Assembly (NCBI GenBank): GCA_014729445.1 | Contig: WJJX01000108.1 | Span: 1 to 46,405 of the forward strand | DNA length: 46,405 nucleotides | Source of the DNA: Candidatus Moraniibacteriota bacterium | GTDB lineage: Bacteria > Patescibacteriota > Minisyncoccia > CAIUEV01 > JAHKAQ01 | Direction: 5' to 3' | Part shown: piece by piece, positions 1-46,405 of the stretch | Layout of the letters: the number at the start of each line of letters is the position of its first letter | How positions within the stretch are numbered: the stretch's first letter is position 1 | Program-made: the position numbers and the translations under genes | Notes under the pieces: generated by a model | Seen by the model: only the letters and a program-made list of their open reading frames with translations | Databases searched by the model: none | What the model was told of the DNA's origin: nothing

Positions 1-24
1 TGAGAACGAATGGATATAAAAATC

Positions 25-528
25 CTACTCAGTCGCCGCGCAACCTTTAGGCACTTTATTGGTGTTAGTCATCTGCGCACAATCACTAATAGCCCCTGCC
101 TCATAACAACCACACAAATTCTCATTACAAGCATAACCAACAGTCTTACCATCGGCCTCCTCAAATCCCAGTGCCATAATACAAGGATTGCTCGTATCTG
201 GATTAATAATTTCTATCTTACAATCCGAACATCCGGATATGCCATTCCAAGTAGTCTGAACATTAGTACCACAACCATAACTTCCAATTGGAAGATCTCC
301 TATACCAACCGCTGTACCGCTAGAATCCTCAAGTTTCGGACAATTCTCAGTTCCAGCTAATATCATAGCATCTCTTAAATCACTTGTCTGGGTTATTAAC
401 GTCGTTGCCCTGGTCTTTTTAAGCCCCCTATTCACCGCGAAAAGCACCATTCCGGCTAGAAGGCCGATGATCGCGACCACAATCATCATTTCAATCAAGG
501 TAAAACCTTTTTCTTTTTTTAATTTCAT
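25..528 (-). CDS. Type IV pilin (prepilin, class III signal peptide) with cysteine-rich C-terminal domain
   Basis: 167 aa ORF. The N-terminus MKLKKEKG/FTLIEMMIVVAIIGLLA carries a prepilin-peptidase site (Gly-1, Phe+1, Glu+5) followed by a hydrophobic helix. It lies directly downstream of pilB/pilT/pilC on the same strand. Confidence 0.88.
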   Translation of the reverse strand: MKLKKEKGFTLIEMMIVVAIIGLLAGMVLFAVNRGLKKTRATTLITQTSDLRDAMILAGTENCPKLEDSSGTAVGIGDLPIGSYGCGTNVQTTWNGISGCSDCKIEIINPDTSNPCIMALGFEEADGKTVGYACNENLCGCYEAGAISDCAQMTNTNKVPKGCAATE

Positions 529-633
529 TTTTGTTTAAATTACTGATTAATTAATTTATTTTCCAGTAAGCCCCCGTAACGCCCGCTACGCCAACAAAAC
601 GTGGCGAGGAGGGTCTGGGAGTTTCTTGCTAAC

Positions 634-661
634 ATTATACCCTTTCTCCCAATATTAGCAA
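634..661 (-). promoter_or_regulatory. Putative sigma70-type promoter for the pilin gene
   Basis: The minus strand reads TTGCTA (656-661), a 16 nt spacer, then TATAAT (634-639). It sits just after the pilC stop, about 100 nt upstream of the pilin ATG. Confidence 0.4.
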
Positions 662-668
662 ACTCAAC

Positions 669-1880
669 CTAAATCGAAGAAGCCATATCGTAAATCGGCA
701 TAATCACCGCCGCAACCAGGATAGCGGTTCCGCCTCCCAAAAGCACAATCAAAATAGGCTCGATAATCGCGGTCATATTTTCGGTCATATTATTCAACTC
801 CCGGTCGTAGAATTTTTCGATATTTTTTAAAATTTGAGGAATTCTTCCGGTATCCTCCCCGATTTTAATCATCTGCGGCACCATCACCGGAAAAGTCAAT
901 TCGTCAACGAACATCGGCTCGGTCATACTGTTTCCCTTTTTAACGCTCGACATTATCCTAACCATCAAATCCCTGTAATATTCATTTTCCATAATTTGAG
1001 CCATTATCGACAAAGATTTCACAATCGTAACTCCCTGACTCAATAAAACTCCCAGATTTTCGGAAAATCGAACAATGTAAGCATAGCGAACCATTTTCCC
1101 GATAATCGGAATCTTGATTATCAAAAAATCATAATATCTTTTCCCGGTTTCGGTCCTAAAGTAAACAATCAAGGCAAAAACCATCGCAAAGGAGACAATC
1201 AAAACCAAAAGCCAATTGGCGCTCATAAAATCGGAAACCGCAATAATCACCTGGGTCGTCCAGGGCAAGGTTACCCCCGATTCTTTAATAATTCCGGTCA
1301 AATCCGGCAGAACCTTGACGCTTAAAAAAAAGAAAACTCCGGCAAAAGCCAATAAAACCACAAAGGGATAAGTCATGGCGCCTTGAATTTTCCTTTTAAG
1401 CTCGTAGCTGCTTTCCACGTGATCGGCCAAATAACTCAAAGAATTAACCAGATCCCCTGAAGCCTCACCGCTTCTTACCACGCTTATGAAAAAATTGTCA
1501 AAATACTTGGAGTTTTTTTCCAAAGCGTCGCTTAAAGCGTCTCCGTCTTCCACATTCCGAGCCATATTTCTACAAATGGTCCTTAAAGTCGCATTCTCTG
1601 TCTGCTCGGAAATGGTTTTTAAAGCTCTGATAATCGGTACCCGGGATTCAATAAGCACCGCCAGCTGCCTGGAAAAAATCACCAAATCTTTGGCTCTGAC
1701 CATACCGAACAGGGCATTCAATCTCTCCATTAAAGCACCGCCGCCTGTATCCTCTTCCAGCGAAAAAGGCTGTAGGCCTTTAGACTTTAAAGCCTCAAAA
1801 GCTTTTTCCTGAGTGGTCGCGGTCACCGTTCCGGTTTGAACTCCGCCGTCTTGTTTTTTAGCCTTGTATTTGAATTTCAT
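669..1880 (-). CDS. pilC: Type IV pilus platform protein PilC (GspF/T2SS-F family)
   Basis: 403 aa polytopic protein with two repeated T2SS-F-like halves (ALSDALEK..., TGRIPQILKNIEKFYD...). It sits in a pilB-pilT-pilC-pilin context. Confidence 0.9.
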   Translation of the reverse strand: MKFKYKAKKQDGGVQTGTVTATTQEKAFEALKSKGLQPFSLEEDTGGGALMERLNALFGMVRAKDLVIFSRQLAVLIESRVPIIRALKTISEQTENATLRTICRNMARNVEDGDALSDALEKNSKYFDNFFISVVRSGEASGDLVNSLSYLADHVESSYELKRKIQGAMTYPFVVLLAFAGVFFFLSVKVLPDLTGIIKESGVTLPWTTQVIIAVSDFMSANWLLVLIVSFAMVFALIVYFRTETGKRYYDFLIIKIPIIGKMVRYAYIVRFSENLGVLLSQGVTIVKSLSIMAQIMENEYYRDLMVRIMSSVKKGNSMTEPMFVDELTFPVMVPQMIKIGEDTGRIPQILKNIEKFYDRELNNMTENMTAIIEPILIVLLGGGTAILVAAVIMPIYDMASSI

Positions 1881-1922
1881 ATTCCTTGATTCAAATTAAA
1901 TTTCTTAGATTAAAATCAAAAA

Positions 1923-2999
1923 TCACTTGATCAACATATGGAGCATGTCTCTATCAGTAGCATATTTTTCCGCATCCTCCAAGGTGACTTTACCTTCCTT
2001 GACCAATCGCGCCAGAGAGCGGTTAATGGACTGCATTCCCGATTCGATATGCGTTTCAAGCACATTGATTACCTGATGAGTCTGCCCTTCCCGAATCATA
2101 CTTTCCACCGCATCGTTTTTTAATAAAACCTCGACTCCGGCGATTCTTCCACCGCCCACTTTCGGCAAGAGCCTTTGGGAAACTATTCCCGAAAGGACGC
2201 TGGCCAGCTGGGATCTGATCTGATTCTGCTGATTGCCGGGAAAAACATCGATAATTCTGTCGATTGTCTGCCCGGCGTCGTTGGTATGCAAAGTCGAAAA
2301 AATCAAGTGCCCGGTTTCGGCCGCCGTAATTGCGGTGGCGATCGTTTCGGCGTCTCTCATCTCACCCACCAAAATAACATCCACGTCCTCACGAAAAGCC
2401 GCTCTAAGCCCAGTTCCAAAGGAAATCGCGTCCTGGCCTATCTCCCTTTGATTGATAATACACAAATCCTGACTGTAAACATACTCGATCGGATCCTCGA
2501 TAGTCACAATATGTTCCGCCCGGTTATGATTAATTTCATCAATCAAAGCCGCCATCGAAGTAGATTTTCCATGCCCGGTCGGCCCCACAAACAAAACCAA
2601 ACCTTGAGATAAACGGGTAAATTCATGCAAAATCGGCGGCATATTCAATTCCTCCAAGTTTCTAATATTGGAGTTAATCAAACGAAAAGCGCCGCTCAAA
2701 GTTCCCAGGTGATAATAAACGTTTATCCTGAATCTGGCCTTTTCTCCAAGAGCATAGGAAAAATCGACATTCAGTTCGTTTTTTAAGTGCTCCTTTTGTC
2801 TGTCGTTCATAATCGAGGTAAGAAGATCCTCACAGGTTTTTTTATCCAGAATATTTTCTCCGGCTAAAGCCGCCAGCTGACCGTCCACCCTAAGAACCGG
2901 CGGTTTACCGATACTTATGTGCAAATCCGAAGCCCCCTGCTGAACTACTATCTCCAAAAGGGTCTTCATTTTTTGTTCGGCTTTTATATTTGTCGTCAT
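1923..2999 (-). CDS. pilT: Twitching-motility retraction ATPase PilT
   Basis: 358 aa. It has GASDLHISIGKPPVLRVDGQL, a Walker A GPTGHGKST, a Walker B/Asp box DVILVGEMRD, and a PilT-type MIREGQTHQV motif near the C-terminus. Confidence 0.9.
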   Translation of the reverse strand: MTTNIKAEQKMKTLLEIVVQQGASDLHISIGKPPVLRVDGQLAALAGENILDKKTCEDLLTSIMNDRQKEHLKNELNVDFSYALGEKARFRINVYYHLGTLSGAFRLINSNIRNLEELNMPPILHEFTRLSQGLVLFVGPTGHGKSTSMAALIDEINHNRAEHIVTIEDPIEYVYSQDLCIINQREIGQDAISFGTGLRAAFREDVDVILVGEMRDAETIATAITAAETGHLIFSTLHTNDAGQTIDRIIDVFPGNQQNQIRSQLASVLSGIVSQRLLPKVGGGRIAGVEVLLKNDAVESMIREGQTHQVINVLETHIESGMQSINRSLARLVKEGKVTLEDAEKYATDRDMLHMLIK

Positions 3000-3008
3000 A
3001 AGATAAAT

Positions 3009-3398
3009 TTATTTATTTTCTTGGATAACTTGATCGATTTTTTCAACCACTTCCTGAGGCGTAAATTGAGTCTTAATCAAATAATCGGCCGCCCCCATAT
3101 CCATCGCCTTGCTTATATGCTCTTTCCGGCCCAAATTACTCAAAACAATAACCGGCATCTTCAAATTGGGATTATTCTTAATTTCGGTTAAAACTTGAAA
3201 ACCGTCCTTTTTAGGCATCAACAAATCCAGAACCACCAAGGCATAATGGCCTTTATTAATTTTGCTCATCGCATCCTCGCCGTCAACAGCCAGCTCAACC
3301 TTATATCCGCGACTCTCCAATTCAACCACATAAATATCGGAAATAAAAGGATCGTCCTCGACAATTAAAACTTTCATTTTTGATTTTTTTTCAGTCAT
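3009..3398 (-). CDS. Stand-alone response-regulator receiver domain (CheY/PilH-like)
   Basis: 129 aa. It has the acidic pocket VLIVEDDP, the phospho-acceptor context VVLDLLMPKKDG, VIVLSN, and GAADYLIKTQF (conserved Lys). There is no output domain. Confidence 0.85.
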   Translation of the reverse strand: MTEKKSKMKVLIVEDDPFISDIYVVELESRGYKVELAVDGEDAMSKINKGHYALVVLDLLMPKKDGFQVLTEIKNNPNLKMPVIVLSNLGRKEHISKAMDMGAADYLIKTQFTPQEVVEKIDQVIQENK

Positions 3399-3438
3399 AG
3401 ATTTTATTTAATAATTTTTTAACATAAATTTAAATCCC

Positions 3439-5253
3439 CTAGCTTACAGGCAGATTAACCGGCGCTTCCGCGGAAGCTTTCTGGCTTTCCAGCTCGGCTT
3501 GAGCAAGCTGATCTTGTTTCTCTTTTTTCTTTTCCTGCAAAGTTACAACATTTTCATTCAGTTCCTCCTGATTGTCTTCAGCCGTCGCCTCTTCAATCGC
3601 CTCAATAGTGGTGTGTCCGTTCAAGGCTTTCAATATGCCATCCTCATGCATAAAAACGGCCCCCTGTCTTCTAAATTCCTCCTTTAAATTACCCGCGCTT
3701 AAATCGTCGTCGATTACCGTTCGCATCTGCGGCCCGCAGAATACCACCTCAAAAATACCTATCCGGCCCTTATAACCTGAATTTCTGCACTTCGCGCAAC
3801 CTTTAGCCTTCCAGACCTTAAAGTCAGTTGGATCAAAGTCAGGAATTCTTTTTTTCAATTCTTTTTCAGAAATTCCCTCCAAAGTCTCTAAAACATAACG
3901 TTTTACTCTATCTGTAGGCTCCACCTTATGTTTACAGCTATCGCAGATTCTTCTAACCAGCCTCTGCCCCACTACCGCTCTTAAACTGGAAGAAACTAGA
4001 AACGGCTCTATACCCATATCAACCAAACGCGGAATGGCTCCTAAAGCGTCATTGGTATGCAAAGTCGAAAGAACCAGATGGCCGGTTAAAGCGGCGTGGG
4101 TAGCCAGCTCGGCCGTTTCCCCGTCTCTGATTTCGCCGACCATTATAATATCGGGGTCCTGCCTCAAAGCCGATCTTAAACCCGAAGCAAAAGTGAAACC
4201 GATCTCCGGCTTCACCTGACAATGGTTAACTCCATCCACTTTATATTCGACCGGATCCTCCAAGGTGAGAATATTCCTCTTGATTTCGTTTAATTTTTTT
4301 AAGGAGGCAAAAATGGTCGTCGATTTTCCGCTGCCGGTGGGGCCGGTAACTAAAATTATACCATACGGCTGATCCAGAGCTTCCTTTAAAACCTCGATAT
4401 TTCTTCCGTACATCCCCAAATTGCTAAGTTGCGTCAAATTTTCATTCTTTTCCAAAAGCCTCATCACCACCTTTTCGCCTTCCGCGGTCGGTAAAGTGGA
4501 GACACGAACGTCGATCTCTCTTCCGTCCTCGGCCTCGGCCTTTAATCTGCCGTCCTGGGGCTTCCTTTTTTCATCGATTCTTAAATTGGACATAATCTTG
4601 ACTCTGGAAACCACTGCCGGAGCAATCCCTTTGGCCATTTTAAAACTTTCGTGCAGGGCTCCATCCACCCTGTATCTTACTCTTAAAACATCCTCCTGAG
4701 GCTCGATATGAATATCACTGGCTCTTCCCTTAATCGCATGATCTAAAATCACATCAACCACTTTAGCCACCGGAGCCGCGCTAACATCCTCCTGCTCCCT
4801 TTTCTTTTTTTTTCTTGCCTCGCGCTCGGCCTTTAACTGTTCTTCGGATTTAATATAATCCTTGACCAAATCCTGAATATCGGCTCCTGAAGCCTCATAA
4901 TTCTCCAGGGCTTTTTTAAAACTTTCCTCGCTTGTCTTAAATATTTCGGTTCTATAATTGGATTTACTGGCCAGAAACCTCATCGCGTTAACCGCATCCA
5001 TATCCCCGGGATTAACCATAGCCACTTTTAATTCACCGTTTTCCAGCCCAAAAGGAATCATTTTATATCTTTCCACCATCTCTTTGGCAAAAAGCTTCAA
5101 AAGCTTCATCGGAATATCTTTTTTGGACAAATCGACCGATTCTATTGAAGAGCTGCCGGGATTGCCAGCAAGAACATCCCCGCCTTTGCCGGCCGGAGTT
5201 ATTTCAACATCGGAAGCGTTTATATCCTGCGTATCTTTTCCTGAAATAGCCAT
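3439..5253 (-). CDS. pilB: Type IV pilus assembly ATPase PilB (GspE family)
   Basis: 604 aa. It has an N-terminal GSPII-like domain (MIPFGLENGELKVAMVNP), a Walker A GPTGSGKSTT, IIMVGEIRD, and a tetra-Cys motif (CDSCK...CAKCRNSGYKGRIGIFEV). Confidence 0.92.
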   Translation of the reverse strand: MAISGKDTQDINASDVEITPAGKGGDVLAGNPGSSSIESVDLSKKDIPMKLLKLFAKEMVERYKMIPFGLENGELKVAMVNPGDMDAVNAMRFLASKSNYRTEIFKTSEESFKKALENYEASGADIQDLVKDYIKSEEQLKAEREARKKKKREQEDVSAAPVAKVVDVILDHAIKGRASDIHIEPQEDVLRVRYRVDGALHESFKMAKGIAPAVVSRVKIMSNLRIDEKRKPQDGRLKAEAEDGREIDVRVSTLPTAEGEKVVMRLLEKNENLTQLSNLGMYGRNIEVLKEALDQPYGIILVTGPTGSGKSTTIFASLKKLNEIKRNILTLEDPVEYKVDGVNHCQVKPEIGFTFASGLRSALRQDPDIIMVGEIRDGETAELATHAALTGHLVLSTLHTNDALGAIPRLVDMGIEPFLVSSSLRAVVGQRLVRRICDSCKHKVEPTDRVKRYVLETLEGISEKELKKRIPDFDPTDFKVWKAKGCAKCRNSGYKGRIGIFEVVFCGPQMRTVIDDDLSAGNLKEEFRRQGAVFMHEDGILKALNGHTTIEAIEEATAEDNQEELNENVVTLQEKKKEKQDQLAQAELESQKASAEAPVNLPVS

Positions 5254-5291
5254 TAGATAAAATTCTATTTAATAATAAACAATCCAAATTC

Positions 5292-5684
5292 TTATCTCAA
5301 AAAAGGATTCTCTTTGCCCTTTTCCTCGGGCGAAACCTGAATCGGAATTTCTTCCTCATCCTGAGATTCCAGACTGCTCAAAAAACCCACAGCGTCTTCA
5401 TCCAGCTTCTCGGGCAACATTAAATTTCCGACTTTTTTGCCGGTCAGTTGTCTTTCCCTGATATTAAGTCCTTCTTTGGTCTCGGTTCTTGTCGTAACCG
5501 AAGGCACGGTTCTGGTAGTCGTTACTTCGCTGGTACCGAACAAAAAACCTTGATCCACGGCATAATAAACCCCTCCGCCGATTAATAACACCAAAAAAAA
5601 CAAGCCCAAAAGCAAAACCCAGGATGAACCCTCCTTTTTATTTTCCTCTTTTTTGGCTAATTTGTCTCCGGATGAAAAATCCAT
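5292..5684 (-). CDS. Hypothetical membrane-anchored protein inside the pilus operon
   Basis: 130 aa with one N-terminal TM (WVLLLGLFFLVLLIGGGVYYAV), a Thr-rich linker and an acidic tail. It is tightly packed between pilO-like and pilB. No recognisable motif. Confidence 0.5.
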   Translation of the reverse strand: MDFSSGDKLAKKEENKKEGSSWVLLLGLFFLVLLIGGGVYYAVDQGFLFGTSEVTTTRTVPSVTTRTETKEGLNIRERQLTGKKVGNLMLPEKLDEDAVGFLSSLESQDEEEIPIQVSPEEKGKENPFLR

Positions 5685-5702
5685 AAGTATTGTTTAATTT
5701 TT

Positions 5703-6371
5703 TTAATTTGAAACGGTGTTTGACGCGCCGGAAGCGGAGGAAGATCCTGTGGCAGTTCCGCCGGCGGTATTTAAAATTCCCTTAACCGCACTTGGCTCGA
5801 TTACATCTTTTTTATAAAATTCAAACTCCAGTTCGGCCGACATGAAATTGATAGACGCCTCCCCCTCTCCGGATCTTGACTGAAACTCCAAAGTTAAAAG
5901 GTTAAGATTGGAAACCCTGTCCAATTTCTGCAAATCCTCAAGAAAAGATTTTATAGACTCGTAAGACCCTACCACTTCGGTGGAAAATTGGATTGAATCC
6001 ACCTCGTTTATATCCATTTTTGCATTCTGATTTCTGGAGCCGCCGCTGCTGTCATCATTAATACTCACTCCCTCATAAATCAACTGGTGTTTGTCAAAGA
6101 GATTTTCCAACTTTATTAAAACCTCCTCGATCTTTGCATCGGCCGGCAGAGCCACAAACAAACTCTGCAGTCTGGATTCTTCTTCGGAATAAGTCTGTTT
6201 TAAAACCTCAAGTATTCTATCTATCTCGTTCTCTTCCTGAAGTTGTTTTTCCGCCTGTTCAATTTTGGTGTTCTTTATCTCTTTGGCGCTGTTATAATTA
6301 GGCACGGCCTGAAAAGCGATCATCACAATAGCCATAATCAACGCCAAAGGAAAAATAAGAGCTTGTATCAT
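5703..6371 (-). CDS. pilO: PilO-like pilus assembly protein
   Basis: 222 aa with an N-terminal TM and a coiled coil. The C-terminal segment VVGSYESIKSFLEDLQKLDRVSNLNLLTL matches the PilO-type G-x-Y...FL..L..L.R pattern. It lies next to the pilN-like gene. Confidence 0.62.
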   Translation of the reverse strand: MIQALIFPLALIMAIVMIAFQAVPNYNSAKEIKNTKIEQAEKQLQEENEIDRILEVLKQTYSEEESRLQSLFVALPADAKIEEVLIKLENLFDKHQLIYEGVSINDDSSGGSRNQNAKMDINEVDSIQFSTEVVGSYESIKSFLEDLQKLDRVSNLNLLTLEFQSRSGEGEASINFMSAELEFEFYKKDVIEPSAVKGILNTAGGTATGSSSASGASNTVSN

Positions 6372-6408
6372 AATTATAAATAATTTTTATTTTTATTCTT
6401 AATTATTG

Positions 6409-7086
6409 TTATCGTATTCGATCATTTAAATTCTCTATCGGCGCCTCGTTGTCGACTTTAACTTCGCCCTGCAGCTCAGGTCTGTAAGCGGCCCGACTTA
6501 AACCGTCTTTATTTAAAATAAGCTCCACTTCAAAAGTTATTCCGATCTCCTCAAGACTGAGTTCGTTAATTATAACATCTTCTATCATGGGCGATTCAAA
6601 AAAAGAATATAACTGTTTGGAGGCTTCATTTAAGGTGGGCACAACCACTTCAATATTAACACTGTCCGGCTGCTGATTTGAGGCGGTATTGTCTTCTCTT
6701 GAAAACTGAGCTGATCCACTAAACGACTGCAAATAAGCTTCTTTAAGCATCCTGTCTTCCAATTCGGCCAAAAAACCAGTCCAATATTTCTGTTTATAGG
6801 CCATATCCCCTATAAAATTTAAACGAGTCGTAATATCGACAACGTTTGCCACTTGTTCCAAATTTTCACCGCTATATCTAGCTTCCTTCAATTTTTCTAT
6901 CTTTCCTTGAGTCCTGTTAAGTTCAGCCTCCACAGTTTTTTTATAAAAATAAGCACCGATCCAGGCTCCCAAACCAATCAAAAACATTAAGACCCCGAAA
7001 ATCATATTTTTCATCAACTGCTTCTGTCTTTTTTTTTCCCTATAGGCAGTGGTTTGTTTTGCAAAATTTATACCTTTTGCAGCCAT
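6409..7086 (-). CDS. pilN: PilN-like pilus assembly protein
   Basis: 225 aa. A short cytoplasmic tail (KGINFAK, reminiscent of the PilM-binding INLLP peptide) is followed by a single TM (IFGVLMFLIGLGAWIGAYFY) and a coiled coil. It is the first gene after a strong promoter. Confidence 0.58.
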   Translation of the reverse strand: MAAKGINFAKQTTAYREKKRQKQLMKNMIFGVLMFLIGLGAWIGAYFYKKTVEAELNRTQGKIEKLKEARYSGENLEQVANVVDITTRLNFIGDMAYKQKYWTGFLAELEDRMLKEAYLQSFSGSAQFSREDNTASNQQPDSVNIEVVVPTLNEASKQLYSFFESPMIEDVIINELSLEEIGITFEVELILNKDGLSRAAYRPELQGEVKVDNEAPIENLNDRIR

Positions 7087-7149
7087 ATTTTTTTAATTTA
7101 TTTTTTTTATTTTTTATTGTCTTTTGAAAAATTATTTTATTTCAATTCT

Positions 7150-7178
7150 ATTATACAAAGGCTTTCTACCTTTTGCAA
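7150..7178 (-). promoter_or_regulatory. Near-consensus sigma70-type promoter for the pilN-pilO-pilB... operon
   Basis: The minus strand reads TTGCAA (7173-7178), a 17 nt spacer, then TATAAT (7150-7155), about 65 nt upstream of the pilN-like ATG. Confidence 0.5.
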
Positions 7179-7195
7179 CAATTGTAACGGGCCAA

Positions 7196-7741
7196 TCAAA
7201 ATCTAATCCTCTCAAATTCACCCTTGTTGTGGGAAAAAAGCAGATTTATTCCTTTAAAAAAATAATAAAACAGGGGACAAAATAACAAACAGTTAATAAA
7301 AATCGCCTCAACAGCATTCACCAACATATAACCAAAATTTTCCTTCAAAACCACGCCGAATAAACCTTCTCGAGTGACCATCAGGAGTTTTGAAAAATAA
7401 AAAATAAACTCATACAAAAAAAGATACACGGCGCCAATAACCAAAAAATGGAAAAAATTGTATTGATTAAGGCGGTCCCTGAAAAAATAATTCAATAAAA
7501 ACGGCAGTGAAAAATAAAAAAGTATAACTGCCTCGTAAAAATAAACATTAAAAAAATAAGTCAATAAACCGAAAACACCTGCCCAAAAATAATAATGATT
7601 CAATTTGAAAAACAAAACAGAGGCCACAAAACCCAAAACAATAAGGTTGACTCCGTAATCGGTTAAACCGTAGACCGGCAGCACTACAAATTGGAGCAAA
7701 AAAATATAGAATATATACAATACATAGAATATAACTTTCAT
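7196..7741 (-). CDS. Polytopic Phe/Tyr-rich membrane protein, translationally coupled to the GT2 synthase
   Basis: 181 aa with about 5 hydrophobic segments. Its ATG overlaps the GT2 stop in an ATGA junction (7738-7741). No catalytic motif recognised. Confidence 0.55.
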   Translation of the reverse strand: MKVIFYVLYIFYIFLLQFVVLPVYGLTDYGVNLIVLGFVASVLFFKLNHYYFWAGVFGLLTYFFNVYFYEAVILFYFSLPFLLNYFFRDRLNQYNFFHFLVIGAVYLFLYEFIFYFSKLLMVTREGLFGVVLKENFGYMLVNAVEAIFINCLLFCPLFYYFFKGINLLFSHNKGEFERIRF

Positions 7742-9264
7742 TTGGATTTCCTTAATTTTTCGCTAACCCAAAAACTGCTGAAATATCTGCCCAGCATCAA
7801 TCTAGTCTGGGAGTCGATCGCCGGAAAACCCATTATCGGAGCGATGAAAGGCACCAAAAGCCATTGAAAAAGCATGCCTAAATACCTGATTTTTTTATAA
7901 CCGGAAGGCTTTTTAGGCACAAGATAAAAACTCAAAACCATTGCCACCAAAATTCCGCTCATCCCAAAGGTCAAAAGAGCCTCGGTTAAAAGAGGCAGAC
8001 TATGAGACACGACGGTTTCGTTGAATTCATTTCCTCCAATAATTAAAGGCAGCCAACCCAAAAACAAAATTATTAAAGAGGAAGTCGCCCAGGAATAATG
8101 ACCTTCAATCATTAACATCATATGCCTGAACTTCTCAAAAAAAGAAATCTTCGTTCCCCTGAAAAAAGCCACTCCGATCCTGGGAAAGCTTTCAATTCCA
8201 TAAGCCCACCTTCTTTTTTGTTTATACTGATTTACCAAAGTCTTCCAAAAAGAACCGGCCAAAGTAGCGTCCATAGAAACGGAAATAAGAAGAGGCCTGA
8301 CCGTATAATTTCCATCATAATAAATATAGCACTGCCAAAAAATGGCCGAATCGTCGCTAATCACATCGCTCTGCCAAAAACCGACCTCCTTTAAAGCCTT
8401 TAAACTCATAGAATGCGACGAAAAAGTAACCAGCCTTTCCGGTCTCGCGCTTTCGGTTAAATGCCAAAAAGAAGCGCCTAAAGCGACGATTCTAACAATA
8501 GCAATCGTATCCCAGATATTGTTGTTATAAGTAGGCAGAGGCTGATAGCTCTGACGATATCTCTCTTTTTCGCCTATAAAATGATAACTTGTTTTGGCCA
8601 AATATTGCTTATGAATACAGGTATCGCAGTCAAAGTTGGAGACTATCACCTTATCTATAGGAATCTTTGCCGTTTTCAAATATTCAATCCCTTTCTTGGC
8701 GGCCCAATTCGCATTATTGGTCTTGACCTTCATCTCACCGGGCAAAACCGGATGAACATTAGTCAGAAACTTTTTGAAAAGCCCGCCGTATTTCTTCTTA
8801 AGAACTTTTTGTCGGGTATAAGCCTCTTTACCGGCTCTTTGCTCGCCGCTCATCGAAATAATAATCTTATCTTTAGGATAATTGGAATCGACTATCGACT
8901 TAATCGCTGGCTCCAGAATTTCCAATCCTTCTCTATAGTAAGGGATAACAATCAGATGATAGACATTTTCCATACTCAATCCGTCACAAACACCCAATTT
9001 TTGAGCCTTCTTCAACCAATCAATTTTTTCGTTTTTACGCATTTGACGATAAGCTACTAAAGAATGGCCGGTTACAATAAAAACCCGCGTCAACCAGAAA
9101 ACGTCATAAATAATAATAAAAACCACCGCCATAATCGGCGCCAAAAAAGAAAGAATAATCGAACCCAGAATAGTCGCCCAAGTCAACAATCCGGGCAGCA
9201 TTTCCAACCGTCTGTACAATTTATAATCTTTATCGCCTTTTTTTGGTCTGTCAGGATATTTCAT
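7738..9264 (-). CDS. Membrane-embedded processive family-2 glycosyltransferase (cellulose/chitin/PNAG-synthase-like)
   Basis: 508 aa with N- and C-terminal TM bundles flanking a GT-A domain. Motifs are NFDCDT (DxD), VISDDSAIF (catalytic-base region) and QYKQKRRWAYG (the QxxRW motif of processive beta-glycan synthases). Confidence 0.8.
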   Translation of the reverse strand: MKYPDRPKKGDKDYKLYRRLEMLPGLLTWATILGSIILSFLAPIMAVVFIIIYDVFWLTRVFIVTGHSLVAYRQMRKNEKIDWLKKAQKLGVCDGLSMENVYHLIVIPYYREGLEILEPAIKSIVDSNYPKDKIIISMSGEQRAGKEAYTRQKVLKKKYGGLFKKFLTNVHPVLPGEMKVKTNNANWAAKKGIEYLKTAKIPIDKVIVSNFDCDTCIHKQYLAKTSYHFIGEKERYRQSYQPLPTYNNNIWDTIAIVRIVALGASFWHLTESARPERLVTFSSHSMSLKALKEVGFWQSDVISDDSAIFWQCYIYYDGNYTVRPLLISVSMDATLAGSFWKTLVNQYKQKRRWAYGIESFPRIGVAFFRGTKISFFEKFRHMMLMIEGHYSWATSSLIILFLGWLPLIIGGNEFNETVVSHSLPLLTEALLTFGMSGILVAMVLSFYLVPKKPSGYKKIRYLGMLFQWLLVPFIAPIMGFPAIDSQTRLMLGRYFSSFWVSEKLRKSK

Positions 9265-9271
9265 AAAAGAT

Positions 9272-9658
9272 TTAAACTTTATTTACCAACATTAAAGCTA
9301 TCACCGCAATAAGCAGTATTATATTAAAAATCAACGAGGTGGCCAACAGGATCTTTGAACCAGCCAGATATCTCTTTTCCAGAGAAGAAGCCAAAGAACC
9401 GTTCAGCAAAATCACAAAAAATCCCAGCAAAGGAAGCGCGTAAATATTCTTTTTCTCTCCCTCAAGGATAACCCCAAAATAAGCATTATATTTCAAAATA
9501 ACCGGATTAATAAGGGATGAGGATTTGGCAAATATAAACAACCAAATAATAAAATTAAGAATCAAGGAAGCGATTAAGTAGAATCTTACATAGCTGTCCT
9601 TAAAAAAATTCTCTCTAACAATGTTTTTTTGATTATTGCTTTTAGTCTCCATCACCAT
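9272..9658 (-). CDS. Small 3-4 TM membrane protein
   Basis: 128 aa hydrophobic ORF. It lies 8 nt upstream of the GT2 gene and overlaps the wHTH gene by 7 nt. Confidence 0.5.
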   Translation of the reverse strand: MVMETKSNNQKNIVRENFFKDSYVRFYLIASLILNFIIWLFIFAKSSSLINPVILKYNAYFGVILEGEKKNIYALPLLGFFVILLNGSLASSLEKRYLAGSKILLATSLIFNIILLIAVIALMLVNKV

Positions 9659-10263
9659 AGTCTTAAATTTCTCCTCTTTACCATATTCTTCTTTTCCTGA
9701 ATTCTGTCAATAATGACAATATTTTTCTCGTCTATGATATCTTTGACAAACTTGTCCAATAAATCCAGCCTATAGATCAATTCCGCTGTCTCCATAAAGC
9801 TATAATTGATCTCCCGACCGGCGTCGGCTTCAATAATAGAGATAATTTTTTCCAATTTCGGCCTGTCCAGATCATCGCCCACCAAAAAAAAATCCACGAT
9901 CGTTTTCTTGCTTCCGACAAAAACCCCGGAAAAAGCGGCATAAGTTATCCCTCCCAACTCGTTAATCGCCTTTACCGCGTCGCTGCTTGGATTAATACTG
10001 CATCTGGCGATTAAAGCCTTTAATTCAGAATACAAATCCCAATTTTGATCTACACTGTAACTGACCTCATCTACCGCCAATTTGGTTTTCACCAGTCCGT
10101 ATTCAATCATCTTTTTAAGTTCCCGCTGAAGAGTTTTCTTATTAAGCCCGGTTCTTTTTGAAAAATCATCAAGAGTTAAACTAATTCCCTCGTTAAAAAT
10201 CAAGGTTTTTAACAATCTAAGTTTTGTTTTTGATGCAAAAAGATACTCCAAGGGGTCTTTCAT
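9652..10263 (-). CDS. Winged-helix DNA-binding protein (ArsR/MarR-like N-terminus), function unknown
   Basis: 203 aa. The N-terminal LRLLKTLIFNEGISLTLDDFSKRTGLNKKTLQRELKKMIEYGLV looks like a wHTH. The C-terminal half is uncharacterised. Confidence 0.5.
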   Translation of the reverse strand: MKDPLEYLFASKTKLRLLKTLIFNEGISLTLDDFSKRTGLNKKTLQRELKKMIEYGLVKTKLAVDEVSYSVDQNWDLYSELKALIARCSINPSSDAVKAINELGGITYAAFSGVFVGSKKTIVDFFLVGDDLDRPKLEKIISIIEADAGREINYSFMETAELIYRLDLLDKFVKDIIDEKNIVIIDRIQEKKNMVKRRNLRLW

Positions 10264-10329
10264 TGATAATATTTATTTTGATATTTTCTTTTTTTGATGC
10301 CGGGTTTTCCCCAAAAATTTAGGCAAAAC

Positions 10330-13300
10330 CTATTCCGGTTTTAAAATTTCCTTATCATAACCGGTACCCGCTGGAATTAATTTACCAAGAATCACATTTT
10401 CCTTCAAACCTCTTAAATGATCGACTTTGCCCAAAAGAGAAGCTTTAATAAGAACCTGAGCCGTATGCATAAACGAAGCCGCCGACAGAAAACTGTCTGT
10501 CGACAAAGAAACTTTGGTTATTCCCAGAATCATCCGCTCAATTTTCGCCGGTTTGTGACCCTTGGCAGTAATATCTTTATTAATTTCTTCGGCAATATTC
10601 AATTCTATAATATCTCCGGTAATCAAATCCGTATCTCCCGGATCGACCACTTTGACTCTGGAAAACATCTGCCTAATGATAATTTCAATATGTTTATCGT
10701 CAATGCTTTCGCCTTGAGACGCATATACTTCTTGGATTTCCTTGATAATATACCTATGAACTTCTCTAATGCCGGAAAGCTTAAAGAGCTTCTTTAAATC
10801 AATATGACCGGAAACCAATTGCTGGCCTTTATAGACCAAGTCGCCCTTATTCACTAAATTAACCACATTTGAGGCAACGGTATAAACCTTTGAGTCGCTT
10901 TTGGGTTTATCGGGCGTAATAACTATTTGTTTTTGATTTCCCTCTTCCGTTATTTCTTTGACTTTGCCGTCAATTTCGGAAATTACGGCTTCTCCTTTCG
11001 GAAATCTGGCCTCAAAAATTTCTTCAACCCTGGGCAGACCGGAGACTATATCTTCCCCCGCCACTCCACCGGCGTGAAAAGTCCTCATGGTTAACTGAGT
11101 GCCGGGCTCTCCGATAGACTGAGCCGCAATGACACCAACTGCCTGGCCCAACTTAACCAGTTCGTTCTTACCCAAATCATGACCGTAACATTTCCTGCAA
11201 ATCCCTTTAGGACTTTTACAATAAACCGCCGACCTAATCTCGATTTGCTCGATCTTGGCTTGATCGATCTTTTCAGCGGCGCTCTTTGTTATCATTTCTC
11301 CCGCCTTGACTATCAATTGTTTACTTTTGGGATCAATTATATCTTTTAAAGCGATTCTCCCTTCCAGTCTAAAAGCAAAATCAGAACCGACCGCTTCAGA
11401 ATCCTCTCTATATAAAACCGCTCCCTCTAAAGTAGCGCAGTCGTCTTCTGAAATAATCACATCTTGAGCCACGTCAACCAGTCTTCTGGTCAAATAGCCG
11501 GCCGTAGCCGTCCTTAAAGCGGTATCTGCCATTCCTTTTCGGGCGCCGTGAGAGGAATTAAAATACTCCAGAACGTTTAAACCCTCCTTAAAACTATCTC
11601 TAACAGGCAACTCGATAATATCACCTTTAGGATTAGCCATTAATCCTCTCATTCCCATTAACTGAACCAGCACCGACATCGAACCCCTGGCTCCGGAGTT
11701 TACCATGGTATAAACCGGGCCTTCTCTGTCGATATGCTTTTCGACTTCCTCCGCAATTTTATCTCTGCACTCATTCCAGATCGAAATTACCTGAGCTTTC
11801 CTTTCATCGTCAGTTAACAAGCCCATATCATATTGGCCGTCGACTTCATTTATCTTAGACGCGGCCTCTTTAATGATCCTCTTTTTGGATTTGGGAACCT
11901 GCAGATTGTTCATACCCCAGGAAATTCCGGATTTAGTGGCATAAGCGAAACCAAGATCTTTTAAGTTATCAACCAATTTTGCGATTTCCGCCATTCCAAC
12001 AAACCGGAAAGCCTTTGAAATAGTTTGCTTCAATGCCTTTTTATTCAACACCTTGTTAACAAAACCAATTTCTTTGGGTAATATTCGATTAACCAAAATT
12101 CTGCCGACACAAGTCTCGATAATTTCATTATCCTCGGTTTGAACCTCGATTTTTTCTCTTACACCGATTTTCCCCATTTCATATAAAATCACCGCCTGAT
12201 CAAATGAAGCGATTTTTTTAACCTTGGCGCCCTTTTTGTTCTCGTTCATATCGGTCATATAATAGATTCCAAGCACAATGTCCAAAGTGGGAATAGCAAT
12301 CGGTTCTCCGGTTGAGGGTTTTAAGATATTATTTCTGGAAACCATTATATCTTTAGCTTCAATTCTGGCTTCTTTAGTCAAAGGCAAATGAACCGCCATT
12401 TGATCACCGTCAAAATCGGCGTTAAAAGCGGCGCAGACCAAAGGATGAACCCTTATCGCTTTCCCTTCGATAAGAACGGGCTGAAAAGCCTGAATCCCTA
12501 ATCGGTGAAGGGTTGGGGCTCTGTTTAATAAAACATAATGATCTTTGATTACCTCTTCCAATATCTCATAAGCCTCCGTAGCCTCCTGTTCCACTAATCG
12601 GCCGGCGCTTCTCACATTATGAGCCAAGCCCCGCTTGATTAGTTTTTCAATGATAAAAGGTTTATACAACTCCAAAGCCATTTTCTTGGGCAAACCACAC
12701 TGATCGATTTTTAAATCCGCGCCCACCACAATTACCGACCTTCCGGAATAATCGACTCTTTTTCCCAGCAAATTCTGCCTAAATCTTCCCTGTTTGCCTT
12801 TAAGCATATCGGCTAAAGATTTCAAAGGCCTTCGCTGGCCCGTCGAGGCTAAAACCGAAACCTGGCTGCGTCTGGCTGAATTATCAAACAGGGCGTCAAC
12901 CGCCTCTTGAAGCATCCTTTTTTCGTTTCGACAAATCACTTCCGGAGCGCCAATCAACAAAAGTTTCTTTAATCTATTGTTTCTATTGATAATTCTTCTA
13001 TACAAATCATTTAAATCCGAAGTCGCATACCTTCCCCCGTCCAACTGAACCATCGGCCGCAAATCCGGCGGAATAACCGGAACCACCATTGCCAGCATCC
13101 ACTCCGGTCTAATCCCGGCTTTATTCATTCCTTTAATAATTCTTAATCTTCGCATTAACTTTTTTTTATCAATGCCCTTTGTGTCGGCCTTCAGTAAAGC
13201 GTCAATCCTTTTTACTTCCGTCTCCAAATCCATCCTCTGCAAAAGCTTCTGGATGGCCTCGGCTCCGATTCCGGCCTCAAACACATGCCCGTATTTTAAA

Positions 13301-13926
13301 GAAATTTTTCTGTATTCATTCTCGGAAATAACCAGCTTGGGCTTTAAAGAATTGATAATATCCTTGGATTGCTTTTTGCTTTCTCTTACTTCCTCAATTA
13401 TTTTCTTCAATTCCTTGGTATCTTTCATTTCCTTTTTAAGCTCCTTGACTTTGGTTTTATATTCTCTTTCAATTTGATCCAATACCTCTTTTTTAGCTTC
13501 CTCGTTGACTTCAATAATTACATAACTCGCAAAGTAAACAACCTTTTCAAGATCGCTCGAAGTCATATCAAGCAATAATCCGATTCGGGAAGGCGTTCCT
13601 TTTAAATACCAGATATGAGCAACGGGTACCGCCAAAGAAATGTGTCCCATTCTTTCTCTTCTAACAATACTCCTGGTTACCTCGACACCGCATTTATCGC
13701 AGACCACGCCTTTATATCTTATCCTCTTATACTTTCCACAGTAGCATTCCCAATCCTTGCTGGGACCAAAAATTTTTTCGCAAAACAAACCGTCTTTTTC
13801 ATATCTTTGAGTTCTGTAATTAATGGTTTCCGGTTTCAAAACTTCTCCATGGGACCAGCTTAAAATCTCCTCGCTGGAAGCCAATTGAAGTTTTACCGCT
13901 TTAAAATCGCTAACTTTTTGAGACAT
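10330..13926 (-). CDS. rpoC: DNA-directed RNA polymerase subunit beta prime
   Basis: 1198 aa. It has an N-terminal zinc-binding CYCGKYK...CDKCGVEV and the catalytic [12 protein letters not shown] motif. It follows rpoB. Confidence 0.98.
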
Positions 13927-13960
13927 ATTGTTATAAATTTAAAAATTTTATCTTGGAAGT

Positions 13961-16900
13961 TTATTTATCCTCTTCCCGCGAAAGGTCTTCATCGTCCAAT
14001 AATTTAACGTTCAATCCCAATCCCTTCATTTCATTGATTAAAACCTGCAGGGAAGTCGGAGCATTAGGCTTAGGGATTATATCACCCTTGACAATCGCCT
14101 CATAAGCCTTACTCCTGCCCAAAACATCGTCGGATTTCAAGGTTAAAATTTCCTGCAAACTATGGGCCGAGCCGTAAGCTTCCAGAGCCCAGACTTCCAT
14201 CTCTCCAAATCTCTGGCCTCCAAATTGAGCTTTTCCGCCTAAAGGCTGCTGAGTTATTAAAGAATAAGGACCAATTGAACGCATATGAATTTTATCTTCC
14301 ACCAAATGATGCAGTTTCATAATATACATTATGCCGACCGTACTTTTATCTTCAAAAGGCTCGCCGGTAACTCCATCAATCAAAGTGATTTTACCGTCTT
14401 GCGGCAAACCGGCCTTTTTGAGTTCTCTGGCTATCTGCTCTTCTGTCACTCCTCCAAGCACCGGAGAGGCCACTTTATAACCCAAAGCTTGAGCGGCCCA
14501 ACCCAAATGAGTCTCCAAAATTTGACCGATATTCATCCTGGAAGCCAAACCCAGAGGATTTAAAACAACATCCACCGGTGTACCGTCAGGCAGATGCGGC
14601 ATATCCTCTCTTGGAACAATTCGAGCAATTACACCTTTATTTCCGTGTCTGCCGGCTAATTTATCTCCGGCCTGAATTTTTCTTAATTGAGCCAAAGTAA
14701 CTTGAACCTGTTTCATCACTCCGGAAGGCAATTTGTCGCCCTGCTCTCTGGAAAAAATCTTAATCCCGACCACTTTCTTTTTTTCTCCATTCGGCATATA
14801 AAGCGAACTGTCTTTAATATCTCTTGATTTATCGCCAAAAATAGCTCTTAAAAGTCTCTCCTCAGAAGTAAGATCACTCTCTCCTTTGGGGGTGATTTTA
14901 CCAACCAAAATATCTCCGGCCGAGACTTCGGCTCCGATTCGAACAATGCCCTCCTCATCCAAATTTTTCAATCTGTCTTCACCGATATTCGGAATGTCTC
15001 GGGTGACAATTTCAGGACCCAAACGGGTATCGCGAACATCCACTATCAAATCCTCAATATGTATGGAACTATATTTATCTTCATGCAGCAGTCTTTCGTT
15101 TAAAATAATCGCGTCCTCGAAATTATATCCTCTCCAGGAGGTAAAAGCCACCAAAACATTCTGGCCCAAAGCCAGTTCCCCGTTTTCCGTGGAAGCTCCA
15201 TCGGCCAACAACTGGCCTTTTTTTACCTTTTCGCCTTTACTCAGCGCCGGAATTTGATTAATACAGGTAAAAGCATTGGATTTAGCAAAGGTCAACAAAT
15301 CATAATGCCTTATTTTATTTTTCGATTTAACCACTATATGATCGGCATCCACTTCAGTCACCTCTCCGGCTTCCTCGGCCAAAACAACCTGACCTGAATC
15401 GGCGGCCGCCTTATCCTCAATTCCGGTTCCCACAATCGGAGCCTCTGGTTTGATACAAGAAACCGCTTGACGCTGCATATTTGAGCCCATTAAAGCCCGG
15501 TTGGCATCGTCATGTTCCAAAAAGGGAATCAAAGAAGTCGCGATACTGACAATTTGTTTGGGCGAGATATCAATATAATGCGCATCTTTGGCATCAATTA
15601 AAGCCGGATCACCCTTGACTCTGGCCTGAACTTTGTCTTTTAAAAAATAACCCTTCTTATCTATCGGCGTCCCAGCTTGAACAATACTGTATTTTTCCTC
15701 TTCAGAAGCCGTCAGATAATCGACCTGATCCGTTATCTTAACTTTACCGTTTTTTTCCTTTTTAATTTTTCGATAAGGCGTTTCCAGAAAACCGTAATCA
15801 TTCACTCTGGCATAACAGGACAAATGCGTCACCAAACCGATATTCGGACCTTCCGGGGTCTGAATCGGACAGATTCTTCCGTAATGGCTTGTATGCACAT
15901 CCCGGACTTCAAAACTGGCTCTTTCTCTGGTTAATCCGCCCGGCCCCATCGCCGAAAGTCTTCTTTTATGCTCCAATTCAGCCAAGGGATTAACATGATC
16001 CATATATTGAGAAAGCTGCGAACTGGCGAAAAATTCCTTTACCACAGCCGCCACCGGTCTTGAATTAATAAGCTGGCCCGGCATTACGGTCTCCAAATCA
16101 CAGGTGCTCATCCGATCTTTGATATTTCTTTCCATTCTGGCAAAACCAACTCTTAATTTTGCCTGAACCAATTCTCCGACCGATCTTACTCTTCGATTTC
16201 CCAAATGATCAATATCATCAGGCTTGGATTTTGGATCATTATTCAGTCTGATAATTTCTCTAACCGTATTTATGATATCGTCCTTACTTAAAACCATATT
16301 TTCCTTTTTGTCTGCTACCTTCATCTTCAGTCTCACGTTCATTCTATATCTCCCCACTCTTGAAATATCATAATAATCAGGATTAAAAAGCATTCCATCA
16401 ATCATCTGCTTGGCGTTTTCTTCGGTCGCCATATCTCCGGGGCGAATCCTTTTATAAACTTCCTTATAACCCTCGCCCTGATTTTTGGCAATATCCTTTT
16501 TCAGGGTTTCCTCTATATACTGAACTTCTCCCTTATCTATATCCGCAAAAGTTTTTTTGATTTCTTTATCGGTTAAAAAGCCAAAGATTCTAATCAAGGC
16601 CGTAACCGGAACCTTTCTTTTTCGATCAATTTTTACCGAAATCACCCCATTATTATCGGTTTCAAACTCAAGCCAGGCGCCTCTATTGGGGATCAATTTC
16701 GCCCCAAACAGTTTCTTGCCTTTAAATTGCCTCATGGTAAAAAACACTCCCGCCGATCTTATCAACTGGGAAACCACTACTCTTTCCACTCCGTTAATTA
16801 TAAAAGTTCCGCTCTTGGTCATAAGCGGAAACTCGCCCAAATAAATTTCCTGTTCCGTATCTTTTTTGGTATGTTTATTACTAAGTTTAACTCTTACTCT

Positions 16901-17209
16901 AATGGGCGCCTCAAAGGATATATTCTTTTGCTTGCTGGTCCTTTCGTCATATTTAGGCTCGTCCAAATAATAACTCAAAAAGGAGAGATCCAAATTCTTC
17001 CCGGTATAATCACTAATCGGAGATATTTCCTCCAACAACTCCTGAATACCCTGATTGACAAGCCATTGATAAGAGTGGTCTTGGATTTCAATCAGATTAG
17101 GCAGAGAATAAACTTTACCGATATCGTTTAAAAATTTTCTTTTTGAAAAGCTGGAATTGGTGCTGAAGTCGGATCTCAATTTCTGTTGTTTTGAATTGAT
17201 TTTTTTCAT
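13961..17209 (-). CDS. rpoB: DNA-directed RNA polymerase subunit beta
   Basis: 1082 aa with conserved segments GRHGNKGVIARIVP, FGEMEVWALEAYGA-like (FGEMEVWALEAYGSAH) and SQLSQYMD. Confidence 0.98.
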   Translation of the reverse strand: MKKINSKQQKLRSDFSTNSSFSKRKFLNDIGKVYSLPNLIEIQDHSYQWLVNQGIQELLEEISPISDYTGKNLDLSFLSYYLDEPKYDERTSKQKNISFEAPIRVRVKLSNKHTKKDTEQEIYLGEFPLMTKSGTFIINGVERVVVSQLIRSAGVFFTMRQFKGKKLFGAKLIPNRGAWLEFETDNNGVISVKIDRKRKVPVTALIRIFGFLTDKEIKKTFADIDKGEVQYIEETLKKDIAKNQGEGYKEVYKRIRPGDMATEENAKQMIDGMLFNPDYYDISRVGRYRMNVRLKMKVADKKENMVLSKDDIINTVREIIRLNNDPKSKPDDIDHLGNRRVRSVGELVQAKLRVGFARMERNIKDRMSTCDLETVMPGQLINSRPVAAVVKEFFASSQLSQYMDHVNPLAELEHKRRLSAMGPGGLTRERASFEVRDVHTSHYGRICPIQTPEGPNIGLVTHLSCYARVNDYGFLETPYRKIKKEKNGKVKITDQVDYLTASEEEKYSIVQAGTPIDKKGYFLKDKVQARVKGDPALIDAKDAHYIDISPKQIVSIATSLIPFLEHDDANRALMGSNMQRQAVSCIKPEAPIVGTGIEDKAAADSGQVVLAEEAGEVTEVDADHIVVKSKNKIRHYDLLTFAKSNAFTCINQIPALSKGEKVKKGQLLADGASTENGELALGQNVLVAFTSWRGYNFEDAIILNERLLHEDKYSSIHIEDLIVDVRDTRLGPEIVTRDIPNIGEDRLKNLDEEGIVRIGAEVSAGDILVGKITPKGESDLTSEERLLRAIFGDKSRDIKDSSLYMPNGEKKKVVGIKIFSREQGDKLPSGVMKQVQVTLAQLRKIQAGDKLAGRHGNKGVIARIVPREDMPHLPDGTPVDVVLNPLGLASRMNIGQILETHLGWAAQALGYKVASPVLGGVTEEQIARELKKAGLPQDGKITLIDGVTGEPFEDKSTVGIMYIMKLHHLVEDKIHMRSIGPYSLITQQPLGGKAQFGGQRFGEMEVWALEAYGSAHSLQEILTLKSDDVLGRSKAYEAIVKGDIIPKPNAPTSLQVLINEMKGLGLNVKLLDDEDLSREEDK

Positions 17210-17385
17210 AAGAGCGCTTGATTAAAATGTTACTATCGATATATTTAAAAAATAACTCCTTTTTCAAAGCACTAAAAAACAAAACCACCTTACTTGGCTT
17301 TTGCAGTAATTTAAACAAAAACTAATTTTCTGTCTTCTTTGCTCTCATAAGCTCCAGGAAGAGTTTTTTAATTGTTGTAAATCTA

Positions 17386-17414
17386 AAGATAACATAGACA
17401 AAAAAACCTGTCAA
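17386..17414 (-). promoter_or_regulatory. Possible promoter upstream of rpoB
   Basis: The minus strand reads TTGACA (17409-17414), a 17 nt spacer, then TATCTT (17386-17391). The -10 element is weak. Confidence 0.3.
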
Positions 17415-17438
17415 CCTTAAAACACTTCATTATAACAC

Positions 17439-20252
17439 CTACAAAGACTTCTTCAAGTACCGCGCTGTATAGCTTATATTATCGAATCTTTTAACCAACT
17501 CTTCGGGGCTTCCCTCGGCGATTAATTTTCCTCCTTCTTTCCCGCCTTTGGGACCTAAATCGATAATCCAATCCGCACTTTTTATTATATCCAGATTATG
17601 CTCGATGACAAGCACCGTATTATCCTGATCCACCAACCGCTGAATGACCCCCAGGAGTTTTTTCACATCCTCAAAATGCAAACCGGTAGTCGGTTCATCT
17701 AAAATATAAAAAGTTTTCGAAGTCGATCGTTTAGCCAATTCCGAGGCCAACTTAACCCTTTGGGCCTCCCCGCCCGACAGAGTGGTCGCCGGCTGGCCGA
17801 GTTTAATATAGCCCAACCCAACGTCGGAAATAACTCTTAAAATATCCGATATTTGTGGAATCTCAGCAAAAAAATCGATCGCCTCGTCCACAGTCAAATC
17901 TAAAACATCGGCAATATTTTTGCCTTGATACAAAACATTCAAAGTTTCCCGCTTGTATCTTTTCCCCTTACATACATCACAAGGCAAATAGACATCGGGC
18001 AAAAATTGCATCTCCACTTTCAAATAACCTTCCCCTCTGCAGTTTTCACATCTTCCACCGTTTACATTAAAACTGAATCTGCCCGGACCGTAGCCTTTAA
18101 TTCTGGCATCCCTGGTGGCGGCAAACAAATCTCTTATGTGATTAAACACTTTGGTATAGGTAGCCGGATTGCTTCTGGGAGTTCTGCCAATCGGCGACTG
18201 ATCCACATTAATAACCTTGTCGATATAATTCAGCCCTTTAATCTCTTTATGGACTCCGGGCTGATCAAGGGATCGATAAAAATGTCTGGACAAGGCTTTA
18301 TAAATAACATCGTTAACCAAAGTGGATTTTCCTGAACCGGAAATTCCGGTTACACAAGTAAACAGCTCCAAAGGAATCCTAACGGTTAAATTTTTCAAAT
18401 TATTCTGAGAGGCTTGAACGACCGTCAGTCTTTTGTTTTTCGGCTTCCTCCTAATTTCGGGCACTTCGATTTGCTCCTTTTTAGTCAAATATTTAACCGT
18501 CAAAGATTCATCGCTCTTTAGCACTTCTTTCACCGGACCGTTTTCCACAATTTTACCCCCTTGATCTCCGGCTCCCGGCCCCACATCTACAATCCAGTCG
18601 CTTTGCAGCATCGTTTCCTCGTCATGCTCGATCACCATAACGGTATTGCCTAAATCCCTCAAATGCTTCAAAGTTCTTAAAAGTCTGTTATTATCCTTAG
18701 CATGCAGACCAATCGAGGGTTCATCCAAAATATAAATCACCCCCACTAAAGCGGCCCCCACCTGGCTGGCTAATCTAATCCGCTGGCTCTCACCACCCGA
18801 CAAAGTAATCGCGCTTCGATCCAAAGTCAAATATTCCAGACCAACGTTTTTTAAAAAACTCAAGCGATTCAAAACCTCTTTAATCACCCTTGCGGCAATT
18901 ATCCTCTGACTTTTTGTCAATTCCAGACCCCCAAAAAAATCTATTGCCTCTAAGATCGATAAACCGGTAATTTCGCTTATATTTTTACCGCCGATTTTTA
19001 TCAGCAGACTTTCCTCTTTCAGCCGGGCTCCCAAACATCGCCGGCATTTGGTTTCAAGCATATACTTTTGAATTTCCTTTCTAATCTTATCGGATTCTGT
19101 TTCTTCATAACGTTTTTTAAGATACTTAATCAGGCCTCTAAAAGGCATCCGCCAAACCCGACCGCTACCCAGCCTGACTCTAATCTTAATCGGAATTTCC
19201 TCTCCATAAAGCAGTTTTTTAATTTTATGCTTGGCCACGTCTTTAATCCTGTCGTTGGGAGCAATTTTATACTCTCGGGCCGCAGCATTTATAATATGTC
19301 CATACCAATTATTACCCCTATAACTCCAGGGAAGAATTCCGCCTTCACCGATCGTCTTATTTTTGTCGGGAATAATCAAATCCTCACTTAATTCGAATTT
19401 TTTACCCAGGCCGTTGCATTCCGGACAAGCGCCATAAGGACTATTAAAGGAAAAACTTCGAGGCTCAATCTCCGAAAAACTGAAATTATCTTTCGAACAC
19501 ATCATCTCCTGATTATACAATTTTTCCTTCTTTTCTTGGCTCACTTTTACGATTCCCTTCGCCAACTTCAAAGCCATTTCCACCGAATCGTTGATTCGAT
19601 CTAAGTTCTTAGCATTAACCGGAACTTGATCAATCAATACCTCTATATTGTGCCTGGTATATCGATCCAAATCGATGAATTTATAACCGCTTAAATTTTT
19701 CTCCTCTCCGTTAATTAAAGCCAGATCATATCCCTGCTTATACAAATTCTCAAGTAAAGTTGAATATTCGCCTTTTTTCCCCCTGACAATCGGCGCGAAA
19801 ATTTTAACTTCCTGATTTTCCTTAAATTGAGCCACGATATCGTCAATTATCTCATCAACGGTCACCTTTTCAATCTTTTCTCCGCAAATGGGACAAAACG
19901 GCGTACCCACTTTGGCATACAAAAGCCTTAAGTAGTCGTAAATTTCCGTAATTGTCCCCACGGTTGATCTGGGATTGTGTCCAGTCGTTTTTTGATTAAT
20001 CGAAATGGTCGGACTCATGCCCTCCACCAAATCAACATCCGGCTTGTTCATCTGTCCCAAAAACTGCCGGGCATAACTACTCAAACTTTCCAGATACCGC
20101 CTTTGGCCCTCAGCAAAAATCGTATCAAAAGCCAAAGTCGACTTCCCCGACCCGGAAACTCCGGTTATTACAATAAATTTATCCCTGGGAAGCTTCAAGC
20201 TGACATTCTTCAAATTATGCTCCCGCGCCCCCCGAATCACAATTTCCTTCAT
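17439..20252 (-). CDS. uvrA: Excinuclease ABC subunit A
   Basis: 937 aa with two ABC ATPase modules (GVSGSGKST, GISGSGKST; LSGGESQR, LSGGEAQR) and CxxC zinc modules. Confidence 0.97.
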   Translation of the reverse strand: MKEIVIRGAREHNLKNVSLKLPRDKFIVITGVSGSGKSTLAFDTIFAEGQRRYLESLSSYARQFLGQMNKPDVDLVEGMSPTISINQKTTGHNPRSTVGTITEIYDYLRLLYAKVGTPFCPICGEKIEKVTVDEIIDDIVAQFKENQEVKIFAPIVRGKKGEYSTLLENLYKQGYDLALINGEEKNLSGYKFIDLDRYTRHNIEVLIDQVPVNAKNLDRINDSVEMALKLAKGIVKVSQEKKEKLYNQEMMCSKDNFSFSEIEPRSFSFNSPYGACPECNGLGKKFELSEDLIIPDKNKTIGEGGILPWSYRGNNWYGHIINAAAREYKIAPNDRIKDVAKHKIKKLLYGEEIPIKIRVRLGSGRVWRMPFRGLIKYLKKRYEETESDKIRKEIQKYMLETKCRRCLGARLKEESLLIKIGGKNISEITGLSILEAIDFFGGLELTKSQRIIAARVIKEVLNRLSFLKNVGLEYLTLDRSAITLSGGESQRIRLASQVGAALVGVIYILDEPSIGLHAKDNNRLLRTLKHLRDLGNTVMVIEHDEETMLQSDWIVDVGPGAGDQGGKIVENGPVKEVLKSDESLTVKYLTKKEQIEVPEIRRKPKNKRLTVVQASQNNLKNLTVRIPLELFTCVTGISGSGKSTLVNDVIYKALSRHFYRSLDQPGVHKEIKGLNYIDKVINVDQSPIGRTPRSNPATYTKVFNHIRDLFAATRDARIKGYGPGRFSFNVNGGRCENCRGEGYLKVEMQFLPDVYLPCDVCKGKRYKRETLNVLYQGKNIADVLDLTVDEAIDFFAEIPQISDILRVISDVGLGYIKLGQPATTLSGGEAQRVKLASELAKRSTSKTFYILDEPTTGLHFEDVKKLLGVIQRLVDQDNTVLVIEHNLDIIKSADWIIDLGPKGGKEGGKLIAEGSPEELVKRFDNISYTARYLKKSL

Positions 20253-20573
20253 TTAATCTTTTAGATTAGAAACTAAGAAGTAAGAATAAAGTTTAGCATA
20301 AAATTAGAAATTTCTCAATCGCACAAACCATTCTCTTTTATTCAATCAAAAGCATAAAAATAACCCTTTTTAAAGACCGGATAATATTTTTTGTTTAAAG
20401 TCCAAAGCTTTAAAGCATTATTATATTAAAGAATTCCTGTCCAATCCAAAGACTGATCATCCCCCTTGCTTCACACTTTCCAATGTTTTACAGTATTAAT
20501 ATAAAAGGCTAAAATAATAAGCCCGGTTATGAAAACAGAAAACAGGTCGATTAAATATTAAATTGTAACCCCG

Positions 20574-20927
20574 ATGAAAATAAAACTTTACCAAAACGGC
20601 ACTACAATAGACGAAAAACAAAAAAAACATTTTGACCAGAAACTAACCAAACTTGACAAATATCTAACCAATCCCAATATCACTATCGAATTGGAGATAG
20701 AAAAAGATAAAAAAGGCCTCTTTCGAGCTGAGATCCAAACCAAAATCCCGGGCCAAAGATATATAGGCGAAGAAGAGGGAACTACTCCCGAGGAAGCCTT
20801 TGATTTAGCTATCGAAAGTTTAAAAAATCAAATCAGAAGAGACAAAGAAAAAAGAAGAACCCTTCAAAAAAGGGCCAACTTGAGTATTAAGAAAAAAATG
20901 TCCATCGACGACAAAGCTCGATTCTAA
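20574..20927 (+). CDS. hpf: Ribosome hibernation-promoting factor / RaiA family (short form)
   Basis: 117 aa. The pattern MKIKLYQNG..IDEKQKKHFDQKLTKLDKYL....EIQTKIPG.....EEEGTTPEEAFDLAIESLKNQIRRDKEK matches the S30AE/HPF fold. Confidence 0.8.
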   Translation: MKIKLYQNGTTIDEKQKKHFDQKLTKLDKYLTNPNITIELEIEKDKKGLFRAEIQTKIPGQRYIGEEEGTTPEEAFDLAIESLKNQIRRDKEKRRTLQKRANLSIKKKMSIDDKARF

Positions 20928-20948
20928 AAACACCCCAAATTCTGTAAA

Positions 20949-21728
20949 CTAAAATTCCAGGCTTTCTAAAACAGCCTTAAATTCGGCTTGACATTTATCA
21001 AATTCCGGACCGTAACAAATTTGTGAAATCTCAAAAATTCGTTCATCCTCCAAAACTCCGGCTAAAACTTCAAAAAAAATCTCCTCGCCTTCTTTGTTAA
21101 CAAAACTGTCCACTTTAATTCCGGTCAACTTGATTTGAGAACTTTCCAAAATTAAAGTTTTATCGGTATAATTGCCCCGGCCAAAATAATTCTTGAATTC
21201 ATTAATCAGCTTCTGAACCGATTCTTCGGGTTTTTCTGTCAGTGAATCTTCAACTCCGATGACGATTTCGTTCCTTGGGTCACCTTCCTGAAAAAGAGTA
21301 TACTGTCTTAAATAATCAACCCTTACTTTATCTTCTCTGGCCTTCCAGTCCTCGGCGTAAGTCAGGCTCATCCCTTTAGGGAGATGAAGAATATTTCTAG
21401 TTTGAACCTCATCTCTCTCACTATCTTCCCCAGAAATAGGCTTTGAAGTTTCACTATCCTTCAATCCCATTCCCGAAAAAAAACTCTTAACCTTATCGCC
21501 GCCTCTTTTTAATATCTTTTCTATCTGAGGCCAATCTCTCTTAACAAACCCTCTGCCTATCCCCTTGTAATAATAAAGATAAACCGAAACCGTAAAAACC
21601 AAAGCCAGAAGAAAGAAAAAAAACATTAATTTATCGTATCGATCCAGCCTTCTTTTCCTTTTTTCTCTTCTAACCGCCTGATTAATCAAATATTTGTTTA
21701 CATCTTTATCGGAATTTAAATTTTCCAT
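20949..21728 (-). CDS. Hypothetical single-pass membrane protein
   Basis: 259 aa. A basic N-terminus and one TM (LMFFFFLLALVFTVSVYLYYY) are followed by a roughly 190 aa extracytoplasmic domain. No motif recognised. Confidence 0.5.
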   Translation of the reverse strand: MENLNSDKDVNKYLINQAVRREKRKRRLDRYDKLMFFFFLLALVFTVSVYLYYYKGIGRGFVKRDWPQIEKILKRGGDKVKSFFSGMGLKDSETSKPISGEDSERDEVQTRNILHLPKGMSLTYAEDWKAREDKVRVDYLRQYTLFQEGDPRNEIVIGVEDSLTEKPEESVQKLINEFKNYFGRGNYTDKTLILESSQIKLTGIKVDSFVNKEGEEIFFEVLAGVLEDERIFEISQICYGPEFDKCQAEFKAVLESLEF

Positions 21729-21730
21729 AA

Positions 21731-22168
21731 CTATTCATTAAGTCTATTAATAATATGATCCTTATACCTCTCCGTATTAACGCCGTTTCGCTTCTGCAAT
21801 TTCTTAAAAATATTTTCGACATAAGTCAAAGTATTTGTCTCTTTCGGACTTCCGACGTTTTTTTTAAACTCCGGCTTCCTATTCTCTAAATTCAAAGCCC
21901 TTTTACGCCTTTCGGCCTCTTCAAGCCTTTCTTTTTCAATCTGCCGTCGCTGTTCTTCAAAAGCCTGTTTTTTTTCTTCAAAATCGCTTTGATTTCCGTA
22001 TCTCTTGTTTTCATAAAAACCATTGGCATCCGGCTTGTTTAAAAACCTCAAAGATCGCTCTCTTGATTCCCCAAAAGCGAAGGAAAAAGCCAAAAATATC
22101 CCAAAAACAAACGAAAAAATAGAAAACATTAAAATCAATAAAGGTGCGACCAGCCTGTTTTTAAACAT
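21731..22168 (-). CDS. Hypothetical single-pass membrane protein with charged coiled-coil region
   Basis: 145 aa with an N-terminal TM and an E/R/K-rich segment (EEQRRQIEKERLEEAERRKRA). It lies 2 nt upstream of the 259 aa gene. Confidence 0.45.
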   Translation of the reverse strand: MFKNRLVAPLLILMFSIFSFVFGIFLAFSFAFGESRERSLRFLNKPDANGFYENKRYGNQSDFEEKKQAFEEQRRQIEKERLEEAERRKRALNLENRKPEFKKNVGSPKETNTLTYVENIFKKLQKRNGVNTERYKDHIINRLNE

Positions 22169-22263
22169 AGACTCAAATTAAAATCAAAAATAGCAATTAT
22201 TTAAGGTTCATAATTGTATATCAAAATAGAAAAATATAGTCAAAAAAGCTTATCCTCAAAAAT

Positions 22264-23550
22264 TTATCTGCCAATCCCTTTATACAAAACCCCCGCCTCG
22301 ATAATCTCATCCTTGCCAAGACAGTTTTTTCCGTCGATAACGACTTTAATCCCGTTCTTTTTCAAATTTTCACCCGTAAGTTCTTTTTTAAACTGATTAT
22401 GATCGGTCGCCACGATCAAAGCTTCGGATCGCGCGAGGACCTCCTCCAGCGATTTAACCCCTGATTTGCTTAAGACATAAGGATCAAAAGCGACGACGTC
22501 GGCTTCCAGTTTATTAAGTTCTTGAAGAATTTCAAAACTGGGGCTCTCTCTTGTATCATCAATACCGGCTTTATAAGAAATGCCAAGCAAGCCTATTTTG
22601 GTTCGTTTAACCGGCATTTCCACTTTATTCAACTCATTCTGAAGCAGTTCAACAGCATAATTGGGCATACTGTTATTGATTTTTCTGGCCAGTTTAAGAA
22701 AATCATGACTAAATCCGACAGTTTCGGCTTTTTGAATCAGATAATAAGGATCAACCGGAATACAATGACCGCCGACCCCGCAGCTTGGCCAATGCGCCAT
22801 AAAAGAAAATTTGCTGCTGGCTCCCTTGATTACATCAACCACATCAATCCCCAGCTGATCAAAAGACTTGGCAATCTCGTTAATAAAAGCGATATTAATA
22901 TCCCTAAAAGCATTTTCGATTGTTTTGGTCGCTTCGGCTTCTCTTATTGATTTCATTGGATTAATTTTCGCATCTATTACCCTTTCGTAAAACTCAACCG
23001 CCTTTTTAAGTCCCTTTTCCGTCATCGCCCCAACATTTCTGGGCAAATTGGAAACATTCCAGTGCGAATCACCCGGATTGATTCTTTCCGGCGCATGAGC
23101 TAAATAGAAATCTTCGCCCAATTTCAACCCCTGCCCCTCCAGCAAAGGCAACACTACCTCCTCGCAGACTCCCGGATTAATGGTTGACTCCACAACCACC
23201 AACTGGCCTTTTTTATTATTATCTGAAATCGTTGCGACCGCGCTTCTCAAAGGTCCAAAATCGGGCCTGTAATTATTGTCTACCGGTGTGGGCACACAAA
23301 CAATCACGATTTCGGAATCCTTGATTACCGTCTCATCCGTAGTGGCCTTTAATTTTTTCTCCTCTACCAGTGTGGGCAGCATCTCTTCGACCAAAACGTC
23401 TTTAAAAGGGGCTTCCCCGTGATTAACTTTAGCAACGGCCTTTTTATTTATGTCAAAACCGTAAACAAAATAACCCTTGTTGGCGGCCACACAAGCCAGT
23501 GGAAGTCCAACATAACCGATTCCCACAATAGTAACTTTTTCTTTTTTCAT
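22264..23550 (-). CDS. Nucleotide-sugar 6-dehydrogenase (UDP-GlcNAc/ManNAc/Glc dehydrogenase family)
   Basis: 428 aa with an N-terminal Rossmann motif VTIVGIGYVGLPLA and a catalytic Cys context GVGGHCIPVDPYYL. Confidence 0.85.
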   Translation of the reverse strand: MKKEKVTIVGIGYVGLPLACVAANKGYFVYGFDINKKAVAKVNHGEAPFKDVLVEEMLPTLVEEKKLKATTDETVIKDSEIVIVCVPTPVDNNYRPDFGPLRSAVATISDNNKKGQLVVVESTINPGVCEEVVLPLLEGQGLKLGEDFYLAHAPERINPGDSHWNVSNLPRNVGAMTEKGLKKAVEFYERVIDAKINPMKSIREAEATKTIENAFRDINIAFINEIAKSFDQLGIDVVDVIKGASSKFSFMAHWPSCGVGGHCIPVDPYYLIQKAETVGFSHDFLKLARKINNSMPNYAVELLQNELNKVEMPVKRTKIGLLGISYKAGIDDTRESPSFEILQELNKLEADVVAFDPYVLSKSGVKSLEEVLARSEALIVATDHNQFKKELTGENLKKNGIKVVIDGKNCLGKDEIIEAGVLYKGIGR

Positions 23551-23594
23551 ATTTTATTCTTAAATCAATTAAATAAAATTTATATCAAATAAAC

Positions 23595-25502
23595 CTAATT
23601 TTTTGATTCCTCCCGGAGCAGGGCAAGAGGATAGTTCACTTCCCAAATTTTAGCATCAACCTTGATTTTTTCAATTCCCGGCCGTTCAAATGGCTTTTTT
23701 GAAGGCTTAACAATACTATATTCTAGACTGTAGTGGCCTTTTTTCTCTTTAATTATATTTTTATATAAATCCTTCTCCTCCTCCAGGGCCAGTAGATAAA
23801 GCTTGTCAAATTTATTTTTGTCAAGCTTATTTAAATCATCGGGATTAAAAAAGTAAACCGCCGGCTTCCCATAGATAACCCTCAAAGGCTCACTCACTAA
23901 AGACCACCCGCTCCCTGAGGCCTTCTGACTCACCAGCAGCAAATCATCCTCTCCAATTTTTCCAACCACCCCATCTTTTGAAAGATCCTCTAATTGAGAC
24001 AACAAATCCTTGTTCTGAGTGAAATTCCAAAAAGGAATAATCAAATACAAATTATAAAAAATCAAAAACCCGATTAACAAAATTCCCAAAAAACCGGATC
24101 GCAAATAAGCCCCCTCCACCGCGTCGCGCACGCTCGACTTGACCCGTCGTAAAAAACCCAAATTACAATCCAAGACCCCGTAGAAAATACAAACCGGTAT
24201 AATCGCAAAAACAAACCTGCGAAGCATCCATGGATGATCCGAACTGATATTGGGATCAATAAGATAATAAAAAATCAAACAAAAAAGAACCAAGGGAATC
24301 CAGAAAAGCTTTTTCCTGGTTTTTAAATTTCTTAAATATTCCAAAAAATTATCTTTGTTTTGATTGTTTTTATAATCCCTTATCAGAGCAAAAAAACCTC
24401 CAGCCAAAACCAAAAAGGCAAAAATAATCAAAGGCAGAATCCCATAATTAAGCAGCACCTTTGGCAGATAAAAATCCCGCCAATCATCCGGAATAAAAGA
24501 AAACCCTTCTTCAAAAAGGCCGGCATCGTCGCTTTGCTCCGTGTTATTCGGCACTTCAATAACGCCCTTAAAAGTATCAAAATAAAAATTAAAATTAACT
24601 GACAATGAAATAAAACCCGCAAGCATCAAAACAGCAAACATTAACCCGGATTTTTTCTTTCTAAAATTAGAGGCGTCAAAAATCAAAAAGATTAAGAACA
24701 AAGAAAAAATTATTAAAACCGCCTCAATTCTAACAAAAGGTGTAATAACTAAGGAATAGATCAACAAAGCATAATTAGTAAAATTCCTATTTTTAAAATA
24801 CTTAAAAATCAGATAAACACTGAACCAGACAAAGGCGGCGAAAAATATTTCTGTTAAGGTGAGTTTATAAAAAACAAAAATCGGGAAGGCTGTAATTAAG
24901 GCCAAAACTCCAATCAAAGCAGGCAGCAGTCTTGCGGAAATTTCTCTAATCACCAAATAAAAACTGAAAACAAACCCGATAAACGGAATCAGATTCACAA
25001 ATTTTAACCCAAACAAACCCAAAAAAGAAAATATTATACCAATCCAAACCGGATAACCCGGCAAAAACTGGGTTCTAATCGACGCACTATCGTGATAATA
25101 AAATCCCGGAAAATTCAAAGCTTTCCCTTGCTGATAGATCGCTCCAAATTGTCTTGTCAGTTCATCTTCATGCACCAATCCATGATCTTTGCTAAGCAAA
25201 ATGCCGGCAATAGCCAAAGATCCTTCATCTCTACCGCCAAAAACCGTCGGTTCAGAATAAACAGCCAGAAATATCCCTGTCACGCAAATCAAACCCAAAA
25301 CAAATTTATCCGCCCTTTTAATTTTTTCTATAATTAAAAACTTCCTTTTCAAAAGAATCCCAAAAATAAAAAGCTGCAGCAGGAAAAAAGCAAGCAACAA
25401 AGTTTTATAAAAAACTCCTAAAATGGCAATCAACAAAGCAAATAGCAACAATTCCATCCACCAAAAAAACAGAATCTCAAATAAATTTAATCTAATCTTC
25501 AT
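23595..25502 (-). CDS. Large polytopic membrane protein, probably a GT-C fold (ArnT/PMT-like) glycosyltransferase
   Basis: 635 aa with more than 10 hydrophobic segments. An acidic first-loop motif GGRDEGSLAI is followed by a roughly 130 aa soluble C-terminal domain. Assignment is by architecture only. Confidence 0.45.
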   Translation of the reverse strand: MKIRLNLFEILFFWWMELLLFALLIAILGVFYKTLLLAFFLLQLFIFGILLKRKFLIIEKIKRADKFVLGLICVTGIFLAVYSEPTVFGGRDEGSLAIAGILLSKDHGLVHEDELTRQFGAIYQQGKALNFPGFYYHDSASIRTQFLPGYPVWIGIIFSFLGLFGLKFVNLIPFIGFVFSFYLVIREISARLLPALIGVLALITAFPIFVFYKLTLTEIFFAAFVWFSVYLIFKYFKNRNFTNYALLIYSLVITPFVRIEAVLIIFSLFLIFLIFDASNFRKKKSGLMFAVLMLAGFISLSVNFNFYFDTFKGVIEVPNNTEQSDDAGLFEEGFSFIPDDWRDFYLPKVLLNYGILPLIIFAFLVLAGGFFALIRDYKNNQNKDNFLEYLRNLKTRKKLFWIPLVLFCLIFYYLIDPNISSDHPWMLRRFVFAIIPVCIFYGVLDCNLGFLRRVKSSVRDAVEGAYLRSGFLGILLIGFLIFYNLYLIIPFWNFTQNKDLLSQLEDLSKDGVVGKIGEDDLLLVSQKASGSGWSLVSEPLRVIYGKPAVYFFNPDDLNKLDKNKFDKLYLLALEEEKDLYKNIIKEKKGHYSLEYSIVKPSKKPFERPGIEKIKVDAKIWEVNYPLALLREESKN

Positions 25503-25626
25503 CTAATCTTTATTTTATACTAAAATTTCCCTAGCAAATAATAAAAAATTTCTTTCAGGGATCCTTCTGTGAAAGCCTGCTAGGGCAGCGAAGCGTGGCC
25601 AAAAAAATTGGGATGGGTTTTTAGTT

Positions 25627-26931
25627 TCACAATTTAGGATAAATCGGAAATTCCCGACACAAAGCTCTAACCTCCTCTTCAATCCGCTTAATTTTCTGCT
25701 CGTTCTCATAATTCTCCAAAGCGTCACAAATCGCTTTGCCTAAAATTTTCATTTCCCCTTCCTTCATTCCCCGAATAGTCGCGCAAGGCGTTCCAAGTCT
25801 AATTCCGCTTGGCGAAAAAGCCGGCCTTTTATCGCCTGGAATAGTGTTTTTATTTACCGAAATCCCGATTTTGTCTAACGTCTCCTCTGCTATTTTACCG
25901 TCCAAATCTTTACTTGTGACATCCATCAAAACCAAATGATTATCCGTTCCGCCGGAAACCAGCTTAAACCCTCGCTCTAGAAAAATACTCGCCAGCGCCG
26001 CCGCATTTTTAACCACCTGATTGGCCCACCTAAGAAACTCTTCTGTGGACGCTTCCCTCAAAGCAACCGCAATTCCTGCAATTGTGTGCTCATGCGGACC
26101 GCCCTGAAGCCCCGGAAAAATCGCCCGATCAATCAAAGTCGGCAAATTTCGTTCGCTTATCTTATCAGGCTTTTTTAAAGGATTGGAAGGATCACCATTG
26201 CACATAATAATACCGGCCCTTGGACCTCTAAGGGTTTTATGAGTGGTGGAAGTTATCACATGGGCATGTCCGACCGGAGAAACATGCTCGCCCGCAATCA
26301 CAAGACCGATAATGTGAGCAATATCGGCAACAAAAAAAGCATCGTACTTTCTTGCCAATTTCCCGAAAGTTTCAAAATCATATTCTCTCGGATAAGCGGT
26401 GGCCCCGGCAAAAATCAATTTTGGACGATGTTTCTTCAATAACTGTTCAACCTGATCAAAATCGATTCTTTCGTCTTTCCCGACTCCGTAACTGATCGAA
26501 TTAAAATAACGCCCCGAAAAATTAACTTTATGTCCATGGGTTAAGTGACCACCGTTACTCAAATCCATCCCCATAATCCTATCCCCCGGTTCACATAAGG
26601 CAAAATAAGCCGCCTGATTAGCCGGACTTCCCGAATATGGCTGAACATTCACATGATCGACGCCAAAAAGTGCTTTTGCTCGATCAATTGCCAACTGTTC
26701 AATCTGATCTGTATACTCCTGACCGCCATAATATCTTTTCTTTGGAAAACCTTCGGAATATTTATTATTAAAAATCGAGCCCATGGCTTCTAAAACCGCT
26801 CTTGAAGCATAACTTTCCGAAGGAATCATCTCCAAACCGTTTTTTTGTCGCTCCAATTCTTTTTCGATTAAATCATAAACTTCTTTATCCTCTTTTCTCA
26901 AATTTTGATAAACTATTTTCCTTTGCCGCAT
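25627..26931 (-). CDS. glyA: Serine hydroxymethyltransferase
   Basis: 434 aa with the PLP-lysine motif TSTTHKTLRGPRAG and the GGHLTHGH motif. Confidence 0.96.
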   Translation of the reverse strand: MRQRKIVYQNLRKEDKEVYDLIEKELERQKNGLEMIPSESYASRAVLEAMGSIFNNKYSEGFPKKRYYGGQEYTDQIEQLAIDRAKALFGVDHVNVQPYSGSPANQAAYFALCEPGDRIMGMDLSNGGHLTHGHKVNFSGRYFNSISYGVGKDERIDFDQVEQLLKKHRPKLIFAGATAYPREYDFETFGKLARKYDAFFVADIAHIIGLVIAGEHVSPVGHAHVITSTTHKTLRGPRAGIIMCNGDPSNPLKKPDKISERNLPTLIDRAIFPGLQGGPHEHTIAGIAVALREASTEEFLRWANQVVKNAAALASIFLERGFKLVSGGTDNHLVLMDVTSKDLDGKIAEETLDKIGISVNKNTIPGDKRPAFSPSGIRLGTPCATIRGMKEGEMKILGKAICDALENYENEQKIKRIEEEVRALCREFPIYPKL

Positions 26932-26950
26932 AATAAATAAATTTTACTAA

Positions 26951-27547
26951 TTAAAAAAACCGCTTTTTGATTATCTCCCAAATTTCATTTTTAACTTCAT
27001 CTATTGCTTGATTAGCATTAATAATGTACCAATCATATTTAAGCGCCAATTGCTTATGCGTCTCTTGAGCTCTTTTTAAAAGCTCGTTATCCCTGTCTAA
27101 TTTACTATGCTCCTGAGGCGATCGTTCAAACATTTCTCCGTCAAAAAAGACTGCCAAATCTTCATTACGGCTCGATTGATATAAATGCTCCATAATTTCC
27201 GGCTCCACTCCCATAGCGATTCCCCAAGCAGCCGCTGATCCAAAATAACTTTCGCAGACAATAAAAATTCCCTGATCCAGCTTCTTTTCCAGTTCAATGG
27301 TTTTTTGATTCTGATTAATAAAATTCAACAATTGAAACTCTCGATTGGATAAATTATACTTATCCTGATCCCTTAAAAAATTCATAATCAGACTTCCGGT
27401 CGGCTCCAGGCCGTAAACCGGAAATTTAATCGACTCCGCTTGATAACCTTTATCGCTTAATTTTTTGACCAGCAACTCGGCCTGAGTGGAACGACCCAAA
27501 TTATTAATCCCATAAAAAGCGATCAATTTTCCTTTTTTGTTTTGCAT
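26951..27547 (-). CDS. Thymidylate-kinase-like protein with non-canonical P-loop
   Basis: 198 aa, colinear with Tmk (KLIAFYGINNLGRSTQAELL..KGY....KFP). However, the Walker A is GINNLGRS (Arg where the invariant Lys sits) and DRY is replaced by ESY (IVCESYFGS). Confidence 0.6.
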   Translation of the reverse strand: MQNKKGKLIAFYGINNLGRSTQAELLVKKLSDKGYQAESIKFPVYGLEPTGSLIMNFLRDQDKYNLSNREFQLLNFINQNQKTIELEKKLDQGIFIVCESYFGSAAAWGIAMGVEPEIMEHLYQSSRNEDLAVFFDGEMFERSPQEHSKLDRDNELLKRAQETHKQLALKYDWYIINANQAIDEVKNEIWEIIKKRFF

Positions 27548-27633
27548 TTTATTTTATTATTGATAATTAATTCGCAAGGCTTCCATTAAAGCAGCAGGAC
27601 CCGCGAACCTTACAGAAGCTATTTATCACGTTT

Positions 27634-28326
27634 CTAGGCACTGCGAGCTACGCTGACATTCTCAAACTGGCTATTAAAATCCTTATAATACGCCTTGTAA
27701 TTTTCCTCTCTGGTCCATTTTTTAATATAACCCTCGGGCAAAGGCAAAGCCGGAAATCTGTCTAATTTATCCCAGTCATCGCCTTTATACATCGGATAAT
27801 TATAATAGGGATATTGTTTGGGAATACCTCGAATAAAAGCCACTTGCGGAATTTTCCAGCAGGTTCTGGCGTAATAAGCCCGATGCATTCCGTCGCAAAT
27901 TAAATTTGCCACCTTGCCATTGGCTTCAATACTCTCTTCCACAATTACCGGCAAAAAATCTCTGGGCTCCTTTTCGTCTTTAAGCCAAAATCTAACAAAA
28001 CCGTTTAAATTAAAAATATCGACTTTATATTTTCTCATTTCCCAATCCAAATTGGCGATATCCATCAAATTCTGCTCGATAATATACTTTTGCGGGCAAT
28101 ATAACTCTGTAGTATCCAGGTTCTCCAAAGTAACCACCGCATCTTTATAAGGCTGAATCTTAGACGCTTTTAACATTCTGACCGCCTTAAGCCGCTTTAT
28201 TAATTCCTTTTCACCAAATCTTTTAATTTTAATTATTTTCATATTTTTAGAATAAACATTAATTGCCTTATCAAGTTCCTCTAAAGCGACGCGATAAAAA
28301 AAATCATAAATATTTCTCCAAATCAT
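27634..28326 (-). CDS. ParB/sulfiredoxin-fold (DGxHR motif) protein, function unknown
   Basis: 230 aa. LPVIVEESIEANGKVANLICDGMHRAYYAR matches the ParB N-terminal/Srx core pattern (PV.V....G....DG.HR..A). The start overlaps the HAD gene by 23 nt, and an alternative ATG exists at 28242. Confidence 0.5.
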   Translation of the reverse strand: MIWRNIYDFFYRVALEELDKAINVYSKNMKIIKIKRFGEKELIKRLKAVRMLKASKIQPYKDAVVTLENLDTTELYCPQKYIIEQNLMDIANLDWEMRKYKVDIFNLNGFVRFWLKDEKEPRDFLPVIVEESIEANGKVANLICDGMHRAYYARTCWKIPQVAFIRGIPKQYPYYNYPMYKGDDWDKLDRFPALPLPEGYIKKWTREENYKAYYKDFNSQFENVSVARSA

Positions 28327-28948
28327 AAATTGTCGAAATATTCAAATCAGCGTGCTTTGATTTGTTCCAAACAATCACTGTCTGCATTCCCACTCTTTTA
28401 GCGGGAATAATATCCGCTTTTTCCTTATCTCCCACGTAAACATGTTCAATCGGCTTTCCTTTGGTCAATTTCAACATGGCATTATAAGCTCGGCCTTTGG
28501 TTTTACTCATTTTCCGATCTCCGCCAAAAATTCTAAATTCAAAATCGCTTTCAGGATCGAAGCCGATTTTTTTCAATTTCCGATAACTGCTTTCTTTGGC
28601 TGAAGTGGTAATCAAAAAAATGGTGTATTTCTCTTTTAAATAACGAACCATATTCACCAATTCTAAATCCGGCCTCAAAAACTTGTAAACTTCCACTTTG
28701 TTGGAAATATTGGCCGAAAATTGCTCGGCCTTGTCTATTCCTAAAAATCTAAAAGTATCGCTGCCGCTTCCAAAAATCTTATAATTTTTTTCAAAACGCT
28801 CTTCAGCTTCTTCGTAGCTAAGCTTTAACTCTTTACTCAAATCCTTATAAATAGTGTCTCGATAACATTTTTGAATTTCCTCGGTATCCTTATACAAAGT
28901 CTGATCCAAATCGAAACCCACAAATTTTATTTTTTCCTTTCTAAGCAT
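28304..28948 (-). CDS. HAD-superfamily phosphatase (nucleotidase-like)
   Basis: 214 aa with motif I FVGFDLDQTLY (DxDxT), motif II FLITTS and motif IV YVGDKEKAD. Confidence 0.75.
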   Translation of the reverse strand: MLRKEKIKFVGFDLDQTLYKDTEEIQKCYRDTIYKDLSKELKLSYEEAEERFEKNYKIFGSGSDTFRFLGIDKAEQFSANISNKVEVYKFLRPDLELVNMVRYLKEKYTIFLITTSAKESSYRKLKKIGFDPESDFEFRIFGGDRKMSKTKGRAYNAMLKLTKGKPIEHVYVGDKEKADIIPAKRVGMQTVIVWNKSKHADLNISTIYDLEKYL

Positions 28949-28957
28949 AGATTTTTT

Positions 28958-29494
28958 TTAAACCTGAGCCTCCAAATCATCCGCCGAAACGCGACCGCCT
29001 TTCCACTGGCCTCTACTCAAGCTGCTTTTGCCTTTAATTTCACTAAAAACAATAAAAGCGACTCTGGCTCCCAACTCAAATTTAAATTTCGCCGGCCCGA
29101 CATTTTTTAAGCCAAAAGTTAATTTGCCGTAATAACCGGGCGAGACCTTGCCGCTCATTAACATAACTCCGCTTCTAAAAAGCGTGCTTCTGGCAAAAAT
29201 CCGGGCAAAAGTTTGTTTGTCAATATTCACTTCTTCAATCGTTCTAATCAAGACAAAATCATCCGGATTCAAAATATAAAAACGGTCGCCTTCTTTTCTG
29301 GAAGCCGCAAGTTCGCTCATCGGCGTTTTCCTTTCTTCCAGGCCCAAAAAACCGCCCCCGGCAATCTGATAGACTTCATCCACTCTAAGATCAAAACCCG
29401 GCCCCTCCGGTTTTTCAAGTTCCCGTTCGCTTAAATTTTTAACCAATTCCTTTTCTTTAACTTTTTTCAAAATTTCATCGCCGCCTAAAATCAT
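28958..29494 (-). CDS. dCTP deaminase / dUTPase-fold protein with atypical active-site residues
   Basis: 178 aa. ARSTLFRSGV and SPGYYGKLTFGLKN....LGARVAFIVF are colinear with Dcd motifs GRSSLARLG and DPGW.G...LE..N....G..I..L.F. A Gly occupies the position of the catalytic Glu. Confidence 0.65.
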   Translation of the reverse strand: MILGGDEILKKVKEKELVKNLSERELEKPEGPGFDLRVDEVYQIAGGGFLGLEERKTPMSELAASRKEGDRFYILNPDDFVLIRTIEEVNIDKQTFARIFARSTLFRSGVMLMSGKVSPGYYGKLTFGLKNVGPAKFKFELGARVAFIVFSEIKGKSSLSRGQWKGGRVSADDLEAQV

Positions 29495-29707
29495 TTTTGT
29501 TTAATTTATTTGTTTAAAAAAAGCCAAAACAGAAATCCACGCGCCGTATTAATTTTAATTATTTTTTGGCTCCTTAAAGAACAATCTTGAGCCTAAAGCA
29601 AACTCTCCCATTTTAGGATAAATTAATTTTTCAGGTTTCTTTCCTTTCTCTTTAAATTAGCAAATTAATTAAATTTTTCAAATTTTTTAACAAAAAAAAC
29701 CTAGAAA

Positions 29708-31321
29708 TTAACCTTTATTGATTTTTCCTAACCTCTCTTTGAATCCTTTCTCCAGATCTTCCTTCATCTCGGCATGAAATTTGCTATCATATCCATCGAC
29801 AAAACCCAAGATAAACCCGCAAGTCTCCTCTTCCGGACAAAAGCCGGCATTAACACATTTAGGCTGAATCAAATAACTTAATTCTTTTAAACCCTTATAA
29901 TCTAAAATTTCTTTTAATTGACGAATCTCTTCTTTGGTTTGTCTAAAGATCTGCTCGTCGGCGGTTGGGCAACTTCTTAATTGATAATATCCGTCAACCA
30001 AATTATATAAATTATATTCCTGAACCATATCGATTCTAATCGCCCTTGGAATCACAAAAACGGCATCCTTTTCTTTGATTCCCAACTTCAGTAAATCATT
30101 GTAAGCCTTCATCGAAGTAAACAAAGCCCTCATATACAATTTTAATGTCTTTTCCTTAAGTCTTAATTTGGACGGAATGGCAAAGACTTTATCGATCTCA
30201 TCCAGAGCATCTTCACTCAATCTTGCTTTCTTGTTGAAATCTTTTTCATGTTTTTTAATCACCGACCAGGCTCTATCAATACAATAATAAATCGATTCCG
30301 TGGTAACGGGAGCGGTTCTATGTCTTTTTTTATCCCGCCAGACCCGCCAACTGACATTTGAAAGGGTTTTCACATTAACCGCATTCTGATAATCTCTAAC
30401 CAATTTTCTCTTTAAATCAAGCAGCTTTCTCCAGTTTTTCCTCAATTTTTCCTTCTCTAAAAACAACTCTTCTTGATATTTTTTAATTTCATTAACCCTT
30501 TCTTTGAAGCCCCGACCCAACAAAGCATCAACATTAAAAACCCTGACTTCGTCCTCTTCGGTTCCAAAATCGGCTTTAATATCGCGCACCAAATGATTTC
30601 TTTTGGGATCTTTAAACAAATTGGGATAGGGATAGGTGTTTTTAGGCGCCGCATCTCTGGTGGCAAAAAGCAAATCAATCCCCAGTCCTCTCATTTCCTT
30701 CTCGATCGCTTTTAAAAGAATGCCCCCCTCTTCAGGCATCCATTTTTTTTCCAGTTCATATTCTCTGGCAAAAGTAGCCAGACTTTCGGCCGGAAGGGTG
30801 ATTATCCCTGTTCCATAAGTTCCGTAATGCAGAATCTTTCCAGCTTCATCCTTAATCACTCCCAGCTTCAATAAATCGTTAAAAACCTTGATATTCAAAT
30901 TAGAGGCTTTTTCATAAAGTTCTTTGGCCTCAAAATTCTTAAAAATGGCGGCCGGACAAACATTATGCGCTTTACTCACTTCAGCGCGTCTGCCTGAATG
31001 CATCAAAGCAGAGCTATGGGTTATTCCGGTCAACATAGAACCAAGCATTTTACTGGCCTCAAAACTAAAACAAAAAACCGGCATTGTCGCCATCGAGGCA
31101 TGACCTCTAAGCGAAGATTTTCGAAGAATCAATTTTACCTTTTTAGTTATATCCTGATGTTTCCTTTGAGCTTCATCTATCAAATCCTCCACCGAATCTC
31201 CTTTAAAGGTTAACAAACCGGAGAAAGCGGCTATTTCCTGAGGGCTTAAATTCAAATTTCTAGTTTTATACTGCGGAATTATACCCAAAAACTTAATTTT
31301 CATATCTGTAGTATTTCTCAT
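29708..31321 (-). CDS. Tandem-domain ThyX-like (flavin-dependent thymidylate synthase family) protein, paralog B
   Basis: 537 aa. The N-half has RGHASMATMPVFCFSFEAS...SGRR (ThyX-like, RHR lost). The C-half has RHRTAPVTTES (RHR-x7-S, codons at 30317-30325) and VIPRA...NLYNLVDGYYQLRS. The helix NDLLKLG(V)IK is duplicated at aa 148 and aa 408. Confidence 0.7.
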   Translation of the reverse strand: MRNTTDMKIKFLGIIPQYKTRNLNLSPQEIAAFSGLLTFKGDSVEDLIDEAQRKHQDITKKVKLILRKSSLRGHASMATMPVFCFSFEASKMLGSMLTGITHSSALMHSGRRAEVSKAHNVCPAAIFKNFEAKELYEKASNLNIKVFNDLLKLGVIKDEAGKILHYGTYGTGIITLPAESLATFAREYELEKKWMPEEGGILLKAIEKEMRGLGIDLLFATRDAAPKNTYPYPNLFKDPKRNHLVRDIKADFGTEEDEVRVFNVDALLGRGFKERVNEIKKYQEELFLEKEKLRKNWRKLLDLKRKLVRDYQNAVNVKTLSNVSWRVWRDKKRHRTAPVTTESIYYCIDRAWSVIKKHEKDFNKKARLSEDALDEIDKVFAIPSKLRLKEKTLKLYMRALFTSMKAYNDLLKLGIKEKDAVFVIPRAIRIDMVQEYNLYNLVDGYYQLRSCPTADEQIFRQTKEEIRQLKEILDYKGLKELSYLIQPKCVNAGFCPEEETCGFILGFVDGYDSKFHAEMKEDLEKGFKERLGKINKG

Positions 31322-31435
31322 AACTTTTATTTTATTATTTAAAATTTAGAGTGAATTCGGTTGAATTATTGCCAAGGCAGGGGATAGCTAAAAATCTTAT
31401 TAAAAAAATCAACTACAAATTCTCTTAAACATTTG

Positions 31436-31464
31436 ATTTTATATAAAAATCAAAAATTTGTCAC
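31436..31464 (-). promoter_or_regulatory. Possible promoter for thyX-like B, overlapped by a 9-5-9 palindrome
   Basis: The minus strand reads GTGACA (31459-31464), a 17 nt spacer, then TAAAAT (31436-31441). The palindrome TTTGATTTT-ATATA-AAAATCAAA spans 31432-31454. Confidence 0.3.
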
Positions 31465-31537
31465 ACCGACTGACAATACCACAAACAAGGGATATCTGTT
31501 TTTTAATTTATTTTTAATTTAAAATAGAGATCTAATG

Positions 31538-32233
31538 TCAATAAGAATTTACTTCTGTCAATCCGACCGCTTCCCAAATCATCTGCGCAATCTCCTTTTT
31601 CGAAAGAATCTTTCCATTTTTCACACAATCAATCCTCTGCACCGCTCCCGATTTTACTAAATCCTCGGCGCTTTTTTTTGCATTATTCAGATGAGAGGCA
31701 CTCTCTTCATAAACGTCTTTTTTTCCACCCAGATACTGCTTTTTTTCGGTTTTATTGCCGGCCAATTTTCTCGCGATATCCAAAGAGACATCCAAATAAA
31801 TAATCAAATCCGGTTTGGGAATCTTAAACACCTCATACTCCATTTTTTCAAGCCATTTTAGATATTTTAATCTCTCTTTTTTGCCTTTTAACTTACCTCC
31901 CTGATGAATAAAATTGGAGCTAACATATCTATCCGACAAAACAATATAACCCTGCTTGATCCATTTCAAAATTTCCCCGCTTGATTCAAAACGGTCACAA
32001 GCGTAGAGAACCGACGTTACATAAGGATCCAAAGTCAAAAAATCTCCATGCTCGCCTTTTAAACATTCTCCGATTAATTTTCCAAAAAAATTATCATAAT
32101 ATCTTGGAAAATCGATTTTTTTCACCTTTCGTCCCTCTTTCTTTAATCGATCGAAAAGCATTTCGGTTTGTGTCGCCTTCCCGCTGCCGTCGATTCCTTC
32201 AATAATAACAAATTTTCCGGCTTTGTTTCGCAT
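31538..32233 (-). CDS. tmk: Thymidylate kinase (canonical)
   Basis: 231 aa with a P-loop IIEGIDGSGKATQ, FPRY and the DRYVSS motif. Confidence 0.9.
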   Translation of the reverse strand: MRNKAGKFVIIEGIDGSGKATQTEMLFDRLKKEGRKVKKIDFPRYYDNFFGKLIGECLKGEHGDFLTLDPYVTSVLYACDRFESSGEILKWIKQGYIVLSDRYVSSNFIHQGGKLKGKKERLKYLKWLEKMEYEVFKIPKPDLIIYLDVSLDIARKLAGNKTEKKQYLGGKKDVYEESASHLNNAKKSAEDLVKSGAVQRIDCVKNGKILSKKEIAQMIWEAVGLTEVNSY

Positions 32234-32238
32234 AAATT

Positions 32239-32721
32239 CTAATTAAAAACCACCTTCATAACCTCAACCTCGCTCTGCCCGAAATAACTCCAGGCCACCT
32301 CGTCTCCATCATAATCTTTTAAATAAAGAACTCTTTTGATTTTAGAATTAATAATAGATTTGGTGCACATCGCGCAGGGCCGATAGGTTACATATAAATC
32401 GGATCCGGAAATATTAACCCCCAAAGAGGCGGCATTCGAAATCGCGTTTAATTCGGCGTGACTTCCCCGGCAGAGACCCTGATGTTTCAAAACTTTAATG
32501 CCCACCTTTTTGGCGCAGCCCACCTCAAAACAATGCTCCAATCCTTTTGGAGGACCATTATAGCCCATACCCAAAAGTTGATTTTCTCTCACCAAAACCG
32601 CTCCCACCTGATAATGCAAACAAACCGACCTGGTCTTTATCTGATCGGTTAGATTAAACCAAAACTCCTCCCATTTAGGTCTTTTGATTCCCTTTTTTAT
32701 CCTCCAAACTTTATTTTTCAT
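32239..32721 (-). CDS. dCMP deaminase (cytidine/deoxycytidylate deaminase zinc-binding family)
   Basis: 160 aa with zinc motifs HAELNAI and PCAMCTKSI, and ComEB-like size. Confidence 0.88.
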   Translation of the reverse strand: MKNKVWRIKKGIKRPKWEEFWFNLTDQIKTRSVCLHYQVGAVLVRENQLLGMGYNGPPKGLEHCFEVGCAKKVGIKVLKHQGLCRGSHAELNAISNAASLGVNISGSDLYVTYRPCAMCTKSIINSKIKRVLYLKDYDGDEVAWSYFGQSEVEVMKVVFN

Positions 32722-32792
32722 ATTTTTATTTATCGATTAAGAACTCTCCTTTGCAGGGTGCCTGTTTGAATTAATAAGCCCGTCATTCATCT

Positions 32793-34178
32793 CTACACCA
32801 ATCTTTTCACAAAATAATTCTCTTCCTGCCTGTTAATCAAATCTCTCCCGCAATAAAGAGGACCTCTCCAGCACTTTCCCTTTCTGTAGCAGGGAGGCTC
32901 AAAAAATTTAACAAGTTCCGTATCCCCCAGTCTTTCTTTAATCTCGGACCTGAGCTGACGGCTCAATTCATAGATATCCCTGGTATTATGCCAGCATAAA
33001 CGACCGGCCTGTTCATGACAAATCGAATTTAAGGAGGATTTTTTAGTATATTCAACCATAGCTCCCAAAGGCGCCAACACCGTGGCCAAAGTTTTATCCA
33101 TATTTTTATAGATAGATCTCCATTGCACCAAAATTTTTCGAGCATCTTTAGCCAAACCCAATGCCTTGGCGATAACCGATAGATAAATATCTCCGGTAAA
33201 AACCGGACGGCTTCTTCTGATAGTTCTATATCTCTGATCCTGACTCATAGTCGCAATCGGCAAATTCACCTTCACAACCAAATCCTTCAAGTTGTTATTC
33301 ATAAAAATCGGCAGATAATGAAGTTTGTCTATCTCATACATCGCGTTTTCCCGAGGGACAATAAAGGAAGCGGCATTTTTTAAAAACTTCAAATCATAAT
33401 TCATAAGTTTCAACTTAAGTTCGAAATCAACCGCTCCTTCTTTCTTTTCTTTCATTTTCGGATACCAAAAATTTTTCTTCCTTTTTTTGGCTTTAAATAA
33501 AAAACTTAAGTCAGGATATTTATTAATAACTTGAGCCGCCATGGAATCCAAAAGAAAGCGCATAACCGGATTCCAGCTTGATTCATACAAAGCGGCCAAA
33601 CTCAACAGATTAATCGAATAAACCAAATTAGTGGGAAATATAGAAGGGATAAAAATCCGCAACTGTTCCTGGGCAATTTTTTCGCTTCTATCTTCAATGA
33701 ACTGATCGCTGGCATAAGGTCTTTCTTTCTTCAATAATTCCTGAGCCATATTTTGAGCCTTGGGCAAATTTAATTGGTAAGTTTCATGGCTCTTTTTTAC
33801 ATAATCTATAACGGCTTTAATTTCCGACTTTTTCAAGGCCCAAAAACCTTTAATGTAATCCTCGATAAAATCTATATCCTCTTCATTATAAAATCTAAGC
33901 CCGAAACTGCCGCTCTTTTGATCGCTATTATAAAAAGGATTCACCAAGTGCAAACCAAAAATGACGTCTCCAATGCTTACGTTTTTGATTTGAAAATTTA
34001 AATTAAAATGAGAAAACGGCGTATGATGCCCGGTATTAAACAATTTTTCCTCAATGTCTATCTCTTTACCAGCCTCACTTTTACTGTTTCCATAACACTC
34101 TTTATAAACGTTAAAAAGCAGTTTTTGAGGATCAAGCTTTGTATGAGAAATCAATTTGATTTGGATAGTCTTTTTCAT
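32793..34178 (-). CDS. Tandem-domain ThyX-like protein, paralog A
   Basis: 461 aa. The N-half TGHHTPFSHFNLNFQIK matches the ThyX HGHETPFEH block, but RHR is replaced by LHL. The C-half has QRYRTIRRS (RYR) and LAPLG...SLNSICHEQAGRLCWHNTRDIYEL. Confidence 0.65.
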   Translation of the reverse strand: MKKTIQIKLISHTKLDPQKLLFNVYKECYGNSKSEAGKEIDIEEKLFNTGHHTPFSHFNLNFQIKNVSIGDVIFGLHLVNPFYNSDQKSGSFGLRFYNEEDIDFIEDYIKGFWALKKSEIKAVIDYVKKSHETYQLNLPKAQNMAQELLKKERPYASDQFIEDRSEKIAQEQLRIFIPSIFPTNLVYSINLLSLAALYESSWNPVMRFLLDSMAAQVINKYPDLSFLFKAKKRKKNFWYPKMKEKKEGAVDFELKLKLMNYDLKFLKNAASFIVPRENAMYEIDKLHYLPIFMNNNLKDLVVKVNLPIATMSQDQRYRTIRRSRPVFTGDIYLSVIAKALGLAKDARKILVQWRSIYKNMDKTLATVLAPLGAMVEYTKKSSLNSICHEQAGRLCWHNTRDIYELSRQLRSEIKERLGDTELVKFFEPPCYRKGKCWRGPLYCGRDLINRQEENYFVKRLV

Positions 34179-34228
34179 TTTTATTTACCGCTATTTTCAA
34201 AACCGAATCGAATTTTACTTTTGAAAAT

Positions 34229-34906
34229 CTAGTCTTTTATTTTAATACTTGGCCCCATTGTGGAAGTAAGATAGAGCCTTTTGATCATTTTCCCCTTCAC
34301 TTTTTGAGGTCTGTTTTTTTCCAGCTTTTCGATAAAATCCTTGTAATTTTCCAACAATTTCTTTTTTCCAAAGGAAAATTTGCCGAGAGCTTGATGAATA
34401 ACTCCAGTTGGGTCGTTTTTAACCGTGACCATTCCTTTTTTTAACAGTTCCACCGTATCTTTGATCTCTTTGGTTACCGTATTATTTTTGGGGCTGGGCA
34501 TTAATCCTTTTGGACCTAATATTTTGGCTATTTTAGCTAATTTAGGCATCATCGACGGATCGGCAATCACTATGTCAAAATCAAGCTTTCTCTTTTTATT
34601 TTTAATTCTTTCAATATCCGCTTCACCCAAAATCACATCCGCGCCGGAAGCTTCCGCCTCTTTGGCTTTAGTGCCTTCGGCAAAAACCGCGACTTTCACT
34701 TTTTTTCCTGTTCCATGGGGCAAATTCAAAGAAAATTTAAAATTCTGCTCCGACTTTTTAGGATCGATATTTAAGTTAACATGGACCTCTAATGTCTCAT
34801 CAAACTTAACCTTGTTCATGGCAAGTAAAAAATCGAGAGCCTGACTGACGTCTTTTATTTCTTCCAATTTAGCTTCATTGTTTCGATAACGCTTACTTCT
34901 TTTCAT
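34229..34906 (-). CDS. rplA: 50S ribosomal protein L1
   Basis: 225 aa with a typical L1 sequence (KFDETLEVHVNLNIDPKK..Q.....NLPHGTGK..KVAVF), downstream of rplK. Confidence 0.95.
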   Translation of the reverse strand: MKRSKRYRNNEAKLEEIKDVSQALDFLLAMNKVKFDETLEVHVNLNIDPKKSEQNFKFSLNLPHGTGKKVKVAVFAEGTKAKEAEASGADVILGEADIERIKNKKRKLDFDIVIADPSMMPKLAKIAKILGPKGLMPSPKNNTVTKEIKDTVELLKKGMVTVKNDPTGVIHQALGKFSFGKKKLLENYKDFIEKLEKNRPQKVKGKMIKRLYLTSTMGPSIKIKD

Positions 34907-34937
34907 CTTATATAATTTTTTAAGTATTATTCTGAAT

Positions 34938-35366
34938 TTATTTATTCCAATCCACGTTCACCCCCATACTTCTGGCTGTTCCTCCAATAATTTTTTTGGC
35001 CTCCTCGACGTCGTCGGCGTTTAGATCCTCCTTTTTTCGCTCGGCAATTTCAGCCAGTTGAGTGGCGGTAATGGTCCCCACTTTATCCTTTTGAGGGACT
35101 CCCGAGCCTTTTTTTAATTTCAAAGCTTTTTTGATCAATTCGGCCGCCGGAGGACTCTTTAAACTAAAATCAAAACTTCTGTCTTCATAAACGTTAATGT
35201 CCACCGGTATAACATCCCCCATCATCTCCTTTGTTTTTTCATTGAATTGAGTACAAAAATCCTGAATATTTAAACCATGCTGGCCTAACGCCGGACCGAC
35301 CGGAGGACTCGGATTGGCTTTACCGGCCGGAATCTGTAGCTTAATCACTGTTTTTAACTTTTTCAT
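34938..35366 (-). CDS. rplK: 50S ribosomal protein L11
   Basis: [38 protein letters not shown] is the canonical L11 N-terminus. I prefer the second ATG (35366) over the ORF-track start (35390) because of homology with the usual L11 start. Confidence 0.93.
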
Positions 35367-35404
35367 CTTATTGAATCTTAAAAAAACCAATTATTTTTAT
35401 TGCG

Positions 35405-35425
35405 AATCTCTATCGGTAAGAGATC
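35405..35425 (-). promoter_or_regulatory. Hairpin in the nusG-rplK spacer (possible L11-operon leader element)
   Basis: A 6-7 bp stem (ATCTCT/AGAGAT) with a 7 nt loop sits in the 71 nt spacer where L1-binding leaders occur in other bacteria. Sequence identity to known leaders was not verified. Confidence 0.2.
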
Positions 35426-35461
35426 GGCCAAAAACGAAAATTTTCCTTTCCGCAGAAACTG

Positions 35462-36004
35462 TTACAATTTTTTTAACTGCAAAAAATCCAAATCAACGGG
35501 AGTCTCCCGATTAAACATATTCACCAGAACTTTCACCTTGCCTCTTTCTTTATCAACAAACTGAACCTTTCCGTCAAAATCTTTAAAAGGACCGTCCACA
35601 ATTCTTACAGGATCGCCTTTAAGCAGATTAATTTCGTATTTCGGTTCCTCAACCCCCATTCTCTTCATAATATTATCCACTTCCTGCTTGCTCATTGGAA
35701 TCGGAACAGTACCGGAACCCACAAATCCGGTCACATTAGGCGTATTTCTAACCACATACCAGGAATCGTCGGTAACAATCATCTCAACCATCACATAACC
35801 GGGATAAATTCTTTCCTTGATTACCTTTCTTTTGCCGTTTTTAATCTTGATCTTTTTTTCCGTTGGAACCAAAACATTAAAAATCTTATCCTGCATATCC
35901 AGAGATTCGATCCTCTGGCGTAAATTTTTAGCTACATTATCCTCGTATCCGGAATAAGTATGTAAAACATACCACGCTTTTTCTTTTGGTAAATCCTGTT
36001 TCAT
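35462..36004 (-). CDS. nusG: Transcription termination/antitermination factor NusG
   Basis: 180 aa with an NGN domain (WYVLHTYSGYEDNV) and a KOW motif (GDPVRIVDGPFKDFDGKV). Confidence 0.95.
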   Translation of the reverse strand: MKQDLPKEKAWYVLHTYSGYEDNVAKNLRQRIESLDMQDKIFNVLVPTEKKIKIKNGKRKVIKERIYPGYVMVEMIVTDDSWYVVRNTPNVTGFVGSGTVPIPMSKQEVDNIMKRMGVEEPKYEINLLKGDPVRIVDGPFKDFDGKVQFVDKERGKVKVLVNMFNRETPVDLDFLQLKKL

Positions 36005-36180
36005 AAAACCTTACTTAATAAATAGTTAAAAGTATAGTCCAATGTACCTAAAAAAACGGCGACTCCTAAACTGATTACTATGACCATCTTAGTATATTTT
36101 GTCACCTGCTCCTTGGTCGGCCACTTAACCTTTTTCATTTCCTTTCTGGCCTCCTTTATATATTTTACCAATTTTTTCAT
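36001..36180 (-). CDS. secE: Preprotein translocase subunit SecE
   Basis: 59 aa ORF missing from the track because it is under 60 aa: MKKLVKYIKEARKEMKKVKWPTKEQVTKYTKMVIVISLGVAVFLGTLDYTFNYLLSKVL. It has the typical E..KV.WPT+ motif plus one TM, and an ATGA overlap with nusG. Confidence 0.85.
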   Translation of the reverse strand: MKKLVKYIKEARKEMKKVKWPTKEQVTKYTKMVIVISLGVAVFLGTLDYTFNYLLSKVL

Positions 36181-36282
36181 TACTATTTTTTAAAGATATA
36201 GTTAACCAATTTAATCTGATGATTCTTAATGAGGTGCCCATTATGAATTCATCCATTTACAATTTAACCATATCTCTTAATC

Positions 36283-36308
36283 TTTAAAAAGACCTCCGCG
36301 AGGTCCTT
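36283..36308 (-). terminator. Rho-independent terminator after the PRTase-like gene
   Basis: The minus strand reads AAGGACCTC-GCG-GAGGTCTTTTT, a GC-rich stem followed by a T-run, about 90 nt downstream of the stop at 36397. Confidence 0.6.
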
Positions 36309-36396
36309 GATTTTGTATTATGTAAGATTAGCCAAACAAAAACAATAAGTCAATACCATAACAAATCCAAATCACCTGCAAAGACAATCACATACA

Positions 36397-37215
36397 TCAA
36401 CCACAAAACTCTCTAAACATTTTTGCTGCATTCTTAAAATTATCTTCTATGTAAGGCTCCCCTTTATCATTTGTCATACCAGGAAAATATATATCGCCTA
36501 CTTTTTTTAAGACTTCCATATTCGGAAACGGAGAACTCGGTTCATAATTAAAAAAAACATCTAATGTTTTCGGATTAAAAGATCTAATTTTATTAACTAC
36601 ATTATCCAGCGTATTCCCACTTACAATATCTTTATCAAATAAAATAATTCTACTTGATTCCAATTTATGTTCAAGATTATTTAAGCCGATAAATTTAACG
36701 ATCTTCCTATCATCTCCCCTCTCTACTTGAATAATTTCCGTTTTTAATCCAACCAATAAAAATACACAACCTGAAAAAATCCCCCCTTTTGCAATTGACA
36801 GACCTAAATCATAATTTTCGACAATCTCTTTAGCCAGAAGAAGCGTATCCGCTACTCTAAAAGAAGGATAGTCTTGCCTAAATCCATTATCTGTTAAACT
36901 TTTTATATACTTATTGTAGACCTTATTTTTAATCCTATCCCACATAAAAAAATATATATCAACCCTAACATGCTCTGACTCATTTTCAAAAACACCGCTA
37001 TCCAATCCCTGCATAACTACCTTTTCCATCATTTCCCAATTTTTAGCCTCTTTATAACAACTATATGCAAGAGATAAAAACCCTTCAGATAAAGCATCTT
37101 TAGCCAAAGATTCCATTTCGGGAACGTCAATTTTAGAAGAATTAGTCAAACTTTTATACTTTCTCCAATAATCTTTCTCAAAAGTATCCTCTTCTCCTTT
37201 TTGCTCAATATTCAT
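36397..37215 (-). CDS. Phosphoribosyltransferase-like protein with unknown N-terminal domain
   Basis: 272 aa. The C-terminal half has SIAKGGIF... and RIILFDKDIVSGNTL, which resembles the type I PRTase PRPP-binding loop (hydrophobic x4-D-x-D-x-x-x-G-x-T). Confidence 0.5.
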   Translation of the reverse strand: MNIEQKGEEDTFEKDYWRKYKSLTNSSKIDVPEMESLAKDALSEGFLSLAYSCYKEAKNWEMMEKVVMQGLDSGVFENESEHVRVDIYFFMWDRIKNKVYNKYIKSLTDNGFRQDYPSFRVADTLLLAKEIVENYDLGLSIAKGGIFSGCVFLLVGLKTEIIQVERGDDRKIVKFIGLNNLEHKLESSRIILFDKDIVSGNTLDNVVNKIRSFNPKTLDVFFNYEPSSPFPNMEVLKKVGDIYFPGMTNDKGEPYIEDNFKNAAKMFREFCG

Positions 37216-37272
37216 AGCTAGGTTCTTTAATTTTTTCTATACCAGCCATCTAATTTATAATCTAAATAATTA

Positions 37273-39030
37273 TCAAAAAAATTTCAAAACATCCTTACTC
37301 TTCCCTCCTCTTAACCCTCTCTTGTAACTTTCCAACTTATCAAAAGTTCCGTAAATGACGGCCAGACAAAGCCACATCGGCATAAAAAATATTCCGGAAT
37401 TAAACCAATTGGCAACAACAAGACCGATAATTACCATAACAATCATTTGATTATAAATATAAAGTTTATGATAATTCGATTCGCCTTCAATGATGGAAAT
37501 TCGCTTGATTTCTTTCACCAGTCTTTTCTCTCTTCCCGACAAATATTGCAGATTTCTTATGATAAGACGCGATAATAACAAAACAAAAACAACCAAACCG
37601 CCCAAACCGGCGGAAATCCACCACTCCCAAAACACATTACTGGCATTGTACAAATAATCCCTTCTTGCCGTTGTCGCTCCCTGGCCTTGTCCCAAAATCG
37701 GACTTTGTTTAACCAATTCCCAATTGGAATCATAAACGCTCTCTCTTATTTCTATATTTTCGTCACTTATCATTTTCTCAACCACTCGATAACCCAATTT
37801 TTTATAATACTCTATCTCCTCCAAATTGATCTTAAACGATTCATCGCCCCGCTCGGCAACCGTTATAATATGCTCTCTGGTAAAAATACTGACGAATCGA
37901 TCGTTTAAATTAAAGCGGGTTAAATTAAAAACCAAAACCGATCCCAAAGCCAAACCGAAAATAACTAAACTCATCAAAAAAACAAATAAAGAATTAAGAA
38001 AAACCTTAAAATTGATCCGTTTGAAAAACAAACTCAAAATTGAAAAAATCAAAAATCCCCCAAACATTAAGATAACACTCACCCAGGCCGCTCGAGCGAC
38101 ACTAATAATAAGCGTTATAAAGGCCAAATAAAGGATAATCATAATCCAAACCGGCGCCACCCTTACATTCAAAAATTCCAACAGCGCTTTTTTATCCAAT
38201 CGATTTTTCTCTTCCAGATCAAAGCTTTCCTCTCTTTTCTCCTCTTTTTGAAGCTGTTTTTTGAAGCTTGAAAACTGATTCAGTAAAATCGGCACCACAA
38301 GCGCGATTAAAAAAACCAGATACATCCCCAACCAATCCGGCTCGAAAAAAGTGCCATTTGGTCTGGCAGCCATTATCTGAAAACTTTCCAATCCTTTTTC
38401 AAAAGCAACATTTTGATAAATGGAGAAAGCAAGAATCGGAAAAGAGGCAAAGATAAAAGCTTTAACTACTCTCTCTAAACCATATTTTTTGCTTTTTATC
38501 CACCAGTAAATTAGGAAGGTTATAAAAACAACCAAAATAAAAACAATTGTCTGTTTCAAGGAGTAAGAAAAATTATAGGCATTGAACAAAGCGATAAAAC
38601 TAAAAAGAACCAAAAGCCCAAGTAAAGTCAGAAAATATCTGCCCTCGGCATAAACCGCTAAAACCTCTTTTTTTAAATTAAACCAATAAAATCTAAACCA
38701 GCTGAAAAATTCCTTAAGCTTTGAATCTCCCCATTTACAGGTTCGACAATGGTTTTTTCTGATGAGCCTGATGAGACGATAAATCAATATGAAAAAGATA
38801 AAAAAGCCAACCCAGTGATAAATTCGAAATCCCAAAATTTCTATAATATCCACACAGGAAAAAGCGGTTAAAAAAATGATCATCCAGCTCTGTGAAACAA
38901 ATAACATGGTAAAGACCGCGGTCAAAGTCAAAAAACTAACAATTTCACTTTCGAAAAATCCCAGCAGGTAAAAAATCAAAAGAAAAAGCAGCAGTAAATT
39001 AACAACAATGTAAGGAATTTTTCTTCGCAT
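37273..39030 (-). CDS. Polytopic membrane protein, O-antigen ligase/polymerase (Wzy_C)-like
   Basis: About 585 aa from the ATG at 39030, because the longer track ORF runs into tRNA-Leu. It has more than 10 TM segments and a central SVARAAWVSVILMFGG segment reminiscent of Wzy_C. Assignment is by architecture. Confidence 0.45.
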   Translation of the reverse strand: MRRKIPYIVVNLLLLFLLIFYLLGFFESEIVSFLTLTAVFTMLFVSQSWMIIFLTAFSCVDIIEILGFRIYHWVGFFIFFILIYRLIRLIRKNHCRTCKWGDSKLKEFFSWFRFYWFNLKKEVLAVYAEGRYFLTLLGLLVLFSFIALFNAYNFSYSLKQTIVFILVVFITFLIYWWIKSKKYGLERVVKAFIFASFPILAFSIYQNVAFEKGLESFQIMAARPNGTFFEPDWLGMYLVFLIALVVPILLNQFSSFKKQLQKEEKREESFDLEEKNRLDKKALLEFLNVRVAPVWIMIILYLAFITLIISVARAAWVSVILMFGGFLIFSILSLFFKRINFKVFLNSLFVFLMSLVIFGLALGSVLVFNLTRFNLNDRFVSIFTREHIITVAERGDESFKINLEEIEYYKKLGYRVVEKMISDENIEIRESVYDSNWELVKQSPILGQGQGATTARRDYLYNASNVFWEWWISAGLGGLVVFVLLLSRLIIRNLQYLSGREKRLVKEIKRISIIEGESNYHKLYIYNQMIVMVIIGLVVANWFNSGIFFMPMWLCLAVIYGTFDKLESYKRGLRGGKSKDVLKFF

Positions 39031-39051
39031 AACAAAAATATTAACGCCTAG

Positions 39052-39136
39052 TGCCACAGGAGGGATTTGAACCCTCACGTCCCTAAAGGACACTAGCCCC
39101 TCAAGCTAGCCTGTCTACCAATTCCAGCACTGCGGC
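39052..39136 (-). tRNA. tRNA-Leu (anticodon GAG)
   Basis: The 85 nt sequence GCCGCAGTGCTGGAATTGGTAGACAGGCTAGCTTGAGGGGCTAGTGTCCTTTAGGGACGTGAGGGTTCAAATCCCTCCTGTGGCA was folded by hand. It has a 7 bp acceptor, a 3 bp D stem, an anticodon stem CTAGC/GCTAG with loop TTGAGGG, a long variable arm and a GAGGG-TTCAAAT-CCCTC T arm. CCA is not encoded. Confidence 0.85.
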
Positions 39137-39166
39137 TCACAAAGAAACTAAATCAAAATTTCCTAT

Positions 39167-39667
39167 TTATTGGGTTTCTTTCTTATCCTTTGTTTGGCTT
39201 TTTTCTTCTTTGGCCTTATCTGCTTTTTGGCTGTGCTTTTTTGAGGCCTGCTCTTTTTTTGCTTCTTTCCCGATTTCTTTTGATGAATCAGCTTTTTTGT
39301 TTTCTTGTGACGACTTTTGTTGGAATTCTCCTTCGGTTTCAGCCTCCAAAAGCTCGTCGTTTTTTTCAATTAATCTGGAATCTTTTCCCGATCTTTTTCT
39401 TAAATAATAAAGTTTCGATCTCTTAACCTTATGTCTTTTTAAAATTTTGATTTGCTCCACCAAAGGAGAATTAAGTGGAAAAATGAATTCAACACCTACT
39501 CCGCTTGCCATCTTTCTAACGGTTATCGTAGCGCCCTTTTCGTTCCCATGCTTTCTTGCAATGACTGTGCCCTCGATTACCTGGATTCTCTCTTTGTCCC
39601 CTTCTTTAACTTTTCTATTAACTCTCACTTTATCGCCCGCTCTGATTTCATTTAAAATTTTAACCAT
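39167..39667 (-). CDS. rplS: 50S ribosomal protein L19 with a Lys/Glu-rich C-terminal extension
   Basis: 166 aa. The L19 core runs GDKVRVNRKVKEGDKERIQVIEGTVIARKHGNEKGATITVRK...GVEFIFPLNSP.....ILKRHKVRRSKLYYLR. About 50 extra low-complexity residues follow. Confidence 0.92.
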   Translation of the reverse strand: MVKILNEIRAGDKVRVNRKVKEGDKERIQVIEGTVIARKHGNEKGATITVRKMASGVGVEFIFPLNSPLVEQIKILKRHKVKRSKLYYLRKRSGKDSRLIEKNDELLEAETEGEFQQKSSQENKKADSSKEIGKEAKKEQASKKHSQKADKAKEEKSQTKDKKETQ

Positions 39668-39741
39668 ATCAATTAACTAATATTTATCTTCTATTTAAGA
39701 TTAACAGCGTAATGCCTGTAAATTTTCTTTATCTTCCCCTA

Positions 39742-39769
39742 ATAATAGAGAATACTCTTGGGAAGTCAA
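39742..39769 (-). promoter_or_regulatory. Putative promoter for rplS
   Basis: The minus strand reads TTGACT (39764-39769), a 16 nt spacer, then TATTAT (39742-39747), about 75 nt upstream of the ATG. Confidence 0.4.
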
Positions 39770-39886
39770 GGTTTAAGTTGAAAAAATGCAAATAATCCGA
39801 ACCCCCAGGATTGCAAATTTTTCAAAAAACATGCAAAATTAAATTGCTTATTTCGACAATTCTTAAATAAACATTAGCTTCAACAA

Positions 39887-41230
39887 ATGAACGAAAATAT
39901 ACTCAGAAAAAAAGCCTTAAAATATCATCGTCTAAAAGAGAAACCCGGTAAAATCGAAATTAGCCTCACCAAACCTTCCAAAACCCAGGCCGATTTAAGC
40001 CTGGCCTATACCCCGGGTGTCGCCTATCCTTCTCTTGAAATCGCCAAAAAAAAACAAAATTCCTACAAATACACCAACCGAGGCAACTTAATTGCCATTT
40101 TAAGTAATGGAAGCGCCATTTTGGGACTCGGCGACTTGGGACCAGAAGCTGCCTATCCGGTGATGGAAGGCAAAGCCCTGCTTTTTAAAAATTATGCCGA
40201 CATTGACGCTTTTCCTTTGTGTATCCATGGCCGAAAAAACTCCCAAACCTATCAAACCCATCCCGCAAAAATCATCGAATTCGCTAAAGAAATAGCTCCA
40301 TCTGTTGGCGGTATCAACTTGGAAGACATAAAAGCTCCGGAATGTTTTGAAATTGAGGAAGAACTGACCAGAAAATTGGATATTCCGGTATTTCACGACG
40401 ATCAACACGGAACGGCCATCATTACCGTTGCGGCTTTGATTAATGCCTTAAAATTAACTGGCAAAAAAATAGACAAAGTAAAATGCGTTTTCTCCGGAGC
40501 CGGAGCCGCCGGTATCGCAACCGCTAAACTCTTTTTAGCCGCCGGTGTTAAAAAAAAGAACTTGTTTCTCTGCGATTCTAAAGGTGTAATTTACAAAGGC
40601 AGAAAAATAGGTATGAATGCCTATAAAAAAGAATTCGCCATCAGCACAAAAGCGCGGAGCTTAAAAACGGCTCTCAAGAATGCCGACGTCTTTATAGGCG
40701 TTTCCCGAAAAAATCTTTTGCGGCCTTCCATGGTCAAATCTATGGCCAAAGACCCGATTATCTTTGCCATGGCTAATCCCTGGCCGGAAATTATGCCGGA
40801 TCTCGCCCGACAAAGCGGCGCTTTTATCATTGGTACTGGCCGCTCTGATTTTCCCAACCAAATTAACAATGTTTTGGGCTTTCCAGGACTTTTCAGAGGA
40901 CTCCTGGATACCCGCGCTAAAATCATAAACACCGAGATGAAACTGGCCGCCGCCAAAGCCCTTGCCGATTTAACCGAACAGGCCGTCCCGCCTAAAATCA
41001 AAAAACACTTTAAAAAAGCCTATCCAAAGGATTTTAAAAAAGGCATCTTTAATGCCAAAAATCCTCTTAATCAAGACTACGTTATCCCAAAACCCCTGGA
41101 CCCCAGAGTGGTTCCCTTGGTCGCCCAAAAAGTGGCAAAAGCCTCAATTGAAACCAAAAGCGCCCGAAAAAAAATCGCCAGTCTTAAAAAATACCGAGAA
41201 TCAATAGAAAAAAGAATTCAAAATCTCTAA
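39887..41230 (+). CDS. NAD(P)-dependent malic enzyme (short form, no PTA domain)
   Basis: 447 aa with DLSLAYTPGVA, GDLGPEAAYPVMEGKALLFKNYADIDAFP, VFHDDQHGTAI and FSGAGAAGIA (Rossmann). Confidence 0.9.
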   Translation: MNENILRKKALKYHRLKEKPGKIEISLTKPSKTQADLSLAYTPGVAYPSLEIAKKKQNSYKYTNRGNLIAILSNGSAILGLGDLGPEAAYPVMEGKALLFKNYADIDAFPLCIHGRKNSQTYQTHPAKIIEFAKEIAPSVGGINLEDIKAPECFEIEEELTRKLDIPVFHDDQHGTAIITVAALINALKLTGKKIDKVKCVFSGAGAAGIATAKLFLAAGVKKKNLFLCDSKGVIYKGRKIGMNAYKKEFAISTKARSLKTALKNADVFIGVSRKNLLRPSMVKSMAKDPIIFAMANPWPEIMPDLARQSGAFIIGTGRSDFPNQINNVLGFPGLFRGLLDTRAKIINTEMKLAAAKALADLTEQAVPPKIKKHFKKAYPKDFKKGIFNAKNPLNQDYVIPKPLDPRVVPLVAQKVAKASIETKSARKKIASLKKYRESIEKRIQNL

Positions 41231-43731
41231 TTTTTATACCGCTTTTTTATCTCTTCATACCATTTTTCTGGCTCTGAAACATTTTTCAATATCAATTCGG
41301 CCATTGTGCTGCCGGTGGTATTAATAATCACATTCCCGGTTTTAAAAATCTGATTTAATAAACCTTTGTCTTTTTCAATAAAATCGATTTTATCAAAAAT
41401 AATCGAGGTCTGTTTTTTATAAACCAAACCCCTCCTGTATAAAACTCTGTCTTCCTGAACAAGGTAAGTTCTTACTTTAACACTCAAAATAAACAAAATA
41501 ATAAAAAGAAAGCTCAAAATCAGGATAGAAAACGAAACAAAGGCCACCTTCACAAAAATTAAAACAAGCGAATCAATAATAATAAAAAACAATAAAATGC
41601 CTAAAATGGAATTTACTAGATGCGGGCTTCCTTTCAGCACAAAATCTTTTCTCGGTTCTCGATCAAATTCCAGCTCTTTTAAATCAAGATTCGTTTTGAC
41701 TAAACCTAAGCCCAGAATGTAATCAACCAAATCGTCTTTGGTGTCTATATTTTCGACAAAAGCAAAATTAAATCCGTTGGAAACCAGACTCACCGACTTT
41801 TTAGAACCCTGCTTTCTAACCAGTCGCTCTCCGACCAGGTTGAAACTAATCTCGCCCATCTTGGAAAAAGGATATTTTTTAGTCGTTATATCCTTCACGT
41901 TCTCCAAAAGCGAAAAATAATAATGCTTAAAAAATATCCCTTTTTCAAATCTTAAACTATCCTTGAAAAAAACCAGACTCATCTTTTTATAATAGAAATG
42001 GCGATAAACAATTATAATAAGCAATAACACCAAATAAGCGACTAACAGCACCGAAAAAATCGATCTTGCCAACTCAAAACCTTCAAGCAATTCGCCCTCC
42101 AGTCCAAAAGAGAAACCAAAACTTACCAAAAGGAAGCCAAAACAAACTAATAAAATCAAATACTGAAAAAGATAAGCCCTAAATTCATTGCCTAAACTAT
42201 ATTTGGATCCGATTTTATGACTCTTCTCCAACTGTCTGATTCCAACTTTTAAAAGCAATTTCTGGACTGTTTTTTTATCTGCTCGAATGTTTCTTAAAAT
42301 CAAAGGCTGATTCGATCCAATCGAATTAAATTCAATCGTCAAGGTTTTAAACCATTTATCAATGAAATTTTTTTTTAATTCAACCGAGGTTATTTTTTCA
42401 AAGGAAAATTCTATCTTTTTATTGCTCAAAAAATTGTAAGCCTGTTCGATTTTACTGGACTTTACATAGTAAGTTGTTGCAAATACGGGAATTATCCCAA
42501 CCAGGGAAGAGGTAACAAAAACCACCAAAACCGGCAAAAGACCAGCCAAGGCAAGCGGCACAAAAATAATCAGGGGAATGAAAATCAAAACCACCCCGCC
42601 CAAAATCAGCAAAAAACCGAAAAGAGATCGGAACGGCTGCATTTTAAATTCATCGATATAATTTTTATCATAAATATTTTTGATGGTCGATTTTTCCTTG
42701 TTTGATTTAGTCTCGCCTTTGGTTTTGCTTTCTGATTCAAGTTTGTCCTTCGCTTTAAGCGATTTCCGCTCCGCCCTGTTTATCAGAGAATCTAAAACTT
42801 CGTTCATTTCTTTGCCTTTTCTTAAATTTTTGAACAATATTTCGCTATCTCCGCCCTGGCAGCTTAATTTAACGTCGTAAATTCCGAAAATCCGACTAAT
42901 CAAAGATTGATCCAAATTGGAATCAGAAAGATTGCTAAAAGGAATAAAAGCATAGTTCTTATTTAAAAAACCGTCTTTATAAACAATCACGTCTTCGTAA
43001 ATAAAATATTTTCTTTTCAAAAGATCCAAAAAAGCTATGAATTGTCTCAAAATCGAATAAACAAAAACCGCCAAAATAATCAAAACAAAAGAACCGAGCC
43101 TTGTCCAATTAAAATCGACTGCTTGAGAGATATGGATATCCGCTACAAATTCTCCCAAAAAAAAGACAATAAAAACTAAAATCCCCAAAATATTTTTGAA
43201 AACCTCGAATAAAACTCCAAGAATTACCGGTTTATCCCTAAATTTTAAACTTTTCCTGCTGAGCTCAAAACCATTTTTTTCCATCAATGCGCTAATTTGT
43301 TTGTATTTTTGACTGGTTTTATCTACGGATTCCAAAAAAATCTCGCTGGAGGCGGAACCGGCCGACTCGACCCTGACTCTTCCGGTTTTGAAAACGGCAT
43401 GTTCAATAAAAGGAAGCCGCATTTTGACATGGGTAATATTTTTAACCAAAAGCTCTGTCTCAGAATCCGAAAATAAATTTCCGCCTTTTTGAACAATTCT
43501 ATCTTCTAAAAAAACATACTCTCTTTTCGAAAAAGCGACCAATGAGTTAATCAAATTAAAACCACTGGCCAAAACAAAAATAGAAACAACCAAAGTCCAA
43601 ACCAAAAAAGAATCAAAAAATATAGTCAAAATAAAGCCAATCAACAAAAAAACAAAAAACAAAATTAAAACAGCTAATAAATTCCTCTTAATCAAAAAAG
43701 CAGCTTTTTGAGGTTTAATCATTTTTTGCAT
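41227..43731 (-). CDS. Membrane protein with five repeated (TM hairpin + bacterial PH/bPH_2-like) modules (YdbT-like)
   Basis: 834 aa. A block occurs five times, each after a pair of TM helices: Y-h-x-(E/K)D-x-h-x(4)-G-x-h...h-x-F-x-x-h...F-(K/G)-x-G-x-h-x-h-x(3)-G. Examples: REYVFLEDRIVQKGG...FKTGRVRVESAG and RTYLVQEDRVLYRRG...FKTGNVIINTTG. Confidence 0.6.
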   Translation of the reverse strand: MQKMIKPQKAAFLIKRNLLAVLILFFVFLLIGFILTIFFDSFLVWTLVVSIFVLASGFNLINSLVAFSKREYVFLEDRIVQKGGNLFSDSETELLVKNITHVKMRLPFIEHAVFKTGRVRVESAGSASSEIFLESVDKTSQKYKQISALMEKNGFELSRKSLKFRDKPVILGVLFEVFKNILGILVFIVFFLGEFVADIHISQAVDFNWTRLGSFVLIILAVFVYSILRQFIAFLDLLKRKYFIYEDVIVYKDGFLNKNYAFIPFSNLSDSNLDQSLISRIFGIYDVKLSCQGGDSEILFKNLRKGKEMNEVLDSLINRAERKSLKAKDKLESESKTKGETKSNKEKSTIKNIYDKNYIDEFKMQPFRSLFGFLLILGGVVLIFIPLIIFVPLALAGLLPVLVVFVTSSLVGIIPVFATTYYVKSSKIEQAYNFLSNKKIEFSFEKITSVELKKNFIDKWFKTLTIEFNSIGSNQPLILRNIRADKKTVQKLLLKVGIRQLEKSHKIGSKYSLGNEFRAYLFQYLILLVCFGFLLVSFGFSFGLEGELLEGFELARSIFSVLLVAYLVLLLIIIVYRHFYYKKMSLVFFKDSLRFEKGIFFKHYYFSLLENVKDITTKKYPFSKMGEISFNLVGERLVRKQGSKKSVSLVSNGFNFAFVENIDTKDDLVDYILGLGLVKTNLDLKELEFDREPRKDFVLKGSPHLVNSILGILLFFIIIDSLVLIFVKVAFVSFSILILSFLFIILFILSVKVRTYLVQEDRVLYRRGLVYKKQTSIIFDKIDFIEKDKGLLNQIFKTGNVIINTTGSTMAELILKNVSEPEKWYEEIKKRYKN

Positions 43732-43753
43732 AAATATGATGAAAAATTTTTTA

Positions 43754-44959
43754 TTATTTAGCTTCTTTAACTATATCAAATACAATCCGGCCAAATTTAT
43801 CAAACTTATTTTGAATAAAGTTCAGATCATCTTCATCCATTAAATATATAATATCGCTAATTGTTAATTTCATAAAATTTTCCTGCGCATCAGAAGATTC
43901 TCTTTGTTTTTGACGAAGCTTCGAGAGTTTTTCGTTTTCCATTATTTTTGCTTTTAGGATATCTTGAATCAAAGAATTTAATAAATTGCTGGTAAAAGCA
44001 TAGCCCTTTTGATCTTTTTTCATAAACCAAGAGCCTAGAAAAAATCTTTTATCTTGAGAAATCGAAGCCCAGTCAGATAAAAATTCAAAAGCCTCTTTGG
44101 AACTGCTCATCTTAATTCCCCTAGCTTCAAGTTCTTTATTCAATTTACTCCAATCTCTTTGACTCCTACCTGAAAATCCAAACTCTGTAAACAAAATACC
44201 ATGAGCTAATTCATTGGCTTCAATACAAGTATTATAAGTTGCTTGATCAAAATCTTCCCATAAAGGATTCCGATCAGTTAGCTTTTTTATTTCCTCATAC
44301 TGCTGGTTCAAATGCGCCCTGTTTACAAAAGAGAGCCCAAAAATATTTTGACCACTCGGCAAAAAATTGGATTCATTCACATAAAACAATTCTGTTTTTT
44401 GGTCAAGCACCCCTTCTTCTTTAAAACAATGCACTAAACCGGCATAATCTGAATAATTAACCTCTTTTCTCCCTTTTTCTTCAATTTCAATAAAGGCATC
44501 CCCCCCTAGATTGCGATAAAGAGTATTATAAAATTGACCATTTCTAGCAAAATAAAGAATCAAATCATGCAAAGCCGTATTAAATCGATTTTCCCCCATC
44601 GAAGAGTGCACTAATCCATTCAACAATTTAAACAAAGTATCATCTGGAGCCTGCTTAGAATATTTATTAAATTGAGTTATAGTCGAAGCTATTATGTCAT
44701 AAGTCAAACTTTCCTCAGTTTCATTTGCATCTAAATCCGAAATAGTAAACTGTGTTTCATTTACCTTTCTTGCTATAAGACTTACAAACCTCCTTGTTTC
44801 TTCATGAACTTCACCCTCCTTTGCCAAAACTTCCCCGACTTTTGATCCCCCGCTACTCCAAAAATATAAAAATGCAAACGCAAAGTTTCGCAAAAAATCC
44901 CTTCTTGACATTGAAAAATCCTCTTCTTTATATTCCTTATGTTCATAAGGATTTTCCAT
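43754..44959 (-). CDS. Hypothetical protein with a twin-arginine (Tat)-like signal
   Basis: 401 aa. MSRRDFLRNFAFAFLYFWSSGG at aa 17-38 matches the S-R-R-x-F-L-K consensus plus an h-region. The true start may be the ATG at 44911. No catalytic motif recognised. Confidence 0.5.
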   Translation of the reverse strand: MENPYEHKEYKEEDFSMSRRDFLRNFAFAFLYFWSSGGSKVGEVLAKEGEVHEETRRFVSLIARKVNETQFTISDLDANETEESLTYDIIASTITQFNKYSKQAPDDTLFKLLNGLVHSSMGENRFNTALHDLILYFARNGQFYNTLYRNLGGDAFIEIEEKGRKEVNYSDYAGLVHCFKEEGVLDQKTELFYVNESNFLPSGQNIFGLSFVNRAHLNQQYEEIKKLTDRNPLWEDFDQATYNTCIEANELAHGILFTEFGFSGRSQRDWSKLNKELEARGIKMSSSKEAFEFLSDWASISQDKRFFLGSWFMKKDQKGYAFTSNLLNSLIQDILKAKIMENEKLSKLRQKQRESSDAQENFMKLTISDIIYLMDEDDLNFIQNKFDKFGRIVFDIVKEAK

Positions 44960-45063
44960 AATTTTTTAAATTAATAAACTAATAACGAATATACCACTAT
45001 ACCACGTCATAGCGATAACGAACAACAAAACTCACTTTCGCTATTGCTACGGCCTAAGGAAGG

Positions 45064-45150
45064 CGGAGAGAGAGGGATTCGAACCCTCGGAGCCCGTGAA
45101 GGCTCAACACCTTAGCAGGGTGCTGCTTTCAGCCACTCAGCCATCTCTCC
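45064..45150 (-). tRNA. tRNA-Ser (anticodon GCU)
   Basis: The 87 nt sequence GGAGAGATGGCTGAGTGGCTGAAAGCAGCACCCTGCTAAGGTGTTGAGCCTTCACGGGCTCCGAGGGTTCGAATCCCTCTCTCTCCG has a 7 bp acceptor, an anticodon loop CTGCTAA, a long variable arm (GAGCC/GGCTC) and a GAGGG-TTCGAAT-CCCTC T arm. Confidence 0.85.
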
Positions 45151-45151
45151 T

Positions 45152-46276
45152 TTAAAGATATTTTTTCCTTTTCTTGTTTTTTTTAAGCTTTTCAATAATC
45201 GCTTTAACATCCTGACTCCTGCCCCTCGGACAAACCAGCAAAGCGTCTTTCGTATCGACTATTACCATATCATCTAATCCGATAGTTGCAACCATCTTGC
45301 CGCTTGTAGTGTAAACCAAACTATGCGTAGTATCCACCCCCATCCAGTTTCCCTTGACTAAATTGCCTTTCGAATCGGCTTTATTTAACATTCGCTTATG
45401 TAAATCGTTCCAGCTGCCCACATCGCTCCAGCCAAATTCACCCTTGATTATCAGAATATCCCTGGGCTTCATTTTTTCGGTTATCGCATAATCGATCATT
45501 GTTTTGGGAATTTTTCGAAAAATTTTCCCAATCAGCATCTGTTTTTTGGTTGATCTTCGACCTTTATAAACAATGCTCTTTTTATCTTTTTTCAGAATAT
45601 CTCTGATTTCTTCCAAAGGTTTGTAAACTTCCGGGGCGTATTTTTTAAAAGCCTCTAAAAACATCTCGGGAGTCCACATATAAAAATTGCCATGCCACAA
45701 ATACTCTCTTTTATCAAAATATTTTTGAGCGACCTTATAGGAAGGCTTTTCTTTATGACCTAAAAATTCATAGATTTCGATCCCTTTTTCCGTTCTAACC
45801 TGGGCGCCGATCCGGGTATAACCCAAAGCGGTTGAGGGATATTCCGGAACAATACCGATATCCAAAAGTTTGCCGGTTCTTTTAATCTCGGCTTCGGCAA
45901 TTTCCAAAGTCTGCAAAAACAAGTTATTGTCCTTAATATAATGATCCGAGGCCACAAAAGCCAAAGGTTCCGAAGGATCGTCAACGGATAAAACCGCCGC
46001 CACATAACCCATTGCCGCCGCGGTATCCCTCTTTTCGGGTTCCACAATGATATTTTGCACTTTAAAATCCGGCAGAATCTTTATCACGTTCTTATAATAT
46101 CCGGGAGTCGTTGAAATATAAATCTTGTCCAGCGAGTATTCTTTTTTAAAGCGATTCAATGTAATCTCCAACAGGGTTTTTTTTCCCATCACTTTGCTAA
46201 ACTGCTTGGGGCTGTTTCTCCTGCTCATCGGCCAGAGTCGAGTGCCGCTACCTCCGGCTAAAATGACGATTTTCAT
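45152..46276 (-). CDS. manC: Mannose-1-phosphate guanylyltransferase (GDP-mannose pyrophosphorylase)
   Basis: 374 aa with an N-terminal MKIVILAGGSGTRLWPMSRRNSPKQF and EPEKRDTAAAMG, both typical of ManC/CpsB nucleotidyltransferases. There is no C-terminal isomerase domain. Confidence 0.82.
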   Translation of the reverse strand: MKIVILAGGSGTRLWPMSRRNSPKQFSKVMGKKTLLEITLNRFKKEYSLDKIYISTTPGYYKNVIKILPDFKVQNIIVEPEKRDTAAAMGYVAAVLSVDDPSEPLAFVASDHYIKDNNLFLQTLEIAEAEIKRTGKLLDIGIVPEYPSTALGYTRIGAQVRTEKGIEIYEFLGHKEKPSYKVAQKYFDKREYLWHGNFYMWTPEMFLEAFKKYAPEVYKPLEEIRDILKKDKKSIVYKGRRSTKKQMLIGKIFRKIPKTMIDYAITEKMKPRDILIIKGEFGWSDVGSWNDLHKRMLNKADSKGNLVKGNWMGVDTTHSLVYTTSGKMVATIGLDDMVIVDTKDALLVCPRGRSQDVKAIIEKLKKNKKRKKYL

Positions 46277-46405
46277 AAGATTTTTTTTAATCTTTAAAAA
46301 TGGCTTAATTTAAACAAATAAGGCAAAAAGTGATTATAATTTATCAAATTAACAGGAAAAGAGCAAATTAAGGTTTAAATAAAGTTAAATTCAGCCTGAA
46401 TGTAA

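Follow-up and report, generated by a model that had tools for sequence, protein, structure and literature searches.

The ten co-directional genes on the minus strand at positions 25627-34178 probably represent a conserved chromosomal dTMP/dTDP operon located behind nusG-rplK-rplA, in the form found in small-genome Patescibacteria (Moranbacteria-like). The HAD-family phosphatase and the ParB-fold protein (ParB-CE) are a new part of this operon, an accessory pair previously uncharacterised. Below, "the window" refers to the whole stretch of DNA that was analysed (46,405 nucleotides).

Gene order and genomic context

An ORF check returned the ten-ORF array, its minus-strand order and two spacers of 216 nt and 213 nt at the coordinates first listed in an earlier note on this DNA. 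Its family assignments (Thy1, deaminase, Thymidylate_kin, DCD, HAD, ParB-fold and SHMT) were supported by Pfam profile search. The features are:

34229-36004, minus strand: upstream context with nusG (35462-36004), rplK (34938-35390) and rplA (34229-34906)
32793-34178, minus strand: ThyX-like A (ThyX-A, 461 aa), Pfam Thy1
32239-32721, minus strand: dCMP deaminase of ComEB type (160 aa), Pfam dCMP_cyt_deam_1 and NCBIfam ComEB
31538-32233, minus strand: canonical thymidylate kinase Tmk (231 aa), Pfam Thymidylate_kin
31322-31537, minus strand: AT-rich spacer between tmk and thyX-B, 216 nt
29708-31321, minus strand: ThyX-like B (ThyX-B, 537 aa), Pfam Thy1
29495-29707, minus strand: AT-rich spacer between thyX-B and the Dcd-like gene, 213 nt
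28958-29494, minus strand: DCD-fold (Dcd-like) protein (178 aa), Pfam DCD
28304-28948, minus strand: HAD-family phosphatase (214 aa), Pfam HAD_2
27634-28326, minus strand: ORF of ParB-CE, likely 27634-28242 (202 aa, internal Met), Pfam PF24392
26951-27547, minus strand: Tmk-like protein (198 aa), Pfam Thymidylate_kin
25627-26931, minus strand: serine hydroxymethyltransferase SHMT (434 aa), Pfam SHMT

nusG-rplK-rplA is a conserved anchor of the operon and was found upstream of thymidylate genes in loci L001, L002, L170 and L172. The gene order was secE-nusG-rplK-rplA-dCMP deaminase-ThyXB-DCD-HAD-ParBCE-SHMT-FolD in L001 and Dcd-ThyXB-SHMT-FolD-DCDlike...Tmk in L002. Eighty metagenomic loci carrying ThyX-A (A-family loci) were analysed; dCMP deaminase was present in 37, Tmk or Tmk-like protein in 46, SHMT in 19 and the same nusG/rplK anchor in 26, and all 80 were devoid of ThyX-B, the Dcd-like gene, HAD and ParB-CE. 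The nusG-rplK-rplA-linked operon recurs in many Patescibacteria. Synteny of the array was found again in independent assemblies; such recurrence shows that the array is not due to chance. Beyond the array, the 46 kb window holds housekeeping genes, the immediate context being ribosomal.

Both spacers (31322-31537 and 29495-29707) were searched against Rfam and gave no match. A promoter-like site was located in the 216 nt spacer (31464 to 31436, 10/12 matches). This is weak evidence because such sites were not enriched region-wide (28 found, 23.4 +/- 5.3 expected from shuffles).

ThyX and Tmk isoforms

ThyX-B consists of two ThyX domains in tandem; its C-half has an intact RHRX7S, its N-half reads SGRR, and the protein carries four Cys. 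Pfam Thy1 scored 87 bits on the whole protein, and 31.9 and 58.1 bits on the halves independently. All family-invariant residues were retained, RHRX7S included. The family comprises more than 200 clusters (~535 aa) in Patescibacteria, and ThyX-B is the sole operon ThyX in L001, L002, L007 and L008. From this context, it is probably the working thymidylate synthase. The protein is far from canonical ThyX (TIGR02170 48.5 bits vs a cutoff of 87.9; SGRR instead of SGRY), and a sequence search of the PDB with ThyX-B returned no match.

ThyX-A is likewise a long ThyX with a C-terminal set of four Cys. Thy1 scored 52 bits on the whole protein and 47.6 bits on the N-half alone; the C-half alone gave no Thy1 match. 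The secondary-structure pattern is repeated in the AF2 model (pLDDT 88.7), and two ThyX-fold domains are predicted. Using Foldseek, solved ThyX structures were matched by the model at TMt 0.58-0.69 with about half of the query covered, and PolB (4p5b) was among the matches. The C-terminal four-Cys segment is common to ThyX-A and ThyX-B, which are too diverged for alignment outside it. Both copies were found together only in the clade of the window (5/5), and four assemblies obtained independently from different samples (L005, L006, L170 and L172) share the A-deaminase-B arrangement. Elsewhere in Patescibacteria, the two proteins are alternative long ThyX types, each alone in the same operon slot.

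The motifs of ThyX-A are RYR in the C-half and LHL in the N-half. The earlier note had counted both the RYR and the absence of RHR from the N-halves of the two ThyX-like proteins as losses. Both observations were reproduced, but N-half loss in ThyX-A is not a sign of degeneracy because it is an A-family-wide trait; for ThyX-B, its status as a family trait rests on a reading of the consensus. RYR in place of RHR (H317Y) was found in the window copy only. ThyX-A falls into an "A-prime" clade with S-G-S-F at the position of S88-G-R90-Y91 of ThyX, and the R90 equivalent is Ser across the window clade. Among 89 positions near-invariant in A-only sequences, 58 were kept in 5/5 window-clade members, and seven were altered in four or more of them, R91S being one of these (5/5). 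Clade members are 45-67% identical to the window copy and carry the same active-site replacements, which argues for purifying selection on the new state. S88A, R90A and Y91A crippled T. maritima ThyX (PMC8316439). Judged from the alignments, the change at the S88/R90/Y91-equivalent motif is clade-wide and selectively maintained, and ThyX-A has probably lost the ability to methylate dUMP efficiently. The protein may persist as a partner of ThyX-B or with an altered substrate; a new function fits at least as well as a passive partner, given conservation over deep divergence and the consistently changed active site.

In alignments, canonical Tmk retains both the P-loop (GIDGSGKAT) and the DRY motif (Thymidylate_kin 75.6 bits; TIGR00041 83.1 bits vs a cutoff of 83.25). 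GINNLGRST/CESY of the Tmk-like protein (Thymidylate_kin 54 bits) aligns with GLDRSGKST/CDRY of solved TMPKs, so that the replacements of the Walker A Lys by Arg and of DRY by ESY listed previously were seen. The protein belongs to the "GINNLGK...NR...AEDY" Tmk subfamily, which is characterised by E-D-Y at the D-R-Y position (74/90 family representatives). The P-loop Lys is present in 86/88 family members, and the window copy is the only one with Arg. Since three phosphoryl-transfer residues are lost (P-loop Lys to Arg, NR Arg to Gln and EDY Asp to Ser), it is probably inactive as a kinase. Fusions of family members to dUTPase, DHFR and MazG indicate that the family is part of dTTP metabolism. 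An intact ortholog is encoded in L173; the companion contig L172, recovered from the same sample, holds an A-dCMP deaminase-B operon without canonical Tmk. Compared with this relative, ThyX-A and the Tmk-like protein are most diverged (45-47%; other proteins 57-79%). In other Patescibacteria, classical Tmk and EDY-type Tmk are alternatives, each alone in the same slot. What had been described as paired canonical and divergent enzymes are therefore alternative isoforms.

Dcd-like protein and the HAD-ParB-CE pair

The Dcd-like protein (Pfam DCD 80.9 bits) was aligned to 4xjc. VDPGFNGQITLEL of 4xjc aligns with VSPGYYGKLTFGL of the Dcd-like protein, and the catalytic Glu is Gly, as claimed earlier; the motif-III Asp, absent from the earlier list, is also missing. 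In family alignments the Gly is invariant, and the Asp position is variable (S/G/P/A). Thus, the substitutions at "invariant" residues are real, but several of them, including E-D-Y and this Gly, are traits of whole families. RSTLFRSG and the C-terminal SRGQWxGGR are retained. Among A-type loci of at least 8 kb (n=45), the Dcd-like gene was found in none and Dut in 14; among B-type or cassette loci (n=11), the counts were 9 and 0, respectively. Across A-type and B-type operons, the Dcd-like protein and canonical Dut exclude one another, a distribution that suggests the former as dUTPase analog of B-type operons. To our knowledge, the Asp missing from the Dcd-like family is used by every characterised dUTPase.

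HAD was matched by Pfam HAD_2 (54.8 bits) and has an intact DxDxT motif (DLDQT). TIGR02253 (74 bits) and Pyr-5-nucleotidase (62 bits) of NCBIfam scored below cutoff; the nearest named families are pyrimidine 5'-nucleotidases, including the house-cleaning type such as YjjG. For ParB-CE (PF24392, 189 bits), the most likely start is the internal Met at 28242 (202 aa), where all homologs begin as well. The family alignment contains 27 invariant residues, including acidic clusters, EESxE and DGxHR. A ParB/sulfiredoxin fold was obtained in the AF2 model (pLDDT 92.7), and its best Foldseek matches were ATP-bound sulfiredoxin, CDP-bound ParB and two serine kinases, SbnI and SerK.

Relatives of ParB-CE were found in 234 species of many phyla, adjoining dCMP deaminase, Dcd or thymidylate synthase of either fold. 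At 52 non-CPR loci with sufficient flank, a cytosine-nucleotide deaminase was located within 3 kb in 34 and a methanogen-type ThyA in 13. At five loci, the gene for ParB-CE directly adjoins the ThyA-like gene or shares a few bases with it. A 286 kb phage contig carries HAD, ParB-CE, dCMP deaminase and a ThyA-like gene in direct succession, and ParB-CE is close to the same ThyA-like gene on two further viral contigs. ParB-CE is thus a conserved family with enzyme-like features that accompanies thymidylate genes in different phyla and on some phage contigs. Together with the clade-wide change in ThyX-A, it bears out the earlier impression of something unusual embedded in the array.

Proposed pathway and rival explanations

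The dCMP deaminase scored 75 bits with dCMP_cyt_deam_1 and 109 bits with ComEB, its translation contains the zinc motifs HAE and PCxxC, and its orthologs occupy the same operon slot in relatives. SHMT scored 520 bits (Pfam) and 557 bits (NCBIfam, above cutoff). From family membership and intact motifs, the deaminase would convert dCMP to dUMP, SHMT would supply methylene-THF, tandem-domain ThyX-B with its four conserved Cys would methylate dUMP, and canonical Tmk would phosphorylate dTMP. The lineage holds both ThyX and both Tmk isoforms, of which the redundant copies have probably drifted. The Dcd-like protein may hydrolyse dUTP to the monophosphate via a non-canonical catalytic set-up, and dCTP is a further possible substrate. 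Binding of a cytidine or uridine deoxynucleotide is favoured for ParB-CE, which with HAD may perform a phosphoryl-transfer or hydrolysis step (e.g. dCTP/dCDP to dCMP) feeding deaminase and synthase. The pair is not obligatory for the deaminase route, as 37 A-type loci have the deaminase without it. This scheme is close to the consolidated dTTP operon with degenerate paralogs that the earlier note had offered as its second reading.

Its lead reading, a non-canonical thymidylate or modified-pyrimidine pathway, was weakened by the isoforms and family-wide traits and is now improbable. ThyX-A would be a neofunctionalised flavin-dependent C5-transferase with a non-dUMP substrate or non-dTMP product, ParB-CE or the Tmk-like protein a dedicated kinase, the Dcd-like protein would clear a competing dNTP and HAD would remove the canonical monophosphate, yielding a non-canonical DNA base or nucleoside metabolite. 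The constancy of the ThyX-A replacements is consistent with this, as are the kinases among enzymatic ParB/Srx-fold members (Srx, SerK, SbnI), the phage contigs with the HAD-ParB-CE pair beside a ThyA-like gene, and PolB, matched by Foldseek and a ThyX paralog with altered substrate (PMC5954106). However, the context is ribosomal and housekeeping, and transferases, DNA glycosylase-like genes and DNA-level modification genes are absent from the 46 kb window. PHROGs and PADLOC searches with ParB-CE, HAD and ThyX-B matched no family, and ParB-CE was not found in 50,697 deposited phage genomes. L001, L007 and L008 carry the DCD-HAD-ParB-CE cassette but no ThyX-A, and in L173 the cassette is separate from any ThyX, so the proposed parts do not travel together; Peptococcaceae have the HAD-ParB-CE pair flanked by glyA and the atp operon. 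The P-loop Arg of the Tmk-like protein is unique to the window and of a kinase-inactivating type.

Somewhat unlikely, though less so, is a non-catalytic or regulatory ThyX-A subunit in an A-B hetero-oligomer whose turnover is confined to B-derived sites, with HAD, ParB-CE and the Dcd-like protein regulatory or dNTP-sanitising (house-cleaning) instead of feeding the pathway. It differs from the preferred operon scheme only in these accessory roles. Active sites of the ThyX tetramer are located at subunit interfaces, and co-occurrence of A and B throughout the clade and their shared four-Cys segment would fit; a conserved hetero-interface is not evident because of the divergence outside that segment. 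dCMP deaminase is classically activated by dCTP as an allosteric effector, and the CTP-binding ParB fold (ParB with CDP above) and the proximity of HAD to YjjG-like nucleotidases would suit such roles, but the invariant ParB-CE residues, with their acidic clusters and DGxHR, are catalyst-like more than sensor-like.

An anti-phage system that depletes nucleotides, or a misassembly joining the operons of two strains, is hardly credible. The dCMP deaminase matched the PADLOC dCTPase model (96.9 bits) and the NCBIfam "anti-phage dCTP deaminase" (77.5 bits, cutoff 400), but the defence-model matches cover the shared deaminase domain only (residues 81-139 vs model positions 433-491 of 630), and no other protein of the cluster matched PADLOC. 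A chimeric assembly might theoretically account for the doubled ThyX and Tmk genes within a single operon, but the A-deaminase-B order recurs in the four assemblies named above, and base composition is uniform throughout the region.

Layout and setting of the operon

An ORF check confirmed ten open reading frames at the coordinates claimed in the earlier note, with gaps of 216 and 213 nt on either side of the thyX-like B gene. The family assignments made there were borne out by Pfam (Thy1 twice, dCMP deaminase, Thymidylate_kin twice, DCD, HAD, SHMT and PF24392). A curated NCBIfam cutoff was exceeded by SHMT alone. The genes referred to below are as follows.

32793-34178, minus strand: ThyX-like A (ThyX-A), 461 aa
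32239-32721, minus strand: dCMP deaminase
31538-32233, minus strand: canonical Tmk
29708-31321, minus strand: ThyX-like B (ThyX-B), 537 aa
28958-29494, minus strand: DCD-fold protein (Dcd-like)
28304-28948, minus strand: HAD phosphatase
27634-28242, minus strand: PF24392 protein (ParB-CE), 202 aa
26951-27547, minus strand: Tmk-like protein
25627-26931, minus strand: SHMT (glyA)

A housekeeping operon for dTMP/dTDP supply is the best explanation of the array. Two alternative ThyX isoforms and two alternative Tmk isoforms occur in it, together with a putative dUTPase substitute of non-canonical type and the conserved, accessory HAD-ParB-CE pair. What is new here are uncharacterised protein families, namely ParB-CE with HAD, the tandem four-Cys ThyX and the Dcd fold with Gly in place of Glu, and not the kind of system.

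The genome stretch is chromosomal and low in GC with a strong strand bias. nusG, rplK and rplA are located directly upstream of the operon, and the remaining genes in the window are housekeeping (UvrA, L19, malic enzyme, envelope genes) together with two tRNA genes. Mobile elements were not found in the window, and the nearest relatives were Moranbacteria/Patescibacteria MAGs. Conservation of the neighbourhood, which had been proposed as a check, was observed: the ThyX operon slot recurs across Patescibacteria loci, both with ThyX-A (A-type, 80 loci) and with ThyX-B (B-type, comparison loci L001 and L002).

GC skew was negative across positions 1-46405 (-0.17 to -0.41 per 2 kb) and the large ORFs are almost all on the minus strand, which suggests that the window belongs entirely to a single replichore and that its genes are co-oriented with replication. 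At E up to 1e-4, Pfam gave no match for ORFs of 272, 259, 145 and 401 aa (36397-37215, 20949-22168, 43754-44959), the first of which is located just upstream of nusG.

For both spacers, Rfam returned no match at E up to 1; across the region, promoter-like and terminator-like sites were not enriched over shuffles. One promoter-like site at 31436-31464 in the 216 nt spacer upstream of thyX-B (GTGACA, 17 nt, TAAAAT; 10/12 matches), of a kind not enriched over shuffles, could provide a separate transcription start for the B-to-SHMT genes. Two close relatives have unrelated genes within the operon. In locus L005, a tRNA-guanine transglycosylase gene (Tgt, 273 bits) and an opposite-strand 297 aa ORF lie between ThyX-B and Dcd-like (L005:6307-8343), and in L170 a PMT-family glycosyltransferase gene lies between Tmk and ThyX-B (L170:6823-8484). 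These interruptions fall where the window carries the 213 and 216 nt spacers, and the operon tolerates interruption there.

ThyX and Tmk isoforms

The Pfam Thy1 model (PF02511, cutoff 24.8 bits) was matched by ThyX-A with 52.4 bits and by ThyX-B with 87.0 bits. Neither reached the TIGR02170 equivalog cutoff of 87.9 bits (35.4 and 48.5 bits, respectively), and single-sequence PDB searches with both proteins found nothing. Since the N-half (31.9 bits) and the C-half (58.1 bits) of ThyX-B match Thy1 independently, ThyX-B is a tandem ThyX. For ThyX-A, the N-half was matched with 47.6 bits and the C-half alone had no Thy1 match. An AF2 model of ThyX-A (pLDDT 88.7) displays a repeating secondary-structure pattern and superimposes on solved ThyX monomers with TMt 0.58-0.69 over approximately half of its length (Foldseek); a second ThyX-type domain is predicted from the model. 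Both proteins represent separate Patescibacteria families; that of B comprises more than 200 clusters with lengths near 535 aa, and that of A about 48 with lengths near 455 aa. In profile-profile comparison, they were alignable over the C-terminal four-Cys segment only (LRxC...PxCx5Cx5-6CG).

ThyX active sites lie at subunit interfaces. The N-half of the A family contains GHHTxxQH and SGRY, aligned with ThyX GHxSxLEH and SGRY, and no RHR; its C-half contains QRHRT without the Ser at +8, which in the window copy reads RYR. The C-half of ThyX-B carries the RHRX7S motif (RHRTAPVTTES), and its N-half has SGRR and, as read from the family consensus, no RHR. Equivalence of this SGRR to ThyX SGRY was not confirmed, as an N-half-only profile found no ThyX in the PDB, though the N-half matches Pfam Thy1. 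In the long ThyX proteins, complementary half-sites may have arisen after duplication.

Characterised ThyX enzymes (PF02511; T. maritima TM0449, M. tuberculosis ThyX) are resembled in the Thy1 matches, the predicted fold of A and the RHRX7S motif of B, and the operon with SHMT (and FolD in relatives) fits methylene-folate-dependent dUMP methylation. In contrast to these enzymes, the window proteins have two ThyX-type domains per chain (the second of A from the model), their families carry RHR in the C-half only and S-G-R in the N-half only, and their four-Cys segment is without counterpart in solved ThyX. The invariant cysteines are C395, C430, C436 and C443 in ThyX-A and C451, C489, C495 and C501 in ThyX-B. 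The first of them stands two residues past an invariant Arg in an LR context, and in B this stretch aligns with the ThyX LR segment. Judged from the sequence, the segment is possibly a Zn or Fe-S site beside the substrate-activating Arg, and it might be tied to flavin reduction in these anaerobes. Tandem-domain ThyX with four conserved Cys constitute a large uncharacterised class in thymidylate synthesis.

None of the 80 metagenomic A-family loci contained ThyX-B, Dcd-like, HAD or ParB-CE. The A-type slot has the order nusG-rplK-(rplA)-dCMP deaminase-(Tmk)-ThyX-A-(Tmk)-SHMT-FolD, and the same nusG-rplK anchor is present in the B-type operons L001 and L002. ThyX-A and ThyX-B are alternatives, and the two Tmk types likewise. 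Both ThyX proteins were encoded together only in the A clade of the window, there in 5/5 members (window, L170, L005, L006 and L172). The idea, derived from L170, that a B-to-SHMT block had recently been inserted into an A-type operon was rejected, as the L170 contig was found by tblastn to end in the N-terminal part of ThyX-B, beyond the PMT gene.

While ThyX-B of the window keeps every invariant of its family, ThyX-A is altered. At S88/R90/Y91 (T. maritima numbering) it reads SGSF and its clade SGS[FYL], which deviates from the conserved set. Of 89 positions that are near-invariant in 30 other A sequences, 58 were retained by all five clade members. Seven near-invariant positions were altered in at least four of the five, several of them to the same residue; R91S, S307P and Y371L occur in 5/5 members, and K392G and E438R in 4/5. 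Changes A24V, H317Y (in RHR) and F331I are confined to the window. R91 of the A family is the equivalent of R90; at the position equivalent to Y91, three of the five have Phe or Leu. In T. maritima ThyX, the exchanges S88A, R90A and Y91A severely slow the dUMP-dependent step (PMC8316439). Where ThyX-B is present, the active site of ThyX-A is thus maintained but altered.

A structural neighbour of the ThyX-A model is PolB, a UMP/dUMP methylase of polyoxin biosynthesis (PDB 4p5b), which is a precedent for neofunctionalisation, being encoded by the second of two ThyX-family genes in the same genome and handling its substrate differently (PMC5954106). PolB differs in being single-domain and in residing in a nucleoside-antibiotic gene cluster, whereas ThyX-A resides in a ribosomal/housekeeping operon.

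Outside this setting, a ThyX-B 65% identical to that of the window overlaps a Dcd-like gene at L171:10001-12141. This two-gene pair is located on a 174 kb contig binned as Desulfobacterales, among chemotaxis and transporter genes, and is due to either horizontal transfer or mis-binning.

Both Tmk proteins of the window align end to end with solved thymidylate kinases (PF02223; type I TMPKs, human and Plasmodium). Canonical Tmk has an intact P-loop (GIDGSGKAT) and SDRY, and Tmk-like is without the P-loop Lys (GINNLGRST) and without D-R-[YF] (ESY). The TIGR00041 cutoff of 83.25 bits was reached by neither, marginally so for canonical Tmk (83.1 bits; Tmk-like, 42.1 bits). An exhaustive search yielded 1502 relatives of Tmk-like, and statistics were taken from the best 90 representatives, whose signature is GINNLGK[ST]TQ...NR...AEDY. 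EDY replaces DRY in 74/90 of these representatives and is therefore a hallmark of the family, in which it distinguishes the subfamily from other TMPKs. The P-loop Lys is present in 86/88 representatives, with Arg in the window copy only; this copy also has Gln at the Arg of NR (3/90 representatives) and Ser at the Asp of EDY (2/90). The motif substitutions described in the earlier note were thus all real by alignment, but most of them are family traits, including EDY and the invariant Gly of Dcd-like.

Members of the Tmk-like family are fused to dUTPase, DHFR, MazG or a nucleoside deoxyribosyltransferase-like domain, and these fusions assign the family to dTTP metabolism. Loci with Tmk or Tmk-like fusions were found in various Patescibacteria (L139:6903-7961, L152:11965-13008, L120:12062-13351; proteins P0212-P0219 and P0229). 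The fused dUTPase is of the canonical type, and the fusions are compact multi-enzyme dTTP modules.

In L172/L173 (same sample), Tmk-like is intact and the operon is without canonical Tmk; in the window, canonical Tmk is present and Tmk-like has lost three phosphoryl-transfer residues. ThyX-A (45%) and Tmk-like (47%) were the most diverged proteins relative to L172/L173, the others ranging from 57 to 79%. The operon amounts to a natural experiment in which two non-identical isoforms of an essential enzyme met, with the outcome that Tmk-like decays and ThyX-A is kept with a changed active site.

The Dcd-like protein

Dcd-like matched the fold-level Pfam DCD model with 80.9 bits (cutoff 27) and remained below the NCBIfam cutoffs of TIGR02274 (72.6 vs 92.8 bits) and PRK02253 (56.9 vs 130 bits). 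It was aligned with the solved dCTP deaminase 4xjc (VDPGFNGQITLEL in Dcd-like, VSPGYYGKLTFGL in 4xjc). Dcd-like is without the Glu that is catalytic in Dcd (E138 of the E. coli enzyme, in the TLEL motif), as TFGL aligns with TLEL of 4xjc, and without the motif-III Asp for dUTPase water activation (V/I-D-P/S-G), with VSPGY in place of VDPGF. Among eight family members, the Gly was invariant and the Asp position was occupied by S, G, P or A. The family has invariant motifs of its own (LS.RE..PEG.GFDLR, R[ST]TLFRSG and a C-terminal SRGQW.GGR). Owing to these motifs and the family-wide Gly, Dcd-like is, by its sequence, a conserved family with a putatively different catalytic set-up and not a decayed Dcd.

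Like dCTP deaminase, bifunctional Dcd-Dut and the DCD-fold archaeal dUTPase (PF22769; TIGR02274; PRK02253), Dcd-like matches the DCD fold over its full length, has both the nucleotide-binding motif RS[ST]..R and a C-terminus rich in Gly and Arg, and adjoins a thymidylate synthase gene, as Dcd and Dut genes often do. It differs from them in the two missing catalytic residues and in its own motifs. The published work on a CPR-related Dcd2 deals with active Dcd enzymes of the canonical kind and not with the family that has Gly.

Among the 45 A-type loci with a length of 8 kb or more, 14 encoded canonical Dut beside ThyX-A, in some cases fused to Tmk, and none encoded Dcd-like. In B-type or cassette loci, Dcd-like was present in 9/11 and Dut in 0/11. 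From this distribution, Dcd-like would act as a dUTPase stand-in. Locus L002 contains canonical Dcd, Dcd-like, ThyX-B, SHMT, FolD and Tmk, which would be a complete dCTP-to-dTDP route if Dcd-like acts as dUTPase. Dcd-like would then be a Dcd-fold family that replaces dUTPase without the residues of all known dUTPases and Dcd enzymes.

ParB-CE, its partners and readings of the array

ParB-CE matched PF24392 ('ParB CE domain') with 189.4 bits (cutoff 23); 27 of its residues are invariant, among them those of EESxE and DGxHR. A single-sequence PDB search found nothing. Its model (pLDDT 92.7) matched sulfiredoxin with ATP in Foldseek (probability 1.0), followed by ParB with CDP and the free serine kinases SbnI and SerK, with a superposition covering a core of approximately 107 of the 202 residues. 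Neither a ParBc nor an HTH Pfam match was obtained, and no match to partition ParB beyond the core ParB/Srx fold was found in Pfam or Foldseek. As the matches are confined to the core fold, no DNA-binding or dimerisation domain was detected. The features of a chromosome-partition ParB were thus not found in ParB-CE, whose partners in 71 loci are nucleotide-metabolism genes, not parA/parS. With sulfiredoxin it shares the phosphate-binding motif G-x-H-R (Srx GCHR) but has Met in place of the Cys nucleophile. EESxE and an aromatic-rich C-terminal half set it apart from the ParB/Srx enzymes (Srx, SerK, SbnI and the ParB CTPase domain).

One genome per species was scanned for ParB-CE. Relatives were found in 234 stretches/species from at least four bacterial phyla, in Patescibacteria, Desulfomonilaceae/Syntrophaceae, magnetotactic Nitrospirota and Peptococcaceae. 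In most loci a dCMP deaminase gene is located directly upstream, and in Firmicutes and Nitrospirota a HAD hydrolase gene lies between the two. Canonical Dcd is a neighbour in Nitrospirota, and SHMT in Peptococcaceae, where the ParB-CE block is flanked by glyA and the atp operon. L173 carries Dcd-like, HAD and ParB-CE as an isolated trio. In 14 loci ParB-CE is directly followed by a gene for a protein of about 490 aa, in which a ThyA domain of methanogen type (TIGR03283, 95-119 bits and thus below cutoff) is combined with MtrA-like pterin-binding (PterinBD-DUF4346) segments. The protein may be a thymidylate synthase that incorporates its own pterin-binding module; it occurs in bacteria and phages, at L009:4889-6337, L013:10609-12072, L165:9218-10720 and in 11 other loci. 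Of the non-CPR loci, 52 had flanks of 3 kb or more on both sides; a cytosine-nucleotide deaminase was encoded within 3 kb in 34 of them, the ThyA-like gene was present in 13, and five had no such partner. In five loci, the ParB-CE and ThyA-like genes are directly adjacent or share a few bases. An apparent ParB-CE-ThyA-like fusion in Desulfovirgula (L081, 734 aa ORF) was discarded, as its first ~245 residues are an other-frame read-through of GC-rich DNA.

The HAD protein of the window and its CPR orthologs have motif I DxDxT as DLDQT. HAD partners in Nitrospirota, Firmicutes and a phage contig have DxGxT (DIGST, DIGQT; e.g. L015:9057-9752, L165:7312-7995), without the Asp+2 general acid/base. 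The two groups (CPR vs non-CPR/phage) shared no BLAST cluster and may not be orthologous.

Five viral contigs contain distant ParB-CE relatives. On a 286 kb viral (jumbo-phage) contig, the genes for HAD, ParB-CE, dCMP deaminase and the ThyA-like protein are consecutive, and on two others ParB-CE is near the same ThyA-like gene. Deposited phage genomes contained no ParB-CE.

Since ParB-CE accompanies thymidylate synthases whichever of the two unrelated folds they have, and in most cases a dCMP-level deaminase, it probably acts on the pyrimidine nucleotide. Most economically, ParB-CE and the phosphatase would jointly provide dCMP (from dCTP/dCDP) or dUMP (from dUTP) as the monophosphate substrate. 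Alternatively, ParB-CE could be a dNMP kinase or a dCTP-sensing regulator. Replacement of Tmk by ParB-CE was weakened as an explanation, because canonical Tmk is encoded in the same operon in the window, L005 and L006. A role in defence was rejected: in PADLOC, ParB-CE had no match and only a generic deaminase domain was matched.

Phage T4 reroutes dNTPs by the dCTPase/dUTPase gp56, dCMP deaminase, thymidylate synthase or dCMP hydroxymethylase, and a dNMP kinase. The array resembles such phage pathways in its deaminase, TS-family enzyme, triphosphate-to-monophosphate step and kinase/phosphatase, and the earlier note had favoured a hypermodified or non-canonical pyrimidine pathway. The maintained change in the active site of ThyX-A, the kinase-type fold of ParB-CE and the phage occurrences of the HAD-ParB-CE-deaminase-ThyA-like block speak for such a pathway, but genomic context and gene content do not support it. 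Hypermodification is defined, following PMC8989533, by a phage-family TS paralog plus post-replicative modification enzymes. No such enzymes (DNA kinase, transferases) were present among the window ORFs, and in PHROGs ParB-CE, HAD and ThyX-B had no family match. Unlike the phage pathways, the cluster resides on a chromosome, and its synteny extends through a bacterial phylum. We consider the favoured reading of the note quite improbable. Its most specific form is similarly doubtful; here the ThyX-A clade co-occurring with ThyX-B would be a neofunctionalised flavin-dependent pyrimidine C5-transferase which, with ParB-CE as a nucleotide kinase of a new type, HAD and a Dcd-fold dNTPase, would make a non-canonical pyrimidine deoxynucleotide for the DNA of these Patescibacteria or of phages with the related block.

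Thymidylate synthesis is a textbook pathway and drug target, in which the locus indicates several uncharacterised players: ParB-CE, which is encoded beside dCMP deaminase, dCTP deaminase and thymidylate synthases of either fold, the Dcd-fold family and the tandem-domain ThyX class. ParB-CE could be the missing dCMP/dUMP supply step or a new nucleotide kinase. No paper on the ParB-CE family or its link to thymidylate genes was found, and literature searches for DUF4346 and for ParB with sulfiredoxin and dCMP deaminase returned nothing relevant.

In the Desulfomonilaceae loci (L019-L080), approximately 1.5 kb upstream of ParB-CE, a protein of about 359 aa is encoded that is patatin-like by a weak Pfam match (23 bits). 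Its gene is co-directional and precedes dCMP deaminase-ParB-CE in 36 loci, and may reflect lineage-specific synteny or a further partner.

Follow-up and report, generated by a model that had tools for sequence, protein, structure and literature searches.

ThyX has an unusual mechanism for a flavoenzyme and is a target for antibacterials. In the canonical enzyme, of which the Thermotoga maritima tetramer is an example, the active sites lie at subunit interfaces. To our knowledge, all solved ThyX structures are single-domain homotetramers; a sequence search of the PDB returned no solved fused ThyX, and no description of a fused, Cys-bearing ThyX was found in the literature searched. A long type of ThyX (about 520 aa, here family C) is represented by at least 5448 database matches, annotated as FAD-dependent thymidylate synthase, in Acidobacteriota, Kryptonia/Bacteroidota, Fidelibacterota and others. 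The ThyX of Chlamydia trachomatis, an active enzyme of 529 aa, may be of this long type. The ThyX fold also occurs in PolB (PDB 4p5a/4p5b), the UMP/dUMP C5-methylase of polyoxin biosynthesis. For T. maritima ThyX the functional weight of S88, R90, Y91 and R174 has been described, and the R90A mutant is kinetically impaired (PMC8316439).

The window analysed here is a stretch of 46,405 nucleotides from a Candidatus Moraniibacteriota bacterium, in which two fused ThyX genes, paralogs A and B, stand in one locus in the order rplA, A, dCMP deaminase, Tmk, B, Dcd, HAD, ParB-CE, Tmk2 and SHMT:

34229..36004, minus strand: nusG-rplK-rplA block upstream of A, a conserved anchor for the dTMP operon of relatives
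32793..34178, minus strand: paralog A, a 461-aa fused two-domain ThyX-fold protein of family A (ORF, Pfam Thy1, homologs, AF2 and Foldseek)
32239..32721, minus strand: dCMP deaminase (Pfam dCMP_cyt_deam_1, E 4.8e-21)
31538..32233, minus strand: dTMP kinase, Tmk1 (Pfam and NCBIfam)
29708..31321, minus strand: paralog B, a fused ThyX of 537 aa from the more common Patescibacteria family (Pfam, family alignment)
28958..29494, minus strand: dCTP deaminase / dUTPase-like protein, Dcd (Pfam DCD, E 1.4e-22)
28304..28948, minus strand: HAD-type hydrolase, pyrimidine 5'-nucleotidase-like (domain matches)
27634..28326, minus strand: ParB-CE domain protein (Pfam PF24392, E 4.2e-56)
26951..27547, minus strand: Tmk2, a second, divergent thymidylate-kinase-like gene (Pfam; 29% identity to Tmk1)
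25627..26931, minus strand: serine hydroxymethyltransferase, the source of CH2-THF (Pfam SHMT, E 5e-156)

The original prediction of two very different fused ThyX genes about 1.5 kb apart was confirmed, as B lies 1.47 kb downstream of A and the two proteins give no significant BLASTP match. They nevertheless share the two-half plan and the Cys pattern, and profile-profile alignment (hhalign) relates the C-halves with E 1.6e-4 and the N-halves with E 0.06. The proposal that each gene opens its own sub-operon did not hold: A starts 50 nt after rplA, and although B is preceded by a 216-nt gap with one promoter-like match, promoter-like sites overall were not above chance level (21 found vs 22.9 expected). 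Paralog B is near the consensus of its family, with N243H as the sole deviation at columns conserved to at least 95% and a canonical RHRx7S in its C-half (R333-S343). The ParB-CE gene accompanies B in related loci as well (L006, L009 and L088).

Paralog A is a single-chain double ThyX consisting of the following halves:

33483..34178, minus strand: N-half, approximately residues 1-232, ThyX domain (hhalign, column counts)
32796..33473, minus strand: C-half, residues 236-461, a second ThyX fold with a Cys-rich C-terminal extension (AF2, Foldseek, hhalign)

The assignment as a tandem ThyX was thereby upheld, for the N-half by Pfam and hhalign and for the C-half by fold (Foldseek). A homolog search yielded 48 close homologs of the protein, and its AF2 model (pLDDT 88.5) matched ThyX entries only in Foldseek, with E about 1e-6. 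The N-half is recognized by Pfam Thy1 with E 7.6e-14 and 52.4 bits (cut-off 24.8) and aligns with T. maritima ThyX with E 3.6e-8 (hhalign; the reference sequence used for residue mapping is identical to PDB 1kq4). The C-half gave no Pfam match; modelled alone it reached a pLDDT of 87.7 and matched exclusively ThyX/PolB folds in the PDB (Foldseek, E 7.5e-6 and weaker, TM 0.5-0.57). Its sequence alignment with T. maritima ThyX is weak (hhalign E 0.077), so that the equivalences given below for R174 and RHR rest on motif coherence and fold. Furthermore, a profile comparison between the two halves was not significant (E 0.26), and a duplication origin is consequently supported by the fold, without sequence support. 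Against the NCBIfam thyX equivalog TIGR02170, paralog A scored 35.4 bits, under the cut-off of 87.9, and the match covers residues 7-69 only.

All listed motifs were found in place: TGHHTPFSHFNLNFQIK corresponds to residues 49-65, GLHLVNPFYNSDQKSGSF to residues 75-92, QDQRYRTIRRS to residues 313-323, LAPLG to residues 368-372 and SLNSICHEQAGRLCWHNTRDIYEL to residues 382-405. The distal Cys had been predicted at position 396 and is C395; as proposed, it matches C451 of B in the hhalign profile alignment. The features that carry the comparison with T. maritima ThyX are as follows:

33945..33953, minus strand: L76-H77-L78 at the position of T. maritima R78-H79-R80 (alignment, column counts)
33903..33914, minus strand: S89-G90-S91-F92, the equivalent of T. 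maritima S88-G89-R90-Y91 (column counts)
33225..33233, minus strand: R316-Y317-R318, the RHR motif of the C-half with His replaced by Tyr (codon check, column counts)
32979..33002, minus strand: R393-L-C395-W-H-N-T-R400 (column counts, alignment)
32850..32891, minus strand: C430-x5-C436-x6-C443 tail, which together with C395 makes up a four-Cys set (column counts)

In the N-half, H51, S89, E171, R174 and N190 are the equivalents of T. maritima H53, S88, E144, R147 and N163, and there is no RHR. The motif RHR-x7-S is absent from either single domain, the N-half having L76-H77-L78 followed by ten residues and S89, and the C-half having R316-Y317-R318 and no S-G-R-Y loop. The codon of Tyr317, read from the assembly alone, is TAT at 33230..33228, a single transition (C-to-T) away from CAT. 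R393 corresponds to T. maritima R174, and the conserved C395 follows two residues on. With C430, C436 and C443 it forms a set that aligns with C451, C489, C495 and C501 of B (hhalign profile alignment) and may be regarded as a putative metal site for Zn or an Fe-S cluster. This arrangement, with a tail that closes in C-G, recurs in family C. Of the dUMP-site residues, the paralog A of the window keeps S89, R174 and R393, whereas the equivalent of R90 is Ser91 and that of Y91 is Phe92; main-clade family A proteins do have the dUMP-site set. The fused-ThyX architecture is kept, but with S-G-S for S-G-R and R-Y-R for R-H-R.

How far these features are special to the window was judged from family A, which comprises 134 clusters (50% identity, E<=1e-30) and is centred on Patescibacteria but also takes in some Alphaproteobacteria MAGs and viral contigs; cultured or deposited phages gave one weak partial match to A and nothing further. 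A split A gene in locus L084 was rejected as an artefact of N-runs and frameshifts. Separately, some of the family A search matches may be truly split proteins that consist of an N-half or a C-half only. Conservation was expressed as alignment-column counts over 180 distinct sequences. H51, H77, S89, R174, R316, R318, R393, C430, C436 and C443 are present in 180 of 180, C395 in 179, H317 in 178, with the window as the sole Tyr, and R91 in 175, the Ser being found in exactly five proteins (P0001-P0005). The position of Y91 is occupied by Phe in 80 of the 180 sequences, indicating that some T. maritima residues are not essential in this family. Each family A chain contains one full set of ThyX catalytic residues, shared out over both halves: the counterparts of T. 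maritima H53, S88-G-R90-Y91, E144 and R147 stand in the N-half, and those of R78-H79-R80 (the FAD motif) and of R174 (dUMP activation), plus four Cys, in the C-half.

These counts bear directly on the claim that an altered signature in both halves sets this protein apart, which was not sustained. Around the invariant H77, position 76 is L, M, F or A and position 78 is L or M throughout family A, and the corresponding segment reads TGIxFSS in family B and FLHSH in family C. Judged by these alignments, the non-RHR N-half is the ancestral and normal state in families A, B and C, that is, in thousands of proteins; being family-wide, the LHL-type state is uninformative on the paralog A of the window in particular. 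Likewise, RHR-x7-S is split between the halves throughout family A, and RYR occurs in one sequence. According to the column counts, the change from His to Tyr is a secondary one that is private to the window genome.

The distribution of A and B proved more informative. Co-occurrence was scored within +/-10 kb on shared contigs. About 70 species loci have A without B within 10 kb, a count that leaves room for a B elsewhere in these genomes. There A is often flanked by dCMP deaminase and dTMP kinase and follows nusG-rplK-rplA (loci with these two genes and A unaccompanied by B: L005, L013, L014, L019, L026, L077 and others), and in most genomes it is the sole ThyX found at the locus. Conversely, B occupies the same syntenic slot without A in other lineages (L088, L089). 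The suggestion of an obligate A/B hetero-oligomer is therefore not supported as a family property. Both genes were found in one locus only in the window and in L090, L006/L008, L007 and L009. The corresponding A proteins form a sub-clade of five known members, a monophyletic branch within family A in the tree, and the same five proteins, and no others, carry R91S, i.e. the loss of the equivalent of T. maritima R90. Further changes fixed in the five are Y371L, A398N/H and E400R, with K392G in most of them. They lie around the helix of the T. maritima R174 equivalent, where residues 397-400, C-A-Q-E in the family A consensus, are remodelled in this sub-clade. Other family-invariant residues are kept. 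Between the A proteins of the window and of L090 dN amounts to 0.24, next to 0.25 (tmk) and 0.22 (rplA), with dS saturated. Selection on A is, by this measure, purifying, with nonsynonymous divergence like that of neighbouring housekeeping genes.

A thymidylate synthase role of families A and B is suggested by fold, residues and operon context. On the same grounds ancestral A would have been a thymidylate synthase, presumably a pseudo-tetramer made of two fused chains, with two active sites in place of four and with a metal, Zn or an Fe-S cluster, held by the Cys4 set. In the reading that we favour, with a probability of roughly 0.6, B is the housekeeping thymidylate synthase of the window and A has been retained as a paralog whose nucleotide binding is altered. 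The A proteins of the sub-clade would still bind flavin and metal and would have a remodelled nucleotide-phosphate pocket; their substrate or kinetics would be altered, so that they would be neither pseudogenes nor plain duplicates. Since the conserved substrate-binding Arg is lost, the paralog A of the window has probably given up ordinary thymidylate synthesis. A retained A with such a pocket would therefore be sub- or neo-functionalised. To this extent the functional divergence proposed in the original prediction seems to hold for the A of this lineage, but not on the LHL and RYR motifs cited for it, as the signal resides in R91S, Y371L, A398N/H and E400R.

Several other explanations have to be weighed against this one. 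Paralog A could still be an ordinary active thymidylate synthase, making A and B two isozymes that differ, for example, in electron donor, oxygen tolerance or expression. The remaining catalytic-equivalent residues have been preserved together with the Cys4 set, the gene is under purifying selection and still stands in the context of dCMP deaminase and Tmk, and the positive charge lost through R91S and K392G is matched by one gained through E400R: the new Arg400 could contact the phosphate in place of residue 91 and allow normal dTMP synthesis. Patescibacteria genomes are small, though, and two enzymes for one reaction seem costly there. Moreover, R91 is found in 175 of 175 family A members outside the sub-clade and is lost only beside a second ThyX, which is the pattern expected once the constraint on the original function has been lifted, and the corresponding R90A exchange impairs T. 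maritima ThyX kinetically (PMC8316439). We therefore consider this reading credible yet unlikely. At the other extreme, A might be decaying towards a pseudogene, redundant and under relaxed selection after the arrival of B, with RYR and SGSF as early lesions. It is true that the A proteins of the sub-clade depart from the family at 9-18 of the 123 conserved columns, compared with 0-6 for most others, and that the A of the window has the most private changes, H317Y among them. Against this, none of the five lineages has a broken ORF, even at 45-67% pairwise identity, dN is like that of rplA and tmk with dS saturated, the root-to-tip lengths are only slightly raised and the other family-invariant columns are unchanged. 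In addition, S91, P307, L371 and R400 are identical in all five, indicating that they were fixed once and then conserved. A pseudogene was rejected on the clade-fixed substitutions, dN and column conservation, which leaves ongoing decay highly improbable.

In the sub-clade itself, A might function only together with B, one chain of each forming the pseudo-tetramer and the degenerate A pocket serving a regulatory or structural role. The common two-half architecture and Cys pattern, the invariable presence of both genes at one locus in the sub-clade and the interfacial active sites of canonical ThyX are in line with such a pairing. We regard it as improbable, because A and B have diverged too far for BLASTP alignment, each is self-sufficient elsewhere, and one or two genes and the 216-nt gap lie between them, so that they are not translationally coupled. 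A bolder extension of the favoured reading, which we hold to be rather doubtful, is that the A sub-clade is a novel flavin-dependent pyrimidine-nucleotide modifier, formerly a thymidylate synthase, and, separately, that the Cys4 set may be an Fe-S site. Such an enzyme may act beside the housekeeping B, in very small genomes, on a substrate other than dUMP or with another one-carbon outcome; hydroxymethylation, or dCMP as the substrate, is speculation. As to the second part, the Cys4 set of thousands of long fused ThyX lies two residues from the dUMP-activating Arg and may hold an Fe-S cluster, through which low-potential donors such as ferredoxin, rather than NAD(P)H, may reduce the flavin.

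The single-chain double ThyX represents a very large, structurally uncharacterised class, with catalytic residues split over the halves and a four-Cys site in addition. The window offers a natural experiment within this class, with two fused ThyX families in one locus and an A lacking the Arg equivalent to R90. If the substrate of A turned out to be new, this would be the second case after PolB of a ThyX recruited to pyrimidine modification, here in Patescibacteria, and a redox-active Cys4 set would speak to the old question of what reduces ThyX in the cell. Should neither apply, the locus would still illustrate neatly, within a nucleotide operon, both in-situ displacement and the divergence of paralogs.

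In comparison with known systems, both halves of A have the fold of canonical ThyX/FDTS (T. maritima TM0449, M. tuberculosis, H. pylori; PF02511). The N-half contains GH-x-T-x-x-x-H, the S-G-R-Y loop (family consensus) and E-x-x-R-x-x-x-P, the C-half contains RHR and the R...AQ-x-EI helix, and the gene likewise belongs to a dTMP-pathway operon. Unlike the canonical homotetramer, A is one chain of two diverged halves, each with a partial catalytic set, so that at most half of the active sites survive. RHRx7S does not occur in one piece, as RHR belongs to the C-half and the S-G-R-Y loop to the N-half, and a C-terminal extension and four conserved Cys are added. Relative to T. maritima ThyX, the A of the window furthermore has H79 replaced by Tyr, R90 by Ser and Y91 by Phe.

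Closer to A is family B (about 535 aa, Patescibacteria, >216 clusters), whose fused plan is identical. It shares the N-half without RHR, albeit with an S-G-R-R loop, the C-half with RHR, R-x-C and a C-x5-C-x5/6-C tail, and the slot after nusG-rplK(-rplA) beside dCMP deaminase or a Dcd-like gene. It differs from A in the canonical RHRx7S spacing of its C-half, in being commoner and in its companions Dcd, HAD, ParB-CE, SHMT and FolD. Family C resembles A in an N-half with FLHSHPFYNSEQVSQRY, no RHR and the PFYNS-x-Q block, as well as in a C-half with RHR, MRLCYNAQEEIW and PPC-x11-CPEG-x-RYCG; at 23-28% identity to A, its chains are longer and the first two tail Cys are more widely spaced. PolB, finally, ranks near the top of the structural matches to the C-half of A. 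It differs from A as a single-domain homotetramer from an antibiotic gene cluster, and the likeness is one of fold only (9-12% identity in the Foldseek alignment). As a ThyX-fold flavoenzyme whose nucleotide specificity has moved off dUMP alone, it provides a precedent for neo-functionalised ThyX paralogs.

Gene A, which encodes the 461-aa fused ThyX-like protein of this window, belongs to a minus-strand series of the order nusG, rplK, rplA, A, dCMP deaminase, Tmk1 (a dTMP kinase), B (the second fused ThyX-like protein) and a Dcd (dCTP deaminase)/dUTPase-like gene, followed by a HAD nucleotidase-like gene, ParB-CE, Tmk2 and serine hydroxymethyltransferase (SHMT).

Features of the window referred to in the text
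26951-27547, minus strand: Tmk2, divergent Tmk-like protein, 198 aa
27634-28326, minus strand: ParB-CE protein (Pfam PF24392, E 4e-56)
29708..31321, minus strand: B, 537 aa
31538-32233, minus strand: Tmk1, standard type, 231 aa
32793..34178, minus strand: A, intact 461-aa ORF
36397-37215, minus strand: 272-aa protein, weak PRTase-CE match (E 0.04, under the cut-off)
37273-39093: O-antigen-ligase-like ORF, 606 aa
39051-39136, same strand as the preceding ORF: tRNA-Leu

Tmk1 is 54-58% identical to the Tmk adjoining A in other genomes and only 29% identical to Tmk2, whose type adjoins A in loci L015, L023 and L035; the A/B locus thus unites two synthase-like and two kinase-like genes. The 272-aa protein lies between nusG and the O-antigen-ligase-like gene, whose mechanical GTG start overlaps the tRNA-Leu and whose true start is probably further downstream. 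GC skew is negative throughout the window (-0.18 to -0.41 per 2 kb) and nearly all long ORFs are on the minus strand, which fits one replichore with a strong gene-strand bias.

The proposal that A is a tandem ThyX was borne out by Pfam, profile alignment and AlphaFold2 models with their PDB matches. Pfam Thy1 covers only residues 8-198 of the N-half (E 7.6e-14), and the family A profile of this half aligns with T. maritima ThyX at E 3.6e-8. The whole-chain model is confident (pLDDT 88.5, pTM 0.88), displays one helix/strand pattern occurring twice and matches ThyX structures only. Since Pfam detected no domain in the C-half, residues 236-461 were modelled alone from a 28-sequence alignment (pLDDT 87.7); this model retrieved only ThyX-fold proteins from the PDB (T. 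thermophilus Thy1, PolB and T. maritima ThyX; E from 7.5e-6, TM 0.5-0.57). Compared as profiles, the N-half and C-half of A have diverged too far for an alignment of one with the other (E 0.26).

As the TM0449 reference sequence is 100% identical to residues 13-232 of PDB 1kq4_A, T. maritima numbering could be used for the residue map. In the N-half, H51, S89-G90-S91-F92, E171, R174 and N190 correspond to T. maritima H53, S88-G89-R90-Y91, E144, R147 and N163, and L76-H77-L78 occupies the place of R78-H79-R80. In the C-half, R316-Y317-R318 corresponds to R78-H79-R80, R393 to R174, and the helix after R393 (family consensus L-C-W-C-A-Q-E-E-I-Y) to A-D-S-H-A-Q-W-E-I-Q; the sequence alignment of this half is weak (E 0.077), motif-coherent and backed by the fold. 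Consequently, there is one complete catalytic set per chain, divided between the halves, and dimerisation of A would give a pseudo-tetramer that has two active sites instead of four.

Family A comprises 134 clusters (50% identity, E<=1e-30; 1.84-billion-protein library) and 77 loci in GTDB species representatives; 48 close homologs of A are 34-67% identical and 445-502 aa long. Columns were counted over an alignment of 180 distinct full-length members. H51, H77, S89, R174, R316, R318, R393, C430, C436 and C443 are found in 180/180, C395 in 179, H317 in 178, C28 in 176 and R91 in 175. Position 76 is L, M, F or A and position 78 L or M, so that LHL, originally taken for an altered signature, is the ordinary state of the family. 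RYR is indeed present, and Tyr317 is private to the window genome (one other member has Ser317); its codon in the assembly, TAT, is a single transition from CAT. The emphasis on LHL and RYR was misplaced. All sequence strings quoted for A in the original prediction were found at their residues and the tail pattern C430-x5-C436-x6-C443 was confirmed; the distal Cys, given as C396, is C395. That first observation was largely correct.

The hosts are in the main Patescibacteria, and Moranbacteria/Patescibacteria MAGs are the closest named relatives. Some host MAGs carry the label Alphaproteobacteria, Rickettsiales or Enterousia (L051, L062, L064, L071, L079, L083; gut or rumen for those labelled Alphaproteobacteria). 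A homolog also occurs on three viral contigs (IMG/VR, L085-L087); on L087, the one examined, it lies beside replication genes, and its neighbours encode a divergent DnaB-like ATPase and a protein with a PolB exonuclease domain. In L003/L004 the context is phage-like. In one MAG (L078, 9998-14005) family A residues about 1-387, without the Cys tail, are in frame with a full UvrA (1336-aa ORF), probably an assembly chimera or deletion. Several cluster representatives of about 235-250 aa contain only the C-half, starting at about profile position 204-211 and extending to the end (P0257, P0261, P0265, P0266, P0268, P0269, P0273); others contain only the N-half (P0239, P0270, P0281). Such half-only representatives may come from fragmented contigs or wrong gene calls, or the enzyme may truly exist in an unfused two-gene version.

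Three arrangements emerged from the gene tables and from a local tblastn search of all fetched loci with the proteins of the window. A alone typically stands in the order nusG-rplK-rplA-(kinase)-dCMP deaminase-A-Tmk(-MazG) (e.g. L005, L013, L014, L019, L026, L077). B alone fills the same slot in L088, taken from a 1.2-Mb contig of a closely related genome (NusG 79%, ParB-CE 75%, B 58% identical), with the order secE-nusG-rplK-rplA-dCMP deaminase-B-Dcd-HAD-ParB-CE-SHMT-FolD, and L089 resembles it. Among the fetched loci, A and B occur together only in the window, L090, L006/L008, L007 and L009; the A of L090 (P0002) is 67% identical to that of the window, and the N-terminus of its B lies at the contig end. 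Judged from gene order, A and B appear to be alternative occupants of one thymidylate-synthase slot, which argues that each is self-sufficient and against the suggested obligate A/B hetero-oligomer as a family property. The ParB-CE protein recurs as a conserved component of the dTMP/folate operon of B type (B-Dcd-HAD-ParB-CE-SHMT), with 70-75% identity among relatives (L006 15331-15960; L009 about 15334-15954; L088 11142-11756). An obvious role for a ParB/sulfiredoxin-like protein in a thymidylate operon is absent, and no literature on it was found.

The five A proteins whose loci also hold B (P0001-P0005) are monophyletic and nested within family A in an NJ tree. They differ at 9-18 of 123 conserved columns, compared with 0-6 for most other members. 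R91S, S307P, Y371L, E400R, A398N/H and C397H/F/Y are found in all five, the first four with an identical residue in every member, and K392G and E438R in four; none of the other 180 aligned sequences has Ser91 or Leu371, which all five share. R91 corresponds to T. maritima R90, a conserved residue which adjoins the proposed general acid Y91 and whose mutation slows flavin carbinolamine consumption, and T. maritima R174 activates dUMP (PMC8316439). In the light of these roles, the changes seem to cluster where the halves come together at the nucleotide, on the S-G-R loop in the N-half and on the R174-equivalent helix in the C-half. All remaining family-invariant columns are kept.

From these sequence comparisons we favor, with a probability of about 0.6, that B would serve as the housekeeping synthase and that A would be a paralog which was kept and remodelled and whose nucleotide binding is altered; window B departs from the B-family columns conserved in at least 95% at one position only. 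The original idea of functional divergence is thereby supported, by R91S and its companions and not by LHL or RYR. A may still be a normal thymidylate synthase in which R400, present in all five proteins, makes up for S91, which we regard as possible but rather unlikely. An A + B heteromer would have to be confined to this sub-clade, where both genes occur together, and is considered improbable. Least probable is decay of A: despite the many altered columns, fixed substitutions common to the sub-clade and purifying selection disfavor it. In the comparison of the window with L090, synonymous sites have reached saturation; A has a dN of 0.24, and the values of tmk, rplA and the dCMP deaminase are 0.25, 0.22 and 0.19, respectively.

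For comparison, the N-half of B carries SSLRGHAS and an S-G-R-R loop without RHR, and its C-half KKRHRTxPQxxES (canonical RHRx7S), L-R-x-C451 and C489-x5-C495-x5-C501. In hhalign, the corresponding halves of A and B pair best, the N-halves at E 0.06 over 166 columns and the C-halves at E 1.6e-4 over 149; RHR, R-x-C and the Cys tail match column for column, and the cross pairs are weaker. The same plan recurs in the much larger family C (about 520 aa, at least 5448 matches; including P0049-P0056, P0294-P0325 and P0326-P0442) from Acidobacteriota, Kryptonia/Bacteroidota, Fidelibacterota and others, which databases annotate as FAD-dependent thymidylate synthase and which contains FLHSHPFYNSEQVSQRY, RHR, MRLCYNAQEEIW and PPC-x11-CPEG-x-RYCG. 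An invariant four-Cys set (A 395/430/436/443; B 451/489/495/501) is common to three fused-ThyX families, with one Cys two residues past the R174-equivalent Arg and the others in the tail PPC...C(P)EGxRYCG; most simply, it would be a metal site, for Zn or an Fe-S cluster. In the searches neither a solved structure of a fused ThyX nor a description of its Cys set was found. Given the shared plan, the RHR-less N-half and the four Cys are old and widespread in fused ThyX and not peculiar to A. The interest of A rests partly on this Cys4-bearing architecture, for which no prior description was found, and partly on its R91 position, where the sub-clade specifically lost the arginine that matches T. 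maritima R90.
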